Assembly: GCA_021802765.1 (NCBI GenBank)
Contig: JAJZRI010000001.1
Coordinates: forward strand, 211,509 to 275,508
DNA from: Candidatus Micrarchaeota archaeon
GTDB taxonomy: Archaea; Micrarchaeota; Micrarchaeia; Micrarchaeales; CABMGC01
DNA length: 64,000 nucleotides
Reading direction: 5' to 3'
This document shows, one piece after another, positions 1 through 64,000 of this stretch; position 1 is the first letter of the stretch, and every line of letters begins with the position of its first letter. Made by a program: the position numbers and the translations under genes. A model generated the notes under the pieces. The model did not search any database and was not told the DNA's origin. It saw only the letters and a program-made list of their open reading frames with translations.

Positions 1-2
1 TG

Positions 3-314
3 GCTGAAAACAACAGCGTGCGCGCGTGGAAGGAATATGCAGGCAACGGCGGCGCAACGTATCTGTACGTGCTTGACACAAATCCGGTGTCGCTGCTCTA
101 CTATTCGAGGATAATTTATCCGCAGGGGCTACTGAACTATCCGTTCTCGCTCTATGTAGTTGCGCCGGAGTACTCTGGCGCAAAGAATGCATCATGCCAA
201 AGCGCTTACGAGAAGATATATGGAACGCTGCTTAATCTTGCATCCTTAAACCCAAGCACGTTCAACTCCAACCTCGATGGATATTACTGCGCGTTCAGGA
301 GGCTGGTAAGATGA
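3..314 (+). CDS. Hypothetical protein, C-terminal part (truncated by window start)
   Basis: Frame is open from the window edge to a stop overlapping the next gene's ATG (ATGA); no recognised motif. Confidence 0.6.
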   Translation, partial: AENNSVRAWKEYAGNGGATYLYVLDTNPVSLLYYSRIIYPQGLLNYPFSLYVVAPEYSGAKNASCQSAYEKIYGTLLNLASLNPSTFNSNLDGYYCAFRRLVR

Positions 315-1267
315 TTAGGGAGTATTCAGCAGGAGCATTCGTGTACATGAAGAAAGATGACAGGATAGTCTTCCTTTTACTCGAGAAGGTGAACGGGGAG
401 TACGACATGCCAAAGGGACACATAGAAAAAGGCGAGAGCTCGGAGCAGGCGGCGGTGAGGGAGATTGGGGAGGAGACTGGGATTGATGCGAAGCTAGACA
501 AGTTCTTCTCGATATCTACTGGATATTTCTTTTTCAATGGAAGGCAAAAGGTTGCGAAGTCCGTCAAGTTCTTTCTGTGCGAGGTATATTCTGACAAGGT
601 AAGGATATCTAAGGAGCATAAGGGATACACTTGGTGCGACTATGAGACGGCTATGAAGAAACTCAAGTACAAGAACCTAAAGCAGCTGCTGACAGTTGTC
701 ATGGATTACGTATCGCGCAAGCAGGCAATCGGAAAGATAAATGAGGAGTACGCAGGGCTTGCTAAGAGCTCTTCTGACTGGGAGCTTAGCAAAAAGTTCG
801 TGCCGGGGGAAGGGAGGCTTGATGCAAAGCTCATGATAATAGGCCAAGCGCCAGGAGCCAGGGAAGACGAGCAGCTGCGGCCATTTGTAGGCAGGAGCGG
901 GCAGCTGCTGGACTCGCTGCTCAGGAAAGTCGGGATAGTTCGAGGAGACGCATACATAACAAGCGTGGTGCAATTCTTCCCTCCGGGCAACCGGCTCCCA
1001 TCAAAGAAGGAGGTGGCGCTGTGCAGACCCTTCCTTGAAAGGCAGATTGAGATAATAGGGCCCAGATACGTGATTGCGCTAGGCAACCTTTCGGCGGACG
1101 TAGTGCTTGGCAGCGGCGAAGTCGCAAAAAACCATGGAAAGATGATAGATAAGGATGGGCGCACATGCCTGATAACCTTCCACCCGGCAGCAGCACTACG
1201 ATTCAAGGATAATTACGGGCTCATGCTAAGCGACTTTAGGAAATTGCGGGAAAGGATGGGAAAATAA
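311..1267 (+). CDS. NUDIX (Ap4A hydrolase-like) / family-4-like uracil-DNA glycosylase fusion
   Basis: NUDIX box PKGHIEKGESSEQAAVREIGEETG plus SKEH; UDG motifs VPGEG, IIGQAPG..ED..RPFVGRSG, PPGNR, TFHPAAALR. Confidence 0.85.
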   Translation: MIREYSAGAFVYMKKDDRIVFLLLEKVNGEYDMPKGHIEKGESSEQAAVREIGEETGIDAKLDKFFSISTGYFFFNGRQKVAKSVKFFLCEVYSDKVRISKEHKGYTWCDYETAMKKLKYKNLKQLLTVVMDYVSRKQAIGKINEEYAGLAKSSSDWELSKKFVPGEGRLDAKLMIIGQAPGAREDEQLRPFVGRSGQLLDSLLRKVGIVRGDAYITSVVQFFPPGNRLPSKKEVALCRPFLERQIEIIGPRYVIALGNLSADVVLGSGEVAKNHGKMIDKDGRTCLITFHPAAALRFKDNYGLMLSDFRKLRERMGK

Positions 1268-1327
1268 GCCCGAAACTCGCCCAAATCATATCGTTATTTA
1301 TACCTTCCAAAAGACCTTACTAGGCGT

Positions 1328-1402
1328 GGGCTCGTAGCTCAGTCTGGTTAGAGCGTTCGACTGATAATCGAAAGATCGTGAGTTCAAATCTCATCGGGCC
1401 CA
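1328..1402 (+). tRNA. tRNA-Ile(GAT)
   Basis: Acceptor GGGCTCG/CGGGCCC+A, D-arm TAGCTCAG..TGGTTAGAGC, anticodon arm TTCGA-CTGATAA-TCGAA, T-loop TTCAAAT; no encoded CCA. Confidence 0.96.
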
Positions 1403-1445
1403 TACCGAATTAGGGGTTATATATGACCCCCATAATGAATTAGCA

Positions 1446-2285
1446 TTATGCGAAAGGATCAACTGCTGCTGTAAGCATGCGCACAAAATAATCTGTTATC
1501 GATGCAACCTTCAATTCGACGGCGCCTGACAGGGACGACTTCCCTTCGAGATAATATTTGGTTATCTGATCGCTTACTGGAGCAATCTCCTCGTCAAATA
1601 CTCTTCGCATGTTTTTTAACAGTTGTAGATGATGCGGATCTTGGCCCAGATCAACTAGGGCCCTCTTTGTCTCCTTTAGTAGCGACTCAACATCGGGGTC
1701 AGGGTTGAGCCTTGACATCTTGAGATTTTTGGCCAGCCCGCCTGAAATCTGGTCGATGTGCATCGCACCGCAAACGATGACCAGCGTGCCGATGGAGTTT
1801 GATGCAATGGCTTCGTTTATCTTTGAGAGCATGTGCTCCGAGCGCTCCGTTGAAGTCTTGGTTAGTGCGAGGTTGTGGATTTCACTGAGCGTTTTTATCA
1901 CCTCCGCATTGGCGCGGTAGGATATTGCCACATTATAGTATGCGGCGGTGACTTCGCCAAAAAATAGGTGTGGCATTACGCTATCCATGTAAACCGTGGA
2001 TACGCCCCTTTCATCACCGTATTTGAGGACGGCGCTTCCAAGCACATCCTCTTCGGCATGTATGGGAAAGAATTCACTAAGTATAGTTATGGGACCGGAG
2101 TTATTCTTGCGCAGCAAGTCCATTGCCTTGATGAATTCGTGGCTCTGCTTCTCGCCCATCGAATGACATGCGCTAAATGAGTATATTCTGGGAGATGCTG
2201 CTCCGGAGCGCAATGGCTCAGCTTGGAGATTCATTTTGTGCATTCTTTGCGCAAACATAAAAGTAATGGACATTTCCTCATACAT
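1446..2285 (-). CDS. Hypothetical protein (weak TraB/ChaN-like motifs)
   Basis: 279-aa ORF; ILSE and ERSEHM...VIVCGAMHI resemble TraB/Tiki-superfamily motifs; start uncertain. Confidence 0.5.
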   Translation of the reverse strand: MYEEMSITFMFAQRMHKMNLQAEPLRSGAASPRIYSFSACHSMGEKQSHEFIKAMDLLRKNNSGPITILSEFFPIHAEEDVLGSAVLKYGDERGVSTVYMDSVMPHLFFGEVTAAYYNVAISYRANAEVIKTLSEIHNLALTKTSTERSEHMLSKINEAIASNSIGTLVIVCGAMHIDQISGGLAKNLKMSRLNPDPDVESLLKETKRALVDLGQDPHHLQLLKNMRRVFDEEIAPVSDQITKYYLEGKSSLSGAVELKVASITDYFVRMLTAAVDPFA

Positions 2286-2354
2286 AAATGTGATGCATGG
2301 GCCGCTGCTTGGATGTTTTAAATACTTTGTCAGCCACTATATCCACCATCGGCG

Positions 2355-2972
2355 ATGGCTATGCCTTACTCCATTGAGGACGGAACTCTCCTGATAAAGG
2401 CTGCGCGGACGGCAATAGAGCTATCGCTTAAATCGCCAAGGTTCAGCAGATTGATGGTTGAGAGGATCTTATCGGGCTTCACGGAAAGCTCGGGAGTCTT
2501 CGTTACGCTTGAACATTATCCAACGATGAGCCTGCGGGGGTGCATAGGCTACCCAAACCCGATAGGGCCGCTAAAGCGGCTTCTGGTAGAAGCGGCGATA
2601 GCAGCGGCTTTCGAGGACCCGAGATTCACTCCAGTCTCTGAACCAGAGCTATCCGAACTCATTGTAGAGGTGAGCGTACTGAGCAAGCCCGAGCATATAG
2701 ACAGTTCCTCGCCGAGCGGAAGACTAAAGGAGATAAAGGTGGGCAGGGATGGCCTCATTATAAAGTACGGGTTCAAGTCGGGAGTTCTGCTGCCGATAGT
2801 CGCTGTCGAAGAGCTCTGGAACAAGGAGGAATTCCTCAGGAACCTCTGCATCAAGGCTGACCTTCCTGAAGACTCATGGAAAAGGCCCGAGATAGACCTA
2901 TATAAGTTCACTTCGCAGGTCTTCAGGGAGACCGAGCCTTCGGGGAATATTGAAGAAGTCCCGCTTGATTGA
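2355..2972 (+). CDS. AMMECR1 domain protein
   Basis: GVFVTL, LRGCIG, AAFEDPRF, EVSVLS, GRDGLI, SGVLLP signatures. Confidence 0.93.
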   Translation: MAMPYSIEDGTLLIKAARTAIELSLKSPRFSRLMVERILSGFTESSGVFVTLEHYPTMSLRGCIGYPNPIGPLKRLLVEAAIAAAFEDPRFTPVSEPELSELIVEVSVLSKPEHIDSSSPSGRLKEIKVGRDGLIIKYGFKSGVLLPIVAVEELWNKEEFLRNLCIKADLPEDSWKRPEIDLYKFTSQVFRETEPSGNIEEVPLD

Positions 2973-2981
2973 AGGATTGAA

Positions 2982-4043
2982 ATGAGAGTAATAATGCTAA
3001 TAGACATGGACTACTTCTACGTGGCATGCGAAGAGCTAAGGAATAAGGAGGTTGGTGCGCGTCCAACAATAGTCGGATCTGATCCAAAGCAAGGTGCTGG
3101 AAGGGGCGTTGTAATGACCTGCAACTATGCAGCTAGGAAATTCGGGATACACAGCGGCATGCCTATATCGATGGCTTATAGACTAAAGCCTGACGCCCTC
3201 TATCTTCCGCTGGACTACGAGTATTACGAATCAATATCTAGAAGGATAATGGGGAGGATAGAGGAATTCGCAGATAAGTTCGAGCAGGTCAGCATAGATG
3301 AGGCATTCATAGACGTCTCTGAGAAGATACGAAGTTATGGAAAGGCAATGGAGTATGCCGAGGAGATAAGAAGAGACATACTTGAGAGCGTTGGAATAAA
3401 ATGCTCGATAGGTATCGGCCCAAACAAGCTCATCGCCAAGATGGCCTGCGAGAGGTCAAAGCCCAACGGAGTCATGGCGGTTGGTGGGGGTGAGGTGAAA
3501 AGCTTTCTTTTAGAATCAAAGATAGAGGATCTCTACGGCATAGGCGCAAAGACTGCCGAGAGGCTAAAGAAGCTCGGATATGGCACGGTAGAGCAGTTGG
3601 CCAAGGCAGATAGCATGGTTCTTGCGGAGAATTTCGGCGCGCCGTTTGGCGCTGAGCTCAAGGCATTTGCAAGCGGGATTGACGAGCGCGAAGTGGTGGG
3701 CAATTACGACATAAAGTCAATAAGCAGGGAATTCACATTCGAAAAAGACACCAAGAATTCTCAGGAGATAAAGGAGGCTATAGGAAGGCTTAGCAAAGAG
3801 GTCGCAAAAGACGTTGAGAAGAACCAGGTCGCATTCAAGACAATAACGCTTAAGCTCAGGTACTTTGACTTCTCAGAGCATTTGCACAGCAGAAGCGTGA
3901 AGGCAACTAGCAGCCTTGAAACAGTGATAAGAACCGCATGCGGGCTCTATGACGATAACGTCGAAAAGAACAAGGATGTTAGAAAGATAGGCGTAAGAGT
4001 CTCGGGGCTTGTCAGCTACAAAGGCCAGAAGAGATTTGCGTGA
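2982..4043 (+). CDS. dinB: Y-family DNA polymerase IV (DinB/Dbh)
   Basis: IDMDYFY, NYAARKFGI, SIDEAF, SIGIGPNKLIAKMA, little-finger VRKIGV. Confidence 0.95.
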   Translation: MRVIMLIDMDYFYVACEELRNKEVGARPTIVGSDPKQGAGRGVVMTCNYAARKFGIHSGMPISMAYRLKPDALYLPLDYEYYESISRRIMGRIEEFADKFEQVSIDEAFIDVSEKIRSYGKAMEYAEEIRRDILESVGIKCSIGIGPNKLIAKMACERSKPNGVMAVGGGEVKSFLLESKIEDLYGIGAKTAERLKKLGYGTVEQLAKADSMVLAENFGAPFGAELKAFASGIDEREVVGNYDIKSISREFTFEKDTKNSQEIKEAIGRLSKEVAKDVEKNQVAFKTITLKLRYFDFSEHLHSRSVKATSSLETVIRTACGLYDDNVEKNKDVRKIGVRVSGLVSYKGQKRFA

Positions 4044-4045
4044 CT

Positions 4046-4249
4046 CTACTGGCGCCTTGCGGCCTTGAGATCGAAGTATTTCTTTAAAGCGTATGCTGAT
4101 CCTAGGATTCCGACCGGCCCTAGAGCGACGGCGGTTGCCTGCAAAGCAAGAAGCGCAGAGTTGCCAGTTATGGCCTCTGCGACGACCGAACCTACAACTG
4201 CCGCAGCTGCAAGATTCCTCCCCAGATGACCCTTTGTCCTTCCCTCCAT
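4046..4249 (-). CDS. Small hydrophobic hypothetical protein
   Basis: 67-aa ORF filling the gap, GTGA SD-like element upstream, two hydrophobic segments. Confidence 0.5.
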   Translation of the reverse strand: MEGRTKGHLGRNLAAAAVVGSVVAEAITGNSALLALQATAVALGPVGILGSAYALKKYFDLKAARRQ

Positions 4250-4343
4250 ATCACTTTACCCTGATAGTACTTGGACGGGAAGCCTTATAAAAAGATTATA
4301 CAAGAATCTGTGATTTGTCGATTAGAAGCAAGATATTGCAGCA

Positions 4344-5273
4344 TCATTTTTCACTGCCTAGGCCTGCAAGATACTCCCTTACGGCAAGCGCCGCCTTTAC
4401 GCCGCTTCCGCTAGCCGTTGCCGCCTGCCTAAAGACATGGTCTGCTACGTCGCCCGCAACGAAGACGCCCTCGACGTTAGTGTAGACCTCATCCCTTGCG
4501 GGGACTATATACCTCTTTTCATCGAGCGTTATCTGCCCGGCGAAGATCTCGGTGTTTGGGGAGTAGCCTATCGCCACGAAGACCCCATCGGTCTTCATCT
4601 CCTGCACCTGACCTGTGGCGACGTTCTTTAGCGCCACTGATCCGACAGACTTGTCGCCCCTTATCTCCTCTATCACTGTATCAAATACTATCTTTATCTT
4701 TGGATTGGACTTTAGCCTGTCCTGCATTATCTTGCTCGCCCGCAGTGCCGAGCCCCTATGGATTATCGTAACGCTACTTGCAAACCGGGTCAGAAATAGT
4801 GAGTCCTCAGCCGCGGTATCCCCGCCGCCGATTGTCACCACGCCTTTGCCCTTGTAAAATGGGCCGTCACACGTGGCACAGTTTGAAACGCCATGGCCTA
4901 TAAACTTCTTCTCAGAAGGTATGCCGAGCCATTTCGCGTTGGCACCGGTCGCTATTATAACGGCATTGGATTCGTAAGTCTTACCGTCCGCAGTCATCTT
5001 GAAAGGCCTCTTGCTAAAATCCACGGCAGTAGCATTTGAGTCTATGAATCTGGTGCCAAATTTTTCCGCCTGCTTTCTCATCTGAGATATAAGCACCGGA
5101 CCATCTATGCCTTCCGGGAATCCCGGGAAGTTCTCCACCACTGTTGTGAGAAGCAGCTGCCCGCCTGGGCTAAAGCCGCCTATGACCAGGGGCTCAAAGC
5201 CCTCCCTTGAAGCGTATATCGCAGCTGAGAGACCTGCAGGGCCCGATCCGAGTATTATCACTTTTTCTACCAT
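4344..5273 (-). CDS. trxB: Thioredoxin-disulfide reductase
   Basis: GSGPAG, CATCDG redox motif, GGGDTA, AGDV; start placed at MVEKVII. Confidence 0.96.
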   Translation of the reverse strand: MVEKVIILGSGPAGLSAAIYASREGFEPLVIGGFSPGGQLLLTTVVENFPGFPEGIDGPVLISQMRKQAEKFGTRFIDSNATAVDFSKRPFKMTADGKTYESNAVIIATGANAKWLGIPSEKKFIGHGVSNCATCDGPFYKGKGVVTIGGGDTAAEDSLFLTRFASSVTIIHRGSALRASKIMQDRLKSNPKIKIVFDTVIEEIRGDKSVGSVALKNVATGQVQEMKTDGVFVAIGYSPNTEIFAGQITLDEKRYIVPARDEVYTNVEGVFVAGDVADHVFRQAATASGSGVKAALAVREYLAGLGSEK

Positions 5274-5361
5274 ATAAAAAACCAAGGAATTGTAAATCAA
5301 TCATATTATTGGCACAATAAATATAAAAGACTTGCACGGCACTCCACTAAATGGCGAGCAG

Positions 5362-6324
5362 ATGGCATTGCATGTTGGAGGCTATAGGATATCTTTGGAT
5401 GCAAAGGAATCTGAGGCAAACCTTAACTTTGTCTCGCACGCGCATTCTGACCACACTGGGGGGGTTAGGAAAAATAGTGAGATACTGTGCAGCGAGATCA
5501 CTAGGGACTTATTGAGCACCAGGGTAAGATATGAGCTCAAGATGGTCGGGACGCCCGGTGGAGTCAAGCTGCTCAATGCAGGCCATATGCTGGGGTCAAA
5601 GCAGCTCTATGTGGAATCGGATGCGCTGGGCGCGGTAGTCTACACCGGAGATTACCAGATGCAGATGTCTCCGGTGGCGGAAGGCATCGAGATAAAGCAG
5701 GCCGACACGCTTATAATAGACTCTACTTACCCCTTCCCCAACGTCGTATTTGAGGAGAAGGCTGAGGTCATAACAGCAATGCAGCATTACATAAGATCCA
5801 AGATGGATATAGGTAGCACCCTCTTTGGCGCATACGCAATGGGAAAGGCGCAGGAGCTGATAAAAATATGCAATGACATGGGAGTCACGCCAATAGTAGA
5901 CCAGCCGATAGCCAGGGTGAGTGAGGTCTACTCCAGGCATGGTGTGAAGCTGGACTATGTTGAGAGGAACCTGCATGAGGGCATAGTCTATCCTGATTTC
6001 TCGGTGCCAGTGTGGATAGTCAGCATGCATAGGATGGACATGGTACGCGCCAATGTGGCGGCGCTCGGCAAGAGGATATTCACAGGCCTTGCGACAGGTT
6101 TTGCGATGACGCAGAGGTTCAACACCGACGTGCAATTCGCCCTGAGCGACCATGCCGACTTTAATCAGGCCGTTGAATATATAGAGGCATGCCGGCCTAG
6201 AAGAATATACACCCGCGGGTCGGGGAAGGATACTTTTGCAAGGAATCTAAAAGCGGCAGGGTACAACGCCGGTCAACTTGGCGGACATACAGAATTCGCC
6301 CAACTTCTTGCAGAAGAGGTTTAG
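5362..6324 (+). CDS. MBL-fold / beta-CASP-type exonuclease
   Basis: SHAHSDH, AGHMLGS, YTGD, IDSTY, YAMGKAQE, LSDHAD. Confidence 0.85.
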   Translation: MALHVGGYRISLDAKESEANLNFVSHAHSDHTGGVRKNSEILCSEITRDLLSTRVRYELKMVGTPGGVKLLNAGHMLGSKQLYVESDALGAVVYTGDYQMQMSPVAEGIEIKQADTLIIDSTYPFPNVVFEEKAEVITAMQHYIRSKMDIGSTLFGAYAMGKAQELIKICNDMGVTPIVDQPIARVSEVYSRHGVKLDYVERNLHEGIVYPDFSVPVWIVSMHRMDMVRANVAALGKRIFTGLATGFAMTQRFNTDVQFALSDHADFNQAVEYIEACRPRRIYTRGSGKDTFARNLKAAGYNAGQLGGHTEFAQLLAEEV

Positions 6325-6551
6325 CCGTATCATACTTATTCTTTAAGCATCAAGGGCGGCCTGGGCCGCCCAAGATTTCTAGGTGATGCCAGCACACGCA
6401 GGCACAGTATCTTACGCACCTAACAAATATAAATGTTTCTTTAAGTATAATATCTTGTAGTAAGGTATATATAGTTTATTTGAGTAAAATAGATTGCATA
6501 ACGCGACGCCCGACGCTATACAAGATGGGCACACTTTTTCTAGGTGATTTA

Positions 6552-6890
6552 ATGGGAGCCGGAATAAAATATATGGGAGAGAAGAGGAGGAAGGCTGCGT
6601 TGAGGAGTGCAATCTGGAGCAATATGGAATATCTTGTTCCGCCAGACTTCGACTACGATGCCGCAAGCGAGATAGTATCTCAGTTGTGCGGGGTCGTTAG
6701 CACGGTTGCCGAAGACTTCAAGAACGTGGCAGAATTTGACAGGATAGGATACAGGAAGCAGCACTGGTATGCGCTACACGTGCACATATCAGGAGACAGG
6801 ATGACTGTGCAGAATACATTAGAGGGGGCGAACTGCACGCCCTACGACCCACCAGCACACGGCGGCATTTTATTTTGCGCGGCGCATTGA
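6552..6890 (+). CDS. Hypothetical protein
   Basis: ORF with GGTGA SD just upstream of ATG 6552. Confidence 0.5.
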   Translation: MGAGIKYMGEKRRKAALRSAIWSNMEYLVPPDFDYDAASEIVSQLCGVVSTVAEDFKNVAEFDRIGYRKQHWYALHVHISGDRMTVQNTLEGANCTPYDPPAHGGILFCAAH

Positions 6891-6936
6891 CCAGAAGGCG
6901 CAAAGGTTTATTACCTTCGGTTTGGATAATTATTTC

Positions 6937-7485
6937 ATGCCTGAAGACGCGCCGGCGTGGATGCTTTGCGAGGACATGATAACGCGGCTCAAGGACGAGC
7001 TAATACTTGAGGCAATAGACCTACTTCATGACGAACTCAAGGCTGGAAGAGTTGACATAAGCGGATACGTGGCGCTTCTGCCTGACAGGTCGGATGAGCT
7101 TCAAAAAGACATGTATATAATAGGCAATCTGGTGCAGAGGGAGTCGGAGATAGAGGAGCAGTACAGGCCGCTCATTGAGAACGCCGCAAATGAAAAGGAT
7201 CCGGAAAAGGTAGCTGCGATTGAGAGACTGGGGAAGTTCCTGCTTTCTGTGCGTGCGATAACCACGCTTATGAGGCTTAGCGAGATTGCGGGAGAATGGG
7301 CACAAGGCACTGGGAAATATTCAAGATACGCAGATAGGAAGGAGATACTGTCAAAGAGCATGGCTGAGGACGGCGCAAGATGCGAGCTGGTTGACTTTGC
7401 TCTCTCCAGCAGGAAGTTCATTAGCAGCAAGGCGCTAACGGATGAAGAGATAGCAATACTTAGGCAGGCAAGGCCTTCCACTTAG
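6937..7485 (+). CDS. Hypothetical alpha-helical protein
   Basis: Long ORF with host-like codon usage. Confidence 0.65.
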   Translation: MPEDAPAWMLCEDMITRLKDELILEAIDLLHDELKAGRVDISGYVALLPDRSDELQKDMYIIGNLVQRESEIEEQYRPLIENAANEKDPEKVAAIERLGKFLLSVRAITTLMRLSEIAGEWAQGTGKYSRYADRKEILSKSMAEDGARCELVDFALSSRKFISSKALTDEEIAILRQARPST

Positions 7486-8377
7486 AGCTATCTACTCCTG
7501 CGCGATCTGCGGCGATTAGAAGCGAGCCCAGGGCCGGTGGCTGGATTATCTCAGAGGAGTCAAGACCGCGCTCTCCAAGCCTCTTTGTGAAGTTCTGCCT
7601 GAATCTCTCGAACCTAAATACGCCTCCTTTCATATAAACATGTTTTACTCCGATGGACTTCGCAATGGATATTGCATTGTCGGCAAGGTAAGTGCTTGCC
7701 CTCTCAAGTATGGAGATCGCCACGGTGTCTGCCAAGTTTGCGGCTTTGTTTACTGCTATAGCTGCTCCGGCGATATTGGCTACGCTGCCGGAATCGGAGT
7801 ACGCCCATTTCATCAGCTCATCGGGATTCTTCAATGAGAGATGATCGAGCATGTGGTTTTTAAGCGGCGTTTCCTCCTGCTCCTCGAATATCATCCTTGC
7901 AGCAGCGCGCAGGCCTTCCTTGCCTATGTAATATCCAGATGCATCATCGCCAAGAAGCCAGCCCATGTCGCAGCGCCTATGCCTCTTCCTGCCATCATAC
8001 CCGAGCACCACGCTTCCTGTGCCAGATATTGCAATCACGCCTGGCGCGCCGCGTGTCTTTATGTAAAGCTCGGCGTAGGCATCATGCTCTAGCAGAGCGC
8101 CGGGATATTCTTCCTGCAGCCTTTTGCTGAGCAGATTAAAATCCGAGTCGCTGTTTATTGCAGCAAGAGCAACGCACAGGTGGTCTGGCTTTTGCGCCCC
8201 CGCCGCCTTGAGCGCCTTGCGTATGGATGCCATTGTTGAGGCTATGCCTATGTTGTGGTAGTTTGACGGGCCACTTATGCCCTTGCCTACAACCCTGCCT
8301 TTTTCGTCGCAGCAGATTACCTCCGTGTCAGTGCCGCCGCCATTGACCCCAGCAATTATCATTTGCCTCAGCATCAT
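7460..8377 (-). CDS. BadF/BadG/BcrA/BcrD family sugar (N-acetylglucosamine-like) kinase
   Basis: GVNGGGTDT, GPSNY, HDAY, ISGTGS, GWLLGDDASG. Confidence 0.88.
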   Translation of the reverse strand: MMLRQMIIAGVNGGGTDTEVICCDEKGRVVGKGISGPSNYHNIGIASTMASIRKALKAAGAQKPDHLCVALAAINSDSDFNLLSKRLQEEYPGALLEHDAYAELYIKTRGAPGVIAISGTGSVVLGYDGRKRHRRCDMGWLLGDDASGYYIGKEGLRAAARMIFEEQEETPLKNHMLDHLSLKNPDELMKWAYSDSGSVANIAGAAIAVNKAANLADTVAISILERASTYLADNAISIAKSIGVKHVYMKGGVFRFERFRQNFTKRLGERGLDSSEIIQPPALGSLLIAADRAGVDSSKWKALPA

Positions 8378-8426
8378 ATCTCCAGCAAGCTTAATATCGC
8401 TTTACGGCAAGTATATGCTGGATTTA

Positions 8427-9251
8427 ATGGCGCTTGTAGGCAGGCACGTCTCTATTGCCGGAGGGCTCGATCTTGCATATGACAGATCTGTTGCACTTGA
8501 TGCCACTGCGATGCAGATCTTCGTTACCAATCCGCGCGGATGGTCGATGAGCGCGCTGTCGGACGAAGCTGTGGAGGCTTTTAGGAGGAAGGGGAGACAG
8601 ACCAAGATAGCCACTATAGCGCACATGCCGTACCTTCCGAATATAGCCTCATCCAATAGCGAGTCGTTCAAAAAGTCTGTTGCCTCGCTCATAGAAAACA
8701 TGGAGAGGTGCAAACGACTTGATATAGGATACCTTGTAACGCACATGGGAAGCCATATGGACCAGGGGAAGGAGAAGGGACTTGCCAACGTGGCAAGGGC
8801 TGTGAGGGAGGCTCTGGATAACGTCGATGATGTAAGCATACTTCTCGAAAATGAGGCCGGGCATAAGAACAGCGTAGGCGACAGGATCGAGGACCTTGCA
8901 GCTGTGGCGGATGAGGTGGATGGGAAGCGGCTTGGATTTTGCCTGGATACGTGCCATCTCTTCGCATCGGGATATGATATAGGAAAGCACGAAGTACTTG
9001 ATGAAATGTTTGGCAAATTGGACATTAAGAAGGTGAAGGCAATACATTTAAACGACGCGATGAAGGATCTCGGATCGAACCTTGACAGACACGCGAACAT
9101 AGGTTACGGATACATCGGGAATGATAGGTTCAGAAGCTTCCTGAAGTATGGGGAAATCGCCTCCAAGATAGTAGTGCTTGAGACCCCAGTTGATCTTGAA
9201 ATAAGCGAGGAGGACGAGCTGACCCTAGCAAAGAGTCTTTTTCCTAAATAA
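8427..9251 (+). CDS. nfo: Endonuclease IV (AP endonuclease)
   Basis: GRHVS, QIF..NPR, HMPYLPN, LLENEAG, CLDTCH, HLND, DRH, LETP. Confidence 0.95.
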   Translation: MALVGRHVSIAGGLDLAYDRSVALDATAMQIFVTNPRGWSMSALSDEAVEAFRRKGRQTKIATIAHMPYLPNIASSNSESFKKSVASLIENMERCKRLDIGYLVTHMGSHMDQGKEKGLANVARAVREALDNVDDVSILLENEAGHKNSVGDRIEDLAAVADEVDGKRLGFCLDTCHLFASGYDIGKHEVLDEMFGKLDIKKVKAIHLNDAMKDLGSNLDRHANIGYGYIGNDRFRSFLKYGEIASKIVVLETPVDLEISEEDELTLAKSLFPK

Positions 9252-9262
9252 AAGGCGGGAAC

Positions 9263-10867
9263 ATGATTACAAATAACAAATCGGTTATTGGAAATGTTGA
9301 GCGCGAACTCAAGTCTGGATTTATCTCCGTAGGCGAGAACAGGCTTGGATGGCGCAGGAGGTACTTTGCAAGGTTCAGATTTGAGCCGCGAGGTTGGGCG
9401 AATCCTCACGTCGCCATAGTCGGCGGAAGCGGCGGCGGAAAATCGAATGCCTGCAAAAAGATAGTAGTGTCGCTCTGCGCACAGGGAGCAAGGGTTGCAA
9501 TACTCGACCCGCACGGCGAATATGTTGGCATTTCAGGGAACATCGGCGCGAAAGTGTACGACGCGTCAAGAAACGGCATAAACATCTTTGACCCTGACGG
9601 GATGACTGAAGGGGAGAAGGCGAGCGAAGTCACAGGCATGATGAAGAGGAACTTCAGGCTTGGTGAGGTCCAGGGATACACGCTTTACAAGTGCATAATG
9701 TATTCCTACAGGAAGCTTTCTGAGGAGGGCAAGGTGCCGAATATACACAACGTCCTCTTTGCGATAAAGGCATTCAAAAAGAACTCAAAGTCGGCTTCGG
9801 AGAAGACGGTACTGGAGTCCCTTGAGAGGAGGCTTGCGCTAGTTGCAAGCGGCGCATTCGAGAAGAGTGCCAACATGTCAGAGGTGATGTCGGGCAACAG
9901 CATCTTCATGCTCTCAAGGCTGCACACCCCGGAGGCGCAGAGCATATACATAGAGGGATTCCTCAGAAAGATCTACTCCAGGATGCTCTTGCTCGAGAAA
10001 TCTGGAAAGCCGAATTTTTATGTGGTGATAGACGAGGCAGAGAAAGTCGGCGACAATCCAATAATAGGCAAGATAGCTGCAGAAGGGAGGAAGTATGGAA
10101 TCGGGATAATAGCATTATCACAGAGGGCAAAGCTCATGGATAGAGACCTGAGGGCAAATGCCTCTGCGCTGATCTCCTTTGGCATAAAGGAGCCTGAGGA
10201 GCTCAATTACGTGTCCAATTTCATATCGGGGGGAAATGAAAACGGAAGATTCATAGAGATAAAGAGAGCATTGCGAAGCGTCGGACGGGGAACGGCGCTT
10301 GTTGTTGGTGCAGGAATGAGGAATCCAGTTATAGTGAGATTCGACAGGTTTGATGGCGGATTCGAGAGCGCTGAGTTTGTAGTGGCAGAGTCCGCCCGGG
10401 GAGGCATCCCGGCTTTGGAACTTGGTGCGCGGATTGGGAATATGGAAAAGAGCGGAATTATTGAAAGGATGGTAAACAGTGGCGCAATAAAATGCCATGA
10501 TATAGCGGCAGGCATATATCAGGGCAGATGGTACATATCTGACAGCCACAACAGCGCAGAGCATGACATATCAGTGAACATAATAAGCAAGCATCTGACG
10601 GCCTTGGGAGTGAAGAACAGGATATACAACAGCTCATACGGCCCTGACATAGTGGCATTCTATGGGGGCAGGAGGATTGCAATAGAGTATGAGACCGGAA
10701 GCAAGAGCATAGAGTCTTCTGCGCGGATGATTGAGAGCAGGTCTAGGGACTATTTCAAGACAATAGTAGTGACCAATGATGCCGTTTTAGGAAGATATGC
10801 TGGGATTGGCCATCCTATGAGCTTTTGTGAGTTCCCGGACAGATTATTTGGGGCGCTTGCAGCTTAG
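9263..10867 (+). CDS. HerA/VirB4-like (DUF87) ATPase with C-terminal PD-(D/E)XK-like domain
   Basis: NPHVAIVGGSGGGKS Walker A, LDPHGEY, VIDEAE Walker B, EGRKYG, SQR; C-terminal H...GPDIV...IAIEYETG. Confidence 0.8.
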   Translation: MITNNKSVIGNVERELKSGFISVGENRLGWRRRYFARFRFEPRGWANPHVAIVGGSGGGKSNACKKIVVSLCAQGARVAILDPHGEYVGISGNIGAKVYDASRNGINIFDPDGMTEGEKASEVTGMMKRNFRLGEVQGYTLYKCIMYSYRKLSEEGKVPNIHNVLFAIKAFKKNSKSASEKTVLESLERRLALVASGAFEKSANMSEVMSGNSIFMLSRLHTPEAQSIYIEGFLRKIYSRMLLLEKSGKPNFYVVIDEAEKVGDNPIIGKIAAEGRKYGIGIIALSQRAKLMDRDLRANASALISFGIKEPEELNYVSNFISGGNENGRFIEIKRALRSVGRGTALVVGAGMRNPVIVRFDRFDGGFESAEFVVAESARGGIPALELGARIGNMEKSGIIERMVNSGAIKCHDIAAGIYQGRWYISDSHNSAEHDISVNIISKHLTALGVKNRIYNSSYGPDIVAFYGGRRIAIEYETGSKSIESSARMIESRSRDYFKTIVVTNDAVLGRYAGIGHPMSFCEFPDRLFGALAA

Positions 10868-11373
10868 GGGGTTATCCTTATGCTGTCTCCTGCCCTAAGA
10901 CCGGTCCTGTTGGCAAAACCTGACGAGGCTTCGATCACGTAATTGGCGATGCGGCCTTGCGAGTAATTGTTGTATATCGTGCAGTTGGCCTGCGCGGCGC
11001 TGTAGTGTGAACAGGGGATTGCATATGCTATGTACGTGACATTTGAGCCGTTGACCCAGATTATGTCAAGAGGGTAGTATGTGTCCTTCATCCAGAATGG
11101 ATACACTCCGGGAGTGTTGAAGTCAAAGAGCTCGAAGGTGTTGCTGCCAACGGTCTTGTTCATCAGCCCCGATTCCCATGCCGAGAGGTTGGATGCTACA
11201 TAGGTGAAGGCGTAGGTTTGATTTTTGAATACAAAATTTGGCTGTACGCTTGGAAGCTGCGCCTTTTCTGATGCCTGCTTGTTGGAGAGTATCAGGCCGA
11301 TGGAAATAGCGCCTACGAGTATTATGAATGCGAAATAGAATGCCGCCGAGTACATCATCTTCCTGTTTATCAT
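10864..11373 (-). CDS. DUF192 family membrane-anchored protein
   Basis: N-terminal TM, GLM, FWMKDTYYPLDIIW, YVIEA..G. Confidence 0.85.
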   Translation of the reverse strand: MINRKMMYSAAFYFAFIILVGAISIGLILSNKQASEKAQLPSVQPNFVFKNQTYAFTYVASNLSAWESGLMNKTVGSNTFELFDFNTPGVYPFWMKDTYYPLDIIWVNGSNVTYIAYAIPCSHYSAAQANCTIYNNYSQGRIANYVIEASSGFANRTGLRAGDSIRITP

Positions 11374-11449
11374 CCATGTCCCTTGCGCATATAGAATCTT
11401 GAAGAAATATTTTAAATACAGGCACCCCTCATTATTGCTTGTTGAGTTC

Positions 11450-12013
11450 ATGGCAGTCAGAAAAGCTAGAGAAGATGTTCATGCAAAGGTCAGCAAGGGC
11501 AGCCTGGGTGAGAGGGCGCTGGTAAGGCTTGGCGAGGTGCTAAAGGACATGAAGTACCTTACGCTCAACAGGGACACGCGGGAGTTCGAGATGGTTGATG
11601 TGACCCCCGACTTTGTCAGGTCTCTTGTGAAGCATCCTGGGATGGGATTTGTTGTTGAGAACAACCTTGAGAATTACCTTATGGAGATGACAAAGTCCAC
11701 AATGATCAAGTTCCTAAACAAGATAAGGGAGAACAAGCCCGAAGGCTCAACCACTGAAAGAAGCGCGCTTGTATTCGATCTGCTCGAGAGGTATTCGGCA
11801 GGTATAAAGGGAGACGAGAGGCTGCTTGAGAACAACCAGTTCACGAAGGAATTTGTCAGTACCGGAGCTTTTAGGGATGTGTGGAACGATATAATAAGCG
11901 TAAGCCAGGTGCTCACTATGTCGTCGCTTAATGATATGGTCGCATTCATGACCAAGAATGGAGACCTAGACGAGCAAGTGATAAAGAGCGGACTTCCAAG
12001 GCTAAGGAAATAG
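11450..12013 (+). CDS. Hypothetical protein
   Basis: ORF from MAVRK with host-like codon usage. Confidence 0.6.
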   Translation: MAVRKAREDVHAKVSKGSLGERALVRLGEVLKDMKYLTLNRDTREFEMVDVTPDFVRSLVKHPGMGFVVENNLENYLMEMTKSTMIKFLNKIRENKPEGSTTERSALVFDLLERYSAGIKGDERLLENNQFTKEFVSTGAFRDVWNDIISVSQVLTMSSLNDMVAFMTKNGDLDEQVIKSGLPRLRK

Positions 12014-12015
12014 GG

Positions 12016-12945
12016 CTACCTGCCCCCATGCCTCCTGTTGCGCCAGTTGCCCTGATTCTTGTCAAAATTCCTAAAGCCCTGTCCATGCCGCGGCCTTTCG
12101 TTCTGCTGGCTCCTTGCCTGGAACCTGTTTTGTGAACCTGGCTTTGGAGGCCGGTTTGACTGCTTCTTGATTATCTCGTCGAGCTGCGCCTTGAGCTTGT
12201 CGGCTATGAAGTTCTTTGATATGCCATCTGCCCTTGCAGCTATGGCCAGTTTTGCGCCGTATGCCCTTGCTATCCTTCCTCTATCGAACCTTGCAGCGCC
12301 TCCGACCTGCTGGAGCTTGAATATCGAGCCATACTTTGGAGGCTTCGATCCGAACTTTATGTGCTTGAATAGCGCCTTCTCTGCCCCTAGGAGCTGTATC
12401 GTGCCGGCAGGCATGAGCGCGAGCTTATCAAGCGATCCGGCCTTGCCCAAAAGCTCGGCTGCGACCTTGTAGTCTATCAGATAAGTTATGTTTGGCATAA
12501 GGGCCTTTGTAGATGTCTCCAGGTACTTGTCAAGCGCATCTCCAGTCTCTGCTATGTGCAGCTCGAGCTCGGCCAGCGCCTTTAGTTGAAGGTACTCCTC
12601 TTGGGTGGGCTCCCTGCCTATGCTGTTCTCAGCCTGGGTTCTTACCTGCTCTGCGGCGCCTCCAAGCAGCGCTGCGAGCTGCGCGGAATCTGCTGCCTTC
12701 TTGTCCTTTCCGAATGCTATTATGAATTTGGCATAGGTGATCTGGTTTGTGAGCCTGAGCTCTGGGAAGAATATTCCGTACCACTCCTCGAGCTTCTCGT
12801 GGACGAGGTTCCTTGCCTTCTCAAGCTCGTTGAACGAGGCTATCGCCTGCGTTATCGAGTGCTCTGTGCCTGCATAGGCGCTGCCCACACTGGACTTGGC
12901 AAGATTAAGAAGCCGGTTTCTCTTCTCCTCAGCAGTCTCCTTCAA
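12016..12945 (-). CDS. nop5: Nop5/Nop56 family C/D-box RNP protein (N-terminally short)
   Basis: EWYGIFFPEL, PAGTIQLLGAEKALFKH, PPKYG, RGRIAR...IAARAD. Confidence 0.92.
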   Translation of the reverse strand: MKETAEEKRNRLLNLAKSSVGSAYAGTEHSITQAIASFNELEKARNLVHEKLEEWYGIFFPELRLTNQITYAKFIIAFGKDKKAADSAQLAALLGGAAEQVRTQAENSIGREPTQEEYLQLKALAELELHIAETGDALDKYLETSTKALMPNITYLIDYKVAAELLGKAGSLDKLALMPAGTIQLLGAEKALFKHIKFGSKPPKYGSIFKLQQVGGAARFDRGRIARAYGAKLAIAARADGISKNFIADKLKAQLDEIIKKQSNRPPKPGSQNRFQARSQQNERPRHGQGFRNFDKNQGNWRNRRHGGR

Positions 12946-13061
12946 GCATTCACCAAAGATAAAACTATTTAGATATGCAGTAAAGACATATAAAGATTCA
13001 ATTTGCCGCGCTTACGCTTGCAGAGTTATTGGCTGAAAGAGGATTAGAAAGTAAAAATGTG

Positions 13062-13083
13062 GGCGCGTGTTTTACCACGCGCC
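13062..13083 (-). terminator. GC-rich hairpin followed by a T-rich tract on the minus strand
   Basis: GGCGCGTG-6 nt-CACGCGCC perfect 8-bp stem; minus strand continues CACATTTTTACTTT. Confidence 0.5.
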
Positions 13084-13190
13084 AATTGGGATTGGGTATG
13101 TTGGGTCTGTTTTAGAAAAACAGCGTGATTCTGATGATTACACTATACTACGCCCTTTTATATAAAATCGATTAAGCCCTATCTAGCACT

Positions 13191-13257
13191 ATTCTAGACT
13201 GAAATTGCAAAATATTAAATATTATTGAACTTTTCATCCTAATTTTCAGTTTAGAAT
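13191..13257. promoter_or_regulatory. Imperfect inverted repeat (operator candidate) upstream of the Lrp-like regulator
   Basis: ATTCTAGACTGAAATT at 13191 versus AATTTTCAGTTTAGAAT at 13241 (reverse complement ATTCTAAACTGAAAATT) in an AT-rich intergenic region. Confidence 0.45.
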
Positions 13258-13356
13258 ATTTTATACCATATAAAACTGAATAATTTTACGAGTAATATTC
13301 TAATTCTATGGAAGTACCAATATCCTTTTATATATACCATTTTAAATATACCATAT

Positions 13357-14691
13357 ATGGAACTGCCGGCAAAAGTGCTTGAAGCCCTCAATGAACTGCG
13401 CAAGCGACACAGCCATTATGTCGATATAAAGATAATCAATGGGAGATGCTATGTCTACGAGTCAACAAGCAGTTGGGACAAGGAGAGGAAGAAGGTAAAG
13501 AAGACGGCCCGGTATCTTGGAAAGATAACACTTGACGGCATCTTCGTGCCTTCAGTACCCAGACAGCGAGGTCTTGAAGCCGCACTTGTGGAAGGACGGC
13601 CTGACGGATCTGGGGAGCAGAGACGAATATACAGGAAGAGCGTCGAACGCGTAGGGAAGTACGAGCAGGAGATACTTATGATGCTCAGCATGGACGGCAG
13701 GGCTACGGTCTCGGAGATTGCAAAGAAGATAGGTCTAAAGAACACAGCTACAGAATGGCACAGGAGAAACATAGAGGAGAAGTACGGGATAAGGTACATT
13801 GCAGAGATAGACATAGGCAAACTTGGATATCTTACATACATAATACTGATAAAATTCGAGAACAAAAGGCCCGGGATAAACGAGGCGCGCAGGGAGCTTG
13901 AGAAGGAAGTATCAGTGCAGCTTGCAATGATGACTTATGGCAAGTTCGACATAATAATGTACATGGTAATGTCACGTTATGATGATATCAAATCGCATCT
14001 CTTCAAGATGCGTGGTAGAATATTCCAGGATTTTGATTTAAAGCTGTATGTGGTTCCGTTCTATCTCGACTACAGTTTTGTCCCCCTGCGCGAAGAGTTC
14101 ATAGACACGCTTGAGGAGAGGGTCTGGAGCAGAAGTGCCGATCGGCCGCGCCCGCGCGAGGGAGACCTTCTTAGAAGGGAATACGCTGTTCTAAGGGCTC
14201 TTGGCAAGGATGGGCGCAGAGAGTTTACGAGCATAGATTCGGAGTATGGGTTGACGGCTGGGAGCGCAAGGCACACTTACCATTCGATGATGGGAGATGG
14301 AACGATAAAGCGCATAACGATATCCATGAGCAAGGTGCACATAAATTACATATCGGCAATATCGATAGAAAAAATCAATCATGTTAAGTTTGCGGAAGAC
14401 CGTCAGTACCTGATGCGCAGCATAGCAGAGGACATGGATGGATCGGTAATGAACAAGTACGCGCTGGTTGGGGACATAAAGATGCCGGAAGGGGTCTTCA
14501 TACTTATGCCGGTTGCCAACAACGAGGACATGATAGCCGTTGATGAACAGCTAAAGGAGATAGGCGGCACCGAGATAGACACGCAGATAATAACCAATGT
14601 CATTGTCGGATCGCTATGCTATCGCAAATTTGACAATAGTGAATCAAGCCAGTATAAGATATTAAAAACAGAATATGAGAACGAGATGTGA
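13357..14691 (+). CDS. Long Lrp/AsnC-like transcriptional regulator with transposase-like N-terminus and two HTH modules
   Basis: ILMMLSMDGRATVSEIAKKIG HTH, GKFDII RAM-like motif, second LRALGKDGR HTH; N-terminal YVYESTSSWDKERKKVKKTARYLGKI. Confidence 0.75.
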   Translation: MELPAKVLEALNELRKRHSHYVDIKIINGRCYVYESTSSWDKERKKVKKTARYLGKITLDGIFVPSVPRQRGLEAALVEGRPDGSGEQRRIYRKSVERVGKYEQEILMMLSMDGRATVSEIAKKIGLKNTATEWHRRNIEEKYGIRYIAEIDIGKLGYLTYIILIKFENKRPGINEARRELEKEVSVQLAMMTYGKFDIIMYMVMSRYDDIKSHLFKMRGRIFQDFDLKLYVVPFYLDYSFVPLREEFIDTLEERVWSRSADRPRPREGDLLRREYAVLRALGKDGRREFTSIDSEYGLTAGSARHTYHSMMGDGTIKRITISMSKVHINYISAISIEKINHVKFAEDRQYLMRSIAEDMDGSVMNKYALVGDIKMPEGVFILMPVANNEDMIAVDEQLKEIGGTEIDTQIITNVIVGSLCYRKFDNSESSQYKILKTEYENEM

Positions 14692-14845
14692 AGTGGGATT
14701 ATCCACCGTCTCCGCCTCCTCCGCCGCCCTTGCAATATTGCATATTATCGTTACCTTTAACCGTGTAATCTATTGCTAAGAAGCTTTAAAAGATTTTCCT
14801 ACGCACGATGTACACATAGACTCTTTTCAGGACGAGATTGATGGC

Positions 14846-16324
14846 ATGGATAATGAGAGTTCGGCGGAAGACATAGTAAAGAGACGGTCAATATTCTTCA
14901 GGTCTTTCGGAATATACACTGAAGTAGGCGGATTCTATGATTATGGCCCGATAGGTCTTAGGATAAAGAGGAATGTGGAATCCGCATGGCGCGCTCTGTT
15001 TCCAGAGGGGCTTGGACTTCTCGAGGTTGAGACGAGTATAGTGCTGCCTGAGATAGTGCTAAAGGCAAGCGGTCATCTCGCCACATTCACCGATCCGGTG
15101 GGCATATGCTCCACGTGCAAGACTGCGCACAGGCTGGACAAGACGCTCGAGGAGTATTATGAGAAGAAGGGAGATGCCGAAGGGATGGCGCAGGTCAAGA
15201 AGATGAAGCTTGATGAACTGGCATCAAAGATAAACGAGCTTGGAATAAAATGCAACAAGTGCGGAGGCGTCATAGGAAGCCCTGAGAACTTCAATCTCAT
15301 GTTCAAGACCCAGATGGGTCAGAAGAGCACAGATGTCGCATATCTCAGGCCGGAGACGGCGCAGGGGATATTCGTGGACTTCAAGGAGATATATAGGTCG
15401 CACGGGCTAAAGCTTCCGTGCGGAATAAGCCAGGTAGGAAAGGTCTTCAGGAACGAAATATCGCCAAGGCAGCAGCTTGTAAGGGTGCGCGAGTTTACGC
15501 AGATGGAGACGGAGATATTCATAGACAAGGACGCTAAGTTCGAGGGATTCGGTGGCGTGGATATGAGAAGAGTGGAGGCTGAAAAACTTCCATTCATTAA
15601 GCGCGGAACGAATAACGAGGTAGAGCTGAGCATAAAGGAGCTTCTTGCAGACGGCGCGATACCTAATGAATACTTTGCGATAATGCTTTACAAGGAGAAG
15701 GAGCTTATAGAACTGTTGGGGATAGAGAAAGGAAGATACAGGTTCAGGCAGTTAGAGAAGGAAGAGCTGCCCCATTACTCAATGGGAAATGTTGATCTAG
15801 AAGTCAAGACCTCTTATGGATACATTGAGGTATCTGGAAATGCCCACCGGAGCGACTATGACCTATCATCGCATGCAAAGATGTCAGGGAAGGATTTGAC
15901 AGTCATAAGCAACGAAAAGAAGGTGCTTCCACATGTGATAGAGGCAAGTATAGGGGTTGACAGGCTACTCTTCTCCGTAATTGACGGCGCAGCAAAGGAT
16001 GATGGGCGCGGATGGAAGGTGCTTGCGCTCAAGAAGGCAGCGGCACCGTACCTGTGCGCAGTATTTCCATTACAGAAAGATGACAAACTTATTGAGAAGG
16101 CAAAGGAGATAGAGGGTATGCTTGTGGCAAATAAGATTCCGGCATTCTATTCCGATTCAGGAAGCATCGGCAAAAGATATGCAAAGGCTGACGAAATAGG
16201 CGTGCCAAGCGCCATCACAATAGACTTCGAGACGCTAAATGATGGCATGGTAACGATAAGGGACAGGGACACTTCAAAGCAGGTTAGGAAGAAGATAGAG
16301 GAGATATTCGAACTGGTGGTCTGA
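14846..16324 (+). CDS. glyS: Glycyl-tRNA synthetase (alpha2 type)
   Basis: GFYDYGP, ASGH, YLRPETAQGIF, FRNEISPR, REFTQME, SIGKRY..DEIG. Confidence 0.97.
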   Translation: MDNESSAEDIVKRRSIFFRSFGIYTEVGGFYDYGPIGLRIKRNVESAWRALFPEGLGLLEVETSIVLPEIVLKASGHLATFTDPVGICSTCKTAHRLDKTLEEYYEKKGDAEGMAQVKKMKLDELASKINELGIKCNKCGGVIGSPENFNLMFKTQMGQKSTDVAYLRPETAQGIFVDFKEIYRSHGLKLPCGISQVGKVFRNEISPRQQLVRVREFTQMETEIFIDKDAKFEGFGGVDMRRVEAEKLPFIKRGTNNEVELSIKELLADGAIPNEYFAIMLYKEKELIELLGIEKGRYRFRQLEKEELPHYSMGNVDLEVKTSYGYIEVSGNAHRSDYDLSSHAKMSGKDLTVISNEKKVLPHVIEASIGVDRLLFSVIDGAAKDDGRGWKVLALKKAAAPYLCAVFPLQKDDKLIEKAKEIEGMLVANKIPAFYSDSGSIGKRYAKADEIGVPSAITIDFETLNDGMVTIRDRDTSKQVRKKIEEIFELVV

Positions 16325-16638
16325 TGGAGCAGAAACTTGGAATAAAGATATCCGAGCTCGAGGACGACATGGTAGTTGAGATGGATATAGGCGGCCAGAA
16401 TCTTGCCGTTGTGAAGCATGAGGGACGGCTTCGCGTCCTGCAAGGCAGGTGCACACATGAAGGAGGTGCACTTGGGAAGGGCCGTGTAGAGGGTGAGGAG
16501 CTAATATGTCCCTTGCATGCCGGCGCATTCGACCTTGAGACCGGCGCGGCGAGCAAGAACACGCCGTGGGTAACTGATATAAAGATCTACAGGACGCGCG
16601 TTGACAATGTAACCGGAGACATTTACGTTGAGGTTTAA
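16324..16638 (+). CDS. Rieske [2Fe-2S] ferredoxin
   Basis: CTH...CPLH..FDL.TG; TGATG overlap with glyS. Confidence 0.9.
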   Translation: MEQKLGIKISELEDDMVVEMDIGGQNLAVVKHEGRLRVLQGRCTHEGGALGKGRVEGEELICPLHAGAFDLETGAASKNTPWVTDIKIYRTRVDNVTGDIYVEV

Positions 16639-16640
16639 TC

Positions 16641-17018
16641 ATGATAAAAAATCAGAAGCTACTAAAAGAGATGGCTCAGGAGAGGATAGGCAGACTACTG
16701 TCAATGGCAAAGGCAAGAACATTAGAGCAGCGCAAAAGTGATGCACTCTCTAAGAGGTATGTCAACATTGCAAAAAATATTGTAAGCCATTACAAGATGC
16801 CGAAAGGCAAACAGATGAAGGCTGAGGTGTGCAGTTCGTGCGATTCTGTGCTAATACCTGGAATAAACTGCTCGGTTAGGCTTGCAAGCTCTTATGGATA
16901 CATAGTCTACAGGTGCAAATGCGGCGCTGAGAAGCATGTGATATATCGCGAGGCCGCATCAAAAGGATTTGGAAGTGGAACGGCATTCGATAGGGAAAGT
17001 AAGGCGCGAAAGTGCTGA
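16641..17018 (+). CDS. rnp4: Ribonuclease P protein component 4 (Rpp21)
   Basis: AQERI..L, RYV..A, CSSC..LIPG, CKCG. Confidence 0.85.
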   Translation: MIKNQKLLKEMAQERIGRLLSMAKARTLEQRKSDALSKRYVNIAKNIVSHYKMPKGKQMKAEVCSSCDSVLIPGINCSVRLASSYGYIVYRCKCGAEKHVIYREAASKGFGSGTAFDRESKARKC

Positions 17019-17540
17019 CTACTTTGCTCCCAGCTTCCTAAGTAGGAGGTCTATGAATACCAATGTCTTGTCATTGTTTCCCAATGTAAGTATGTCCTTA
17101 TCAAATTCCGGATCCTCCTTTGACTCTATGCCATGGTATAATGACACAAGCCTTCGCGTGTCTTCATCCTTGACCGGTGCTACCTTCACCCCAGATATTA
17201 TGTTGGCCCTAGCAATTATCTTAAGCGAATTGCCTATTCCTGCAATGAGTTTCTTGCGGGTGGAAAACATCTTGACCAGATCCAGAAGCTGCCTGAAATC
17301 ATAGAGCCTGTACTCGTCCACCCCTTTTCCGTCTACAAGTATGAGTGCATCGAACTCATCAGGACTTATCTTTGCCGCATTGAGCTCGACATTGTATACT
17401 GCGCCATGATATCCTACGAGCTCGCTCGTGGAGTAGCTTGTTAGGACGCTCTCTATACCCCATTTTTCAAGCATGATCCGCAGGCTTGAAACCGATTCGT
17501 CCTTAAAGTCCTTTGGAGGAACAAGTATCGCCGCTTTCAT
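17019..17540 (-). CDS. DJ-1/PfpI family protein (nucleophile Cys absent)
   Basis: DFKDE, DEFDALILV.G.G, IAGIGNS in place of IAAICHG. Confidence 0.75.
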   Translation of the reverse strand: MKAAILVPPKDFKDESVSSLRIMLEKWGIESVLTSYSTSELVGYHGAVYNVELNAAKISPDEFDALILVDGKGVDEYRLYDFRQLLDLVKMFSTRKKLIAGIGNSLKIIARANIISGVKVAPVKDEDTRRLVSLYHGIESKEDPEFDKDILTLGNNDKTLVFIDLLLRKLGAK

Positions 17541-17571
17541 GCTTGCCTATTGGTAGTCAAGAATTATAATA

Positions 17572-19560
17572 TCAATCGTTGGACTTCGGTATGTTGTGAT
17601 TGCGTAGGCGGTGACTTATAAGCAGATAGCCCGTGCCAGCTAAAATAAGCACGATTGCAAATACGGCAATGTCCAGGTCAGATATCACAAGGATCTTTGC
17701 GACTGATCCCATTGATGATGTAGCGGATATTACTTCTCCGCCGTAATTTGCGGTTGCATGGACCTGACCGTACGGCACATCCAGGAAGGTAAGCGATCCG
17801 TCAGGCCCCGAATATCCGCTATAGGATGTGCCATTAGCAAATCGCACAGTAACAGGCACATTTACAGGTATTCCAAATATATCAGTAGCACGTATCTCCG
17901 CATGATATATGGGCAACTGCACGGTTATGTTTGACGGTCCTGTGATGTTTTCAGTACGATTAATTCCCAATGTAACGCCTTTGTAGATTGCAAAAGAGAG
18001 ATTGTACGGGTGATTGTTGAATAAGAATACGGATCCGTTCGTCTGCATTGCGCCTATGTCGAATATCTCACCGGATACCGGATTCCCATACGCATCTGTT
18101 CCAAGCAGAGTTGCCCTTGACTGGTTAAGGAATATCGCATCTAGAAAGATTGGGCTTGACATTCGGATGTTAAGTGAAGCGCTACTGTTGCCGTTGCTCC
18201 ACGAATAGAATGCCTGACGTGTGTTGCTGCCTGTGCTATGATTCAATATTGGGAGGGATAGTGTTGCAGTCGAATTCTGGTACTTCCATCCGGAGCCGAT
18301 TACCCTACCAAACGGTGACGAAGCATTTAGCAGGTACTGTTTTTTCCATGTTGCATTTATCGAGTACGGCTGCGACATGCGCAGAGTGGAATGCTGCGCC
18401 GTCTCACCGTTGCTCCATCCGCTGAAGTTCCACCTCGTCCCGCGATTAAGATATATGTCGCTCGGGTTAACAGAATAATTAACAGTGCTATTGGTGTTGT
18501 ACCACCCAGAACCGCTGGTCCTTCCGAATTCTGAAGATAGATTTAACAAGTACTGAAGGTTCCAATTTGCAGTCTCGGTAACGTTACCGAAAAGTGTTAT
18601 GGTCGCCTGTGGCAATGATCCAGAGTATGAACCGGGCCCTTCTCCGGACCAGTTTAAGAAAGCCGCCCTGGAATTGGTATTGAGATATACCACGCTCGGA
18701 GCAGATAGGGCTATGTCACGATATGCGAGATATTGGTTGGTTCCGGAGATGTTGCCGTAATTAGAATGTATGTTAAGATTGAATCCGAATTGCCACAGTT
18801 CAGTCCCGTCAGCAAGATGGGGAAGGCCGGATCCTACGCCAAAGTAGTTTACCTTGTTTTGCATCTCAGCCACGCCGTATGGATTTGGGATGGTTGACGC
18901 GCTGCCAACACCGTAGCCTATGTACGAATAGCCCCTTACGACATTTAGGTATCTGCCGAAGCTCATGAAGGATAAGTTTGAGAATGTGACAGGCTTTAGG
19001 AAGGTGTTTGGATTTGAAGTGTTGGCCACCTCTGCAAATGCCACAGGTCCGTTGTTCCCTGAATTATTTGACCCGAGATTGACAGAACCGAGCGTCTGAT
19101 TGTCCATGAAAAAGTACCAGGCGTTGCCCTTTGAATAGAAGCCATAGGTATGGAGGCTGCCTCCAGTGCCTACTGAATCGTTGGGGCCTATAGCACCCAT
19201 GAAGGCATTGTCCGACGAGCCCGGATTGAAGTATTCATAGAACCATTCAGTGGATCCGGCTGCAAGATAGGTTCTCTGCGAGCAACCAGAGGATGTGCAG
19301 AACGAAGGATAGAGTCCGCTCCTGTTTGTTATGAGATACCCGACCTGTAGGAATGCGCCATTGGCAATATTCTCGCCGACCCAGTAGGCTATTGATCCGG
19401 ACATTGGGGTTTGATTGGTAAGGGTCTGCACGGTCACCTTCGCACCGGTGTTGTAATAGGCAGTCTGACCAGAGCGCGCCCCGAACTGAAACCAGTATTG
19501 GGAATGCGCCACGTTTGCAAATAGTAACAGCAGAAGTATTGCGAAACTATATCCTTTCAT
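17572..19560 (-). CDS. Large secreted, C-terminally anchored surface protein (G1/eqolisin-peptidase-like N-domain plus thermopsin-type repeats)
   Basis: Signal peptide; YWVG..FLQVGY, WFYEY, FAEV; repeated W..QY.L..S.FG...GSGWY and F..WS units; C-terminal TM. Confidence 0.7.
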   Translation of the reverse strand: MKGYSFAILLLLLFANVAHSQYWFQFGARSGQTAYYNTGAKVTVQTLTNQTPMSGSIAYWVGENIANGAFLQVGYLITNRSGLYPSFCTSSGCSQRTYLAAGSTEWFYEYFNPGSSDNAFMGAIGPNDSVGTGGSLHTYGFYSKGNAWYFFMDNQTLGSVNLGSNNSGNNGPVAFAEVANTSNPNTFLKPVTFSNLSFMSFGRYLNVVRGYSYIGYGVGSASTIPNPYGVAEMQNKVNYFGVGSGLPHLADGTELWQFGFNLNIHSNYGNISGTNQYLAYRDIALSAPSVVYLNTNSRAAFLNWSGEGPGSYSGSLPQATITLFGNVTETANWNLQYLLNLSSEFGRTSGSGWYNTNSTVNYSVNPSDIYLNRGTRWNFSGWSNGETAQHSTLRMSQPYSINATWKKQYLLNASSPFGRVIGSGWKYQNSTATLSLPILNHSTGSNTRQAFYSWSNGNSSASLNIRMSSPIFLDAIFLNQSRATLLGTDAYGNPVSGEIFDIGAMQTNGSVFLFNNHPYNLSFAIYKGVTLGINRTENITGPSNITVQLPIYHAEIRATDIFGIPVNVPVTVRFANGTSYSGYSGPDGSLTFLDVPYGQVHATANYGGEVISATSSMGSVAKILVISDLDIAVFAIVLILAGTGYLLISHRLRNHNIPKSND

Positions 19561-20356
19561 AGCCTATCCCGATATCCTCGAGTTTTTTTATTATGGCAGA
19601 CCTCTGGCCCGATTTTATGCTTTTCCAGTCCATCACAGCCATCTCCGCAGGCTCCGAAGACTTAGCTATCGCCTGCTCCAGCATCTCTATATTATCTGTA
19701 CCGTCTGGATTTAATATTGCGTGCTTGGGCATCATGTGCGAAAATGCATAGCCCTTCTCAAGAGCTAGTGCGGTAAAGCGCCCGGGATAATGGGTACTGC
19801 CTATTCCGACCACTACCTTGGCTGCTTTCTCATTCTCCTCGCCTGCTACATGAGATTTGCAAAACGAGTGCACTACTCCGGCGAGCCTTGCGGCAAACTT
19901 TGCGCTGTTTATCGTCTCTTCATTGCCCCCAAATTCAGCAAAAAGGGCAGGCACAGAAAGCACTGGACCATGGTGCGTTGCCTCGTATGTAATTGCTATG
20001 TCATTGCGACTTTCATTGAGTAAGCGAAGTATTGATAGCATCGGCGAGGGCGCGGAGATTGATAATGTCCTTGGCATGCCGCCAAGACTTGCCTGCGGGC
20101 CCCAATTGCCCATCGGGTGCACAGTCATTGCTGGCGTTCCCGATGAGCTGCTGTGCCTGCTCATAAATATGACAAGAGTCGCATCTTCAGGGCTTAGGCC
20201 TTTTGCGATAGGAAGGGGCGAATCCAGTATCTGCAGTCGTATTCCCTCACCGCAATAGGTATTCCCTCCGGTGTCCTCAAGGCCTGCAATGGAGATGAAT
20301 GCCTTTGCCGCATTTGCAGATGCAATGTCTTGGGAAGAGCATGCAACAAGTATCAT
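19547..20356 (-). CDS. dtdA: Archaeal D-aminoacyl-tRNA deacylase
   Basis: S.QD.AS, SRHSS..G.P.MTVH..GN, YEATHHGP, G.GSTHY, SHMMPK, DWKS. Confidence 0.92.
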   Translation of the reverse strand: MILVACSSQDIASANAAKAFISIAGLEDTGGNTYCGEGIRLQILDSPLPIAKGLSPEDATLVIFMSRHSSSSGTPAMTVHPMGNWGPQASLGGMPRTLSISAPSPMLSILRLLNESRNDIAITYEATHHGPVLSVPALFAEFGGNEETINSAKFAARLAGVVHSFCKSHVAGEENEKAAKVVVGIGSTHYPGRFTALALEKGYAFSHMMPKHAILNPDGTDNIEMLEQAIAKSSEPAEMAVMDWKSIKSGQRSAIIKKLEDIGIGYERI

Positions 20357-20500
20357 GATTATCTTAAATGATGCAAATAGATAAAACAGCTGCGCATTAC
20401 GGCAAATAGACGACTGTAAAGGCTGCTTGAGGTCCGAAGAGATAGGTTATTTATTAGTATTGGTCTCATTAAGTTATAGACTAATTATAAGCGTGATTGA

Positions 20501-21244
20501 ATGTTTGAGCTTAAGATTGACAATGCTAAATATTGGAGGGACTGTGTAGAATCTATAGTGAGTCTTGTTGACGAAGGTATGTTCAACATAACAAAGGATG
20601 GCATTGGCTTAAAGGCCATGGATCCTTCAAGCATAAGTATGGTTTCATTCTTCATGCCAAGCAAATCGTTCTCAAAGTATTCCGTAGAAAAGAATGCTGG
20701 AATAGGGCTGAACATAGAGAACCTGAGCAAGATATTGCAAAGGACCAGGGATGGGGAGGCGCTCGTCATGCGCGATGTTGACAATAAGCTTCTGCTGGAA
20801 TTCATAGGGCCGGGAAGCAGGAGGAGATACAAGCTGCAGATGATAGACGTGAAGAAGAGCGTAGAGAAGGAGCCGAGCGTTCAGTTCGATGCGCATATAG
20901 ACATAGTCGGGGAACCTTTAAAGGACATGATAAAGGACGCGAGCATGCTCTCGTCATACATAGCATTCAAGGCCTCCAAGGACCAATTTGTAGTAAGTGC
21001 AAGAGGAGACTCCGGCGAGCTTGAGGAACTGCATGAGAAGGACGGCGCCTTTATGAAGGCTGCCAACGTGCAAAAAAATGCGGATGCGACCTTCAACCTC
21101 GACTTCCTTGAGAAGATGGTGAGATCCTGCCCTATAGGGAGCCATATAGGCATAGACCTCAAGTCCAACGAGCCCATGAAGTTGAACTACAACATAGGCG
21201 ATTCGAGCATAACATACTTCCTTGCGCCCTACATGGAAGAGTAA
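20501..21244 (+). CDS. pcn: DNA polymerase sliding clamp PCNA
   Basis: AMDPSSISMV, C-terminal YFLAP; 247 aa. Confidence 0.96.
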   Translation: MFELKIDNAKYWRDCVESIVSLVDEGMFNITKDGIGLKAMDPSSISMVSFFMPSKSFSKYSVEKNAGIGLNIENLSKILQRTRDGEALVMRDVDNKLLLEFIGPGSRRRYKLQMIDVKKSVEKEPSVQFDAHIDIVGEPLKDMIKDASMLSSYIAFKASKDQFVVSARGDSGELEELHEKDGAFMKAANVQKNADATFNLDFLEKMVRSCPIGSHIGIDLKSNEPMKLNYNIGDSSITYFLAPYMEE

Positions 21245-21254
21245 GGTAGCCTTC

Positions 21255-21518
21255 ATGGAGATAGAAGAAAGAGTAAAGAAGAACATAGCTATTTTTAAGG
21301 AGAACGAGAAGCGTGTGGCAGTGCTTGAGCTTGGACCGGATGAAAAAGAGGTCGTGGAGCTCGCAAAGATGTATGCAAGCGATACGGAGGCCTGGATCAA
21401 GAAAGGGGATTATGTGACAGCGTTCTCAAGCATAGAGTACGCGCATGGGCTACTTGATGCGATATTGAAGATAAACGGTGCAGATCCATATGAACACGAG
21501 ACGGATACGGGAGGGTAA
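21255..21518 (+). CDS. DUF357 family protein
   Basis: AKMYASD....KKGDYVTAF....YAHGLLDA. Confidence 0.88.
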   Translation: MEIEERVKKNIAIFKENEKRVAVLELGPDEKEVVELAKMYASDTEAWIKKGDYVTAFSSIEYAHGLLDAILKINGADPYEHETDTGG

Positions 21519-22569
21519 AGCTACAATAAGCTTGTCTGACGGCATATTTTACAATACTGAGATGTCCGAGCTCAGGGACATATCCGTGCTCTTCATACGG
21601 GCCATTGGCGCGAAGGACAAGAGAGTGCTTGATGCAACTGCGGCAACTGGGGTGAGGGCGATAAGGTACGGTCTTGAGGCAAAAGCAAACGACATTACCG
21701 CACTTGATATGAACGCGTCTGCTGCCAGGCTTGCGAAGAGAAATGTTCGCATGAATGGACTGAAGTTTGAGGTAATAAATACTAGCCTGCAGGAGTTTGC
21801 AAATGCGTCAAGGAAGAAGTTTGACATAATCGATTTTGACCCGTTTGGAAGCCCTGCACCGGGCATAAATGACCTTATGCGGCTCTCGGAAGACGGCACG
21901 GTATTGATGATAACTGCCACGGACACCGCAGTACTATGCGGAGCGCATGAGGCTGCATGCGTAAAGGTATATGGAGCAAAGCCACTTCACAATGAGATGT
22001 GCAAGGAGGCTGGAATAAGGATGTTGATAGCCTACATCGCAAGAGTTGCGGCCGGATTCAATTTTGGCACCCAGGCAATCCTATCCATATCCGACAAGCA
22101 CTACATGCGGGTATTTTTGCGATTGCAATATGGAGCAAAGAACGCGGCGGCATCCATTAAGGGGACTGGACTTGGAGCATTCTGCAGGCAGTGCTACTCA
22201 TTTAGATTTGGCACCGGACCGGCTCCGCTTATCTCGCCAGAATGCCCAAAGTGCAAAGGCAGGTCGGAGGCGTTCGGCCCGCTGTGGCTGGGCAGAATGC
22301 AAGATAAAACGTTTATTGAGACGATGCTAAAACTTGGGGATGCGCCATTGGTCAGGCAGGCTCTGGAGGAGCCTGATACCATGATGCTCTTCTCCATACC
22401 ACACATGACCGAGAAGTTGGGGTTTAGCTCAGTATCAAAATACAAGGTGATTGAGATATTGCGCGCTGAAGGCTACCTTGCCACAAAAACACAGTTCAGC
22501 AAAGAAGGAATAAAAACAGATGCAGATATACGGGAGGTTCTAAGGGCAGTAAAGAAGGCAAGGACGTAG
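21490..22569 (+). CDS. trm1: tRNA (guanine26-N2)-dimethyltransferase
   Basis: FYN..M...RD, ATGVRAIRY, DFDPFGSP, TATDTAVLCG, Zn ribbon, GPLWLG. Confidence 0.95.
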   Translation: MNTRRIREGKATISLSDGIFYNTEMSELRDISVLFIRAIGAKDKRVLDATAATGVRAIRYGLEAKANDITALDMNASAARLAKRNVRMNGLKFEVINTSLQEFANASRKKFDIIDFDPFGSPAPGINDLMRLSEDGTVLMITATDTAVLCGAHEAACVKVYGAKPLHNEMCKEAGIRMLIAYIARVAAGFNFGTQAILSISDKHYMRVFLRLQYGAKNAAASIKGTGLGAFCRQCYSFRFGTGPAPLISPECPKCKGRSEAFGPLWLGRMQDKTFIETMLKLGDAPLVRQALEEPDTMMLFSIPHMTEKLGFSSVSKYKVIEILRAEGYLATKTQFSKEGIKTDADIREVLRAVKKART

Positions 22570-22575
22570 GTGTAA

Positions 22576-23457
22576 TCAAGGCGTTATAGTTGTGCCGGAT
22601 CCCCCAGACACTACTAAGGCCGCACTGTCCATCGAACCTATTGATGCTGGTCGCTTTCTGTGCATTACAAAGGAGAGGCATGCACGCACCTTTGGAGCCA
22701 TGCTACCCTGTTCAAATTGGCCGGCATTTAAATATTCCTCCAGTTCCCTTGTCCTGATGCGCCTTAATAGTTTCTCGCCCCTGCGCTTGAAATTTATGAA
22801 TACGCCATCGACATTTGTAAGTATTATGAAATGATCTGCAGATATCTGACTGGCAAGCAGGGACGATGCGCTGTCCTTGTCTATCACCGCATCTGCAAAG
22901 CGAAGTCCTTGGCCGCTATCAAATACAGGTATGCCTCCACCGCCACAGGCTATTACTATGTGACCGGACCAAAGAAGCTTGATTATTGTACTTCGCCCAA
23001 TTATGTCCTTGGCCTCTGGAGATGGCACAACCCTACGGTATCCGTTTATGAGTTTCTTCATGTGCATCCCAGTTCTTGACATTCTTGCAGCCTCACTGCT
23101 CCGGTAAAATCTGCCTATTGGCTTGGCTGGATTCCTAAAAGCCGGATCCATTCGGTCCACAAGCGTCCTTGTGAGCATTATTTCAGGTATAGAATCGCTA
23201 GCGCGAATCCTAAGTCGCCTTAGCTCGTTTGAGATCCTACTGGATATGTTGAGACCTATCCATGCCTGGGTCTGCGCCGTGAGGACTGCCAGGTTTTCGT
23301 GTTCTGCTATTGCTAGCGCGCCGACCTGCGGACCGTTGCCGTGAGTTACGACTACCTGGTCGCCCTTAGCATATAGTCTGGCAATAACTTTTGCAGCCTT
23401 GGACATTGCCGTATTGTCGTCGAGAGCATTACCGCCCAGCGCTATAAGATACCTCAT
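22576..23457 (-). CDS. arcC: Carbamate kinase
   Basis: ALGGNAL, THGNGPQVG, DPAF.NP.KPIG, RRVVPSP, GGGGIP, VIDKD, GSMAPKV. Confidence 0.93.
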   Translation of the reverse strand: MRYLIALGGNALDDNTAMSKAAKVIARLYAKGDQVVVTHGNGPQVGALAIAEHENLAVLTAQTQAWIGLNISSRISNELRRLRIRASDSIPEIMLTRTLVDRMDPAFRNPAKPIGRFYRSSEAARMSRTGMHMKKLINGYRRVVPSPEAKDIIGRSTIIKLLWSGHIVIACGGGGIPVFDSGQGLRFADAVIDKDSASSLLASQISADHFIILTNVDGVFINFKRRGEKLLRRIRTRELEEYLNAGQFEQGSMAPKVRACLSFVMHRKRPASIGSMDSAALVVSGGSGTTITP

Positions 23458-23561
23458 CTTACCATTCCGCATTTTTTGTTTTTATGGAATAACGCAATGT
23501 ATAAATATAAGGAGAATGGTAATACTACTTTGCTAGGGTTGGGGAACCTCGGTGGGTAACA

Positions 23562-23948
23562 ATGGGAGATTTTGAATATGGAATTGGTGAGAATGGGTAC
23601 TGCGAAAATGCGACTTTGTTCGATCAGAAGGTAACTGCATCGGACGGCATCGTGCGTGGCGTGGCTGATTCTGAAAGACAGGATCTGACACACCTTGTGG
23701 AGAATAGCTGCATGTCGTGCAACAAGCTGCTAGGTCGCAAGGAGATAAAAGTCGTTCCGCCTAGATACGTGCAGGAGAGGGACCAGTACGTCAAGTCCGG
23801 AGCGGTGCTTAGGCGAATAATGTGTGTCGAGTGCTACAACACGCTAAAGACGGTCACAAAAAGCAGGATAAGATATAGAGACACTGCGGTATCACGCAGA
23901 AAGTTCCTGATAAGGTCGATTATAAATAACATACTACTAAAGCAGTAG
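23562..23948 (+). CDS. Hypothetical zinc-finger protein
   Basis: CMSC...CVEC pairs. Confidence 0.65.
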   Translation: MGDFEYGIGENGYCENATLFDQKVTASDGIVRGVADSERQDLTHLVENSCMSCNKLLGRKEIKVVPPRYVQERDQYVKSGAVLRRIMCVECYNTLKTVTKSRIRYRDTAVSRRKFLIRSIINNILLKQ

Positions 23949-23967
23949 GTACTAAAGCAGTAGAGGC

Positions 23968-24279
23968 CTATCTGCGCCTTCTTTTGACGTGACCTTTCTT
24001 TACGGCGGGCCTTGGCGCAGAGGCTCTTGATGCGTGCCTTTGCATGACGTCGAACAGAATCCATGCCAGGACCGACCAGATCAGAATATCGACAGCGAAG
24101 TTAAAGTAATTTATGAACCATGGGTTGTAGATCGGTGCTATTACCCTTTGTGTGAGCCATGTAAGAGGATATCCGAAGTTGGTCGCACCGATTAGCTGCA
24201 GCGTGCTGGCATAACCAGTCAGCAGGGTTATTAGTACCCCTAAGAGAACGGCTATGACCTTCAACTTCAGCTTGTACAT
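23968..24279 (-). CDS. Small membrane protein
   Basis: Two TM segments, GYPLTW motif, basic tail. Confidence 0.65.
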   Translation of the reverse strand: MYKLKLKVIAVLLGVLITLLTGYASTLQLIGATNFGYPLTWLTQRVIAPIYNPWFINYFNFAVDILIWSVLAWILFDVMQRHASRASAPRPAVKKGHVKRRRR

Positions 24280-24349
24280 GATAGAATATCTGCACAAATA
24301 GGATTAAAAAGATTCCTCAAGAGAACCCTACGAATCCGATGAGACCAAC

Positions 24350-25396
24350 TCAGGGATTTATGGGTGGGGAATTGCCATAGGGATATATCCATACTTGGCC
24401 TGCTCCTCCGGCGCCGGAGTCCTGTTGTGCCGCGCCTCCGGCAACACTGTAGCTTCCAGGTGTGAATCCTCCAGATCCATATGAAAATATCACTACCCCA
24501 CCACCGCCGCCTCCGCCCGAGTCTCTTCCTTCACCTAAAAGAGATTGAAGTCCAGATGCGTTCACCGATCCGGCAACTATCGCTCTGCCTTGAAGGTATA
24601 TTCCATAAGAACCACTAGCGCCTGGGGATCCGCCTGAATCAGTACACGGTACAAAGCTATTGATATTTGAGACGATTCCGCCGGGCACGGTCGTTGAGCC
24701 GCCTGCGCCTCCAGACTTATTTAAGGCGCATGCACCGCCGCCCCCTGCTCCAGTAAGATAATTTATGAATCCACTATTAAACCAGGAAGATATCTTTGTG
24801 TTGCTTAGCGAAGCGTTTCCAGCAATAGAGCCGCTTTCAGACTGGCCCCCGCCACCTCCGCCAGCGCCGCCTGAGCCTCCGTATGAATTTGGATAATTCT
24901 TGCCGACAGTACTTTCCGGCGCGCTATCACCAGGATTTCCGGCATTGATTTGCCCTTGATTATTGAGAGTGCCTCCGGCAATTATGCTGTGCCCATTTGT
25001 GGTCACCGTGACCCCATTTTGTATTATAACATTGCCAGTAGTACCTATATTGCCTGTGAGTGTAATATTCGAAATGTATTTTACGTCTCCGGAGAATGCC
25101 ATGCCATTTGAGGGGTTGCTTATAACTGTGGTTGTAACAATAGTGGTTGTTGAATATGCGTGCGTGGCGGGGGCGGATTTCCAGAAGTGCAGCACTATAT
25201 AGGCAAGGATAAATAGTATAAGCAGTATAAGCAGGATTTTGAGATAGGGACGCACCTCCTCAAAGAGGATGCTCTCGGCCTGCTGTTCGTCTTCTGCAGG
25301 CAGAGTATTCTCATAGCTTGGCTCGAATTTTGCGCCGCAGTGACTGCAATACCTTGCGTTTTCTGGATTTTCGGTATCGCATTTGGGGCAGATCAT
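24350..25396 (-). CDS. Zinc-ribbon, single-TM protein with glycine-rich extracellular domain
   Basis: CPKC..N...A.YCSHCG, one TM, Thr-rich linker, GGSGGAGGGGGG-type repeats. Confidence 0.8.
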   Translation of the reverse strand: MICPKCDTENPENARYCSHCGAKFEPSYENTLPAEDEQQAESILFEEVRPYLKILLILLILFILAYIVLHFWKSAPATHAYSTTTIVTTTVISNPSNGMAFSGDVKYISNITLTGNIGTTGNVIIQNGVTVTTNGHSIIAGGTLNNQGQINAGNPGDSAPESTVGKNYPNSYGGSGGAGGGGGGQSESGSIAGNASLSNTKISSWFNSGFINYLTGAGGGGACALNKSGGAGGSTTVPGGIVSNINSFVPCTDSGGSPGASGSYGIYLQGRAIVAGSVNASGLQSLLGEGRDSGGGGGGGVVIFSYGSGGFTPGSYSVAGGAAQQDSGAGGAGQVWIYPYGNSPPINP

Positions 25397-25516
25397 CCTA
25401 ATCCCTAAGAAGCTGGGATTATAATTACTTAAAGTTTTCCACAAGCTTTCCAAAGAATATATAGGATAAGCTATATGTTTATATACTCTTGCCGTCATTC
25501 TTTTGGATGTGATAAT

Positions 25517-25690
25517 ATGAAGGACGTAAAGATAAAAGCAACTAAGAATGGGCCAGATTTGGTCGTAGTTGACGGGACAGTGCAGTTCGCACTATGCAGA
25601 TGCGGCCACTCGAAGAACAAGCCATTCTGTGACGGAGCGCACCATGCAGCAAAGTTTGAAGCGGAAGAGAAGGAACTTGAGATAAAATAA
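25517..25690 (+). CDS. CDGSH iron-sulfur domain protein
   Basis: NGP..V, LCRCGHSKNKPFCDGAH. Confidence 0.92.
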   Translation: MKDVKIKATKNGPDLVVVDGTVQFALCRCGHSKNKPFCDGAHHAAKFEAEEKELEIK

Positions 25691-25780
25691 TAATGGTGCC
25701 AAATTTACGCCTTGCCTTTGTCCTGAAAGCCAATGGCAAGGCTTTTAATAATAAATATGGTATAGTAATCAGGGATATCC

Positions 25781-25921
25781 ATGGAAGCATATTGTGTTAA
25801 GTGCAAAGCAAAGAGAGAGATGAAGGACGCAAAGCAGGTAACAATGAAGAATGGAAAGAAGGCAATGGCAGGAGTCTGCCCTGTCTGCGGAACCAAGATG
25901 TTCAAAATAGGAGGCGCCTAA
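25781..25921 (+). CDS. DUF5679-like small basic zinc-ribbon protein (46 aa, not in ORF track)
   Basis: Hand translation MEAYCVKCKAKREMKDAKQVTMKNGKKAMAGVCPVCGTKMFKIGGA*. Confidence 0.88.
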   Translation: MEAYCVKCKAKREMKDAKQVTMKNGKKAMAGVCPVCGTKMFKIGGA

Positions 25922-25971
25922 ACTCTCGGCTTACAGGTTTTGTTTGGGCCGTTTCTTTATCGGCCTTTGTT

Positions 25972-26475
25972 CTATTTCTGTATTTTTACTACTTCTACTG
26001 TGAAAATTAGGGTCTGTCCTGCAAGAGGCGAATTGAAGTCCACAGTTGCGTTGGTCTTGTTTACCTCAGTAACGATACCTTGCATCTGCTGGCCTTTGGC
26101 ATTGTACGAAACGTGCATCCCCACAGTAGGGGTAAGATTGCCGAATTGAGATATTGGGACGGTTACTATTAAGGTAGGGTTAACTGCCCCGTAGGCCTGC
26201 GCCGCAGGTATCGTTATAGTCTTGTTCTGATTAAGCTTCATTCCGATTACGCCTTGGTCGAATCCTGCTATCATCTGCCCCGCGCCTACTGTGAAGTTAA
26301 GCGGTTCCTTTCCTACATTAGTGTCGAACACAGTACCGTTAACCAGCTTTCCAGTATAATAAACACTTATATTATCCCCTTTTGCCACTACGGGCGGATT
26401 GTTTGCTTCCAAATAAATCACGATTATCAAAATTGCTACAGCAAGTGCTGCGGCTATTATGTAGCTTTGCTTCAA
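25972..26475 (-). CDS. FKBP-type peptidyl-prolyl isomerase (SlyD-like, membrane anchored)
   Basis: YTGKL.NGTVFDT, VGAGQMIAGF, AYG, DFNSPLAGQTL.F. Confidence 0.92.
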   Translation of the reverse strand: MKQSYIIAAALAVAILIIVIYLEANNPPVVAKGDNISVYYTGKLVNGTVFDTNVGKEPLNFTVGAGQMIAGFDQGVIGMKLNQNKTITIPAAQAYGAVNPTLIVTVPISQFGNLTPTVGMHVSYNAKGQQMQGIVTEVNKTNATVDFNSPLAGQTLIFTVEVVKIQK

Positions 26476-26573
26476 GAAATCCCCGAATGCTCTTCTCTAC
26501 TCGTATAATTAATTTAAACGTTTCTATTTAACAGCCTTATTAAAATCTGTAGCAGCATAATGCATTGATAGAC

Positions 26574-27269
26574 ATGTGCAGAATGTTTGCGTACGTTGGA
26601 GACTCAAACAAGGAGCTTATGCAACTTTACTCTGCACTGAAGAAAGCCGCTGAGCACGATCCAATTGCCGAAAGGCTTGGGGTTGGGTTCAAAAGCCATG
26701 GGGATGGGTGGGGATACGTGATTGCAGGGGATGATGGATCCTTGTACCATTACAGAACGGCTAAAGCGATATATGAAGATTTGCACGAAGTGCCAAAGAT
26801 TAACGGCAATTTTAGCGCAATATTTCATGTTAGGAAGGCAAGTGACAATACAACGATAAGACCTTCGTTTTCACATCCGTTACTTGAAGACAATGAACGG
26901 GAGCTAATATTCTTCGCACACAACGGATCCATAAAGAAAGAGCCCTTGGCAAAGGAACTTGGATTTGATGGGGTGGCCATAGATAGCGAGCTTGCTGCAA
27001 AGCTGTTTGCAAGGGATGGGATTAGATGTATGCGTTTGCTTGAGAAGAACACAAAGTCGGCGCTGAATCTGCTTATAATGAGCATAGACAGAAAGACAGG
27101 TAAAGTAAAAATCAGCTACAAGAATTATTACGTCAAGAAGGACAGATCTGAGTTCTATGACCTTTACTACAAGAAGCTTGATAACGGCAGGGCAGTATAT
27201 TCATCTACGCTAGACCTGCTTGGACTGAACGGAAATAAGGTTGCTGGGGATGGACTTGGTCGCTTGTAA
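26574..27269 (+). CDS. Class II glutamine amidotransferase family protein
   Basis: N-terminal MCRM, HGDGWG, HVRKAS, HP, FAHNG, DSE. Confidence 0.9.
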   Translation: MCRMFAYVGDSNKELMQLYSALKKAAEHDPIAERLGVGFKSHGDGWGYVIAGDDGSLYHYRTAKAIYEDLHEVPKINGNFSAIFHVRKASDNTTIRPSFSHPLLEDNERELIFFAHNGSIKKEPLAKELGFDGVAIDSELAAKLFARDGIRCMRLLEKNTKSALNLLIMSIDRKTGKVKISYKNYYVKKDRSEFYDLYYKKLDNGRAVYSSTLDLLGLNGNKVAGDGLGRL

Positions 27270-27376
27270 TTCATTGCGCAATAGCACTGAGTGCATGGTT
27301 GCATCGTGGTCGGGATATAGCAAGTTTAAGCATTCGCAGAAGGTTTTCCCACATTTGTTAAATATGTTGAATAAAT

Positions 27377-27916
27377 ATGATATGTGAAAACATGAAAAAG
27401 AGTGAAATTATTGTATTTACCATCGGCCACTCAACACGCCTGACCAGAGACTTTCTAGGAGTGCTTGATGCATATGGAATAGAGGAGGTCATAGATGTAC
27501 GCACCATACCCAGATCAAGAAAAAATCCCCAATTCAATGAGAAAAGGCTCTCTGCAACCCTTAGAAGGCACAAAGTAAGGTATAAACATATGGGCGGGCT
27601 TGGAGGGCTTAGGCACGCGCTAAAGGACTCAGTCAATACCTACTGGCATAATGCCTCATTTAGGGGTTTTGCAGATTATATGCAGACTGATGAATTCAAG
27701 GACAATATTGATTCATTGATAAAGATAGCAAAGAAAAGGCAGGTGACTTTAATGTGCGCAGAGGCTGTGCCGTGGAGATGCCATAGGTCATTAATAGCAG
27801 ATGCCCTTGCAGTTAGGGGAATTAAAGTAATTCACATATTTAGCGCCACAAATTCAAGACGACATGAGATTACAAGGAGTGCGAAGGTAAGAAAGGGAAA
27901 TATAGTATATAAATGA
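27377..27916 (+). CDS. DUF488 family protein
   Basis: TIGHS, DVR..PRSR, LGG.R, W.NASFRGFADYM, MCAE...WRCHR. Confidence 0.92.
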   Translation: MICENMKKSEIIVFTIGHSTRLTRDFLGVLDAYGIEEVIDVRTIPRSRKNPQFNEKRLSATLRRHKVRYKHMGGLGGLRHALKDSVNTYWHNASFRGFADYMQTDEFKDNIDSLIKIAKKRQVTLMCAEAVPWRCHRSLIADALAVRGIKVIHIFSATNSRRHEITRSAKVRKGNIVYK

Positions 27917-27940
27917 TCGTTTAGCAGTAGTATTAGTGAA

Positions 27941-28360
27941 TTGATGGATAATGTAGCTGGAACAAGCAGGATGGCACGGATATACATAGCGACAGGGTTT
28001 CTTTACTTCATCATAGGCACGATTCTTCTGGCACTCAATCTCTCTAATCTTATTGCCATAAATAGGGATCCGATATTCATACTGCTGCTATACGGTTTTG
28101 TTGCCCAGTTGATTTTCGGTGTTTCTTATATTTTTGTGCCTGGCGTCTCTAGGCACAGTGGAACAGATTACAGAATCATAATAGCAGAGTACATTCTTCT
28201 AAATATTGGTATAATAGCATTTGAGATAGTTGCACTTAGTGGCCAAAAGGACGTTGCAGTGCTCATCACAGGACTGATTGTATTAATTGTGGCAGTTCTG
28301 CTGCATGCGACCAACATATGGCGCACGATAATTGGTAGGGAGAATAAAGGCACTGTCTGA
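27941..28360 (+). CDS. Four-TM membrane protein
   Basis: Four hydrophobic helices, LYGFV..LIFGV.Y..VP motif. Confidence 0.65.
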   Translation: MMDNVAGTSRMARIYIATGFLYFIIGTILLALNLSNLIAINRDPIFILLLYGFVAQLIFGVSYIFVPGVSRHSGTDYRIIIAEYILLNIGIIAFEIVALSGQKDVAVLITGLIVLIVAVLLHATNIWRTIIGRENKGTV

Positions 28361-28480
28361 TTCAAAGTATTAAATGCCATTGAGAGTGTCCTTGCAGGAT
28401 CTGGTGGGTTATGCGAATCAGATTACAAGATGGCCATCACGTAAGAAGGATTCAAAAAGTCTACACGTTAAATAGCATAT

Positions 28481-29725
28481 ATGTTCTTGCCCTTATCAGT
28501 CATAGTATTGGCAATGTCTTTTGTGCTGGTAGCTGTAAGGCAGGTAGGCAGAGTCAGATTGCAGATATGGCAGATAATCCTTGGTGGAGCAGTAGTTGTG
28601 ATACTGACAGGGCAGATATCTGTAACTGCAGCAATATCCTACATAGACCCCACCATCATAGTCTTCCTAATCGGAATCTTTATTCTTGGCGAAGCACTTA
28701 CAAGGAGCGGATACATACAATATCTTGCTTACAGGATTTTTAGGCATTTTAGATCTGTGGATAGCCTAGTACTTGCAATCCTTTTCTCGATGGGATTGGC
28801 ATCCATGTTCATGCTTAACGATACTATGGCAATCATAGGCACGCCAATAATCATGCTCTTTGCGATTAAAGAAGGCATAAACCCAAAGCTCATGCTGTTG
28901 TGCCTTGCATTTGCGATAACAATAGGCAGCGTTGCAAGCCCCATAGGCAATCCTCAGAATTTGCTTATAGCTTCAAGCGGTTTTGTTAAGTCACCGTTTG
29001 CAACTTTTTTCTCTAGCCTTTTGATACCGACACTGATAAATCTTTTCGTGACTTATTTAGTCCTTAGGCTATTTTTCAGAAGCGAGTTCCACAATAAACA
29101 GCTTATCCATAGCCACGTAAGGATAAAGGATAAGGAACTAGCCAGACTTTGCAACTTATCTCTTGCCTTGCTTGGCATTTTAATTCTTTTTTATGTCGTA
29201 ATTGAGATTTTTGGTTTTATGCATGGCCTTAGTTTTGCATACATTGCAGTTATTTCGGCTTTGCCCATAGTGCTTTTCAGCAAGCAGAGATTTTCCATAG
29301 TCAAGCAGATAGATTGGTCGACAATAGTGTTTTTCATGGCCCTTTTCGTTCTTGTGGGCAGCGTATGGCAGTCGGACTTTTTCCAATATGCTACAAATAG
29401 CCTGCATCTTGACTTAGGTTATGTTCCGACAGTACTGCTTTCCAGTGTTATAGGCAGTCAGTTTATTTCAAACGTGCCAATGGTGCTACTCTATCTAAAA
29501 CTTTTGGCATATGTGCACATCACAACAACAACTGCAATGGCACTTGCCGCAGGAAGTACAATTGCTGGTAATCTATTCATTCTGGGAGCCGCAAGCAATG
29601 TGATAATAGTACAAATGGCAGAGAAGAGATACAACAGTTCCCTGTCGTTTTTTGATTTCGCAAGGGTCGGCATTGTTGTTACAGCACTTAATGTACTCAT
29701 ATACTGGATATTCCTGACGGTATAG
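28481..29725 (+). CDS. ArsB/NhaD/CitMHS-superfamily anion transporter
   Basis: NDT, IGSVASPIGNPQN, SNVP, STIAGNL..LGAASNVI; multi-pass TM. Confidence 0.88.
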   Translation: MFLPLSVIVLAMSFVLVAVRQVGRVRLQIWQIILGGAVVVILTGQISVTAAISYIDPTIIVFLIGIFILGEALTRSGYIQYLAYRIFRHFRSVDSLVLAILFSMGLASMFMLNDTMAIIGTPIIMLFAIKEGINPKLMLLCLAFAITIGSVASPIGNPQNLLIASSGFVKSPFATFFSSLLIPTLINLFVTYLVLRLFFRSEFHNKQLIHSHVRIKDKELARLCNLSLALLGILILFYVVIEIFGFMHGLSFAYIAVISALPIVLFSKQRFSIVKQIDWSTIVFFMALFVLVGSVWQSDFFQYATNSLHLDLGYVPTVLLSSVIGSQFISNVPMVLLYLKLLAYVHITTTTAMALAAGSTIAGNLFILGAASNVIIVQMAEKRYNSSLSFFDFARVGIVVTALNVLIYWIFLTV

Positions 29726-29829
29726 ATTTAATTTTATAGAGATTTAACTTCTGATTGTTTAATGCATCGTAATTAAATAGCAACATTAGGTGCATTGTCA
29801 TTTTTATTGGTATTTGACTTACGCCATGC

Positions 29830-32214
29830 TCAGATGCGCTTGAGCACAGCAAGCTTGACTGCATCGTTTACGAATAATGAAATCAGTGATATCAAAAATA
29901 CTGCTGCTATTGGCGCGATGCCTATTTCAGGCATAAGTATCCCTAAATATGCCATTGCAGTCCCTACTATTATTCCTGCTGAAGATGCTATAACAAGGAA
30001 TGCGCTTGGTGCTGACTTCCAGAACGCTCGCTTCTCTCTTAGGTTTATTACGGTGAACTTGTCTGTAACGTTCAGGAGCAGAAATACCATTGTTGGGAAC
30101 TGTAGGCGGCTAAGACCCAACAGGCCGAACCCGATAGGTATAAGTGCAAGTGCTTCGACAAGTAGGAACGCACCAACCGAGCCAGATAATATAAGGAGAT
30201 TGCGCACATTCCACACGTCTGGCTTGATCGAATATCCGGCATTATCTGTAGATATGGATATGTTTACCATGTCATTGGTAAATATCAAAAGTATAAGAAG
30301 GAATGCAGTTATTGGTATAAAATGCAGTGACATGAAGGTTATGGCTATGAAACCAACTATCTGAAACACCTTGGAGACCTTGGCCATTGCGTAAGTTGAC
30401 ATCCTCTCAAATATCCTCCGGCTCTCCTTAACGGCATCCGCTATGACCCCCAGACCATCTCTGGTAAGCACCAAGGCGGCAGCGCTCTTGGCCACATCAG
30501 TGGCATTGGATACGGCTATACCAACCTCTGCCTGCTTTAGTGCGGGAGCGTCGTTAACACCATCTCCAGTCATTCCTACAATATACCCTTTTGCCTGCAG
30601 CGCCCTTACCAGCGAGTACTTGTCCTGCGGATACACGTTTGCAAATCCACCAGCAGAAATGGCATTGAGCTCAAGGAGGCTCTGGTCGCGACCAACTCCA
30701 GAGGACATATCCACTATAAGCCCTGGTAGTCCGACTTCTTCAGCTATGTGCTTGGCAACGGCTGCATTGTCACCAGTCAGCATCTTTATTGATATGCCGA
30801 GCTTTGACAATTCTAATACCAGATCCTTGGCATCCTGCCTAGGCTTGTCATAAAGGGCCACGAGCCCGTCAATGACCCAGCTATCGCCAGGTTTTTTTAC
30901 TGCAACCATTATCGGCCGCATGCCCCGAGACGCCAGTTCATCTGCCTTTGAACTAATCTCAACCAAACTGGAACCGTTAAGACCGGCCGCTTTTAGAACA
31001 GATACGACTGCGCCCTTCATAACCTCGTATTTGAATTCGCCACCCATTACTGCGGCGGTGCACTTCGTTTCTGGACTAAAGGGCGTGAAGCTGGACTGAA
31101 TTCCCGGATGGATGCCAAGGCGTTCGGCGTAATCCAAAATGGCATTGTCCATAGGATCGTTGTCCTCCCTCCGCGACGCCTCAGCGGCATGCTTGAGAAC
31201 TGATGCCACATCAGCAAGCACTGGCACTACCTCGCCCACTGTTATTCGGTTTTCAGTCAGTGTGCCAGTCTTATCTGCACACAGTATGCTCATTGTCGCA
31301 GTACTCTCTATTGCTTCCAATCTAGTTACAAGTATCGACTTTTGCGCAAGCCGCCCTGTGCCCAGTGCCATCGCCACGGTAAACGCTGCCTCTAAAGCTA
31401 CAGGTACCGATGCTATGAATACCACGAGCAGAAAAGGCACCATGATTGCAAGCGACATATGCAGCAAAAAGAACCCATACAGGAACATAACGGCAATAAC
31501 CACCAGGTCGCCTGCTACAAGATATTTCACTATGTGCATTATTGCAATTTCAAGATGCGATTTTGGCGATGCCTTCTGCACTAGTCGCGCAGTTTTTCCA
31601 TAAACTGTCCCGTATCCTGTGCCGGTGACTATGCACGTTGCCTCTCCACGGCGCGCAATTGCGCCCTGATATACTGTGTCCCCTATGGATTTTTCTATTG
31701 GCAGCGACTCGCCGCTTATCACCGATTCGTCCGATTCGAATATTTCAGATTCGATTATCCTAGAATCCGCGGGTATTATGTCGCCTAGTTTGATCCGGAT
31801 AATGTCTCCAGGAACAAGCTCTCGGGCAGGCAGAGTGGTCCATACGCCATCCCTTAGAAGCCTTGCCTTTGAGGCCAACTGGTTCATCAGAGCCTGGACA
31901 GATACGTCGGCCTTGTACTCCTCCACGAAGCCGACTATGGAATTGAACACCAAAAGAGCCACGACTATGTAGAAGTCTTGCATATGGCCAAGCACATAGG
32001 AAAGGATAATTACAAGCCACAGTAATGCTTGCACCGGGCCATAGAACTTCCTTGCGAATTGATAATAGTAGTTGGGCTTCTTTGCTGTTATCTCATTGTA
32101 TCCATATTTGGCAATTCTTAACCTAGCTTCAGCAGAACTTAGTCCGGTTTTGCCAGTGCCGGCATCTGAGACAGCTCCATCTGCGCCAATCGGATGAAAA
32201 TCACTATCTGCCAT
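29830..32214 (-). CDS. P-type ATPase, plasma-membrane H+-ATPase (P3A)-like
   Basis: DESVISGES, DKTGTLT, KGA, MLTGD, TGDGVNDAP, SRRIFERM..Y, M6 NDMVNISISTD. Confidence 0.9.
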   Translation of the reverse strand: MADSDFHPIGADGAVSDAGTGKTGLSSAEARLRIAKYGYNEITAKKPNYYYQFARKFYGPVQALLWLVIILSYVLGHMQDFYIVVALLVFNSIVGFVEEYKADVSVQALMNQLASKARLLRDGVWTTLPARELVPGDIIRIKLGDIIPADSRIIESEIFESDESVISGESLPIEKSIGDTVYQGAIARRGEATCIVTGTGYGTVYGKTARLVQKASPKSHLEIAIMHIVKYLVAGDLVVIAVMFLYGFFLLHMSLAIMVPFLLVVFIASVPVALEAAFTVAMALGTGRLAQKSILVTRLEAIESTATMSILCADKTGTLTENRITVGEVVPVLADVASVLKHAAEASRREDNDPMDNAILDYAERLGIHPGIQSSFTPFSPETKCTAAVMGGEFKYEVMKGAVVSVLKAAGLNGSSLVEISSKADELASRGMRPIMVAVKKPGDSWVIDGLVALYDKPRQDAKDLVLELSKLGISIKMLTGDNAAVAKHIAEEVGLPGLIVDMSSGVGRDQSLLELNAISAGGFANVYPQDKYSLVRALQAKGYIVGMTGDGVNDAPALKQAEVGIAVSNATDVAKSAAALVLTRDGLGVIADAVKESRRIFERMSTYAMAKVSKVFQIVGFIAITFMSLHFIPITAFLLILLIFTNDMVNISISTDNAGYSIKPDVWNVRNLLILSGSVGAFLLVEALALIPIGFGLLGLSRLQFPTMVFLLLNVTDKFTVINLREKRAFWKSAPSAFLVIASSAGIIVGTAMAYLGILMPEIGIAPIAAVFLISLISLFVNDAVKLAVLKRI

Positions 32215-32421
32215 CAATAATAAACTGCAGACCAAGGTATAAAACAATTCCACAAACCAGATGGAACCAGAAGTCCGATACGTTTTTATGATTTTTATGA
32301 GCCATATTCACTATTTAGGCACTTCGTCGCGACGAACGCCACGTCGCATCAAGTATTTTTCTTCCCAAGTGTACGTTTACTATAGAATCAGCTTAAACCC
32401 TGACGAGGTTAGGGGGATGCT

Positions 32422-32541
32422 CTAGGTATTCATAGCCAGTTTTGCCATGCGGTATCCAAGCGGCATGAAAGGGCAGCGGTGCCCGTGAAATTCCCATGCC
32501 CATTCTGGAAGTCCGCCATATCTGTTTATATCGTTTTTAAT
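32422..32541 (-). pseudogene. FmdE-family N-terminal fragment
   Basis: Hand translation [39 protein letters not shown]; FHGH.CP...G.R signature; GGTGA SD followed by ATT instead of ATG. Confidence 0.7.
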
Positions 32542-32564
32542 GAGTTCACCTTAAGCATATACAA

Positions 32565-33554
32565 TTATGATGCGCCTGCGACGGATCTGCCTTTTTTGGG
32601 ATTAAGCATTTGTTTAAGAGAACCTAACAATACGATTATAAACACGGCAGTTAGGCACACGTATAAAAACAATGAAATCGTTTTGAATGGGCTGAAGAAA
32701 TCAGACAAAGAGGCCGTGCCCAAAGTGAATGCTGCTGTGGGGAATACGTAACTCCACCAGCCTAGGTTAAATTGAAAACCGGACTTGAGATATCTCCTAA
32801 AGAAAAGCAGGTTGACCCCTATGGCCCAAATTCCGAATCCCCACAAAGCCGCTCCACCTAAGGCCCCCAACGGGCTCAGGTTCATTTTAAGCAGGATTCC
32901 TGCGGAATTGGAGATTTTCATAAAGTCAACGATCAAAATCCCTATCGGGGCTAAAAGAATGTAATTCGTAGGCGCAAGTTCTACAGTGGGCAACGTATGG
33001 CTGACTAACCGGAAAAAGAGCATGCCAAGGATTAACAGGAAAAGCATAGTACCAATGCCAAAGAAAAAGAGTGCGAATACCATAGTGACTGCGCTAACAG
33101 GGTACAGGAGCACCGCATTGGTGACAAGAATAGTGGCTACTGGCGTGATAAACCATCCGCCATGCATCTGGTCTAACTTAATCTTGATATTTGAAAAAAA
33201 GTGGTATGGCAGATAGATTGCAAGAGCAAGGATTAAGCCTGCGCCATAAACAAGCAAACCCAGATCTATGAAGCTAGGTATAATGTTCCAGCATAAGATC
33301 GCCAAGATTACTGCAGAAATGGGTTGAAGGGCATAGAAGTTTCACAGCAATGTGTGCTTCAGCTCAGTTTTGACGATTCCAGGATGAAGAACAAGCTTTA
33401 CAAGTAATATCGCAGAAAATAACAAGAAGAAAAATACCAAAACCCAGGTTAAAGGAATTACCAGGAATGGAAGGAAGGTCTTTGATGCCAATGCGAATCC
33501 TCCTGTTCCAAGGATTGAGCCAAAAGCCATTATAGAGAATTTACTGGTATCCAT
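32565..33554 (-). pseudogene. TDT (TehA/SLAC1/Ssu1) family transporter with one in-frame TGA
   Basis: MAFGSILGTGG...ELKHTLL-TGA(33342-33344)-NFYALQP continues in frame into HGGWFITPV...WWSYVFPT. Confidence 0.85.
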
Positions 33555-33576
33555 AATACAAACCTTATTGTATGGT

Positions 33577-33840
33577 TTAAACCCTTTTTCCAAACAGTCT
33601 AAGTACGTGCCTGTCACTTATCTTGTAAATCACCTTTTTTCCTTCCCTTCTGTTTGAGAGTATACCCGCATTTGCAAGGTACTTAAGCTGCAGTGAAACG
33701 GTGGGCTGCGCCCTGCTTACAAGCTTAGGCAGTTCGCATGCACATCTTTCCTGCTTGACCAATTTCGATACAATGTTGTACCTCGTCTTGTCCCCAAGCG
33801 CCTTGAAAAGCACGTAATTGTGCTGTTGTTTAGCGTTCAT
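33577..33840 (-). CDS. ArsR/SmtB family regulator
   Basis: FKALGD.TR..I, ERCACEL, QPTVS.QL..L, RREGK...Y. Confidence 0.92.
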   Translation of the reverse strand: MNAKQQHNYVLFKALGDKTRYNIVSKLVKQERCACELPKLVSRAQPTVSLQLKYLANAGILSNRREGKKVIYKISDRHVLRLFGKRV

Positions 33841-33900
33841 AAATATATTTATAAGCATAAATATATATAAATTTTGTGTCTATACCTATGCGGTGAACGT

Positions 33901-34254
33901 ATGAGTGGAAAAATAGCAATAATCATAGCTTCAGATTGGGATCAAAAGCTCAAAGTGACCTCGGGTCTTCATCTTGCTAAGCGCATATATGATGCGAGAC
34001 AGGAAAACGGCATAGATGCATTAGAGGTATTCCTTTATGCAGGTGGCTCAAAGCTACTGCAATCCTTGCCAGAAGGCTTCGTAAATATACTGGAAGAGCT
34101 AAAGCAGGGCAACATCCTTGTAAAGGTATGTACGACGGAGGCACGGGCGTGGAATCTTGAGGAAAGCGCAAAGAAATATGATATAGTCCTAGAATTTGCG
34201 AGAGACGCATTCTCAAGATACGCAAGGGATGGATTTACTGTTTTAACCTTTTGA
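33901..34254 (+). CDS. DsrE/DsrF-like protein
   Basis: Short alpha/beta protein: KIAIII, EVFLYAGG, KVC, C-terminal GFTVLTF. Confidence 0.7.
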   Translation: MSGKIAIIIASDWDQKLKVTSGLHLAKRIYDARQENGIDALEVFLYAGGSKLLQSLPEGFVNILEELKQGNILVKVCTTEARAWNLEESAKKYDIVLEFARDAFSRYARDGFTVLTF

Positions 34255-34271
34255 AACCATGAAGGCATGGC

Positions 34272-34511
34272 GTGGTTCCTAGGAGACCTGTTGGTGAAGT
34301 AGCCAGAAACCAACTTTCAGACCAATTGAAGAAGCTCTCAGCAATGGGCGGCACTGTTAAGAGTCTCGGAAAAATAGGACTTTTACCAAAAGAGGATCAG
34401 GTTATAGAACATTATGACAACGCTATCACTGACTTTGTAAATGGTAAGCCTGACGAAGAATCCGGTAGGCTGATTTTCAAGTGGTTAAAAAGATGTAATG
34501 AGGCCATTTAA
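34272..34511 (+). CDS. Small hypothetical protein or gene remnant
   Basis: 79-aa ORF with GTG start, no motif. Confidence 0.3.
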   Translation: MVPRRPVGEVARNQLSDQLKKLSAMGGTVKSLGKIGLLPKEDQVIEHYDNAITDFVNGKPDEESGRLIFKWLKRCNEAI

Positions 34512-34643
34512 TAGCGCCCATACGAATATAACCTGAAGCGCATCGCCCGATGCGGGGATCGAACCTGCGACATCCTGGTTAACAGCCAGGCGCTCTACCG
34601 ACAAGCAAGCCTTTTCATAACGAGCTTTTGCCTTGGCAACCAT
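34485..34643 (-). CDS. Integrase N-terminal fragment int(N)
   Basis: ATG 34643: MVAKAKARYEKACLS then reads through att as VERLAVNQDVAGSIPASGD, the same frame as int(C). Confidence 0.75.
   Translation of the reverse strand: MVAKAKARYEKACLSVERLAVNQDVAGSIPASGDALQVIFVWALLNGLITSF
34541..34599 (-). repeat. att site (partial tRNA-Asn copy)
   Basis: CATCGCCCGATGCGGGGATCGAACCTGCGACATCCTGGTTAACAGCCAGGCGCTCTACC, identical to 43538-43596. Confidence 0.97.
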
Positions 34644-34699
34644 GCAATCGAACCCTTGTTTTCAAAAGAAAATACGCAATTTAGATATAAATATGCGTG

Positions 34700-35030
34700 A
34701 GGTTCGATTTGATGCGGATAAACGAACCCCGACTTTAGCCAAACTTGTGTCTTTAGCCGATTCCCACGAAATGGCTAAAGAAAGATGACGACGAAGCTCA
34801 AAAACCCTGTGTTTTTGTCGGGAGGCTTCTTTACACAAGTTTCGCGTACGGCTCAGCATCAAGCCCGCTACGGCCGCTTCGCGGCCTACCGGCCATAGGC
34901 CTGCGGGCACTACTCCAAAATCGGGTTCTAGGCCACTTTTGGGTGGGGGCAAAAGTGGCCGCTTGAAGAAAAGGTACCTTAAACTGCTCGGTGGCGAGCT
35001 TGAAGGCGCATTGGCGCCGCACGCCCCTCT
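34700..35030. other. GC-rich, palindrome-dense non-coding region (origin candidate)
   Basis: GGCCACTTTTG-8 nt-CAAAAGTGGCC (34931-34960), CTTTAGCC..GGCTAAAG (34751-34780), GGTTCG..CGAACC, clustered GGCC. Confidence 0.5.
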
Positions 35031-35059
35031 GGCCGCATGGCCGAGCTGGGCGAAAGGAA

Positions 35060-35269
35060 TTATTTGTTTAACGGTTTAATAATCACTTTTACGGATTTAC
35101 CAACCAAGCCTTCTAGCAAGGAACTGCGTATATTTATACCGCCGTACGTATACTTGTGTTCTCCGGATTCCCTACGTCGAATATTACCTCCTTTGAGTTG
35201 CCTTTTGTATGTGAACTCAGTTACATTTACCGGATAAAATTCGAACTCATCTTTTTGGTATCTTGCCAT
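35060..35269 (-). CDS. Small basic hypothetical protein of the element
   Basis: 69-aa ATG ORF divergent from the cargo operon. Confidence 0.6.
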   Translation of the reverse strand: MARYQKDEFEFYPVNVTEFTYKRQLKGGNIRRRESGEHKYTYGGINIRSSLLEGLVGKSVKVIIKPLNK

Positions 35270-35372
35270 ATTATCCCTATTCTATAGGGCGACGTAGTTT
35301 TAAAAACTATTCGGACTAGTTTTTTTAAGAGGATTTTTTCGTACAAAAGATTTAATAAGGGTCACGGAGTAG

Positions 35373-35732
35373 GTGTTAATAGGGATGGTTATGGAATTAA
35401 TAAAACAGCCGGGGTCGCAGGAGGATTTAGTTGCAAGTTTATTGGTAGGCATTTCAGATGGATGGAAGATTGGTGAAGTTGCGACTAGCACTTATAGAAG
35501 ATTGCCCGATCCGCAGCCAGTATATATAGACTCATCAAATATGAGGCGCATGCATCATGGAGAAGCAGGCATGTGGATCGTGACAGCCAGCACTTTGCTT
35601 GGTCTTGTTGCATATAGTTATGCAGATGGGCAGGATAAGGAAATGGCGATGCAGATTGCAGGAATGGGTATTGGATTTGGTGCACAGTTGATCTGGGATG
35701 ATAAAGAAGACCATAACGAATGGTTCCATTAA
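35373..35732 (+). CDS. Membrane protein with HHG and G.G..L..DD motifs
   Basis: RMHHGEAG-TM, GMGIGFGAQLIWDD. Confidence 0.65.
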   Translation: MLIGMVMELIKQPGSQEDLVASLLVGISDGWKIGEVATSTYRRLPDPQPVYIDSSNMRRMHHGEAGMWIVTASTLLGLVAYSYADGQDKEMAMQIAGMGIGFGAQLIWDDKEDHNEWFH

Positions 35733-35767
35733 TTGGTGATAGAATTCCTAAATATAATATAATTTCT

Positions 35768-36118
35768 ATGGGGGAAATGGCGCGCATAGGAGAGTGGGTA
35801 GAGGTATTCAGAGCGCTAATTGCACTTGGTATTCTTGGTTATGTAGCAGTTACAATATCAAGTGTCATACCTATTGGGCCATTCTTGCAGATATTGCCTT
35901 TGTTCTATTTTGCTATAACTGTTGCTATAGTGATTGGAGTACTGGAGGTGCCTGATCATGGAACATTGTTTACAATTGGGTGGACTTTTGCCTCTTTGCT
36001 GCTAGCCGGATCTGGACTTATAAGCAGATGGGAGGCACTATTGGATCTTGTTCCGATAGCCTTAATTATATGGAATTATTTAGATGATTCGGGTGGATTG
36101 AATGGTACATACCTCTAG
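35768..36118 (+). CDS. Four-TM membrane protein
   Basis: Almost entirely hydrophobic; overlaps next gene. Confidence 0.65.
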   Translation: MGEMARIGEWVEVFRALIALGILGYVAVTISSVIPIGPFLQILPLFYFAITVAIVIGVLEVPDHGTLFTIGWTFASLLLAGSGLISRWEALLDLVPIALIIWNYLDDSGGLNGTYL

Positions 36119-36671
36119 ATGTTCGCGTGCTAGCAGCACGCATTGTAGTTGCTCGTGCGGCGGTGCGGCCCATGGTGGGGGTGGAGGGATAGTATCAATT
36201 GCTGAGGCATCGAGTGATAGAGACGTACCAGAATATAGGAAATTCTTTGGTAATTCTCTTGTTCAAGCAGCATTGACACATGCTTGCATGGCTGGACTGA
36301 CAGTAGTTGCGCCTGGTGCAGGGTTGGCGCTGGCTACTGCATATACAACATACAACTACTCAAACTTGGGATACACCATGTTTAAGGCATATAATGAATT
36401 CCAAAATGGAAACGTTGCCCAGCGCAGAGATTCATTAAGGACTATAACTACAAACGTAACAAGTTTTGCGGTGGGAGATAGTTCGGATAAGGCTGCAGCT
36501 TACATAGTTGACAAAGCCAAGGCTAGCGGATATGTAAAGGAATTAGCTGGGAAAAGTGGGGTGGAAGAAGTCATCCTAACAGACATGTTGGAAGGAACAA
36601 CCTCACAGGCAATAAATAATGGTTTCACAGAACTGGCCAGATTTGGTGCAGGTAAGGTGTTTGGTGCTTGA
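36102..36671 (+). CDS. Hypothetical protein with N-terminal Cys/His metal-binding motif
   Basis: HTSRCSRASSTHCSCSCGGAAHG followed by a hydrophobic Gly/Ala segment. Confidence 0.7.
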   Translation: MVHTSRCSRASSTHCSCSCGGAAHGGGGGIVSIAEASSDRDVPEYRKFFGNSLVQAALTHACMAGLTVVAPGAGLALATAYTTYNYSNLGYTMFKAYNEFQNGNVAQRRDSLRTITTNVTSFAVGDSSDKAAAYIVDKAKASGYVKELAGKSGVEEVILTDMLEGTTSQAINNGFTELARFGAGKVFGA

Positions 36672-36962
36672 ATGGATGAAAAAACTTTTCAAATCATAGG
36701 AATAATAGCGGCTCGTAAGGGCGCTTACTATACGCTAGTTAGAAATGAATTTCTTAGGCAGTTAAAGAAGCAGAAGAAGGCGATTAGTGATGATGAGGAT
36801 CAGGAAATGCGGGCGCGTTTGAGAAGGGCCATAGCACAATTACCTAATGAGTTATTCTTAGGCGTACAGGAAACAAGCAATATAGATAGGAGCCTCGGCC
36901 TAGATCAAATAAGGCTTGATACAAAAAGGATAGCCAAGGAAATAATCACAGGACTCATTTAG
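36672..36962 (+). CDS. Small helical hypothetical protein
   Basis: ATG directly after the previous stop codon. Confidence 0.65.
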   Translation: MDEKTFQIIGIIAARKGAYYTLVRNEFLRQLKKQKKAISDDEDQEMRARLRRAIAQLPNELFLGVQETSNIDRSLGLDQIRLDTKRIAKEIITGLI

Positions 36963-37003
36963 ATTACAGTTAGGGTAAAATAGCTTATCATTTAAATGGA
37001 ATC

Positions 37004-38716
37004 ATGGGTTTTTTAGGGGAAGGGATACATAGTAATGCCGTGAGCAAGGTTGCTGCCTACCAAATACCACTCATAAGTAATGCTAGAATGCCACTTGTCC
37101 GAAAAAGATGCGGCGTTCTGATTAAGTCCGCTATCAAAATACCTGACTATCTAAAGAAAAAACCAAACCAAAACCTGCTTATATGCGGAACCACTGGGCA
37201 GGGCAAGTCCAAGCTAATGCGGCTTGCTCTTGAGATAATGCCCAACCCTAAAACAATCTTCTCGTACAAGGAGAACGACGAATACCTACAAATTGAGGGC
37301 AACTTCATAGCCGCTGAGCGCAGCTTGCCAAACCCATTCAATGACCCGGAGGCCTTTACTGATGCCTTCGCTGTGGCCTTCAACCTCCAATCTGAGGGGA
37401 TACAGGCCTCTACGGCCATGTCCCTTGTAAGCAGCCTAGCCAAGGAGAGCAGGACTTGGGCTGATTTCATATCCAACGCCAAAAAGCACGCCGCGAAGGC
37501 TCGAGACGCAAACGTACGCTCTGCCACAAACTACCTGCTCGAGAAGATTAAGGCGCTTACCTACGACTCCAAGCAGATAGAGCTCGACCTTGGCAAGACC
37601 AACGTGCTCGACATGAGCCTGCTCAACGATGACGCCAAGACCTTCTACTCCGAGCTCTTCCTCAGGCAGATATACGCCGGCTTGAAGCGCCGCAGGGGCG
37701 CCGATAAGGTCATCGTGTGCGTGGACGAGGCCCATAGGCTTACTAGGAACGTCCAGAGCAAGCGCCAGAGCATAATCAACGAGATGAGCAGGGAGATAAG
37801 GGCTTTTGGGATGCTCTGGACGGCTACGCAGAACCTCTCCGACATACCCGACCCGCTTAGGAACCAGTTTGCCACCCAGTTCCTGTTCAGCACCACATCC
37901 GAAGGGGACATGCGGGCGCTTGGGCAGATAGACAGGGACTTGGCTAGGTGCGTATCCGAGCTTAGGAACCACGAGTTTGTTGATGCAAAGCATGAGGACG
38001 TGCACAAGTCCATTGGAATATTTAGGGCAGACATAAGCTCGCTGAAAGAGCGGGACCTTAGCAGTTTAAGGCCTGCTGAAACGGTGCAGGCCAAACCAGT
38101 AACATTAGAGGTGCCAGAAGGAAGGCCAACAACCATGCTACACGCAGCAATGTTAGCAGTATATGAGAATCCAGGAGCTGGACTTGGGAAGATAGCTAAA
38201 TACCTTAAAACTAAGGGTTGGATAACAAGCGATCCTACAATTTACGGCTCTAAAGATAGGAAGGGTGTGCTTGACAATCTGGTAAGCTTAGGTTACGCAA
38301 AGGTAGATGGCTCGGGCTACAAGCTGACCGAAAAGGCATTGTGGTGGATTGATGCAGAGATACTTGTAAAGCGTGCTAAGAACGTTGGTTCTGAACTGCA
38401 CATGCAGCTTATGAGAAAAACGGTAGAAAAACTACACGAAGAGAATATGCTTGTTGTAATACCGGAGAGAAAAGATGTGCCAGATTTGATAGCTTACCCC
38501 ATGTCTAAAGGAAACAAGAAGTACCTTTGGGATGACAAGAATAGAAAGGCTTATGAAATACAGACTACGGCTAGAAAGAACAATGTGCTTGTCAATAAGA
38601 AAAGAAATGATAGATTTAAACTATCTACAACTTGGATTGCGCACGATGAAGACATGCTTGAAGAAATAGAGAGGTTGACAGAAGGAAAAGATAAATATAT
38701 GCTGATTATGGTGTGA
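37004..38716 (+). CDS. HerA/VirB4-like ATPase fused to wHTH-like and PD-(D/E)XK-like domains
   Basis: NLLICGTTGQGKS, CVDEAHRL, REIRAFG, ATQN; C-terminal SELH...PDLIA...AYEIQT. Confidence 0.8.
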   Translation: MGFLGEGIHSNAVSKVAAYQIPLISNARMPLVRKRCGVLIKSAIKIPDYLKKKPNQNLLICGTTGQGKSKLMRLALEIMPNPKTIFSYKENDEYLQIEGNFIAAERSLPNPFNDPEAFTDAFAVAFNLQSEGIQASTAMSLVSSLAKESRTWADFISNAKKHAAKARDANVRSATNYLLEKIKALTYDSKQIELDLGKTNVLDMSLLNDDAKTFYSELFLRQIYAGLKRRRGADKVIVCVDEAHRLTRNVQSKRQSIINEMSREIRAFGMLWTATQNLSDIPDPLRNQFATQFLFSTTSEGDMRALGQIDRDLARCVSELRNHEFVDAKHEDVHKSIGIFRADISSLKERDLSSLRPAETVQAKPVTLEVPEGRPTTMLHAAMLAVYENPGAGLGKIAKYLKTKGWITSDPTIYGSKDRKGVLDNLVSLGYAKVDGSGYKLTEKALWWIDAEILVKRAKNVGSELHMQLMRKTVEKLHEENMLVVIPERKDVPDLIAYPMSKGNKKYLWDDKNRKAYEIQTTARKNNVLVNKKRNDRFKLSTTWIAHDEDMLEEIERLTEGKDKYMLIMV

Positions 38717-38719
38717 ATT

Positions 38720-39991
38720 ATGGAACTTAACGATAGAGTAAAGGAAACTCTGAAATTACTTGAAGGTCGTATGGGGCAATATTCAAAATGTGAAGCGGCA
38801 TTTTCTATAGCTAAAGTGAATAATGTTAATAAAATACATAATGGGGTAATAGTTTTCTTTCATGAAAAAGACCAGATTCCGAATAAGTCACGTCTCAATT
38901 ATAAAAACTTAATATTAGATCGGCAGATTCTTAGCGCTGATGAAGGAAAGAAAATGATATATGAGCTTATAAATGATAACAAGATTATGTTGCCAGAACT
39001 TGGAGAATTCGCATTAGAAGCAAATAGCGTAGCGGATATGGGTGGGAGAGACTACGAACCGGCCTATCATCCGTGCGGATTTGCATATGATAGATTTGGA
39101 TGGCCAAACAGGCGCATTGAGTATAGTATAAAAACTAATTCAATGTCGTTTGATAATCTAGAAGTTGTTAGTACTAAGAGCCCCCTTTATCTTAATGCAG
39201 CATATGCAATTGCAGATTTCATGAATGCATCTCACCCATATAATCCCGTTACATCGAGAATTGAAATAATAATACCAGATTATAGGGCACGGATAAAGAA
39301 GGCGCGAATATCAGATGGCAAAATAAAGTTTGAGATAGAAGAAAGAGAAACTAGAGAGAGTAATCTCCAATTTAAGTATTTCTTGCAATCTGGTTCTGAA
39401 AGCAGACCTGGAGAAGTAGCTATAGAGAATAATAGTGCAACAACAAGTTACCCTAATGATGTAACACTCTTAGAGGCAGTAATCCTTGACATTTCAAAAG
39501 ACGAGCCCATAGACACCAAATATGTATATCCATTTAGATTGGAATCGTGGCAAGAAGTGGATCCGGAAGCTTATGAGATATTAATAGACAGATTAATTAA
39601 GGATGGCGAAAATGATAAAGTAGAATTTAAGAGGGAAATTAAAGATACTGGTGAATTCTTAGAGACTGTCTCCTCATTTTCAAACTCTTCTGGAGGAGTT
39701 ATAATATTGGGAATCACTAATAACGGAGAAAAACGAGGTTTTAGAATAAATAAGGATGTTATTACAAATATAATTGCAAGTAATTGTGAGCCTTATCCAA
39801 AATTTGAGATTAAGGAGGTAAAGATAGATACAATAACATTAACTGTTATTGAGATTGATGAAGGGTCTAATAAACCTTATTCTATAAAGGAACGCGGTAT
39901 TTTCATTAGGAAAAATGCCACAGATAGACAGGCAAGTAGGAATGAGTTAGATGACATTATCAAGAATAACAGTTCAAAAGTTGTTATATGA
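38720..39991 (+). CDS. Schlafen/AlbA_2 domain protein
   Basis: C-terminal GENDKVEFKRE, ETVSSFSNSSGGVIILGI, KPY....G.FIR. Confidence 0.85.
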   Translation: MELNDRVKETLKLLEGRMGQYSKCEAAFSIAKVNNVNKIHNGVIVFFHEKDQIPNKSRLNYKNLILDRQILSADEGKKMIYELINDNKIMLPELGEFALEANSVADMGGRDYEPAYHPCGFAYDRFGWPNRRIEYSIKTNSMSFDNLEVVSTKSPLYLNAAYAIADFMNASHPYNPVTSRIEIIIPDYRARIKKARISDGKIKFEIEERETRESNLQFKYFLQSGSESRPGEVAIENNSATTSYPNDVTLLEAVILDISKDEPIDTKYVYPFRLESWQEVDPEAYEILIDRLIKDGENDKVEFKREIKDTGEFLETVSSFSNSSGGVIILGITNNGEKRGFRINKDVITNIIASNCEPYPKFEIKEVKIDTITLTVIEIDEGSNKPYSIKERGIFIRKNATDRQASRNELDDIIKNNSSKVVI

Positions 39992-40410
39992 ACTTTGCAA
40001 ACATTATCGAGGAGGTATTAATTGCTGATTATAAATTAAAGCATAACGATACTGTAAGACAGATAGAAAGCATTTTCAGAAATAATGGTTTCTACACCAC
40101 AAGGGAGTATCCCATTTATAAGATGGGTGATGGCTCTGGAAAGAAAGGAAGGATAGACTTAGTGGCTAGGAAGGGGAGATTCAGGGTGGCAGTAGAGTAT
40201 GACCACCATAAGTTAATAAAATGGAAAAGTTTCCAGAAAATAATCCAAATAAACCCAGAGTGCGCTATTGCAATATCTGGGGATGGAGGTCTTAAAGAAA
40301 ACATAGTAAGGGCATCTCATTATGTAAGAAAACTCAGGCAGCCCCTTTATGTTGTTTCCCTAAAAGAGAAGGCATACACAACGGTAAGAGGCGTGGAGAA
40401 TGACGGATAG
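39988..40410 (+). CDS. PD-(D/E)XK nuclease-like protein
   Basis: REYP...GRIDLVA....VAVEYD. Confidence 0.65.
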   Translation: MNFANIIEEVLIADYKLKHNDTVRQIESIFRNNGFYTTREYPIYKMGDGSGKKGRIDLVARKGRFRVAVEYDHHKLIKWKSFQKIIQINPECAIAISGDGGLKENIVRASHYVRKLRQPLYVVSLKEKAYTTVRGVENDG

Positions 40411-40804
40411 ATTTACGAAGGCACAGAGAAGCTATATCATGTCTAGAATTAAGGGAAAGGGGACGCGCGTAGAGTTGGCAGTAAAGGGAATGCTTGGGGG
40501 ACATTTTACATTCCAGCCCAAGGGCATACTTGGAAACCCTGATTTTGCACATAAGAAAAAGAAAATTGCAATATTTGTTGATGGAGACTTTTGGCATGGT
40601 AAAGAATTTGGGTTGAGACGGAAGAGGTTGCCGAAATATTGGATAGCAAAAATAACAAGAAACATAAGACGGGATCAGGAGGTCAACAAGAAGCTGAAAG
40701 ATGCAGGGTGGAAAGTAGTACGTATCTGGGAAAAGCGGATTGGAAGAGAGCCTAAATTGGTTAAGAGACTCCTAAGAAAGGTTATTAATTTGGAAAGGAA
40801 ATAA
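40400..40804 (+). CDS. vsr: Very short patch repair endonuclease
   Basis: D.FT..QRS.IMSRI, G.PDF, IFVDGDFWHG, W..KI.RN..RD, GWKV.RIWE. Confidence 0.95.
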   Translation: MTDRFTKAQRSYIMSRIKGKGTRVELAVKGMLGGHFTFQPKGILGNPDFAHKKKKIAIFVDGDFWHGKEFGLRRKRLPKYWIAKITRNIRRDQEVNKKLKDAGWKVVRIWEKRIGREPKLVKRLLRKVINLERK

Positions 40805-40810
40805 CCTTTT

Positions 40811-41512
40811 ATGGGAAATAACAAGTATGTTGATTTCGTAGATGATAAATTCTTCTTAGAGTGTGTTAGGGAAGTCTGTGAGGTTTATTATAGGGAGAAA
40901 AAGGAGCTTACTGTAGATAGCCTAAAGGGTAATGGCCTTGACCCTTTTAAAAGCGTGTTTGACATGGCAAATAGGGGCATCAGTTTTGAACAGTGGATGG
41001 AAGAGGAGAGGTCAAGGCAAGAGGATAAGACACTCAATAATAAGATAGGAGAATTCCACCAGAAGCTGCTAGGTGGGGTCAAGGGTTGGACTGACCTTGG
41101 AGTTGGAAATGACACAGAATTGGACCTAAAGAAGGATGATGATACCATATTCATGGAGATAAAGAACAAATATAACACCATCAATAGCGATTCTGGGAAT
41201 AAAGTAAGGGACAAGCTTGGGGATGCGGCAAGGAAGAATCCAAAGGCCATAGTTTATTTTGCATATATCATATCTAAAAAGAATGATTCTGGAGAGAAGG
41301 TATGGAAAAAGAAGGGAAGGGAGACGAATGTTAGGATAAAGAAGATATGGGGATCTAAAGTCTACGCGTTGGTGACGGAGAAGGAAGATGCGCTGAAAAA
41401 GACATGGGAAGCCCTACCCATAGCAATAAACGACTATATGAAAGGAAAGGCAGAAATAAGTGAAGACGACAAAAATAAACTTGTCATGAGCTTTGGCTCT
41501 GTACTTGGGTAA
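40811..41512 (+). CDS. Type II restriction endonuclease, Eco47II family
   Basis: DPFK..FD, RQ.DKT..N.IG.FHQ, D.....EIKNKYNT.NS. Confidence 0.85.
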   Translation: MGNNKYVDFVDDKFFLECVREVCEVYYREKKELTVDSLKGNGLDPFKSVFDMANRGISFEQWMEEERSRQEDKTLNNKIGEFHQKLLGGVKGWTDLGVGNDTELDLKKDDDTIFMEIKNKYNTINSDSGNKVRDKLGDAARKNPKAIVYFAYIISKKNDSGEKVWKKKGRETNVRIKKIWGSKVYALVTEKEDALKKTWEALPIAINDYMKGKAEISEDDKNKLVMSFGSVLG

Positions 41513-42488
41513 CTAACCTTACGGAAAGCGCCTTTACAATCTGATTTCCTATAGCCTTTGCAAAGTTTACAGGCACGGCGTTGCCTATCTGCTTGTATTG
41601 CGATGACATGCCGCCGCAGAATTCCCAGTTGTCAGGGAAGGTCTGTATCCTTGCGTATTCCCTTACCGTGAACGGGCGTGTCTCTTCTGGATGGCAGCGC
41701 TCTGTCTGCTTCTGTGATGGCGATGTCGTAAGCGTCAGGCAAGGCTCATCCCACGAGATCCTTCTAGCCATGCCACGCTTGCCTCCGCCGCTGTAGAAGC
41801 TCTTACCCATGAATTCCTTTTGTATATCAAGTGGGAGGTTTACCCAGCTGCCTCCTGGAGGGACTAGATCAAGCACCTTTTTCCTGTTTTCCGAATACCG
41901 CGTCCCGGAAGACTGTGGCACGTTTGCAAGCGCTTCCTTTAAGGTAACTAGCTTTCCGTATCCGGTAGGGTACTCAAAGTTTATCCCGTCAAGCGTACCT
42001 ATTATGATTATCCTTTTCCTTTTCTGTGGCACGGAATAGTTTACCGCATCCAATATCTTATACTGGACATTATAGCCCAGCGACTTGAAGACATCCAAGA
42101 CTACCGTAAGGGTGCGGCCGTTGTCATGTGTGGCAAGGCCAGCTACATTCTCTGCAATGAACAGCTTTGGCTTGATCTCCTTTACTGCCCTGGCAAACTC
42201 ATAAAATAGCGTGCCGCGCGTATCCTCAAAACCAAGTTTTTTACCGGCATGGCTAAATGCCTGGCATGGGAAGCCACCGCTCACCACATCAGCCTTCATT
42301 CCCGTAAAGTCTATGCCCTTTATGTCACCCAATACCACATTCCAATTAGGCCTATTCTTCCGGAGGGTAGCTGCACAGTCTGCATCAAAATCATTAAGTA
42401 ATATTGCCTCTAGGCCGGCTTCCTCTAGTCCTAGGGCTAACCCACCTGCACCTGCAAATAATTCGACAACTTTAAGCTTATTTTCCAT
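41484..42488 (-). CDS. DNA (cytosine-5)-methyltransferase (Eco47II/Sau96I-like)
   Basis: ELFAGAGG, GGFPCQAFS, ENV, PQKRKR, TRD ARRISWDEPCLTLTTSPSQKQTERCHP, YKQIGNAV. Confidence 0.95.
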   Translation of the reverse strand: MENKLKVVELFAGAGGLALGLEEAGLEAILLNDFDADCAATLRKNRPNWNVVLGDIKGIDFTGMKADVVSGGFPCQAFSHAGKKLGFEDTRGTLFYEFARAVKEIKPKLFIAENVAGLATHDNGRTLTVVLDVFKSLGYNVQYKILDAVNYSVPQKRKRIIIIGTLDGINFEYPTGYGKLVTLKEALANVPQSSGTRYSENRKKVLDLVPPGGSWVNLPLDIQKEFMGKSFYSGGGKRGMARRISWDEPCLTLTTSPSQKQTERCHPEETRPFTVREYARIQTFPDNWEFCGGMSSQYKQIGNAVPVNFAKAIGNQIVKALSVRLVTQVQSQSS

Positions 42489-42647
42489 AGCAAACACCAC
42501 ACTTATGCTACGAGCGCTCCGCTAACAATATTTGGCACCGCAACTCTTATATTACCACCCAGAAACAGAGGCCATTTTGTATAGCGTTGCCCGACGCATT
42601 TTGTATTGTAATTATAGTTCTTTAAAATTAAATATCTTTGCATATTT

Positions 42648-43598
42648 TCACCTTTTGAAACCATTAGACAATGAGCGCAGGTGTGACACCCTATTTTCAG
42701 AGAAGGCGAAATCGATATTCCTGAACAGCTCTTCCTGGTCTTTGCTTATGTAAGTCATGGTTATGTCTGGCCTGGAGTGCCTTGCAAACCTGCTGGCCAG
42801 TACAACGTTGCCGTTTGTGGCCTTGGCAAAGCGTGTTATTGCATAATGGCGCAGGCTATGTGATGTAAGCCTATACAAGCCGCGCTCTTTATGGTCTGAA
42901 TAGGTCTCTTCAGATGTTCCGTACATTTGGTTTAGCCCTGCACTTTGCGCAGATTCACGGAAAACCTTTCTAGCATAGTTGACCTCTACATGCTGTAGCC
43001 TATTGGCATTGTTGTCATGTTCTTTGAAGAAGACATAGCCGTTCGATGCCTTTATTGAGGTCTCATTTTTAGCTATGTACTCTATCGTTTCTTTGAACAG
43101 CGCGACAGGGATGAGCAGGGTATCCATCTTTTTGGCCTTCTCAGTCTCAAGCGTAAGCTCACGCTTATCAAAATCTATGCATGAGATGTGCAATGCGCAC
43201 GCTTCGCCTATCCTTAGGCCTAGATAGGCCTGATACTTGAAAAGCAACCTGAACTTCTCATATGGTACGTTAATTAGGAATTGGCGCAGCTCAAGTTCTG
43301 TAAAACCTTTGTTTATTGATCCGTACTTGGGCGTCTTTCTTCTGCCTTTGAACCTTCTCCCATAGGCCTTATGCAGGATGGACTTCATGTCCTCCAATCG
43401 CTGCTGCGGGGCAGAGTTTGCAAGCGCCTTGAGCTGCGCTGCAAACTGCGCGTAATCGAACCTTGAAATGCTTGTTTCGCTTGCTTTAGGGGAAGGGGTT
43501 TTACCGGAAATGAACCCGATTTTGTCGCCGTAAATTTCATCGCCCGATGCGGGGATCGAACCTGCGACATCCTGGTTAACAGCCAGGCGCTCTACCAC
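42648..43598 (-). CDS. int: Tyrosine recombinase/integrase, C-terminal part int(C)
   Basis: GLRIGE (R), TEKAK (K), HSLRH, ARH, TMTY (Y); 5' end lies inside the att/tRNA. Confidence 0.92.
   Translation of the reverse strand: MVERLAVNQDVAGSIPASGDEIYGDKIGFISGKTPSPKASETSISRFDYAQFAAQLKALANSAPQQRLEDMKSILHKAYGRRFKGRRKTPKYGSINKGFTELELRQFLINVPYEKFRLLFKYQAYLGLRIGEACALHISCIDFDKRELTLETEKAKKMDTLLIPVALFKETIEYIAKNETSIKASNGYVFFKEHDNNANRLQHVEVNYARKVFRESAQSAGLNQMYGTSEETYSDHKERGLYRLTSHSLRHYAITRFAKATNGNVVLASRFARHSRPDITMTYISKDQEELFRNIDFAFSENRVSHLRSLSNGFKR
43538..43596 (-). repeat. att site within intact tRNA-Asn
   Basis: Identical to 34541-34599. Confidence 0.97.
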
Positions 43599-43612
43599 TG
43601 AGCTAATCGGGC
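43541..43612 (-). tRNA. tRNA-Asn(GTT)
   Basis: GCCCGATTAGCTCAGTGGTAGAGCGCCTGGCTGTTAACCAGGATGTCGCAGGTTCGATCCCCGCATCGGGCG; anticodon arm CCTGG-CTGTTAA-CCAGG. Confidence 0.96.
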
Positions 43613-44298
43613 ATTTTGAAGAACGGAAACGGCTCCGCGAGATGTATTATCTTGGCGTACATATATGAATGCTCGCCCATATATTCCGTAAAATCAATTC
43701 GGTTGTCGCTGTATTTATACCTTACGAAGCCTCCGGATTGATTCTTGTCAGGCAATGAATAATAAAGTATCTTATTCTCGTCGGAAAGGCCCTCTATCAC
43801 GTCAAAAGCGCAAAGGACCGCCTTTCCCTTGTAGACAAACGAGTATATTTGAGGTATGGTCTCTGTGCCTGATGCCTGTATGAGCGCGGCCGTAACAAGA
43901 TCGTGAACGCTCGAGAGCTTTGCGATTGAGGGGATTTCCTTGTCCTTGGGCTTTGCATCGGAGATCTTCGCGTCATCTATGCAGATTATGTTGATAGCAT
44001 TGCTGCCTTCCTGCCTCTCGCCAGATACGAAGTGCGAATTCTCCTTCTGCGAAGGGGATGAGGGATAGGTGTAGCCTATTACGCGCTCGCTCTTCGGGTT
44101 TGATACGTAATAGGCAATGGCGCTCTTGCCTATCTCTTCGCCTAGCGCAAATATCCTATATGCTCCGCCAGATTTAAATGATACGAGCTGGGCGTTGGTG
44201 TAGTCGTAATTGCAGACGTATCTGGACAGGTCATCTAGCGATTCGAGCTTTACGAATATAAGGCTCTTTGGACGCAACTGCCGCTTCTTGCTTTTCAT
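43603..44298 (-). CDS. Hypothetical protein (two internal repeat-like halves)
   Basis: 231-aa ORF; KL.S..DL occurs twice; stop codon lies inside the tRNA 5' end. Confidence 0.7.
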   Translation of the reverse strand: MKSKKRQLRPKSLIFVKLESLDDLSRYVCNYDYTNAQLVSFKSGGAYRIFALGEEIGKSAIAYYVSNPKSERVIGYTYPSSPSQKENSHFVSGERQEGSNAINIICIDDAKISDAKPKDKEIPSIAKLSSVHDLVTAALIQASGTETIPQIYSFVYKGKAVLCAFDVIEGLSDENKILYYSLPDKNQSGGFVRYKYSDNRIDFTEYMGEHSYMYAKIIHLAEPFPFFKMPD

Positions 44299-44312
44299 AA
44301 AGGGCGCCTTTT

Positions 44313-45146
44313 TTAGTGGGAAATTGAGTTGTAGACATATGAAAGAAAGAGCATGAGTTCGTATGATGGATAGAATATGACTGGCGAGAGTATTACTCCC
44401 TGGCCGACTGCGCTGTAGTCGTTCTGCAAGCTTGCAGCCGCTACAAGCCTTATCGGCTGCGAAAGCTTTATCGCAGGGCTCGTAGTCGAAGCTACGGTAA
44501 GGTTAAGGTTGTACGTGCCTGACTCGTTAACATATACTGGATATAGATAAGTGCTCTGGGTCAGATGCAGCGCGACGACCTGCTCGCTAAAGTTCCATGC
44601 CGGCAGCCCTGATACGCTTATTCCGAAAGGATCATCGGATATGCCGGTATTGTTTATGGTTATGTAGAGATTGGTGGGCTGATCTATGCCGGACTGTATG
44701 CTTGTTGGAGTTACATTCATGCTAAATACGTTCGGGGTCACGTTCACGTACGCTGTCACAAAGAATGCGCCTAGCTTTGAGTAGTTTCCGACGTCTATTG
44801 CGGCTATGGTGAAGTTGTAGGTGCCATTTTGTGCGCTGCTCGGCACGGTTATCTTCATCTTCATTGGATTTGCATAAAGAAGCGATGGCTGCGAGTACCA
44901 TCCGCTAGGAAGATTCTCTGCGGCGAGCTTGGCCCAGCCTATGTTTATCAAGTATCCGGATGCGTTTGTGGTTGTTGCAGAGGCCTCCACATAGAAGCTC
45001 TCCCCAGGGCCGACCTTGCCAAGGTATATGCTCTGGCCATTGTGCAGCGTTGCTGATGCTGGTCCTAGGATGCTAAGGTAGGTCGCATTTGCGACGGCAA
45101 ATATGGACAATGCCATTACAAGGATATACAGCCTGCGCAGATTCAT
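44313..45146 (-). CDS. Secreted/surface protein with Ig-like beta-rich domains
   Basis: Signal peptide, NLPSGW, VPSSAQNGTY, many N-x-S/T sequons. Confidence 0.7.
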   Translation of the reverse strand: MNLRRLYILVMALSIFAVANATYLSILGPASATLHNGQSIYLGKVGPGESFYVEASATTTNASGYLINIGWAKLAAENLPSGWYSQPSLLYANPMKMKITVPSSAQNGTYNFTIAAIDVGNYSKLGAFFVTAYVNVTPNVFSMNVTPTSIQSGIDQPTNLYITINNTGISDDPFGISVSGLPAWNFSEQVVALHLTQSTYLYPVYVNESGTYNLNLTVASTTSPAIKLSQPIRLVAAASLQNDYSAVGQGVILSPVIFYPSYELMLFLSYVYNSISH

Positions 45147-45199
45147 CAGGATCAGTAATCTATTGCGGGATTAAAATTAATAACCTATTCGATGGAGGC

Positions 45200-45505
45200 T
45201 CAGGCCACATCTATGCTCTCTTCGGGGTATCCGAGGTTCAAAAGCGCCTTCTTCACGTTGTCCTTGTGCTCTCCCTGCAGCTCTATCATGCCGTTCTTGT
45301 AGGTACCTCCGCATGCAAGGACGCGCTTGAGCTCCTTTGCGGTCTTCTCGAGCTCCTCTCCGGATAGTCCGGTGACTACAGTCATATACTTCCGGAACTT
45401 CTTCTTCTCGAGATACACTTTTATCTTACGGTTGGTCTCCCTGTCAAGGATATCGCAAACACATATCTCCTTTGGCAGTCCGCACTTGGGGCATATCTCA
45501 GGCAT
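45200..45505 (-). CDS. sui1: Translation initiation factor aIF1/SUI1
   Basis: CPKCGLPKEICVC, LACGGT.K.G.IELQGEH. Confidence 0.95.
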   Translation of the reverse strand: MPEICPKCGLPKEICVCDILDRETNRKIKVYLEKKKFRKYMTVVTGLSGEELEKTAKELKRVLACGGTYKNGMIELQGEHKDNVKKALLNLGYPEESIDVA

Positions 45506-45702
45506 TAGCTCGCAGCACCCCTCTCTTTAAGCAGTGTAAGTATCTGTGCAACGGTTCTCTTCATCTCCTTTAGCTTGATCTTCTTGCTAGCCACTCCAGT
45601 AGAGCTTATGTTCCTCTTCTCTATGGCAAGATCTAGCTTGAGGTCCTTGAGCTTTCCGTTGAGGGCCTCTGTTGAAAGGGCCCTTAGGTCTTTTATCTTC
45701 AT
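45505..45702 (-). CDS. rpl29: 50S ribosomal protein L29
   Basis: K.KDLR.LS...L, KRTVAQILT; operon position. Confidence 0.9.
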   Translation of the reverse strand: MKIKDLRALSTEALNGKLKDLKLDLAIEKRNISSTGVASKKIKLKEMKRTVAQILTLLKERGAAS

Positions 45703-45772
45703 CGTTATCAATCTACAAAGTAATTTTATCAGTTATGATATAAATGGCTTTCTGAGCCTTGCGGTTCATACA

Positions 45773-46408
45773 TCAGTTCGCCACTGTGGCATCCGCCTCA
45801 GCAACAACCGGCTTTGGCTTCTTCTGCTTCCCTGTAGGGAACTTGGTTCCTGGCTGGGCTATCCTCACTTTTATGCCTATTGCGCCGTACTTAGGGTACG
45901 ATGCTACTTTTGCCCCGTCCACAAGCGTTGTGACGTGGCCTGCAGTTGGGAGGTATCCGAGCCTTATCTTTATCTGCTTGGCCTTTGCACCCTTTGCGGC
46001 GAGCTTTCCGGTGGCTATTATCTCAGCGCCCATTGCGCCGTTGTCCATTATCTCCTTTATGGTTCCGTGGAGCAGCCTCCTTGCGTTTATCCCTCTCTCA
46101 AGGGAGTTCGCTATGTACTTGGCAACGAGCCTTGGCTCGAGCTTCTCGTTCTTGACCTCCGCTACGCTTATCTGGGGGTTTTCTATGTTGAATTTCTTCT
46201 TCATGCCCTCCGTAAGGCTGTTTATCGTCTCTCCGCCCCTTCCGATGACCTTTCCGGGATTTGTGACATATACTGTTATCCTGGTTATTATTGGTGTCTT
46301 CTGGATGTCCACCCTTGAGAATCCTGCCCTTGAAAGCTTCTTCTCTAGGTACTTGGATATGTTGTTCTTTATCATCAGATCCTCTATGAATTTTCGCTCT
46401 ACTACCAT
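45773..46408 (-). CDS. rps3: 30S ribosomal protein S3
   Basis: RAGF, KTP, PGKVIGRGG KH motif, GAMGAEI..GKL, G.IGIKV.I. Confidence 0.96.
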   Translation of the reverse strand: MVVERKFIEDLMIKNNISKYLEKKLSRAGFSRVDIQKTPIITRITVYVTNPGKVIGRGGETINSLTEGMKKKFNIENPQISVAEVKNEKLEPRLVAKYIANSLERGINARRLLHGTIKEIMDNGAMGAEIIATGKLAAKGAKAKQIKIRLGYLPTAGHVTTLVDGAKVASYPKYGAIGIKVRIAQPGTKFPTGKQKKPKPVVAEADATVAN

Positions 46409-46412
46409 ATTA

Positions 46413-47099
46413 TCATGCTTTTTGTTCTGCTGTCGCCTCGGCCTTAGGCGCCTGTGCCTTAGGGGCATTCCCCTTTGGTGCTTCAATCTGGACCACTTTC
46501 TTTGACTCCTTTGCCTTCGGCTTGCTCTGTGACATTGCCTTCTGCTTGGTCCTTTGAGACTCGTTTATCCTCTTGCCCCTTGCCTTTATGAAGTATTTCA
46601 TGTTCTTTGTGAGCTTGTCGGAATGCTGCTCTGCGAGCACTATCTCTATCTTTGCGTATTCTATGTCGCTGTGGTTGGTTGCGGACATTCCGTACATTCC
46701 CCTGCCCCAGGCGATGCTTCCCTTGGAAGGATATCTCCTTTCTATCCTTGTCTTGTTGGCTGATGCGCTGACGACAAACATGTCCTGGGCATCCTTGCCC
46801 TTGTTTCCAGCATTTGCCATGGCGTTTGTAAGCGTCTTGAGAACCTCGGAGGCGGCCTTTTCGGGATATCCTCCTTTCTGACCGCCAAGCTCGTGCCTTG
46901 ACCCCATGTGCCTGTTGTGCCTCCTGTACGCGACTGGGGATTCCTTCTCTATGAAAAGCTCAAGAGCAGCAAGAGCATCAGTAGCCTTCAGGTATCTTAT
47001 GGCGTCACATACTGCGCCGAGATCCTTATAGCTCGCATTGACATCGTAGCTCTGCGCTTTTACGAAATCATCGCCTTTCAAGTTGAATGAATAATTCAT
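46413..47099 (-). CDS. rpl22: 50S ribosomal protein L22 (Lys/Ala-rich C-terminal extension)
   Basis: S.K....C.AIR, G.YP.KA, NA.ANA..KG; operon position. Confidence 0.92.
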   Translation of the reverse strand: MNYSFNLKGDDFVKAQSYDVNASYKDLGAVCDAIRYLKATDALAALELFIEKESPVAYRRHNRHMGSRHELGGQKGGYPEKAASEVLKTLTNAMANAGNKGKDAQDMFVVSASANKTRIERRYPSKGSIAWGRGMYGMSATNHSDIEYAKIEIVLAEQHSDKLTKNMKYFIKARGKRINESQRTKQKAMSQSKPKAKESKKVVQIEAPKGNAPKAQAPKAEATAEQKA

Positions 47100-47485
47100 T
47101 ATTTCACCGCTAGGAACTTGCTTCCCCTTGTTGCCCTTATACCAGGTGCAGAGTGCACTACGTGCTTTATCGGGATGGCGAACTCGCCGAGCCTGTGGCC
47201 TATCATCTCTGGGCCTATTGCAAGGTCCTGGAACTTTTTGCCGTCGTGAACGCCTATCTTGAGACCTACCCAGCTTGGAAGTATGACCGCCTCCCTGCTG
47301 TGCGTCTTTATCGCCTTTCCAGTCTGCTTTGCCTTCTCTATCTTCTTTATTATTGCCTTGTAGCTCGCGCTCATTCTCTTAATTGCCCTTCTGTTCCTCG
47401 ACTTCATGAGCTTTGAGACGTCGTCAAGCTTCATTGCCTGAAGCTCCTCGATTGTCTTTCCCCTGAACGTGAATATTCTAGCCAT
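47099..47485 (-). CDS. rps19: 30S ribosomal protein S19
   Basis: FTFRGK, KTH.R, MIGHRLGEF, PGI.ATRGSKF. Confidence 0.96.
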   Translation of the reverse strand: MARIFTFRGKTIEELQAMKLDDVSKLMKSRNRRAIKRMSASYKAIIKKIEKAKQTGKAIKTHSREAVILPSWVGLKIGVHDGKKFQDLAIGPEMIGHRLGEFAIPIKHVVHSAPGIRATRGSKFLAVK

Positions 47486-47487
47486 AA

Positions 47488-48207
47488 TCAACCACTCTTT
47501 CGCCTTCCGACCCTCCTTGCGGCAATGTGCCCGACCTTTGATCCTGGAGGCGCATGCCTTGAGACCATGCTTGACGCCCCTTTGTGGTGCTGCTTTCCTC
47601 CGAATGGGTGGTCAACAGGATTGGACTTGACCCCACGGTTGACAGGCCATTTCTGATTTGTGGCATGCCATATGTAATGCGCCTTTCCGGCCTTCATTAT
47701 CGGCTGGGATGTGAGGCCTCCGCCTGCTACGGCGCCTATCTGCGCCCTGCACGATGGATCCAGGTCTATTGCCTTCTTTGATGGAAGTAGAACATTGACA
47801 GTGTTTTCAAGGTGCGACTTTATAGTTGCATAGCCTCCTGCGACGCGGGCCATCTTGCCGCCGTCGCCTGGCCTTGATTCTATATTATAAATGAGCATTC
47901 CGTCAGGTATGGATCCGAGAGGAAGTATGCTGCCGAGTGCGACCTCTGCCTGATTTCCTTCGAATATACGATCGCCTATCTTTATCCCTTCAGGAGCAAA
48001 TAGTATGTTTTCTGAAAAGTCCTCGTACCTTACCCTCATGAGTGGAGCGCTATGGCCAGGATCGTCTATGAATTCGACGACCTCTCCGATAGCCCTGCCT
48101 TCTATTGGCCTGCTCCTGAAATTAACGTCAGCCTTGAAGTGGTTTGGGGGCTTTCTGTATGCATTGCTTCCCTTTCCACGCCTTTGCTGCTTTAATCTCT
48201 TTCCCAT
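47488..48207 (-). CDS. rpl2: 50S ribosomal protein L2
   Basis: MGKRL.QQRRGKG, DPGHSAP, PGDGGK, DHPFGG. Confidence 0.97.
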   Translation of the reverse strand: MGKRLKQQRRGKGSNAYRKPPNHFKADVNFRSRPIEGRAIGEVVEFIDDPGHSAPLMRVRYEDFSENILFAPEGIKIGDRIFEGNQAEVALGSILPLGSIPDGMLIYNIESRPGDGGKMARVAGGYATIKSHLENTVNVLLPSKKAIDLDPSCRAQIGAVAGGGLTSQPIMKAGKAHYIWHATNQKWPVNRGVKSNPVDHPFGGKQHHKGASSMVSRHAPPGSKVGHIAARRVGRRKSG

Positions 48208-48224
48208 TTAGTCTTCACCATGAA

Positions 48225-48476
48225 TCATACTAATTTAAGCTTCCTTGCCACGTCAGAGGCCTTGAACTCAGGTTTTATCCTTATGTATGCCCTCTTAGTG
48301 TTATTCATTGTTATCTCGGTATTTATAGTAGCCACCTTCACTCCGAACGTCTCCTCGAACTCCTTCTTTATGGCACTCTTTGTGGACCTAAAATCACAGA
48401 TGTAGCAGATAGTATTCATCCTGTCTATCATGTTAAGCGCCTTTTCGGTTGAAAGTGGATATATTAGTGCGTCCAT
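48225..48476 (-). CDS. rpl23: 50S ribosomal protein L23
   Basis: P.STEKA, K..IK, VKV..INT, KRAYI. Confidence 0.95.
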   Translation of the reverse strand: MDALIYPLSTEKALNMIDRMNTICYICDFRSTKSAIKKEFEETFGVKVATINTEITMNNTKRAYIRIKPEFKASDVARKLKLV

Positions 48477-48478
48477 TC

Positions 48479-49285
48479 TTATCTCCTGCTCTTTATTGAT
48501 CCGTTTGATAGCGCCTCTTCGATGCTCGAGACTGCGCCTTCTGTCCATATTGCCAGCCTTGGCTTTGCGCCTGGTGCTAGTTTTCCTACAGTAAGTTCAT
48601 TGACCGCACAGACGTCAACTCCAGGTATATTTCTTCCCGCCTTGGAGATGCTGCCTGTGGATTTTGAGACTATGAGTACGCTGTTACGGAAATGCCTTTT
48701 GTTTGACAGCCTCTTTAGACCCTTTCTGAGCTGCGGCTTGTGCGACTTGCCGAGATCATCAGACAATCCCAGTGCGCCCAGAACTTTTATGAGCTCCTTG
48801 GTCTTTGCTATGGATTCAAGTTTGTCATCGACGACTATTGGAAGCTCCTTTGTCTGTACAAGATGCCTTGACAAAACCATGCCGGTATTTGATGATCCTG
48901 CTATTGCAGATTTTATTGCGAGAAGATACTCCTTCCTGTTTATCAATTCCTCTATTCTTTTCTCTATCTTGTGTGGATGCGCTCTATGTCCCTTTGTTGC
49001 AGATGGAATCCTTCTTACATCTCCCTGAGCGCCGCCTCCGAGCTTCTGCCTGGGCCTTATTGCGATACCCATGTGCCTGCCCCTCCTGTATGCGGCACTG
49101 TACTTACCCACATACACTGCGGTGGTCTCGAATCCTGCCCTTATGAAGTGCCCTTGAGGTTGATAATTTTGGCTCTGCTCAGAAAGCAGCGCCCTCCTTA
49201 CGATATCCGCGCGGAATTCTCCGGCGAATACGCTAGGTAGAGTCGTGCTCTTTGAAACCTTGCCATCAAGTCCAAGTACGTTCAT
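48479..49285 (-). CDS. rpl4: 50S ribosomal protein L4
   Basis: LP.VF..FR.D, G.RAHP, IN.KE, RNIPGVD, LAPG..RL.IWTE. Confidence 0.96.
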   Translation of the reverse strand: MNVLGLDGKVSKSTTLPSVFAGEFRADIVRRALLSEQSQNYQPQGHFIRAGFETTAVYVGKYSAAYRRGRHMGIAIRPRQKLGGGAQGDVRRIPSATKGHRAHPHKIEKRIEELINRKEYLLAIKSAIAGSSNTGMVLSRHLVQTKELPIVVDDKLESIAKTKELIKVLGALGLSDDLGKSHKPQLRKGLKRLSNKRHFRNSVLIVSKSTGSISKAGRNIPGVDVCAVNELTVGKLAPGAKPRLAIWTEGAVSSIEEALSNGSIKSRR

Positions 49286-49286
49286 T

Positions 49287-50258
49287 TTATGCTCCCTGCT
49301 GCGTTGCAGTCGATATGTAGCTTATCTGAGGCTCCTTCCTCTGCGACTTGTTTCTTATCGACTTCCTGATCCTTACAAGCCTCTTTGCCGGCCCAGGTAT
49401 TGAGCCATCAAGTATTATGAAATCATTCTTTACAAGCCCGTAGTTTATGAACCCGCCCTTTGCATTTACTGCGGCGGCATCCTTATCCGTGCCTATCTTG
49501 AGCACTCTCTTGTTGAGTTCTGTCCTGTAATTGTATCCCATATGCCCTGAGTGCGGAACCGTGAACATCACCTTTGCAGGGTGCCATGGACCTAAAACTC
49601 CAAGATGTCTTATCTTTCCGGTCGCCTTCCTGACGTTCCTTGCGACACCGAATCGCTTTATAACTCCTGCCCATCCCTTTCCCTTGGATATGCTTATTGT
49701 ATCTACGTAGTCTCCGACTCCAAGCACATCATTTATCTTAATCTCCTTACCGAAGAACTTCTCCGCAAAGGCAAGCTTATCATTGACATCCTTGCCGCCT
49801 ATTCCAAGCTCAAATCTCATTACCCTCTTGTTCCCAAAGCCCAAATTGCTTGCATCGAGGAAGGCAAGTGCTGATACATCAACATACTTTGACGTGTCCG
49901 CCTTAATCTTTGAAAGATCAGTATTGGCCTTATTTATCCCGACCTTCTTGGCTAGTGCTGCATCATAAGCTTCGGAGGAAGGCTGCGTGTAGAGATATTT
50001 TGTATCGTAGAACCTTATTCCGTATATGTATACCTTTGGCATCTCCAGGACAGTTACTGCTCTGGATATCTCGGTTCCCTTTGCAGGAGATGCGCTGTCA
50101 TCAACCATCATTATGTGGGTCATTCCCGCCTTGAAGGCTACGGATCCTAGGAATCCCGGCTCGGCTGACCTTGGCCATGTTCTTACCCTTGGCATCTGGG
50201 CTTTGGCTCTCCTATGAGGCCAAAATTCCATTGAACCTTTGCGCATCTTCTGAGGCAT
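49287..50258 (-). CDS. rpl3: 50S ribosomal protein L3
   Basis: R.GS..F.P.RRA, FKAGMTH, KGKG..GVIKRFG, GPWHP, G.MGY..RTE.NK, GSIPGP.KR. Confidence 0.97.
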   Translation of the reverse strand: MPQKMRKGSMEFWPHRRAKAQMPRVRTWPRSAEPGFLGSVAFKAGMTHIMMVDDSASPAKGTEISRAVTVLEMPKVYIYGIRFYDTKYLYTQPSSEAYDAALAKKVGINKANTDLSKIKADTSKYVDVSALAFLDASNLGFGNKRVMRFELGIGGKDVNDKLAFAEKFFGKEIKINDVLGVGDYVDTISISKGKGWAGVIKRFGVARNVRKATGKIRHLGVLGPWHPAKVMFTVPHSGHMGYNYRTELNKRVLKIGTDKDAAAVNAKGGFINYGLVKNDFIILDGSIPGPAKRLVRIRKSIRNKSQRKEPQISYISTATQQGA

Positions 50259-50366
50259 GATAACCCCTAAGGAATTAGCATTCTAGTATTCTTTTGAGCA
50301 GATTTATATACCTATTGCTGGCGTTTGGCTACCTTTGAATCCTGTCTTATTGCACCGGCGCAAACA

Positions 50367-51179
50367 TCAGTTCAGATGGCTGGCTATCATCGCGGCGAAC
50401 CTGCTCTGGTTGACGCTGAGAGTGGAATTGAGAAGGGATATCTGCGCGAAGACAGTGGTGTTTGCAGTGTGTCCAAGTATTATTACCCCGTTAATCGCCG
50501 TGTTTGTCCCTGGATAGAGTGACGATGTTGCAGAGAATGAATATTCCATTGGACCGGATGTCAGGTTCACACCAACATCCGCGCTTGTTATGTTCTTGTT
50601 GGCCTTGAGCGCGGTCATGTTGAACGCATTATGATATATGCTCATGCCAACGGCATATACTGCGGCAGATTGACTGCTCTCAAGAATTAGCTCCTGGAGT
50701 CCGCCGTATGAATGCTTTGAGCTTGACGAATTATATGATATTAGGTAATCGGAAGTTATGTTGTATGAAGGGCTGCTTGGGAGCAGTCCTGCCGTCGCCG
50801 CGGCAACCTGCGCCGGGGTCGTCGCCTCGTAAGCATAATAGCCGCCGCTTCCTATGAGCGATGCCGCTTCCGAAGGGAGTATGAAGTACTTTGAAGCACT
50901 TACATTAATTTTTGTGGGAGATGAATTCACAATGGGCTGTGATGGCACGGACTGGTTGTTTGATGTGAGCACGCTTGGCCTGGTCTGCGCCTTTACAAGG
51001 CTAGCAGAACCCGTCTTGAATCCGATCATGTAAAATACAACAGCAACGATTAGAAATGCAAGTATTATGCCGATCCAGATAAGGGGCTTGTCGCCTCCTG
51101 TTTTTGGGCTCTGGACTGACGCTGAGTTGTGGGCGGCCTTCTTGTGTGCTTCGAGATTGTGAGTTTGCTCTTCTACCAT
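50367..51179 (-). CDS. Single-TM surface protein
   Basis: One TM followed by Ser/Thr/Asn-rich region. Confidence 0.65.
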   Translation of the reverse strand: MVEEQTHNLEAHKKAAHNSASVQSPKTGGDKPLIWIGIILAFLIVAVVFYMIGFKTGSASLVKAQTRPSVLTSNNQSVPSQPIVNSSPTKINVSASKYFILPSEAASLIGSGGYYAYEATTPAQVAAATAGLLPSSPSYNITSDYLISYNSSSSKHSYGGLQELILESSQSAAVYAVGMSIYHNAFNMTALKANKNITSADVGVNLTSGPMEYSFSATSSLYPGTNTAINGVIILGHTANTTVFAQISLLNSTLSVNQSRFAAMIASHLN

Positions 51180-51239
51180 GCTTACACCGGCAAGCTAGGA
51201 TAAGTAGTTATAATATTTATATTGCTCGCTTGGTTTCGG

Positions 51240-51575
51240 TCAGGCCGCATGGTCACTTGCGCTCCTTCTACTCAAAAAATAACGCTTCCGGAGCATTTCG
51301 TCGACTTCGGCGTCAAGTTCTCTAATAACGGCATTGTAGACCGCGACTCTGCTTGATTTTGGTCGCTCGCCCCTAAGTGCCATCATTAATGGCGCTTCTC
51401 GCTTTGCCATTGTGATGTGGTACTCTGAAGGCAGGAGCAGCCTGGCGGCGGTTATCAGTCTTTTTGCGCCTTGCAGGTCGCTTTCAGGAATGAGAACCTG
51501 CGCGTCATTTACCAAAGACTTCACTATGTGCATCCTTTTTTTGAAGGACTTGTAGTTGTGCTTTTCCCTGTGCAT
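51240..51575 (-). CDS. Hypothetical protein
   Basis: ATG ORF with GAGG SD-like element. Confidence 0.5.
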   Translation of the reverse strand: MHREKHNYKSFKKRMHIVKSLVNDAQVLIPESDLQGAKRLITAARLLLPSEYHITMAKREAPLMMALRGERPKSSRVAVYNAVIRELDAEVDEMLRKRYFLSRRSASDHAA

Positions 51576-51655
51576 TTCCTCTAACTCATATCACGCGCTG
51601 TATTTTTGAAGTTTTTCTGCAAGTTCGGCATTTAGCATGCATGCAAGGATGCGTC

Positions 51656-52906
51656 TTACTGCTTCTTGTTCCTTCCAAGCTTGCTATGCGCCTTGCCCAG
51701 ATCCCTCGTTGCAAGGGCTGCGAGAAGGTTTAGTTCTCCGGCGAGCACCGCAGCGGCAATTATCTCGGCGAATTTCCTTGAATTGCTTCCTGGAGGATTT
51801 CCGGATCCGAAGACGTCCATTATCGAGAGGGCTTCGCCCTGCGTTGGAAGCCCCGTGCCTCCTCCGACAGTCCCGATCTCTAGTGAAGGAAGGGTGACAG
51901 AGATGTAAAGGTCATTTCCCCTAACTTCTGTTATTGTGTATCCGCTGCTGCTCTCTACCACCTGCGCTATATCCTGTCCGGTAGCTAGGAATATTGCTGC
52001 TATGCTGTTTGCAAAATGAGCATTGAATTGCGTAAGAGCCCCTGCAGTAGCGCTACCTATCCAGTTCTTTTTGTAATTCACGTTGTTTACTGCGGCGGCC
52101 TTGGTCTTTAGCACCTCTGCCAGAACTCTTTCACCTATCACCGCCTCTGCCACCACCGATTTACCCCTGCCTTCCAGCGCATTCACAAGGGATTGCTTCT
52201 TGTCAGAACAGAAGTTGCCGCTGACAGCAACAAGGGATATGCCCTCGAAGTTGTCTTCTATGTACCTGCAAGCAGCCTCTGTGGCTATGGTAGACATGTT
52301 CATCCCCATTGCATCCCCAGTATCATATGTGAATCTTAGGAATACGTTGTTTCCCTGTATCTTTGGCTTTATGCCCTTTAGCCTGCCATGACTTGTAGTG
52401 CCCTGTGCCACGGCCTTTATATTGTCAAGATTCTTTGGCAGCCATTCCTTTACAAACCTCTGGGCATCAACGACGGAGTTGAGTTCGAATACGGGTCCTC
52501 GCGTCATGCCGTCCTCTATAACACGTGATATCGCACCTCCGCTGAGATTTATTGCCTTCATTCCGCGGCTGACGCTCGCTATAAGTGCGCCCTCGGTAGT
52601 TGCCATGGGTACAAGCGCATCGCCGATGAATTCTGCACCATTTACCTTTAATGGACCTGCCACGCCCAGCGGCACGCGAACCATCCCTATTACATTTTCT
52701 GCATTCTTGCCTTTAAGCAGTGAATAATCAGTTTCCTTTGAGGCCAGACTGCCCAACTTGATCTTGCATACCTTTGCGACGGCCAGTCTGCGTATCTCCA
52801 CTTCTTCATTGGCATCTGGGGCAAACTTTTCTATCTGATGAATCGGTATGCTCCCATTTGCAACCTCTTCGGCCACCTTATCCTTTTCCGATTCGTCCAT
52901 AAGCAT
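51656..52906 (-). CDS. hmgA: HMG-CoA reductase, class I (NADPH)
   Basis: ENVIG, PMATTEGALIAS, DGMTRGP, TGDAMGMNM, SGNFCSDKK, GQDIAQ, GTVGGGT, GELNL..AH. Confidence 0.96.
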   Translation of the reverse strand: MLMDESEKDKVAEEVANGSIPIHQIEKFAPDANEEVEIRRLAVAKVCKIKLGSLASKETDYSLLKGKNAENVIGMVRVPLGVAGPLKVNGAEFIGDALVPMATTEGALIASVSRGMKAINLSGGAISRVIEDGMTRGPVFELNSVVDAQRFVKEWLPKNLDNIKAVAQGTTSHGRLKGIKPKIQGNNVFLRFTYDTGDAMGMNMSTIATEAACRYIEDNFEGISLVAVSGNFCSDKKQSLVNALEGRGKSVVAEAVIGERVLAEVLKTKAAAVNNVNYKKNWIGSATAGALTQFNAHFANSIAAIFLATGQDIAQVVESSSGYTITEVRGNDLYISVTLPSLEIGTVGGGTGLPTQGEALSIMDVFGSGNPPGSNSRKFAEIIAAAVLAGELNLLAALATRDLGKAHSKLGRNKKQ

Positions 52907-53021
52907 TTCCCTCCTTGATGTTGATTATATTTCTACTATAAAAAGATAGGTACATGTTTGGCGATTGTCTAACCCAATTACGTGCTATTTAAACCAGCCG
53001 CTTTAAGCTATCCTTGATTCT

Positions 53022-54311
53022 ATGTCAAATGCCAAAAGCAAAGGCCGCTCGGAAGGATTTCCAGGCATGAATGCCTTGGTTGAAAAGTTAGTAAATGGTG
53101 AACTCAAGCTACGTGACGTGGAGAGTTATGTCGATGGCAGCAACAAAGCAGCGGCGGTAAGGAGAACATATTTTGAAACAAAGGCAGGCATAAGCACAGA
53201 GCATATAGGACAGCACAGCATAGACCTTGATGTTTCGCATGGAGCAAGGACATCTAACGAGATAGGAGTTATACAGACAATAATAACAAGCCCTGGAGAG
53301 CTTGTGGTGAACGGAAACTTCGCAAGCGGAACCTACCCGATATTCATAGCCAAGGAGGAGGGAATGCTAACGGAGGGGATAGCCAGGGGAATAGGAGTGC
53401 TCAATGCGGCTGGTGGAGTTACTACGAGGGTGGAGAAGGATGGCATGGCAAGGGACATAATGGTAACGACTGGTGGGATAATAGAATCGCAGGTCCTTGC
53501 AGACTGGATAAAAAGCCCTAAAGGAATGGCTTTCCTTAAGGAAGAGTTCAACAAGCATGTCGGCGCCCACGGCGAATTTGTTAGCGTGGAGTCGACCTAT
53601 GTCGGAATGGATTTCCATATACGATTTGTCGGAACTACAGGCGCTGCAAACGGCATGAACAAGGTAACTATAGCTTCGAGCAAGACCGTGAAGGCCATGA
53701 TAGAACACCTGATTGAAACTTCAGGCATGCGTATAGACTTGGCAAGCGAGTCTGGCAACATGTGCACGGACAAGAAACCATCACAAATAAACAGCATAAA
53801 CGGACGTGGAGTATCTGTCAATGCCGAGATAATCATACCTAAGGAGATAGTTGCAGAGAAGTTCGGGGGACTTACCCCGCAGGACATAGCAGACCTGAAC
53901 ACTAGAAAGAACCTGGTGGGATCGAACCTTGCAGGATCCATAGGCGGCAATGCGCACATGGCAAATATACTCTCTGGAATATATGCAGCAACTGGGCAGG
54001 ACATGGCCCATGTGGTTTCTGGAGCCCAGGGGCTTACTTACATGAAGGTCGACAAAAATGGCGACCTGTACGTGACACTTAGGATGCCAACGATAGAAGT
54101 TGCAACTTACGGAGGGGCGACTAAGAATGAAAGTTGCAGGGAGGTACTAAAGCTTATGGGGCTCTACGGTGAAGGAGACGACGAAGGAAACACAAGACGC
54201 GCACTTGCTGAGGTAGTTGCTGCAGCGTGCCTTGCAGGAGAGCTTAACCTAATAGCCGTGCAGGCACAGAAGGAGCTCGCATTGAGCCATGCATCCCTCA
54301 GAAGGGACTGA
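53022..54311 (+). CDS. Divergent class I HMG-CoA reductase paralog
   Basis: SNEIG, KEEGML, DGMAR, TGAANGMNK, SGNMCTDKKP, NAHMAN, GQDMAH, ATYGGAT, GELNL..SH. Confidence 0.85.
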   Translation: MSNAKSKGRSEGFPGMNALVEKLVNGELKLRDVESYVDGSNKAAAVRRTYFETKAGISTEHIGQHSIDLDVSHGARTSNEIGVIQTIITSPGELVVNGNFASGTYPIFIAKEEGMLTEGIARGIGVLNAAGGVTTRVEKDGMARDIMVTTGGIIESQVLADWIKSPKGMAFLKEEFNKHVGAHGEFVSVESTYVGMDFHIRFVGTTGAANGMNKVTIASSKTVKAMIEHLIETSGMRIDLASESGNMCTDKKPSQINSINGRGVSVNAEIIIPKEIVAEKFGGLTPQDIADLNTRKNLVGSNLAGSIGGNAHMANILSGIYAATGQDMAHVVSGAQGLTYMKVDKNGDLYVTLRMPTIEVATYGGATKNESCREVLKLMGLYGEGDDEGNTRRALAEVVAAACLAGELNLIAVQAQKELALSHASLRRD

Positions 54312-54401
54312 AGGTGGAATTTGTGAACGACAAAACACAGATCACACAAGCAGTATTATAAGCGTATGTTGAATTTAATTATTTGATTTGGTTGTTTCTA
54401 G

Positions 54402-56135
54402 ATGACCGATGTTTCAATAAGAATTGCTGGCGCCCATGGTGACGGAGTAGAGTCCAGCGGAGCGCTTGTGATCAAGGTAGCGGCAAAGGCCGGACTGCAG
54501 GTGCTTGCCTACAGGGGATACGGATCGATAATAAGAGGAGGCCACAGCTGGTATCAGGTAAGGCTTGGCGAATCGAAGGTAAAGAGCTATGGGGAAGGAA
54601 TAGACATACTAATAGCACTAAATCAGGATTCCATAACAAACCAGAAGAGCCACCTCAATGACAAAGCAGTAGTGATATACGATCCTTCAAAGGTCAAGGC
54701 TGATGAGCTCGACGCCTCAAAATACAGGCTCATACCGATACCATTACTTGACATAGCAATCAAGGCGAGCGGAGATCCGATAATGAGGAATACAGTTGCA
54801 GTAGGAGCAGCGCTCAAGTTTGTTGGAATAGACATAGATGTGCTTAGCAGCGTGCTCAAGGCCCAGTTCGGAAGGAAGGGAGATGAGATAGTAAACCAGA
54901 ACATCAAGGCTGCGGCTGAAGGGTATAATTATCAGGGGGTGCAGACGCTTTATACGCTTAGGGGAGATGGAAAGCACAGATATGCGCTTGATGGAAACAC
55001 GGCGCTGTCAGTAGGAGCATATGCAGCTGGCTGCAAGTTCTATTCGGCATATCCCATGACACCGGCGAGCAGCATTCTGCATTGGTTTGCATCGCACGAA
55101 GACAAAGGAGTCATGCCAAAGCAGGTCGAGGACGAGATTGCAGCGATAAATATGGCTATAGGTGCATCCATTGCCGGCGTACGCTCCATGTGCGGGACAA
55201 GCGGTGGAGGATTCTCACTCATGGTCGAGGGACTTGGCCTTGCCGGAATGATAGAGACTCCTCTTGTGGTTGTCGAATCGCAAAGAGCAGGGCCTAGCAC
55301 TGGAGTACCTACAAAGACAGAACAGGGAGACATACTTTTCGTCATGCATGCTTCACAGGGAGAATTTCCAAGGATAGTCGTTGCCCCAAGGACAATTGAT
55401 GAGTGCTTCTCTATTACAGCAAATGCGTTCAACCTTGCGGACAGGTACCAGGTTCCTGTGATAATAATGATGGATCTCTATCAGTCAGAGCATGTTGAAA
55501 CAGTAGAGGCATTTGACGTTGACGGAGTGAAGATAGACCGTGGAAAGGTAGTGACTGATGGAAAAGACGGCGAGAGATTCAAGAGATATTTGGTGACCGA
55601 TGACGGGGTTTCGCCAAGGTCGTTCCCTGGCACCAAGAACCTTGAATTTGTTGCAGGTAGCGATGAGCACACGGAACTGGGCGACTTGGTTACCGATATG
55701 TATGCAGGGCTTGACTGGGCCATAGAAGTTAGGAAGCAGATGCACGACAAAAGGATGAGAAAGATAGAGACCATGCTCAAGAATGAGAGCGTCTTTGTTC
55801 CAAACGTTGTTAATGAGAATGCGGAGTACTTCTTTGTGACTTTTGGATCGACAACTGACTCTGCAGCAGAAGCAATTGAGATACTAAAATCCAGGGGAAG
55901 GAACTTCGGACTCATATCGTTTAGCTATCTTATGCCGCTTGACAAGGAAAAGACCAGGAAGATGCTGGAGGGAAAGAAACTGATAAACGTTGAAGGAAAT
56001 TATACTGGGCAACTTGCACAGATTATAAGGATGAATACTGGAATAGAGATCAAGCAGGGCATACTAAAATATGACGGAGAGGCCTTCACAGGATCCGAGA
56101 TCGCAAGGAAAGCGCTCGAACTTGTCGGAGGATAA
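54402..56135 (+). CDS. korA: 2-oxoacid:ferredoxin oxidoreductase alpha (gamma-alpha fused)
   Basis: GAHGDG, IRGGH, YPMTPAS, EDEIAA, TSGGGFSLM, QRAGPSTG.PT. Confidence 0.95.
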   Translation: MTDVSIRIAGAHGDGVESSGALVIKVAAKAGLQVLAYRGYGSIIRGGHSWYQVRLGESKVKSYGEGIDILIALNQDSITNQKSHLNDKAVVIYDPSKVKADELDASKYRLIPIPLLDIAIKASGDPIMRNTVAVGAALKFVGIDIDVLSSVLKAQFGRKGDEIVNQNIKAAAEGYNYQGVQTLYTLRGDGKHRYALDGNTALSVGAYAAGCKFYSAYPMTPASSILHWFASHEDKGVMPKQVEDEIAAINMAIGASIAGVRSMCGTSGGGFSLMVEGLGLAGMIETPLVVVESQRAGPSTGVPTKTEQGDILFVMHASQGEFPRIVVAPRTIDECFSITANAFNLADRYQVPVIIMMDLYQSEHVETVEAFDVDGVKIDRGKVVTDGKDGERFKRYLVTDDGVSPRSFPGTKNLEFVAGSDEHTELGDLVTDMYAGLDWAIEVRKQMHDKRMRKIETMLKNESVFVPNVVNENAEYFFVTFGSTTDSAAEAIEILKSRGRNFGLISFSYLMPLDKEKTRKMLEGKKLINVEGNYTGQLAQIIRMNTGIEIKQGILKYDGEAFTGSEIARKALELVGG

Positions 56136-56161
56136 TTGTTTAATCGTTTATTGATGATGTT

Positions 56162-57055
56162 ATGGCAGACGCAAATGCACCGACAAAGCCAAGGCAGGTA
56201 CTGACTTCCGGAGTCAAGCCCATATGGTGCCCGGGATGCGGCGATTATGGAGTGCAGGCTGGGATAAACAAGGCGCTTGCGGATCTTGGCATAGCTAGGG
56301 AGAATGCCGTAATAGTATCCGGAATAGGATGCAGCTCTTCCATGCCACACCCATTCAGCACATACGGAGTGCACAGCCTTCACGGAAGGCTCCTTCCTGT
56401 AGCCGCTGGGATTAAGCTCGCCAATGACGATCTTACAGTGATAGGCGCTGGCGGAGATGGAGACGGCTATGGAATAGGCGTAGGCCACCTAGTCCACAAT
56501 GCAAGAAGGAACGTTGACATAACCTACATAGTAATGAATAACGAGATATACGGGCTGACGACTGGGCAGACCTCACCTACAAGTCTTTTTGGTATGAAGA
56601 CAAAGTCTACGCCTTTTGGCTCAATAGAAAATCCTGAGAACCCCATAGGTGTTGCTCTGGCATCCGGAGCGACATATGTAGCTCGGGCCTTCTCTGGAGA
56701 TCCGATGCACATGGCGGAGATGATAAAAGGAGGCATACAGCACAAAGGATTTTCGATAATAGACGTCTTTAGCCCCTGCGTCACGTTCAACAACATCAAT
56801 ACTTACGACTGGTTTAGGCAGAGGGTATACAAGCTTGAATCGGTGGGTCATGACGCCACCAGCATAAGCAGCGCCATGGAGAGATCGCTTGAGACCGAGA
56901 GGACAAACTGGGAGAAGGTGCCGATAGGCCTTTTCTACAAGGTGGAAAGGCCCACTTACGCCGCGCTTGATATGACGCTGCAGAAGGGATCGCTCCTCAA
57001 GCAGCCGATGCCGACAAAGGAGAAAGTGACGGAGATACTAAAGGAATATTTGTAA
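56162..57055 (+). CDS. korB: 2-oxoacid:ferredoxin oxidoreductase beta
   Basis: WCPGCGD, SGIGCS, LHGR, GGDGD TPP motif, YGLTTGQ.SPT, PCVTFN. Confidence 0.96.
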   Translation: MADANAPTKPRQVLTSGVKPIWCPGCGDYGVQAGINKALADLGIARENAVIVSGIGCSSSMPHPFSTYGVHSLHGRLLPVAAGIKLANDDLTVIGAGGDGDGYGIGVGHLVHNARRNVDITYIVMNNEIYGLTTGQTSPTSLFGMKTKSTPFGSIENPENPIGVALASGATYVARAFSGDPMHMAEMIKGGIQHKGFSIIDVFSPCVTFNNINTYDWFRQRVYKLESVGHDATSISSAMERSLETERTNWEKVPIGLFYKVERPTYAALDMTLQKGSLLKQPMPTKEKVTEILKEYL

Positions 57056-57076
57056 CAGCAACACCAGGTAAAATGA

Positions 57077-58126
57077 ATGGCAGGAATAGTAGGATATGGA
57101 GTATATGTGCCAATCTACAGGATAAAAGTAGAGGACATAGCAAAAGTATGGGGAGAGGACGCCGAGAGCATAAAGAAGGGACTGGGCATACGCGAGAAGA
57201 GCGTTCCTGGAAAAGATGAGGACGCAGCGACCATAGCCGTTGAAGCTGCACGCAATGCCATAAGGCATTCTGGAATAAAGGCGACTGAGCTAGGCGCGAT
57301 ATTTACCGGATCAGAATCACATCCTTATGCGGTAAAACCCACCGCAACGATAGTATCTGCGGGAATCGACGCGGGAAACAGGCTCATGGCAGCGGATCTT
57401 GAGTTCGCATGCAAGGCTGGGACGGCAGGAATGCAGATGGTCATCGGATTTGTTGAGAGCGGAATGATAAAATACGGAATGGCCATAGGATCAGACACTT
57501 CGCAGGGAAGGCCCGGGGATGCCTTGGAATACACCGCAAGCGCAGGCGGAGCAGCATTCATAATAGGAAAGGAGAAAAAGCAGGTAATAGCAGAGATACT
57601 TAAGACGGTAAGTTTTACGTCGGATACGCCAGACTTTTGGAGAAGGGAAGGCGCAGGATTTCCAAGCCACGGTGGAAGGTTCACAGGAGAGCCTGGATAC
57701 TTCAGGCACATAACAAATGCAACGAAGATGCTGCTTGAGGAGACTGGATTTAAGCCCTCGGATTTTGACTACGCAGTCTTCCATCAGCCCAATGGAAAAT
57801 TCCCGACCATGGCTGCGGCGCAGCTAGGATTCACGACAAAGCAGATAGAAAACGGGCTTCTTACTCCAATAATAGGAAATACTTACTCTGGAGCATCGAT
57901 GGTGGGCCTTGCGGCTACGCTTGACATTGCAAAGCCGGGGCAGAAGATAATGGTTACAAGCTTTGGATCAGGAGCAGGAAGCGACTCTTTTGCTATAGAG
58001 GTAACCGATAACATAGATGCAAAGAGGAAGAACCTGACAAAAATAATGGAAATGATAAATTCGCATAAGGTATACATTGATTATTCGACGTACCTCAAGA
58101 ACAGGGGTTCGATAAAGAAGGTATGA
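57077..58126 (+). CDS. mvaS: HMG-CoA synthase (archaeal type)
   Basis: [51 protein letters not shown]. Confidence 0.96.
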
Positions 58127-59292
58127 TTATGAGAGACGTGGCAATCGTAGGAGTAGGGATGTCAAAATTCGGGGAGAGATGGAGCTCCGGGCTCAAGGAC
58201 CTTATGGCAGAGGCAGGAATTGCCGCACTCGAGGACGCAAACATTTCAAGCCACGAGATAGAGATGCTTTATGGAAGCACCATGGCTTCGGGAAGATTCG
58301 TGGGTCAGGAGCATACGGCAGCGCTAATGGCGGACCAGCTCGGATTCCATAACATACCAGCCGTGAGACTGGAAAATGCATGTGCAAGCGGAGGAAGCGC
58401 CCTAAGGCAGGGATACATCGCAGTTGCAAGCGGAATACATGATATTGTAGTAGTGGGAGGAGTGGAGAAGATGACCGATGTGACCTCTGGTGAAGCATCA
58501 ACTGCGCTTGGAGGTGCCGGGGATCAGGAGTGGGAGCTCTTTCAGGGAATAACCTTCCCTGGCCTTTATGCGCTTATGGCAAAGAGGCACATGTACGAAT
58601 ATGGCACTACTGAAGAGCAGATGGCGAGCGTATCGGTAAAGAATCACGATAATGCCTCGAAGAACCAGTATGCGCAGTTCAGGAGAGCTATAACGATAGA
58701 CGATGTGATGAGGTCGAAGATGGTCTCGGATCCGCTCAAGCTTCTTGACTGCTCACCAATATCCGATGGCGCTGCAGTTGCAGTTCTTGTGCCGCTTGAG
58801 AAGGCAAAGAAGTACAATGACACGCCTATAAAGATTGTTGCAAGTGCGCAGGCCAGTGATACGCTGCGGCTTGCAGAAAGGGATAGCCTGACGGAAATAA
58901 AGGCCACAAAGATTGCTGCGCAAAATGCCTACAAGCAGGCGAAGCTGGAGGCCAAGGACATTGATGTTGTTGAGGTGCATGACTGCTTTAGCATAGCAGA
59001 GATACTTGCAATGGAGGATCTCGGATTCTACAAGAAGGGCAAGGCAGCAAAGGCAATAGCAGATGGAGAGACAACGCTAAACAGCAAGTTGTCAGTAAAC
59101 ACTAGCGGGGGACTTAAGGGCTGCGGACATCCGGTCGGTGCAACAGGTATAAAGCAAGCTGCAGAGATTGTGTGGCAGCTAAGAGGAGACGCAAAGGAGA
59201 GGCAGGTCAAGAACGCAGAAGTGGGAATGACGCATAACGTAGGTGGAAGCGGAGCTACAGCAGTAGTGCACATATACAAGAGGGCAGATTGA
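58123..59292 (+). CDS. Acetoacetyl-CoA thiolase (archaeal)
   Basis: [32 protein letters not shown]...[13 protein letters not shown]. Confidence 0.95.
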
Positions 59293-59688
59293 ATGGAAAG
59301 ATCATCATCAAGCTTGTGGAGAAAGATAAGGTCGAGATACGATCTTGTCGGCAACGAATGCAAGAACTGCGGATCTAACTACTTCCCCCCTAGAGTCGTC
59401 TGCAGGAAGTGCGGAAGGAAGTCCAAGATGGTGGAGAAGAAATTCGCCGGAGACGGCGAGATATATTCGATAACCAGAATAAGAGTGCCTCCAGACACAT
59501 TCAAGGACGAGGCGCCTTACTTCATAGGCGTGATAAAGCTCAAGGAAGGACCGATGGTGGAAGGCCACGTGCTTGAAAACGGAATAGAGCCCAAGATTGG
59601 AACAAAGGTAAGGTTGCGCTTTAGGAAGATGTATGTTGAAGGAGATGAAGGCCTCATCTACTATCAATACAAGTTCGAGCCAGTATAG
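59293..59688 (+). CDS. DUF35 Zn-ribbon/OB-fold scaffold protein
   Basis: CKNCG..FPPR..C..CG, G.IYS.T, YKF; adjacent to thiolase and HMGS. Confidence 0.93.
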   Translation: MERSSSSLWRKIRSRYDLVGNECKNCGSNYFPPRVVCRKCGRKSKMVEKKFAGDGEIYSITRIRVPPDTFKDEAPYFIGVIKLKEGPMVEGHVLENGIEPKIGTKVRLRFRKMYVEGDEGLIYYQYKFEPV

Positions 59689-59689
59689 C

Positions 59690-60217
59690 TTACTTCAGAT
59701 TAAGATAGAATAATGATTCGTCGAAGTACTTTCCGCCTCTTTTGTTTGAGCGCCTAAGAAATCCGTATTGTTTGAATCCGAAGCGCTTGTAAAGAGCTAC
59801 TGCGCCGTGGTTGTTTGAGAATGCGGATAGCACTATTGTCTCGAATCTTCTGCGCGACTGCCTTATCACTTCCTTGAGCATTGCAGAGCCTATCCCATGA
59901 GACCTGTAATCCCTGTGCACCGCTATTCCCAGAAGGCCTTTGTGATCCATGCTTGAACCGGGCCGAAAACTCAGAACATCGCACATGCCGACAACCTTGC
60001 CATCCATCTGGGCGACGATGACTATTGCATTCTTTTTTCTGATGTTCTCAAGAAGCGATGCAAACCATTTGCGCTCTTGGGCAATGGTGGGCCTTTTGCG
60101 ATATAGCGAAAGGCCAATGCCTGGATTCTCCTTAAGCTCCTCATAATAGCTGAAATAAGTCTTCACTACGCCTTTGAAATCCCCTTTTCTTAGGTTTCTT
60201 ATTATGAAGGCCTTCAT
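59690..60217 (-). CDS. GNAT N-acetyltransferase
   Basis: GIAV..DYRSHGIGS, N..A..LYKRFGF. Confidence 0.9.
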   Translation of the reverse strand: MKAFIIRNLRKGDFKGVVKTYFSYYEELKENPGIGLSLYRKRPTIAQERKWFASLLENIRKKNAIVIVAQMDGKVVGMCDVLSFRPGSSMDHKGLLGIAVHRDYRSHGIGSAMLKEVIRQSRRRFETIVLSAFSNNHGAVALYKRFGFKQYGFLRRSNKRGGKYFDESLFYLNLK

Positions 60218-60312
60218 GCCATTACTGATTAATCATGGCAAATTGGATTATTATTGGTTTAGGTCATTTGGTCTGCCGTGTGTTGCGCACTTAAGCAGAC
60301 TTCGCATTTGCG

Positions 60313-60792
60313 CTATCCCTTGAGCAGCCTTATTCTGTATTCGATTACCTTCTTATTGGACTTGTCGTAGTATATGTATGCATCAAAGCGTCTTCCAGAT
60401 AGCATTAGGTTTAGCCAGTACTGGTCGTCGTCCCACATGCAGTTTTTTGGTAGTTTGCCTATGTCAAACCACTTTACTGGGCCCTCCTCGGAGGGCTTTA
60501 TCTTCCCGGAAAAGCTCTTTGTTGAGAACAAAAAGCCCTCTATTGACAGGCGTCGTTTCCCATCCATGAAGAAGTAGAGCTTGCCGTGAAAGAACGGGCG
60601 ATGCATCGTAATGCCAGTCTCTTCAAGCGTCTCCCTTATGGCGCATTGCTCCGGCGTCTCGCCCTTCTCGAATTTTCCCCCGGGGCCGTTCCACTTTCCC
60701 TTGCTTATGCCACGTGTTGCCTTCTTTAAGAGGAGCCTGTTGTTGTTTATGACATGGCAAAGAGTGGCGCGCATCACCATGTCATCCACCAA
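60313..60792 (-). CDS. NUDIX hydrolase (8-oxo-dGTPase/MTH1-like)
   Basis: RG..KGKWNGPGGK.E.GETPEQCAIRETLEETG, SEEG..WF, MWDDD.YW. Confidence 0.9.
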   Translation of the reverse strand: MVDDMVMRATLCHVINNNRLLLKKATRGISKGKWNGPGGKFEKGETPEQCAIRETLEETGITMHRPFFHGKLYFFMDGKRRLSIEGFLFSTKSFSGKIKPSEEGPVKWFDIGKLPKNCMWDDDQYWLNLMLSGRRFDAYIYYDKSNKKVIEYRIRLLKG

Positions 60793-61533
60793 TCACTTGA
60801 ATATGGAGCTTGTTATTGTGCTTGCAGCTATATCCGAAGGGTTGACTATGGTTGCCTTGCCACCGGCTATGTTTCTTAGGTGGTGCTCGACGTCCTTGGT
60901 TGCGGCTATGACAACTATCTTGCAGTTGCCTGCAACCTCTTTGGCGACAAGCAGCGCGTAGATCTCCCTTGAGCTGTCGGATATGTCTATTATTATTGCC
61001 TTTGCTTTCTTAGGTTCGAACTCGTTCATCTCCGTGCTAGACGTTGAATCTGCAACATAGGCAGTGTAGCCCATGCGCTTGAGGCTCTCCGCCCTGACAG
61101 GATCGGAAGTTATTATTATGAACTTCTCGCCCTTCTCGGTAAGTTTCTCCGCGAGGTACATGTTGGTAGTGTCCGAGCCTATGAGTATTATGTGCTTGTT
61201 TAGACGCCTCTTCTCAAAACTGCTAACCCTCCCCGCAAACATAGTTATTCTCTCATTCATGAATTCACCAGATAATGCAACAATTATACTAAAGAAAGTA
61301 CCTATACCCACCACTATCAGTACCATTACGAAAAGTTTCGCAGCCCCTGACACTGGATATATGTCACCATATCCAACCGTGGCCATGGTGACAACTGTGA
61401 AGTACGCTGCATCGAGCGGCGATATCTTTATGTTGAAGCCTCCATGCTGACCCAGCACATATGTGCCGCCGATGCCGAACGCTAACAGTAAGATGATCGA
61501 TAAGGCATATATTGTTATTTCCATTAATTGCAT
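60793..61533 (-). CDS. Potassium channel with TrkA-N/RCK domain
   Basis: YF..VT..TVGYGD selectivity filter, C-terminal RCK (HIILIG). Confidence 0.92.
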   Translation of the reverse strand: MQLMEITIYALSIILLLAFGIGGTYVLGQHGGFNIKISPLDAAYFTVVTMATVGYGDIYPVSGAAKLFVMVLIVVGIGTFFSIIVALSGEFMNERITMFAGRVSSFEKRRLNKHIILIGSDTTNMYLAEKLTEKGEKFIIITSDPVRAESLKRMGYTAYVADSTSSTEMNEFEPKKAKAIIIDISDSSREIYALLVAKEVAGNCKIVVIAATKDVEHHLRNIAGGKATIVNPSDIAASTITSSIFK

Positions 61534-61642
61534 GGGATAAACCGCGGTGGCTAATACTAAATGGGTATAAATTTATATAAATACAGCATCATGGAGGTTG
61601 TTATTTGCCTTCGAATTTTTTTGTCCATGATTTAATATTTTA

Positions 61643-62386
61643 TTGCAGCTCATAGATATTGTGGACTTTGAAAGGGACTTTGAAAGCTCTCGCTTCGAAT
61701 CTAAGCACGGCAGCATGCACTACAAGCACCATAAGGGCATTGGTGCAAAGGTGCTGTTCCTGCACGGCTTTGCCGGAAGCACAAGGAGTTGGTCCAGGCT
61801 CGTGCAGCACTTGGATGCAGAACTCGACATATACCTTCTGGACTTACTCGGACATGGAGAATCTGATGCTCCTGACGTAGACTATTCGTTTAATATGCAT
61901 TATGAAAGCGTAGGGCAATTCATAGACAGCATTGTAGGGGACAAATTCTACGTCTTTGGCCACTCATACGGGGGATGGATAGCCGCAAGGTGCGCAATGG
62001 ATATGAATGTCCTTGGACTTGTGCTTGAGGACTCGGCGGGACTAAAGGAATTCATGGAAGACAGGTTTGCCGCAAATCCAAATTATCGTGAGGAGCTAGT
62101 TGGAAGGGGCGTGCAGATAAATCCAAGAAAGAACGTGCTTGAGTCGATGGTTAACGCTGACAACCATGATGAATATCTAACGAGAGAAGGGCTTGCAGAA
62201 ATAGATGCACGTACACTGATAATATGGGGCGGCAAAGACACCACGGTCAGGCCGATTTATTCTAAGGTATTCAAGGATGCAATACATGAAAGCAACCTCG
62301 TGGTCTTGGAGTCGGAAAAGCACACGCCGCATTACAGCAACCCAGAGGCCGTAGCCAGACTCCTTGAAGGGTTCATAGTGAAATGA
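61643..62386 (+). CDS. Alpha/beta hydrolase
   Basis: FLHGF, DLLGHG.S, GHSYGG, WG..D, H. Confidence 0.9.
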   Translation: MQLIDIVDFERDFESSRFESKHGSMHYKHHKGIGAKVLFLHGFAGSTRSWSRLVQHLDAELDIYLLDLLGHGESDAPDVDYSFNMHYESVGQFIDSIVGDKFYVFGHSYGGWIAARCAMDMNVLGLVLEDSAGLKEFMEDRFAANPNYREELVGRGVQINPRKNVLESMVNADNHDEYLTREGLAEIDARTLIIWGGKDTTVRPIYSKVFKDAIHESNLVVLESEKHTPHYSNPEAVARLLEGFIVK

Positions 62387-62391
62387 TACGC

Positions 62392-62574
62392 TCAGCCGCC
62401 ATTCATAGAAATTCTGGCGGAATTTGATATGTATTGGGAGACCTGGTAGTAGGACGTCCCTATTGAACCAATTGCCATGGTAGATAAGGCATATGAGCTT
62501 AGCTGCAAGAGGCAGAATATTACTGCAAGCGATGCGATTAGGCCGTAGAACGACATTAGGATACACCAATGCAC
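62392..62574 (-). CDS. Small hydrophobic protein (possibly pilin-associated)
   Basis: Overlaps the upstream pilin-like gene; hydrophobic N-terminus. Confidence 0.45.
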   Translation of the reverse strand: MHWCILMSFYGLIASLAVIFCLLQLSSYALSTMAIGSIGTSYYQVSQYISNSARISMNGG

Positions 62575-62918
62575 AGATAATTGCCGGACATCATACCACA
62601 GTAGGTCTTAAGATATGCGCCGCTCTTGTTTGAGCCGGTCATTATCCCAATGCTCCTTATTCCGTATATCTCTTTGTAGTATTTTGAGTAATTTTGCATG
62701 CAGTAAGAGGGATCTTGGGACGTGACGCAGTTATACGTTGATGTATTCTCGAGTATCTGGTTTATGAAATCGTATGACGCGGCTGCACGTGAGGCGTTCT
62801 GGCCTGCGTGGAGAAGGTATTCCTGCATTGATGGCATGGTTCTGGCATAGAGGGAGAGGGACGATATCACTATCATTAGCGAGAGTATTGACTCGATTGT
62901 AGCAAACTGGGCCTTCAA
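62556..62918 (-). CDS. Archaeal type IV pilin-like protein (class III signal peptide)
   Basis: MKAQ/FATIE followed by a hydrophobic helix. Confidence 0.7.
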   Translation of the reverse strand: MKAQFATIESILSLMIVISSLSLYARTMPSMQEYLLHAGQNASRAAASYDFINQILENTSTYNCVTSQDPSYCMQNYSKYYKEIYGIRSIGIMTGSNKSGAYLKTYCGMMSGNYLCIGVS

Positions 62919-64000
62919 TTATACACCTTTATTATCGAACCGCGATATTCCAGGGTCTGGTTTGATCGGACATAGTATGGTGAGGTATTTGCAGTGATGT
63001 AATAATAGAATGGCGATGTTGCAGGACATTTTATTGCATTTGCAGATAAGATACATCTGGATAATGGACTCTGACTCTCCTTTGACGCATTAAGCAGCTT
63101 TGCTGAGTAATAGTCATACGAGTAAATCTCCTGCTCTATCTCTGAGGCTATGGTGGGCGAGACCGTGCTTGAGTTGTAGAACGAGAGAGTGCTAAAGAGG
63201 CTCTGGCTGGCCTGTTCGTAGTCGCTCACGTAGCTTGAATTTGGCGTGACCAGTAGGCCGTTGTAGGAGATTAGCCCTGTTGGAGGCGTCCCGGAATAAT
63301 TTATTCCTTCCACAGACGCATTTCCTACCACGGCGCTGCCAAAACTTATGGGGCTTGATGGACTCTTACTCGATATTTTGGAATTGAGGGGATATCCTAC
63401 GTTAATTGTCAAGTTTGCAGAATATGAATAGTTCTCCTGCGATGATGCGAAGACGAGCTGGTATGGTGAGGGTTCTGGGACTACGCAGTAAGTCTGCGTA
63501 AGCGAGCCCCCATTGGAAGAGCAGATGCTAGAGAAGACGCGATACTGCCATGCACTTGCCGAGCCGCATTGCGCACTTATCGGATAAGGATTATAAAAGA
63601 AGTTTTCGTAGGTGCAATGGGCAGGTTGCATAAGATAGGATATGTTCTGCAAATACTGCGAGTACGTAACAGATTCATTGCGGCCAGATAAGTATGCCGA
63701 ATACTGCGCTTGGGGAGTCTGGGGCTGGTACGCAGTTGAAAGTTCAACAGATCCGTTGTAGTATTGGCCTGCGCACCCTATCGAATAGGATAGGTTGGCA
63801 GCAGACTGACTGGATAGAGGGCTGAAGTTGTCGTAGTATATAATGGCGTTATAGAAGCTCTGCGATATGTTGTAATATGAGAAATCTATGCTGCTGGATC
63901 TTATCCTGATATCAATTGTGCCGCTGCTGCAGCCGAAGGCAGAGATTGCCAGGCGATTCGAGTAACCAGATACGGAGAGCAGGGGCATTGAGGCGTAGAG
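62915..64000 (-). CDS. Secreted Ser/Tyr/Cys-rich protein, 5' truncated (pilus-locus-associated?)
   Basis: Frame open to window end; overlaps the start of the pilin-like gene. Confidence 0.65.
   Translation of the reverse strand, partial: LYASMPLLSVSGYSNRLAISAFGCSSGTIDIRIRSSSIDFSYYNISQSFYNAIIYYDNFSPLSSQSAANLSYSIGCAGQYYNGSVELSTAYQPQTPQAQYSAYLSGRNESVTYSQYLQNISYLMQPAHCTYENFFYNPYPISAQCGSASAWQYRVFSSICSSNGGSLTQTYCVVPEPSPYQLVFASSQENYSYSANLTINVGYPLNSKISSKSPSSPISFGSAVVGNASVEGINYSGTPPTGLISYNGLLVTPNSSYVSDYEQASQSLFSTLSFYNSSTVSPTIASEIEQEIYSYDYYSAKLLNASKESQSPLSRCILSANAIKCPATSPFYYYITANTSPYYVRSNQTLEYRGSIIKVYN

Follow-up and report, generated by a model that had tools for sequence, protein, structure and literature searches.

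A Small Integrative Element at tRNA-Asn in a Micrarchaeota Archaeon, with an Integrase Gene Probably Split by Its Own Attachment Site

Element Borders and Target tRNA Gene

The window (the whole stretch of 64,000 nucleotides that was analysed) contains an insert of 8,997 bp, which is very probably an integrative element that entered the 3' part of a tRNA-Asn(GTT) gene of a Micrarchaeota (DPANN) archaeon by site-specific recombination, and whose integrase gene is split by its own attachment (att) site. The source genome is an 872-kb, 17-contig assembly, 81% complete, and its assignment to a Micrarchaeota host, proposed in a preliminary description of the same DNA, was confirmed. The insert is bordered by two exact 59-nt repeats (100% identical; 34541-34599 and 43538-43596) with a spacing of 8997; the repeats and the circle size given in that description were thus re-found at both places. 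No third copy exists in the 872-kb genome with up to three mismatches, and the 22-nt att core matches the window twice, against 0 expected from 100 shuffles. The right copy (attR, 43538-43596) comprises the 3'-terminal 57 nt of the tRNA and 2 further nt, and lies at the intact target gene (43540-43613, minus strand; ARAGORN; Rfam tRNA, 70.1 bits), whose locus is syntenic in relatives; the distal copy (attL, 34541-34599) is a partial tRNA (Rfam, 34.2 bits). Rfam returned tRNA matches only over positions 34000-44000.

The 1,241 nt to the left of attL had no match in same-genus genomes and matched one genome of another family at 71%; since this flank was unmatched in the genus, the empty site was sought via the tRNA. 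Empty tRNA-Asn loci, which the preliminary description had suggested looking for in relatives, were found in two same-genus genomes, G007 and G003, with an identical junction: the tRNA-Asn gene is followed directly by the 28 nt (G007) or the 17 nt (G003) that lie to the left of attL in the window. The right flank of G007 is 95.5% identical over 10,180 nt, and this congener lacks the element. The idea of a recent gain was borne out. Among the 30 tRNA-Asn loci of 41 related genomes, only two have an integrase behind the tRNA, i.e., that of the window and that of genome G006, which harbors a 75% identical integrase and a related ATPase at the same tRNA-Asn.

Organization of the Split Integrase Gene

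The larger part of the gene, int(C), is a 316-aa tyrosine recombinase ORF (42648-43598, minus strand; PF00589, 1.7e-14), without an ATG or a promoter of its own. Its first codon is a GTG embedded in the tRNA gene. From this GTG the 316-aa protein could in principle be started in the integrated state. Its PF00589 score (54.4 bits, gathering cut-off 27.1) and the presence of the R-K-H-R-H-Y set identify it as a tyrosine recombinase; across an alignment of 31 sequences, R129, K154, H247, R250, H274 and Y283 (as numbered in the 316-aa ORF) do not vary. The smaller part, int(N), lies at the opposite end of the element (34600-34643, minus strand), borders that are backed by the empty sites, and consists of an ATG and the next 14 codons, running in frame into att. 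The ATG at 34643 (minus strand) encodes MVAKAKARYEKACLS, after which att is translated as VERLAVNQDVAGSIPASGD, in the same frame as the 316-aa ORF, so that the 59-nt att is read in one frame at both ends. Since int(N) and int(C) share this frame, the joined product would have 14 + 316 = 330 aa; the 330-aa, circle-encoded integrase with an R-K-HxxR-H-Y set that had been predicted earlier agrees with the frame, the arithmetic and the invariant residues. A TATA-like box, TTTATAT, precedes the ATG by 41 nt (34685-34691, minus strand), matching the TTTATA reported before, and might be the promoter of int(N), as read from the sequence. Stretches similar to it are also found before unrelated genes in two further genomes of Micrarchaeota.

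According to the mechanism proposed here, the attachment site would sit within the 5' end of the element's own tyrosine-integrase gene. In the circle, the 59-bp att would connect the promoter, the ATG and its next 14 codons with the other 315 codons, and the integrase thus encoded would have 330 aa. Integration would rebuild the tRNA gene and leave int(C) beside it, without promoter or ATG, while the promoter, the ATG and the first codons, i.e., int(N), would be placed 9 kb away at the other end. In the predicted structural model, residues 1-45 have a pLDDT below 50 (a disordered tail) and the N-terminal domain is cut down to two helices (49-84). As the lost part and the att-coded stretch fall in this predicted tail, the split most likely switches expression off rather than wrecking a domain.

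Recurrence of the Split Design

The same organization is not confined to the tRNA-Asn element: in this genome, each of the three integrase genes is interrupted in frame by an att derived from a tRNA. The other two integrases are 47-49% identical and have other tRNAs as targets, namely a tRNA-Leu (25-nt repeat, 3.7-kb element) and an intron-bearing tRNA-Trp (with int(N) at a contig end). The integrase family was found at 201 loci in species-representative genomes, nearly all of them from Micrarchaeota, and its elements repeat the split design at many different tRNAs. In 60 out of 80 family loci, from independent assemblies (some of them single contigs of about 1 Mb), a tRNA on the same strand lies directly upstream. 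The integrase frame is open into the tRNA in 58 of these 60 loci, a weak test alone, control frames being open in 41 and 41; where at least 30 nt separate the tRNA from the match (n = 22), it is open in 20 cases vs 10 and 8 in the other frames. In 41/60 loci, the stretch from the end of the tRNA to the conserved core has no ATG, GTG or TTG in frame, and in 8/60 it contains an ATG. At the far end of 20 bounded elements (a set that omits direct repeats shorter than 17 nt, such as L013, 14 nt, and L050, 15 nt), an ATG-started frame through the distal att is in the integrase frame 16 times vs once in each of the other two, and three of the 20 have no in-frame start. The int(N)/int(C) partition put forward in the preliminary description is therefore upheld by the frames at both ends and by family-wide controls; that homologues might begin downstream of att and lack int(N), an outcome that it had named as contrary to its reading, is not what these counts show. 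Among the loci at which no tRNA was called, L088 is a decayed copy interrupted by stops, and reading such loci revealed no tRNA-like N-terminus in distant members (38-45% identity). No paper on the split design in Micrarchaeota was found.

In the tRNA-Leu elements, nucleotide conservation extends over int(N) and the preceding 80 nt (ungapped identity in the upstream part, roughly 0.5 to 0.9). Five of these elements gave no sign of peptide-level selection on int(N): where codons differ, non-synonymous changes outnumber synonymous ones, hence the conservation may reflect a DNA or RNA function and not the peptide. As for comparators of the window's int(N), the far-end 801 nt matched 7 of the 247 other genomes in the order, and only over short stretches (26-81 nt). 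Two of these matches proved to be promoter-like stretches before unrelated genes.

Enzyme Family

The label "SSV1-type" applied earlier holds for the split design and fails for the enzyme, which is outside the SSV/pTN3/pT26-2 integrase family (Phage_integr_3). Four out of four members searched had no Pfam match beyond PF00589 at E ≤ 10, PF16795 and PF07935 being absent, and PF16795 had no match in the whole genome at E ≤ 1; a control genome passed the cut-off, and the positive control, SSV1 D-335, matched PF16795 at 1.5e-61. The comparison of the family profile with SSV1 Int by hhalign gave a probability of 0.24%, and SSV1 Int appeared neither among the six PDB sequence matches (E ≤ 1) nor among the Foldseek matches listed. 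The best PDB sequence matches were XerA, 4a8e and 5hxy, and IntI4, 3nkh and XerA ranked first among the Foldseek matches listed; tblastn against a phage collection including SSV1 retrieved bacterial phage integrases only. The score for the XerA equivalog NF040815 was 44.8 bits vs a cut-off of 220. The enzyme is one of the ordinary Xer/integron-like (PF00589) recombinases that form a large family across Micrarchaeota.

Cargo Genes and Hairpin Module

The cargo of the element includes a type II restriction-modification (R-M) system and a HerA/VirB4-like ATPase. The R-M genes are those of an Eco47II-type restriction endonuclease (40811-41512, plus strand; PF09553, 1.9e-51; PADLOC REase_II) and of a C5 cytosine DNA methyltransferase (41484-42500, minus strand; PF00145, 3.3e-87; PADLOC MTase_II), next to a Vsr very-short-patch repair endonuclease (40400-40804, plus strand; PF03852, 1e-18; PADLOC Vsr). 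The 570-aa P-loop ATPase (37004-38716, plus strand) is of the HerA/FtsK/VirB4 kind, all its matches being below cut-off (CedB, 3.7e-8; VirB4-like; AAA_22/AAA_10/DUF87; mad8/HerA); it has 116 homologues and is shared with two other elements of the family, L008 and L028. It is followed by a 423-aa protein with a C-terminal Schlafen/AlbA_2 domain (38720-39991, plus strand; PF04326, 1e-20) and by a 140-aa protein (39988-40410, plus strand) that has no Pfam match, travels with the ATPase and is likewise common to the three elements. Without family match are a 69-aa ORF (35060-35269, minus strand; ORF call) and four ORFs of 119, 132, 189 and 96 aa (35373-36962, plus strand), the 132-aa product being membrane-protein-like by eye.

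An integrative-conjugative element is not indicated by these genes: the ATPase scored 25-33 bits against VirB4/TraC/CedB, with cut-offs of 567-700, and the 10 proteins scanned contained no relaxase or VirB6-like match. Nor is a provirus, as no capsid match was obtained in Pfam or PHROGs, where the sole packaging-like match was a weak one of the ATPase to a terminase PHROG. The earlier remark that the element has no recognisable capsid or Rep gene was borne out.

Between int(N) and the cargo lies a conserved three-hairpin non-coding module, either RNA or single-stranded DNA (34926-35057, minus strand; nhmmer; covariation; fold z-score -4.8), and the conserved stretch around it runs on to about 34678. 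The family usually carries such a covarying module of about 130 nt. In the module alignment A3, 15 of 17 pairs are compensatory, and 95.5% of cells are paired vs 75.8% in shuffles, none of 500 shuffles being as high. The hairpins pair almost only by Watson-Crick pairs, and there are two complementary "flip" versions of the last loop. Apparent ORF clusters beside the module match in two frames, a sign of conservation at the nucleotide level; a small four-helix protein beside it was considered and rejected, there being no conserved ORF on either side.

Alternative Explanations

Neither an excised circle nor an attP junction was observed. A metagenome scan yielded 121 relatives, and none of the 80 loci kept was circular (terminal overlap of 15-200 nt); the 101 pattern matches obtained from IMG/VR with the family alignment included no relative. 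In the likely source run, over positions 33000-45000, the unitig 34570-43567 has a depth of 23.1 and that of the 59-nt att 62.6, the left and right flanks being at 21.8 and 29; a joint from 34575 to 43572 has a depth of 8.49, with only 24 letters on its shorter side. As no excised circle was observed, it is from the sequence that we infer the rebuilding of the integrase on excision, and the same applies to excision itself, to the use of the promoter, to where the integrase for excision would come from and to what the hairpin module does.

A classical integrase of the lambda/pNOB8 type, complete when integrated and starting at or behind the tRNA, with a merely coincidental frame at the far-end ATG, would account for a 316-aa ORF that retains all conserved blocks and catalytic residues and misses just 14 residues of a predicted disordered region (1-45), and for control frames that are often open into the tRNA too (41/60 each). 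This explanation appears very improbable: coincidence does not fit the distribution of the distal ATG frames (16/20 vs 1/20 in each other frame), the split of all three integrases of the genome, or the 41/60 loci without a start codon between tRNA and core; moreover, tRNA 3' processing would cut a start inside the tRNA gene from the message. It is extremely improbable that the whole arrangement is an assembly artefact, in which a free circle or the DNA of another strain was misjoined at a tRNA-like repeat. It is true that the assembly is in 17 contigs and 81% complete, and that the 59-nt repeat interrupts the Logan unitigs, which alone do not bridge flank and element; however, ordinary reads are longer than this repeat, the depths of left flank, element and right flank are alike, and the same layout recurs at many tRNAs (60/80 loci) in independent assemblies, including single contigs of about 1 Mb.

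Rather unlikely, and of a different nature, is the possibility that the split architecture is real and this copy is a fixed, immobile island, i.e., a host R-M/defence cassette. The defence-like cargo, the promoter taken away by the split and the lack of a demonstrated circle or empty-site variant in the runs would be in agreement with it, and help in trans is doubtful, given that the other two integrases are only 47-49% identical and use other tRNAs. Immobility is argued against by the identical 59-nt repeats, by an intact integrase ORF with int(N) in frame behind an ATG and a TATA-like box, and by the absence of the element from the congener with the 95.5% identical flank; furthermore, the integrase and the ATPase of G006 at the same tRNA suggest repeated, independent insertions.

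The finding of the same design in another recombinase family, in DPANN archaea of mine drainage and at many tRNAs argues for a convergent "att inside int", possibly a simple expression switch. A more far-reaching idea, which is speculative and unlikely to hold, is that self-splitting arose independently in an ordinary Xer/integron-like family by which genes would mainly be mobilised in Micrarchaeota, and that its sole universal partner, the hairpin module, could be a single-stranded DNA or RNA origin or primer allowing Rep-less elements of 2-9 kb to replicate by host enzymes after excision; if true, no smaller self-mobilising integrative replicons would be known from archaea. The family elements carry defence and toxin-antitoxin cargo and thus bear on gene exchange among host-dependent cells. 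According to the available part of a 2026 survey, 0 proviruses were found in 1,356 Micrarchaeota genomes (PMC13573593), compared with which the 201 integrase relatives offer a handle on the mobile elements of this group.

Comparison with Known Systems

The SSV-type suicidal integrases were reportedly described by She et al. in 2002. The element shares with these (type I) systems (SSV1, pTN3, pT26-2) an attP inside the integrase ORF and an integration into a tRNA gene that restores the tRNA and separates int(N) from int(C), one at each end of the element. Its 59-bp att is within the 40-60 bp given for SSV-type elements in the accessible parts of two articles (Badel et al. 2020, PMC7253208; PMC8371274). 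Unlike those integrases, the enzyme has PF00589 only, without PF16795 or PF07935; int(N) before att has 14 residues vs about 63 in SSV1 (whose integration site is annotated at 1735-1778 in an ORF at 961-1968), and the split is predicted to cut no folded domain. Its host, a DPANN archaeon with a small genome, comes from mine drainage and is not a hyperthermophile; a 2021 review of archaeal tyrosine recombinases, in its available part, ties suicidal integrases to PF16795, to a single evolutionary event and to hyperthermophiles (PMC8371274).

The best sequence and fold matches are archaeal XerA, bacterial Xer and integron integrases (4a8e, 5hxy, 2a3v), with which the enzyme shares the PF00589 catalytic domain and the R-K-H-R-H-Y set. 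Unlike XerA/Xer, the gene is located on a mobile element, multi-copy, tRNA-targeting and split by its own att. The cryptic integrated elements of Thaumarchaeota (2.6-98 kb; Krupovic et al. 2019, PMC6563490), as far as the accessible part of that work describes them, are similar in being small and tRNA-targeting, with the integrase as the sole conserved gene, a variable cargo and no viral hallmark, and in one case, NitEve-E3, the integrase is split in an SSV1-like way (PMC6563490). Compared with what that part reports, the Micrarchaeota elements differ in phylum and in integrase type, carry a conserved hairpin module, and have the split as the rule of the whole family.

Structure of the Element

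The window harbors an integrative element of 8,997 bp whose integrase gene is of the self-splitting kind. The preliminary description had placed a ~9-kb element between identical 59-bp repeats at a tRNA-Asn, and two exact direct repeats of 59 nt were indeed found (34541-34599 and 43538-43596), with a start-to-start distance of 8,997 nt. No third copy exists in the genome at up to three mismatches, and the 22-nt core of the repeat was found twice, with none expected by chance. The right copy (attR) comprises the 57 3'-terminal nucleotides of an intact tRNA-Asn(GTT) (43540-43613, minus strand; 70.1 bits in Rfam) plus two bases; the left, distal one (attL, 34541-34599) is a partial tRNA (34.2 bits). 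The integrase ORF, int(C), encodes 316 aa (42648-43598, minus strand) and has its GTG start inside the tRNA. At the far end, the ATG at 34643 opens a 15-residue frame on the minus strand, int(N), from which reading continues through the att in the frame of the 316-aa ORF. A TTTATAT box is located at 34685-34691, 41 nt separating it from this ATG. The GTG start, the in-frame distal ATG and the TATA-like box had all been pointed out beforehand, and the reading frames also confirmed the 330 aa predicted for the rejoined integrase.

Insertion Site and Empty Sites

Thirty tRNA-Asn loci were compared, one of which (L199) belongs to a genome flagged as unpublished. Two ORFs right of the tRNA, of 277 and 231 aa, keep their synteny with it in most of these loci, being matched in 28/30 and 26/30 loci, respectively. 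An integrase is located behind the tRNA in only two of the 30, i.e., the window itself and G006, a genome of the same genus, which carries at the same tRNA a related element whose integrase and ATPase are ~75% identical to those of the window. The last 11 nt of the 231-aa ORF (43603-44298, minus strand), which has no assigned function, overlap the 5' end of the tRNA-Asn, and the position of this ORF beside the tRNA is kept in the 26 loci harboring it.

The search for empty tRNA-Asn loci in relatives, proposed earlier, was successful in two genomes. The right flank in G007 is 95.5% identical to that of the window over 10,180 nt, as far as the end of the att, and the next 28 nt correspond to the window sequence left of attL; the same junction is present, over 17 nt, in G003 (both in alignment A2). 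These two are empty sites with the borders exactly as predicted, and the element is discrete and recently acquired.

Beyond the shared 28 nt, the sequences of G007 and of the window are different. A second variable island occurs at the tRNA-Asn, namely the 7.3 kb to the left of the element (27209-34512), in the place of which this close relative carries an unrelated 3.7 kb. The products of the island's ORFs, named by eye, are DUF488-like, an ArsB/citrate-carrier-like permease, an 807-aa P-type ATPase, TehA-like, ArsR and DsrE-like, and part of the region shows a 71% match to a genome of another family.

Distribution of the Split Design

The source genome (G000; 872 kb, 17 contigs, 81% complete), in which the window spans C6:211509-275508, contains two further integrases of the family, 49 and 47% identical to that of the window. 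One of them (L004, G000:C6:135584-139417) is located directly behind a tRNA-Leu(TAG), in a 3.7-kb element (G000:C6:137054-140791) having a 25-nt repeat at 3.7 kb distance, and an ATG-started frame runs through the distal copy of the repeat in the integrase frame. The other (L005, G000:C2:1710-5408) follows a tRNA-Trp(CCA) gene that contains an intron and was missed by ARAGORN; the end of another contig (G000:C16, ~17602-17747) holds its distal att together with an int(N) that is in frame and starts at an ATG, so that this element, whose ends lie on two contigs, has been broken by assembly. Since both integrases are split in frame, the design occurs in 3/3 integrases of the genome. The tRNA-Leu element also carries HicA/HicB-like ORFs (recognised by eye) and a winged-helix-like membrane protein.

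A total of 201 integrase relatives were retrieved from species-representative genomes, and the best 80 were examined. A same-strand tRNA lies directly upstream in 60/80 loci, with at least 11 specificities; five of the remaining 20 have less than 250 nt of upstream sequence. The frame is open into the tRNA in 58/60 loci in the integrase frame and in 41/60 in each of the two control frames (the other two reading frames), a frequency explained by how close the tRNA and the integrase lie. Among the 22 loci where 30 nt or more separate the tRNA from the match, the frame is open in 20 in the integrase frame vs. 10 and 8 in the others. From the tRNA end to where the conserved core begins, 41/60 loci have no in-frame ATG, GTG or TTG, and only 8/60 have an ATG. 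This bears out the SSV1-type partition proposed for the gene as opposed to homologues starting downstream of the att, since a gene starting behind the att is impossible in most copies.

Twenty elements could be bounded (18 loci plus the two from the source genome); their repeats measure 17-94 nt and the elements themselves 1.7-9 kb, and two elements with shorter repeats were left out. A frame that starts at an ATG before the distal att and stays open across all of it exists in 16/20 elements when the integrase frame is read, and in 1/20 for each of the other two; when any start codon is considered, the figures are 17/20 vs. two and two. More distant members of the family (38-45% identity; metagenome loci L131-L166, within L087-L166) have no tRNA called alongside and an N-terminus that is not tRNA-like; they may have other targets or a classical arrangement.

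Several results weigh against int(N) being functional as a peptide. The far-end peptides differ from subgroup to subgroup, and a search of the order's 247 other genomes found no close relative of the window's own far end. Five tRNA-Leu elements show conservation, at the nucleotide level, of the 20 int(N) codons and of the preceding 80 nt, with non-synonymous codon differences outnumbering synonymous ones. In the structure model, pLDDT is <50 for residues 1-45, covering the att-coded stretch. On the basis of this variability, of the nucleotide-level conservation and of the low pLDDT, the split is read here as taking away a promoter, a start codon and a tolerant tail, rather than a domain.

Gene Content and Occurrence

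From the far end, the element contains a 69-aa ORF, four ORFs without matches, and a P-loop ATPase of 570 aa that matches the CedB, VirB4, TraC and HerA models only weakly and below their cut-offs; the rest of the cargo is made up of an AlbA_2-domain protein of 423 aa and another protein of 140 aa, together with Vsr, an Eco47II-type endonuclease and a C5 methyltransferase. The ATPase, whose atlas neighbours are HerA/TrwB-like, has 116 homologues, many of them on contigs of 2-10 kb and named, where a name is given, after Micrarchaeaceae, mine drainage or Nitrososphaerota. Among the proteins of the element, none matched a capsid, Rep or relaxase, in agreement with the earlier statement that neither a capsid nor a Rep gene is recognisable. 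The integrase is the sole gene common to all 20 bounded elements; the ATPase and the 140-aa ORF are common to the window and two other loci (L008 and L028), and HicA/HicB-like pairs (by eye) are present in four small elements. At 35-40%, the G+C content of the region 38500-41500 (AlbA_2 gene, 140-aa ORF, Vsr and restriction enzyme) is lower than that of the rest of the element (44-52%), which suggests a cargo block of separate acquisition.

The name Candidatus Micrarchaeota is borne by most of the best 80 of the 201 integrase-relative loci, in line with the Micrarchaeota-like (DPANN) host originally suggested. Words of the element are present in mine-drainage and sediment metagenome runs from four studies, and contigs from three runs (X3, X4 and X7) contain pieces of it with 0-4 letters different.

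A Recurrent Hairpin Module

A non-coding stretch near int(N) contains a hairpin module of ~130 nt (34926-35057, minus strand), which recurs in 38/80 genomic loci and in 32 of the 53 having at least 2 kb behind the integrase. It is on the opposite strand in 29 loci, 230-2,800 nt behind the integrase stop, and on the same strand in nine, further away at 1.8 to 9.5 kb from the stop; the window has this second arrangement, its module lying close to the distal att. The tRNA-Leu element of the source genome also carries it (C6:138687-138808, minus strand). The alignment of 43 sequences (A3) revealed three hairpins with 17 pairs, 15 of which show compensatory changes; paired cells amount to 95.5% vs. 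75.8% in shuffles (0/500 as high) and to 30-48% with the partners slid, G-U cells being 5/714. In 7/43 sequences, window included, the last hairpin has a C-rich loop, and the other 36 have the G-rich complement; at this position (34932-34960, minus strand; A3 columns 232-263) the stem is unchanged and the loop appears as if flipped. The 370-nt stretch separating the 69-aa ORF from int(N) folds with a z of -4.8. The stretch behind the module (34678-34884) is conserved in a subset of loci, and in L024, L035, L039 and L041 a 75-110-nt unit of it occurs in 2-4 tandem copies, an arrangement reminiscent of iterons. A conserved small protein was looked for beside the module and none was found; the module may act as RNA or as DNA.

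Relationship with Known Split Integrases

The only Pfam domain matched by the integrase is Phage_integrase (PF00589, 54.4 bits). Phage_integr_3 (PF16795), which section 9 of an archaeal recombinase review (PMC8371274) gives as characteristic of the SSV, pTN3-like and pT26-2-like suicidal integrases, is matched by 0/4 family members at E ≤ 10, and a six-frame search of the whole genome gave nothing at E ≤ 1, a control genome passing the cut-off. SSV1 ORF D-335 (X07234) matches PF16795 at 1.5e-61, as well as PF07935, and hhalign of the family profile against it returned a probability of 0.24%. Among solved structures, archaeal XerA (4a8e and 5hxy) ranks best by sequence, and IntI4 (2a3v), 3nkh and XerA rank best by fold; the NCBIfam XerA model scores 44.8 bits, below its cut-off of 220. 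A tblastn search against a phage collection including SSV1 yielded 18 records, all from bacterial phages.

As for the literature, the search, with supplementary tables outside its reach, retrieved no description of such integrases in DPANN, and the proteins may already be in an unnamed PF00589-only family in Table S1 of PMC8371274. The available portions of that review and of Badel et al. 2020 (PMC7253208) do not mention DPANN or Micrarchaeota; one SSV1-like split integrase, from Thaumarchaeota, is reported by Krupovic et al. 2019 (PMC6563490), and a 2026 survey (PMC13573593) gives 0 proviruses in 1,356 Micrarchaeota genomes.

By the lack of PF16795, the hhalign value and the proximity to XerA and IntI4, the enzyme is not a member of the SSV family, although the design is SSV-like. 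The label "SSV1-type" of the preliminary description thus holds for the int(N)/int(C) design and fails for the enzyme family. The element and the SSV type are alike in their split design, whereas the enzyme belongs to another family and the host group is different.

Follow-up and report, generated by a model that had tools for sequence, protein, structure and literature searches.

A motor, winged-helix and nuclease-like fusion protein in the backbone of a tRNA-integrated element of a Micrarchaeota archaeon

Background

The window considered here is a 64,000-nucleotide stretch of contig JAJZRI010000001.1 from a Candidatus Micrarchaeota archaeon, and the question it raises is whether the closely spaced small genes at positions 35373-38716 form a functional unit and what is done by the longest of them, g5, in which an ATPase is joined to further domains. 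The host of the element described below is a tiny acid-mine archaeon. Table 1 lists the features of the locus.

Table 1. Features of the integrated element and its ends, in window coordinates
Feature	Coordinates	Strand	Basis or remark
attL, element left end, copy of tRNA-Asn 3' part	34541..34599	.	59-nt repeat
Conserved non-coding stretch just inside attL	34685..35065	.	nhmmer matches
g0, 69-aa ORF, divergent from array	35060..35269	-	codon score 0.049, coding-like
g1, 119 aa, weakly hydrophobic, variable accessory gene	35373..35732	+	no family
g2, 132 aa, multi-pass membrane protein, sporadic accessory gene	35720..36118	+	hydrophobic segments
g3, up to 189 aa, orphan	36102..36671	+	true start may be near 36288
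g4, 96 aa, soluble	36672..36962	+	without confirmed relatives
g5, 570 aa, ATPase/winged-helix/nuclease-like fusion	37004..38716	+	motifs, structural models
g5 residues 1-359, HerA/VirB4/TrwB/DndH-like P-loop ATPase domain	37004..38080	+	motifs, structure matches
g5 residues ~375-460, predicted winged helix-turn-helix	38126..38383	+	model matches
g5 residues 464-570, predicted restriction-endonuclease-like (PD-(D/E)xK) domain	38393..38716	+	model, invariant residues
g6, 423 aa, C-terminal Schlafen/AlbA_2 domain, cargo	38720..39991	+	PF04326 E 1e-20
g7, 140 aa, conserved ATPase partner in this clade	39988..40410	+	downstream of ATPase
Vsr mismatch endonuclease, cargo	40400..40804	+	PF03852 E 1e-18
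Eco47II-type restriction endonuclease, cargo	40811..41512	+	PF09553 E 1.9e-51
C-5 cytosine DNA methyltransferase (Dcm), cargo	41484..42500	-	PF00145 E 3.3e-87
Tyrosine integrase	42648..43598	-	PF00589 54.4 bits vs cut-off 27.1
attR, element right end, inside intact tRNA-Asn(GTT)	43538..43613	-	tRNA = 43540-43613

An integrative element in tRNA-Asn

The region is the left part of an 8,997-bp integrative element that sits in tRNA-Asn. At attL and again at 43538-43596 lie the two copies of a perfect 59-nt direct repeat, which corresponds to the 3' part of this tRNA gene and has a spacing of 8997; a partial tRNA match covers the left copy (34552-34606, minus strand, 34.2 bits), and the tyrosine integrase gene adjoins the intact tRNA-Asn. 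In the assembly graph of one run the whole element forms a single unitig of 8,998 nt (34570-43567), and in the contig of a relative of ~93% identity (runs X1 and X7) position 34031 is joined to the tRNA through 35 other letters, without the element. No circular junction of the excised element was found in the assembled contigs, to which this search was confined. Repeats derived from tRNA genes also flank five of the eight related loci examined (Lys, Ser, Asn, Asp and one uncalled tRNA). The original prediction had proposed a mobile-DNA context, which is real, but had missed the tRNA-integrated nature of the region as a whole.

The recurring backbone of these elements consists of the non-coding hairpin stretch, g5, g7 and the tyrosine integrase, and the exchangeable genes are g1-g4, the Schlafen/AlbA_2 gene (g6) and the Vsr/Eco47II/Dcm restriction-modification set. 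Minimal forms are L005, with a 2-TM ORF, the ATPase, g7 and the integrase, and L056, with the ATPase, g7 and the integrase.

In 12 of 16 clade loci the gene after the ATPase is g7, possibly a nuclease, with the invariant residues H19, E40, D57, E70-x-D72 and K78/K80. Its relatives, at 53-74% identity, make up at least 325 clusters, none of which has a name, and a PD-(D/E)xK relationship is hinted at by weak matches only (Cas4, E 0.02-0.09; Atlas PDDEXK clusters, 0.85). The integrase, whose relatives adjoin the ATPase in 10 of the 16 clade loci, is also XerA-like (E 1.1e-11), and because the listed ORF overlaps the tRNA its true start probably lies further in. Between the ATPase and g7 is inserted g6, which has a relative in the same position only in L055; an unrelated 432-aa gene takes that place in L003.

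The array and its small genes

The original prediction described a conserved unit of five co-oriented, tightly packed genes. All five ORFs (g1-g5) are present and tightly packed on the plus strand, just where they had been placed, and a codon-usage log-ratio, for which 26 long ORFs of the window served as training set, gives each a coding-like score in its own frame only, with negative values in both others. The co-directional array, however, comprises nine genes and runs unbroken through four more after 38716, as far as 41512, so that the cut at 38716 is arbitrary. Nor do the five travel together: at the 55 loci with an ATPase relative, where their co-occurrence was checked, g1, g3 and g4 were found at none and g2 at one, and the nearest relatives with complete upstream sequence, L001 (73%), L051 and L052 (68% ATPase identity), carry unrelated genes there. 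The five genes are thus not a conserved module.

Two of the small genes had been read as membrane proteins. With Kyte-Doolittle 19-residue means, computed by our own script, g2 is clearly multi-pass, with hydrophobic segments of up to 2.3, whereas g1 reaches a maximum of only 1.28 and does not bear out the reading. The HHG and GMGIGFGAQLIWDD motifs reported for g1 are both present; it matched no protein family and occurs in two of the 201 genomes of the order, its own and one with a degraded copy interrupted by stops. In the same set g2 occurs in five genomes, adjoins the ATPase only in L006/G125 (E 1.8e-31; 47% identity) and elsewhere has other small membrane ORFs or the remnant of a tRNA as neighbours. 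The Cys/His motif ascribed to g3 is there in the reading frame, but its translation is doubtful: it falls within the first 29 codons, which have 61% G+C and score non-coding by the codon-usage log-ratio (-0.33 vs +0.17 for the remainder), and since in-frame start codons follow downstream (TTG ~36273, ATG ~36288) the motif may go untranslated. A single hydrophobic segment (1.62) was seen in g3, which was found in its own genome only among 401 of the phylum and matched only itself among the candidates scored in a collection of 5.8 billion proteins. For g4, which has no hydrophobic segment, there was no family match at a useful level, and it occurs in two of the 201 genomes, its own and one with a weak match (E 5e-4) inside a 359-aa frame. 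Family searches and the ATPase loci gave neither a family nor a relative for g0.

Domains of g5

The proposed fusion of ATPase, winged helix and nuclease-like domain in g5, including its H...PD...ExQ residues, was confirmed. The Walker A (G62-K68-S69) and Walker B (D241-E242) motifs are invariant in 37 sequences, and in structural comparisons the ATPase domain comes closest to DndH-C and VirB4 (Z 25.3 and 24.9, tied), followed by HerA (22-23; Foldseek E 3.5e-11) and TrwB (21.5), with further matches to HerA of anti-phage complexes (20-23), TdpA (19), STIV B204 (16) and FtsK (15). A structural model of the remainder has a pLDDT of 94.7. Its winged helix (model residues 5-93) matches MarR-type regulators, SSV1 F-93 and STIV F93 at Z 5-6, and its C-terminal part is modelled as a PD-(D/E)XK fold with the topology helix-strand-strand-strand-helix-strand (alpha-beta-beta-beta-alpha-beta), H466 lying on helix 1, D494 at strand 2 and E518-x-Q520 on strand 3; H466, D494 and E518 are invariant in 42 sequences. 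The structural matches of this last domain, to AF1548 (Z 6.9) and the NucS C-domain (Z 6.6) and further to Can2, PaqCI, VRR_NUC and BspD6I, are moderate, Z values below 8 being in the range that the structure-search tool calls common. As modelled, g5 is a P-loop motor followed by a winged helix and a PD-(D/E)XK fold, and the domain call holds. The suggested link to Replic_Relax (PF13814) finds no support at the sequence level: none of the 42 C-terminal domains matches at E <= 10, nor does anything else in the genome.

The family of g5 in plasmids and integrated elements

On sequence comparison, g5 and ORF1 of the Picrophilus oshimae plasmid pPO1 (7.6 kb; NC_016049) are members of one family, with 36% identity over residues 55-340 (E 6e-49). 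ORF1 ("FtsK-related protein", COG0433) was annotated as FtsK-related only, its C-terminal domains having gone unnoticed (PMC3177234), and it has the full g5 architecture in common: its C-terminus, a winged helix and an H/D/ExE domain, matches the domain profile at E 2.2e-39. Like the window's element, pPO1 is small and carries a methyltransferase and a recombinase; unlike it, pPO1 exists as a free plasmid of the theta type, encodes Cdc6 and a serine resolvase, lacks g7, tyrosine integrase and tRNA att site, and has an ORF1 with two N-terminal hydrophobic membrane helices that are absent from the window's g5.

More widely, the family is a marker of integrated plasmids of pPO1 type in Thermoplasmata and of integrated elements in Nitrososphaerota. 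Gene order is constant at 16-22 loci of the Thermoplasmata, where the ATPase is accompanied by an integrase, ParA, a resolvase and a homologue of Cdc6; the last of these is 42% identical to its pPO1 counterpart and the resolvase 58%, so that replication, partition and resolution are already provided for in these elements. In the tree, branches within the Thermoplasmata clade, which spans several families, are very short and point to recent horizontal movement. At least one strongly hydrophobic segment precedes Walker A in 103 of the 143 full-length family proteins (72%), and at least two in 91; where Thermoplasmata ATPases are without N-terminal helices, a 134-aa gene with 4-5 TMs lies directly upstream (16 loci).

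What g5 might do

The role we favour, at somewhat less than even confidence, is that g5 would be the element's DNA-processing and DNA-moving protein, serving its transfer. A hexameric motor like those of HerA, VirB4 and the coupling proteins would be guided to the element by the winged helix, the PD-(D/E)xK domain would nick or cut the excised circle, and the motor would then export the DNA from the cell or pump it across a cell-cell contact, in the manner of Streptomyces TraB or of a coupling protein with a MOB_C-type relaxase. About two N-terminal helices would tether the motor to the membrane in most family members; in the window's subclade, which is without them, their place may or may not be taken by small membrane proteins such as g2, and g7 would act as an accessory nuclease-like partner. 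In its favour count the bounds and backbone of the element, the place of the family on pPO1 and on Thermoplasmata elements that have their own genes for replication, partition and resolution, the N-terminal helices of most members or the membrane gene upstream of the ATPase, and the short branches of the Thermoplasmata clade. Against it count the missing Replic_Relax signal and the moderate structural matches of the putative nuclease domain, the failure to find a circular junction, the absence of membrane helices from the window's g5 and its four nearest relatives, upstream of which no conserved membrane partner was found, the replacement of the catalytic Lys of the putative nuclease domain by Gln or Glu, and the defence-type cargo that adjoins the ATPase.

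The profile matches of 37 members point in both directions. Those of transfer type (Mycoplasma-ICE VirB4 in 32, TraC in 19, CedB in 15 and CedD in 6) all lie far below curated cut-offs (CedB: 32.5 bits vs 700), and those of defence type include PADLOC mad8 in all 37 (best E 1.3e-13), HerA models in 21 and 14, and HerA_antiphage in 12; the ATPase domain is equally close to defence ATPases and to transfer ATPases. The main rival, which we consider rather unlikely, is accordingly that g5 and g7 form a HerA-type ATPase-nuclease module for defence or exclusion, on the model of DUF4297-HerA, SIR2-HerA, DndFGH or the MAD7-MAD8 branch of MADS, passages of PMC13662399 describing MAD7-MAD8 as an ATPase-nuclease module. 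The motor would load onto foreign DNA, perhaps DNA without the element's methylation, and the fused PD-(D/E)xK domain would degrade it, so that the host would be protected or competing elements excluded and the element stabilised. The structural closeness to DndH-C, anti-phage HerA and TdpA fits such a module, as do the lack of a membrane helix in the window's ATPase, the AlbA_2, Vsr and Eco47II genes inserted beside it, and the methyltransferases that often adjoin the family (cluster C5 in 14 loci; pPO1; the window's Dcm). Yet the ATPase stays constant where integrase family, replication genes, cargo and the known defence genes around it change from element to element; it is one of only six ORFs on pPO1; the structurally matched soluble HerA defence partners need no N-terminal hydrophobic helices such as most members have; and no other MADS, Dnd or SIR2 component was found, PADLOC giving nothing on the neighbours.

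Quite improbable, in our estimate, is a part in maintenance, with g5 acting on the excised circle as a nuclease-primed replication initiator or helicase, or serving as an FtsK-like director or resolver of integrase or resolvase recombination. The winged helix beside the motor may be likened to the FtsK gamma domain, which controls Xer recombinases. A recombinase always adjoins the family (integrase families C2 or C11 in 28 of 49 genome loci, an integrase in the window; a resolvase alongside ORF1 on pPO1), and the Micrarchaeota elements are without a recognisable replication gene even in their minimal forms. Cdc6 and ParA, however, are already present in pPO1 and the Thermoplasmata elements, the membrane anchoring of most members would be unexpected in a replicative helicase, VirB4, HerA and TrwB are stronger structural matches than FtsK, and single-stranded replication intermediates were not found for pPO1 by its authors (PMC3177234). 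That the element is a provirus, with g5 as an FtsK/HerA-type genome-packaging ATPase and g1-g3 as membrane virion proteins, is very improbable indeed: matches to PHROG 2666 (terminase large subunit, E 5.7e-8), PHROG 7035 (E 1.1e-10), the STIV B204 packaging ATPase and, in BFVD, packaging ATPases of membrane-containing viruses, together with the viral origin suggested in passages of PMC4158269 for HerA-like ATPases of archaeal dark-matter islands, stand against the lack of any capsid, spike or other virion gene recognised in the element by domain and PHROG searches, of a relative among 50,697 phage records or in IMG/VR, and of conservation of the small genes, against a free plasmid that carries the family, and against packaging ATPases that are shorter and without winged helix and nuclease.

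Comparison with known systems

The transfer role that we prefer has partial counterparts among known systems. VirB4, CedB and TrwB share the ATPase fold (VirB4 with an rmsd of 2.8 over 296 residues), the top NCBIfam matches are CedB, Mycoplasma-ICE VirB4 and TraC, and in the g5 family a membrane tether, or else a small membrane protein encoded ahead of the ATPase, is usual; g5 is, however, much shorter than VirB4, its fused winged helix and nuclease-like domain were not met in those families in the comparison made, and profile searches recognised no other type IV or Ced component in the element. Streptomyces TraB is alike in logic: as passages of PMC12857230 describe it, this single membrane-anchored hexameric pump with a C-terminal winged helix alone moves dsDNA, guided by repeats, on small plasmids and integrative elements, and variable small membrane proteins (spd genes) are co-transcribed. 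TraB belongs, though, to the FtsK/SpoIIIE clade and has no nuclease. The MOB_C relaxases (pAD1 TraX, CloDF13 MobC; Pfam Replic_Relax) are, in the same passages, PD-(D/E)XK enzymes without the HUH motif that act on the mobile element's own DNA, with a DNA-binding domain ahead of the nuclease as in g5 (PMC12857230); no sequence relationship between them and g5 was detected, and the putative nuclease of g5 is fused to a motor.

The HerA-nuclease defence modules (DUF4297-HerA, SIR2-HerA, DndH, TdpAB, MAD7-MAD8) likewise combine a HerA-like motor (Z 19-25) with a nuclease. In g5, unlike these, a winged helix precedes the nuclease-like domain, which is fused to the motor; most members have a membrane anchor, and the gene belongs to the backbone of plasmids and integrative elements without those systems' partner genes. 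Alike in general plan are the cryptic integrated elements of archaea, for instance of Thaumarchaeota (PMC6563490), and the Mia14 and Cuniculiplasma "dark matter" islands (PMC5498576, PMC4158269), which, in the passages that treat them, are small and tRNA-targeting, encode an integrase and numerous small membrane ORFs and carry restriction-modification cargo; among the commonest genes of the islands are those for HerA-like ATPases (arCOG00280), and neither the ATPase/winged-helix/nuclease architecture nor the ATPase-g7-integrase backbone is described in those passages of the three accounts.

The conserved non-coding stretch

Inside attL, the conserved stretch was matched in L052, L051, L004 and L018 (nhmmer, E 2.9e-9 to 2.6e-4), at each of which it lies no more than a few hundred nt from the tRNA fragment or left repeat. 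Repeats of 8 nt were listed over 34500-35400 with no comparison with chance, and a clt-like repeat array was not demonstrated. The stretch contains a hairpin at 34931-34960, with arms GGCCACTTTTG and CAAAAGTGGCC, which is kept in all five aligned sequences, with changes on both sides in L004; it could serve as an attP arm or as the int promoter, be an origin or a site of transfer, or act as an RNA.

Borders of the Element

The five genes g1 to g5 lie within an integrated mobile element that targets a tRNA gene and encodes its own tyrosine recombinase (the table below). The element is bounded by a 59-nt perfect direct repeat, with a spacing of 8997, that corresponds to the 3' part of tRNA-Asn(GTT). 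Public assemblies agree with these borders: the assembly graph of sequencing run X1, possibly the source sample, holds a single 8,998-nt unitig covering exactly 34570-43567. In runs X1 and X7, moreover, a contig of a relative that is ~93% identical passes from position 34031 to the tRNA by way of 34-35 other letters and lacks the element. The sides of this joint measure 44 letters (X1) and 28 letters (X7), in contigs rather than reads, and it may, with moderate reliability, represent an unoccupied site in a sibling lineage. A joint of 34575 to 43572 was also seen and rejected; its short side is 24 letters long and lies wholly inside the repeat. No circle junction of an excised element was seen in the contigs of the public assemblies. 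The unitigs of X3 and X4 have a depth of ~8 over the element and 15-17 over its flanks, i.e., about half, which would fit a polymorphic insertion, although contig depth is an unreliable measure on which we do not lean.

Features of the element and its left flank, in the order in which they lie in the window
Feature	Position	Strand	Remarks
Transporter-like membrane gene	32565-33305	-	label by sequence reading
ArsR-like gene	33577-33858	-	label by sequence reading
126-aa gene	33874-34254		no Pfam match
attL	34541-34599		59-nt repeat
Partial tRNA copy	34552-34606		at attL; Rfam match
Non-coding stretch	34685-35065		just inside attL
Conserved hairpin	34931-34960		within the non-coding stretch
69-aa ORF	35060-35269		divergent
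g1	35373-35732	+	
g2	35720-36118	+	
g3	36102-36671	+	
g4	36672-36962	+	
g5	37004-38716	+	ATPase, 570 aa
AlbA_2 gene	38720-39991	+	Schlafen/AlbA_2 domain, PF04326 E 1e-20
g7	39988-40410	+	140 aa
Vsr	40400-40804	+	
Eco47II-type restriction enzyme	40811-41512	+	
C-5 methyltransferase			
Tyrosine recombinase/integrase	42648-43598	-	PF00589, 54.4 bits vs cut-off 27.1; adjoins intact tRNA
attR	43538-43596		59-nt repeat
Intact tRNA-Asn(GTT)	43540-43613	-	contains attR

The Five Genes as a Unit

ORF inspection bears out the original prediction in that g1 to g5 are co-oriented and tightly packed. The packing continues past 38716 through four further plus-strand genes without a break, which makes a cut at that position arbitrary. 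Under a codon-usage log-ratio for which 26 long ORFs of the window served as the training set, g1 to g4 score 0.07-0.15 per codon in their own frames and below zero in both others, a result close to that of the genuine Vsr gene (0.086). The first 29 codons of g3, which hold the Cys/His motif noted earlier, are 61% G+C and score -0.33; since in-frame TTG and ATG codons occur near 36273 and 36288, the motif, present as described, may precede the real start. Kyte-Doolittle windows, computed with our own script, make g2 clearly a multi-pass membrane protein, find one hydrophobic segment in g3 and none in g4, and leave g1 only weakly hydrophobic, so that one of the two predicted membrane proteins stands and the other is in doubt. 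No Pfam, NCBIfam or PHROG family was matched by g1 to g4, which gave no sign of the membrane partners of VirB4 or Ced systems (VirB3/VirB6, CedA/A1/A2), short membrane proteins being hard to detect by sequence.

The original prediction also took the five genes to be a module, as a candidate minimal DNA transfer machine or membrane-associated defence system, and as a conserved system this is refuted by their distribution. Of 7,996 candidates scored, 116 were relatives of the ATPase at E <= 0.001. When one genome per species was scanned by pattern, 49 loci emerged in Micrarchaeota, Thermoplasmata and Nitrososphaerota; a metagenome scan added six for a total of 55, and the ORFs of all 55, called with our own script, were searched with every protein of the element. 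None of these loci has g1, g3 or g4, and a single one (L006) has g2. Sixteen loci carry an ATPase that aligns through the C-terminal domain (L001-L009, L018 and L051-L056), and the 69-aa divergent ORF is absent from all of them. The closest relatives with full upstream sequence are L001, with an ATPase 73% identical and the same flank of tRNA-Asn and ribosomal-protein genes as in the window, and L051 and L052, with ATPases 68% identical; unrelated genes stand upstream in all three, on the minus strand in L001. Singly, the genes are also rare: g3 matched itself alone in a large protein collection and occurs in 1/401 genomes of the phylum, and among 201 genomes of the order g1 occurs in two (the second copy degraded), g4 in two (the second match weak) and g2 in five, with other small membrane ORFs or the remnant of a tRNA as its neighbours in all but L006. 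As a unit the five-gene "system" is not real, and it should not be catalogued as one. The overall observation is borne out in part, the architecture of the ATPase being real.

Architecture of the g5 Protein

The model of full-length g5 has a pLDDT of 86.7 (37-row alignment) and that of its last 205 residues, folded alone, 94.7 (42 rows); together with structural matches they bear out the predicted succession of ATPase, winged helix and nuclease-like domain. Residues ~9-350 of the model form a HerA/VirB4-type motor, with the DndH C-domain (Z 25.3), VirB4 of Thermoanaerobacter (Z 24.9), HerA (Z 22-23; Foldseek E 3.5e-11) and TrwB (Z 21.5) ahead of STIV B204 (Z 16) and FtsK (Z 15) among its matches. 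The Walker A residues G62, G65, G67, K68 and S69 and the Walker B residues D241 and E242 are invariant. These motifs and the predicted fold place g5 in the HerA/FtsK/VirB4 superfamily of P-loop pumps. The protein falls short of the Pfam gathering scores for DUF87 (19.0 vs 23.2), AAA_10 (21.4 vs 27.5) and FtsK_SpoIIIE (16 vs 24) and of the curated NCBIfam cut-offs for CedB (32.5 vs 700), VirB4_plasma (29.4 vs 590) and TraC (29.1 vs 567); the generic AAA_22 is the sole Pfam model to reach its cut-off (27.5 vs 27). Sequence searches of the PDB gave nothing significant for g5 (best E 0.044) or for the profile of its C-terminus.

A disordered linker (residues 359-367) leads from the motor to a winged helix that matches MarR-type regulators, SSV1 F-93 and STIV F93 at Z 5-6. 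The domain that follows is modelled as helix-strand-strand-strand-helix-strand (H464-479, E483-485, E495-498, E515-519, H525-537, E541-546), and its matches include AF1548 (Z 6.9, rmsd 2.7, 94 residues aligned) and the nuclease domain of NucS (Z 6.6), as well as Can2, PaqCI, VRR_NUC and BspD6I; Foldseek alone, given the winged helix and nuclease part, returned only weak FokI and Hjc rows. The C-terminus thus models as a PD-(D/E)xK fold, as had been predicted, with an alpha-beta-beta-beta-alpha-beta order and acidic residues on strands 2 and 3, and support for this predicted fold is moderate because the Z values lie below 8, in a range that the comparison tool calls common. All 42 sequences compared have H466, D494 and E518. 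Where the (D/E)xK motif would have its catalytic Lys, the window's clade has Q520 and others have E, and K525 lies five residues further on; BglII and BamHI are examples of active enzymes that carry Q or E there. The proposed link to the Replic_Relax relaxases finds no support in sequence: at E <= 10, PF13814 matched none of 42 C-terminal domains and nothing in the window's genome, and at 0.1 it did not match whole g5; control genomes likewise gave nothing over the cut-off, so that the genome search had no positive control. Among 1.84 billion proteins the C-terminal profile found 262 cluster representatives at E <= 0.001, and nearly all full matches were the ends of proteins of 560-760 residues, which indicates that the pair of winged helix and nuclease-like domain belongs to the family of the g5 ATPase.

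A Backbone Shared by Small Archaeal Elements

What recurs around the ATPase is a compact backbone of small archaeal integrative elements, made up of the ATPase-winged helix-nuclease protein, g7 and the integrase. In 12 of the 16 loci aligning through the C-terminal domain g7 follows the ATPase; three of the remaining four end <=764 nt from the ATPase, and L007 truly lacks g7. Ten of the 16 have a member of the integrase family. Minimal forms are found in L056 (ATPase, g7, integrase) and in L005, where the same three genes are preceded by a 105-aa two-helix ORF and lie against tRNA-Arg. Repeats derived from tRNA genes bound five of the eight related loci examined: L052 (Lys, 30 nt, spacing 7,896), L004 (Ser, 77 nt, 7,111), L009 (Asn, 53 nt, 8,919), L018 (Asp, 43 nt, 11,832) and L008 (tRNA not called, 38 nt, 13,287). 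Direct repeats were looked for and not found in L001, L005 and L051; L001 and L051 may be cut or decayed. The ATPase genes of L018 (9680-11881), L008 (9776-11534) and L053 (645-2414) are split into several frames by frameshifts, which is to be expected if elements decay, and look like decaying copies, as does the split g7 of L001 (4815-5356). Within the phylum the ATPase is matched at E <= 1e-20 in 34/401 sampled genomes (16/188 among high-quality ones), mostly in two families (15/82 and 16/94 genomes), and the window's genome has one copy of the family.

The conservation of g7 exceeds that of the ATPase, at 53-74% identity over >= 325 clusters, all unnamed, from Micrarchaeota, Parvarchaeota and Nitrososphaeria records. 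Residues H19, E40, D57, E70, D72, H73, K78 and K80 are invariant. Similarities to Cas4 (E 0.02-0.09) and to PDDEXK clusters of the Atlas (0.85) offer only a lead towards a possible nuclease fold; the g7 profile found nothing significant in the PDB by sequence, and profile comparison by hhalign related g7 neither to the nuclease-like domain of g5 (probability 0.2%) nor to the ORF after the ATPase in plasmid pPO1 (0.3%). A predicted complex of g5 with g7 scored 0.00, which bears neither for nor against an interaction.

The hairpins to which the original prediction drew attention fall within the non-coding stretch just inside attL, of which nhmmer finds counterparts in L052, L051, L004 and L018 (E 2.9e-9 to 2.6e-4). 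The hairpin in the table is conserved in 5/5 aligned sequences, with two-sided changes in L004. In a circular form the stretch could act as an attP arm or as the promoter of the integrase gene; alternatively, it may be an origin, a site of transfer or an RNA.

A tblastn search of plasmid records extended the family to pPO1 of Picrophilus oshimae (7,646 bp), with 36% identity over residues 55-340 (E 6e-49). ORF1 of this plasmid encodes a 658-aa protein that shares the C-terminal domains of g5 (profile E 2.2e-39) and has a pair of hydrophobic helices at its N-terminus; similarity in both the ATPase and the C-terminal part places g5 in the ORF1 family. ORF1 was annotated as COG0433, "FtsK-related", without functional test, and replication of pPO1 was assigned to its Cdc6 gene (PMC3177234). 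The 21 loci from Thermoplasmata are pPO1-like plasmids in integrated form, and their genes keep one order: integrase (429 aa), three small genes, a 134-aa membrane protein of 4-5 helices, the ATPase, two small membrane genes on the other strand, ParA, a small gene, resolvase, Cdc6 and methyltransferase, the Cdc6 and resolvase being 42% and 58% identical to those of pPO1. In the tree their ATPases form a clade that takes in several Thermoplasmata families on very short branches, a sign of recent spread; the window's Micrarchaeota clade stands apart (support 100), and a third clade is made up of the Nitrososphaerota. The g5 architecture is part of a backbone, recognisable in small integrative elements and plasmids of archaea, of which no description was found in open-access papers and preprints. 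What is new is the variant backbone; the integrative element and the HerA/VirB4-type pump are known kinds, and no new category is called for.

Several observations on the Thermoplasmata loci may be added. Over L024-L045 (e.g., L034:8000-13000) the ATPases are nearly identical in several families, and a single bin has up to four copies (L025, L028, L041 and L044). L024, a 7,304-bp contig binned as Micrarchaeota, carries an element of the Thermoplasmata type with an ATPase nested inside the Thermoplasmata clade, through either mis-binning or transfer from host to symbiont; we do not accept it as evidence of transfer, since a contig of 7.3 kb may be mis-binned.

Possible Roles of g5

For one pair of a DPANN archaeon and an acidophile living around it, islands rich in small membrane proteins were only guessed to be conjugative (PMC5498576). 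With the backbone now tied to the plasmid of a cultivable organism, the question of transfer becomes testable at the bench. Should g5 prove to move DNA, no simpler transfer system would have been described from archaea; should it defend, it would be a new fused form of the HerA-nuclease theme carried on plasmids.

We tentatively rank first, at a little under even confidence, a role in DNA processing and translocation for transfer, on the grounds of the pump design, the leaning of the NCBIfam matches, the membrane tether and the gene content of the plasmid-like relatives. These have their own genes for replication, partition, resolution and integration, which leaves over the ATPase and its membrane-protein neighbours. 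Members of the g5 family would be membrane-tethered hexameric DNA pumps with a sequence-reading domain, a design shared with conjugative coupling proteins and with Streptomyces TraB. Among 37 members the Mycoplasma-ICE VirB4 model matched 32, TraC 19 and CedB 15, all far below cut-off. At least one strongly hydrophobic segment precedes Walker A in 103 of 143 full-length family proteins, and two or more in 91; Thermoplasmata members without one have a membrane protein gene directly upstream. The 134-aa membrane protein of the Thermoplasmata showed no detectable relation to g2 (0.2%), and neither g2 nor the 134-aa protein to the N-terminal membrane part of the anchored ATPases (0.3% and 1.8%).

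TraB is a stand-alone pump of double-stranded DNA that recognises repeats, its gene being co-transcribed with the spd genes for small, variable membrane proteins, and MOB_C relaxases include PD-(D/E)XK enzymes (PMC12857230). The motor of TraB is of the FtsK/SpoIIIE clade, while FtsK is a weaker match to g5 than VirB4 or HerA; of the TraB-type features, the winged helix is present and the anchor, common in the family, is absent from the window's g5. No target repeats for the winged helix were identified in the element. A stronger version, which we consider unlikely, would make g5 a one-protein transfer machine, with a VirB4- or coupling-protein-like pump, winged-helix targeting and a restriction-endonuclease-type "relaxase" in a single chain, sufficient together with the integrase and g7 to move elements of 4-13 kb between cells. 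Such one-protein conjugation would suit wall-less Thermoplasmatales and the DPANN cells attached to them, and would explain the presence of the family in both groups.

The main rival reading, that g5 is instead a HerA-type defence ATPase-nuclease, is possible, and on balance doubtful. The motor domain is no less close to defence ATPases than to those of transfer: DndH is its top structural match, and PADLOC's mad8 model matches all 37 members, two HerA models 21 and 14 of them and HerA_antiphage 12; MAD7-MAD8 are described as an ATPase-nuclease branch of a methylation-associated system (PMC13662399). Methyltransferases often neighbour the ATPase, defence-type genes are inserted directly beside g5, and the window's g5 and its four nearest relatives have neither membrane helices nor a common upstream membrane gene. 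Most of the family is, however, membrane-anchored, the ATPase gene is constant while recognisable defence cargo varies, and it is among the six ORFs of pPO1. The partner genes of known defence systems were not found among the neighbours: of the mad1-mad8 operon the mad8 model alone was matched, by g5 alone (E 2.9e-7), and no neighbour matches any mad model.

A maintenance role for g5, in replication or the control of recombination, seems quite improbable. A packaging ATPase of a virus is very improbable indeed, because no virion genes were recognised in the element and no relatives turned up in 50,697 phage records searched by tblastn or in IMG/VR, whether the query was the ATPase by itself or the family alignment.

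Cargo and Neighbouring Sequences

Differing cargo has been inserted between the ATPase and g7: an AlbA_2/Schlafen gene in the window (38716-39988) and in L055 (943-2235), an unrelated 432-aa gene in L003 (3551-4849), and two small membrane ORFs in L009 (11579-12216) and L054. At 40400-42500 the window has a complete cytosine-methylation cassette of Vsr mismatch endonuclease, Eco47II-type restriction enzyme and C-5 methyltransferase, and the L003 element likewise carries Vsr and a C-5 methyltransferase. Upstream of the ATPase in L001 (498-2390), two paralogous minus-strand genes (174 and 193 aa) lie within direct repeats of 102-205 nt, together with a small 79-aa gene. The longest integrase ORF starts inside the tRNA/att repeat in the window (43598), L001, L005 and L056. 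A cellular P-loop protein is the probable source of a second, weak match to the ATPase profile in the window's genome (E 1.2e-6, contig C8:19568-19804, inside a 436-aa frame).

Between the P-type ATPase gene and attL (32430-34540) the window has four genes or ORFs, three of them in the table and the fourth a 79-aa ORF that, like the 126-aa gene, has no Pfam match. L001 has different genes between its counterpart of 32261-32425 and its ATPase, and the sibling lineage of the ~93% contig is without 34032-34540. This stretch may be the remnant of an older insertion.
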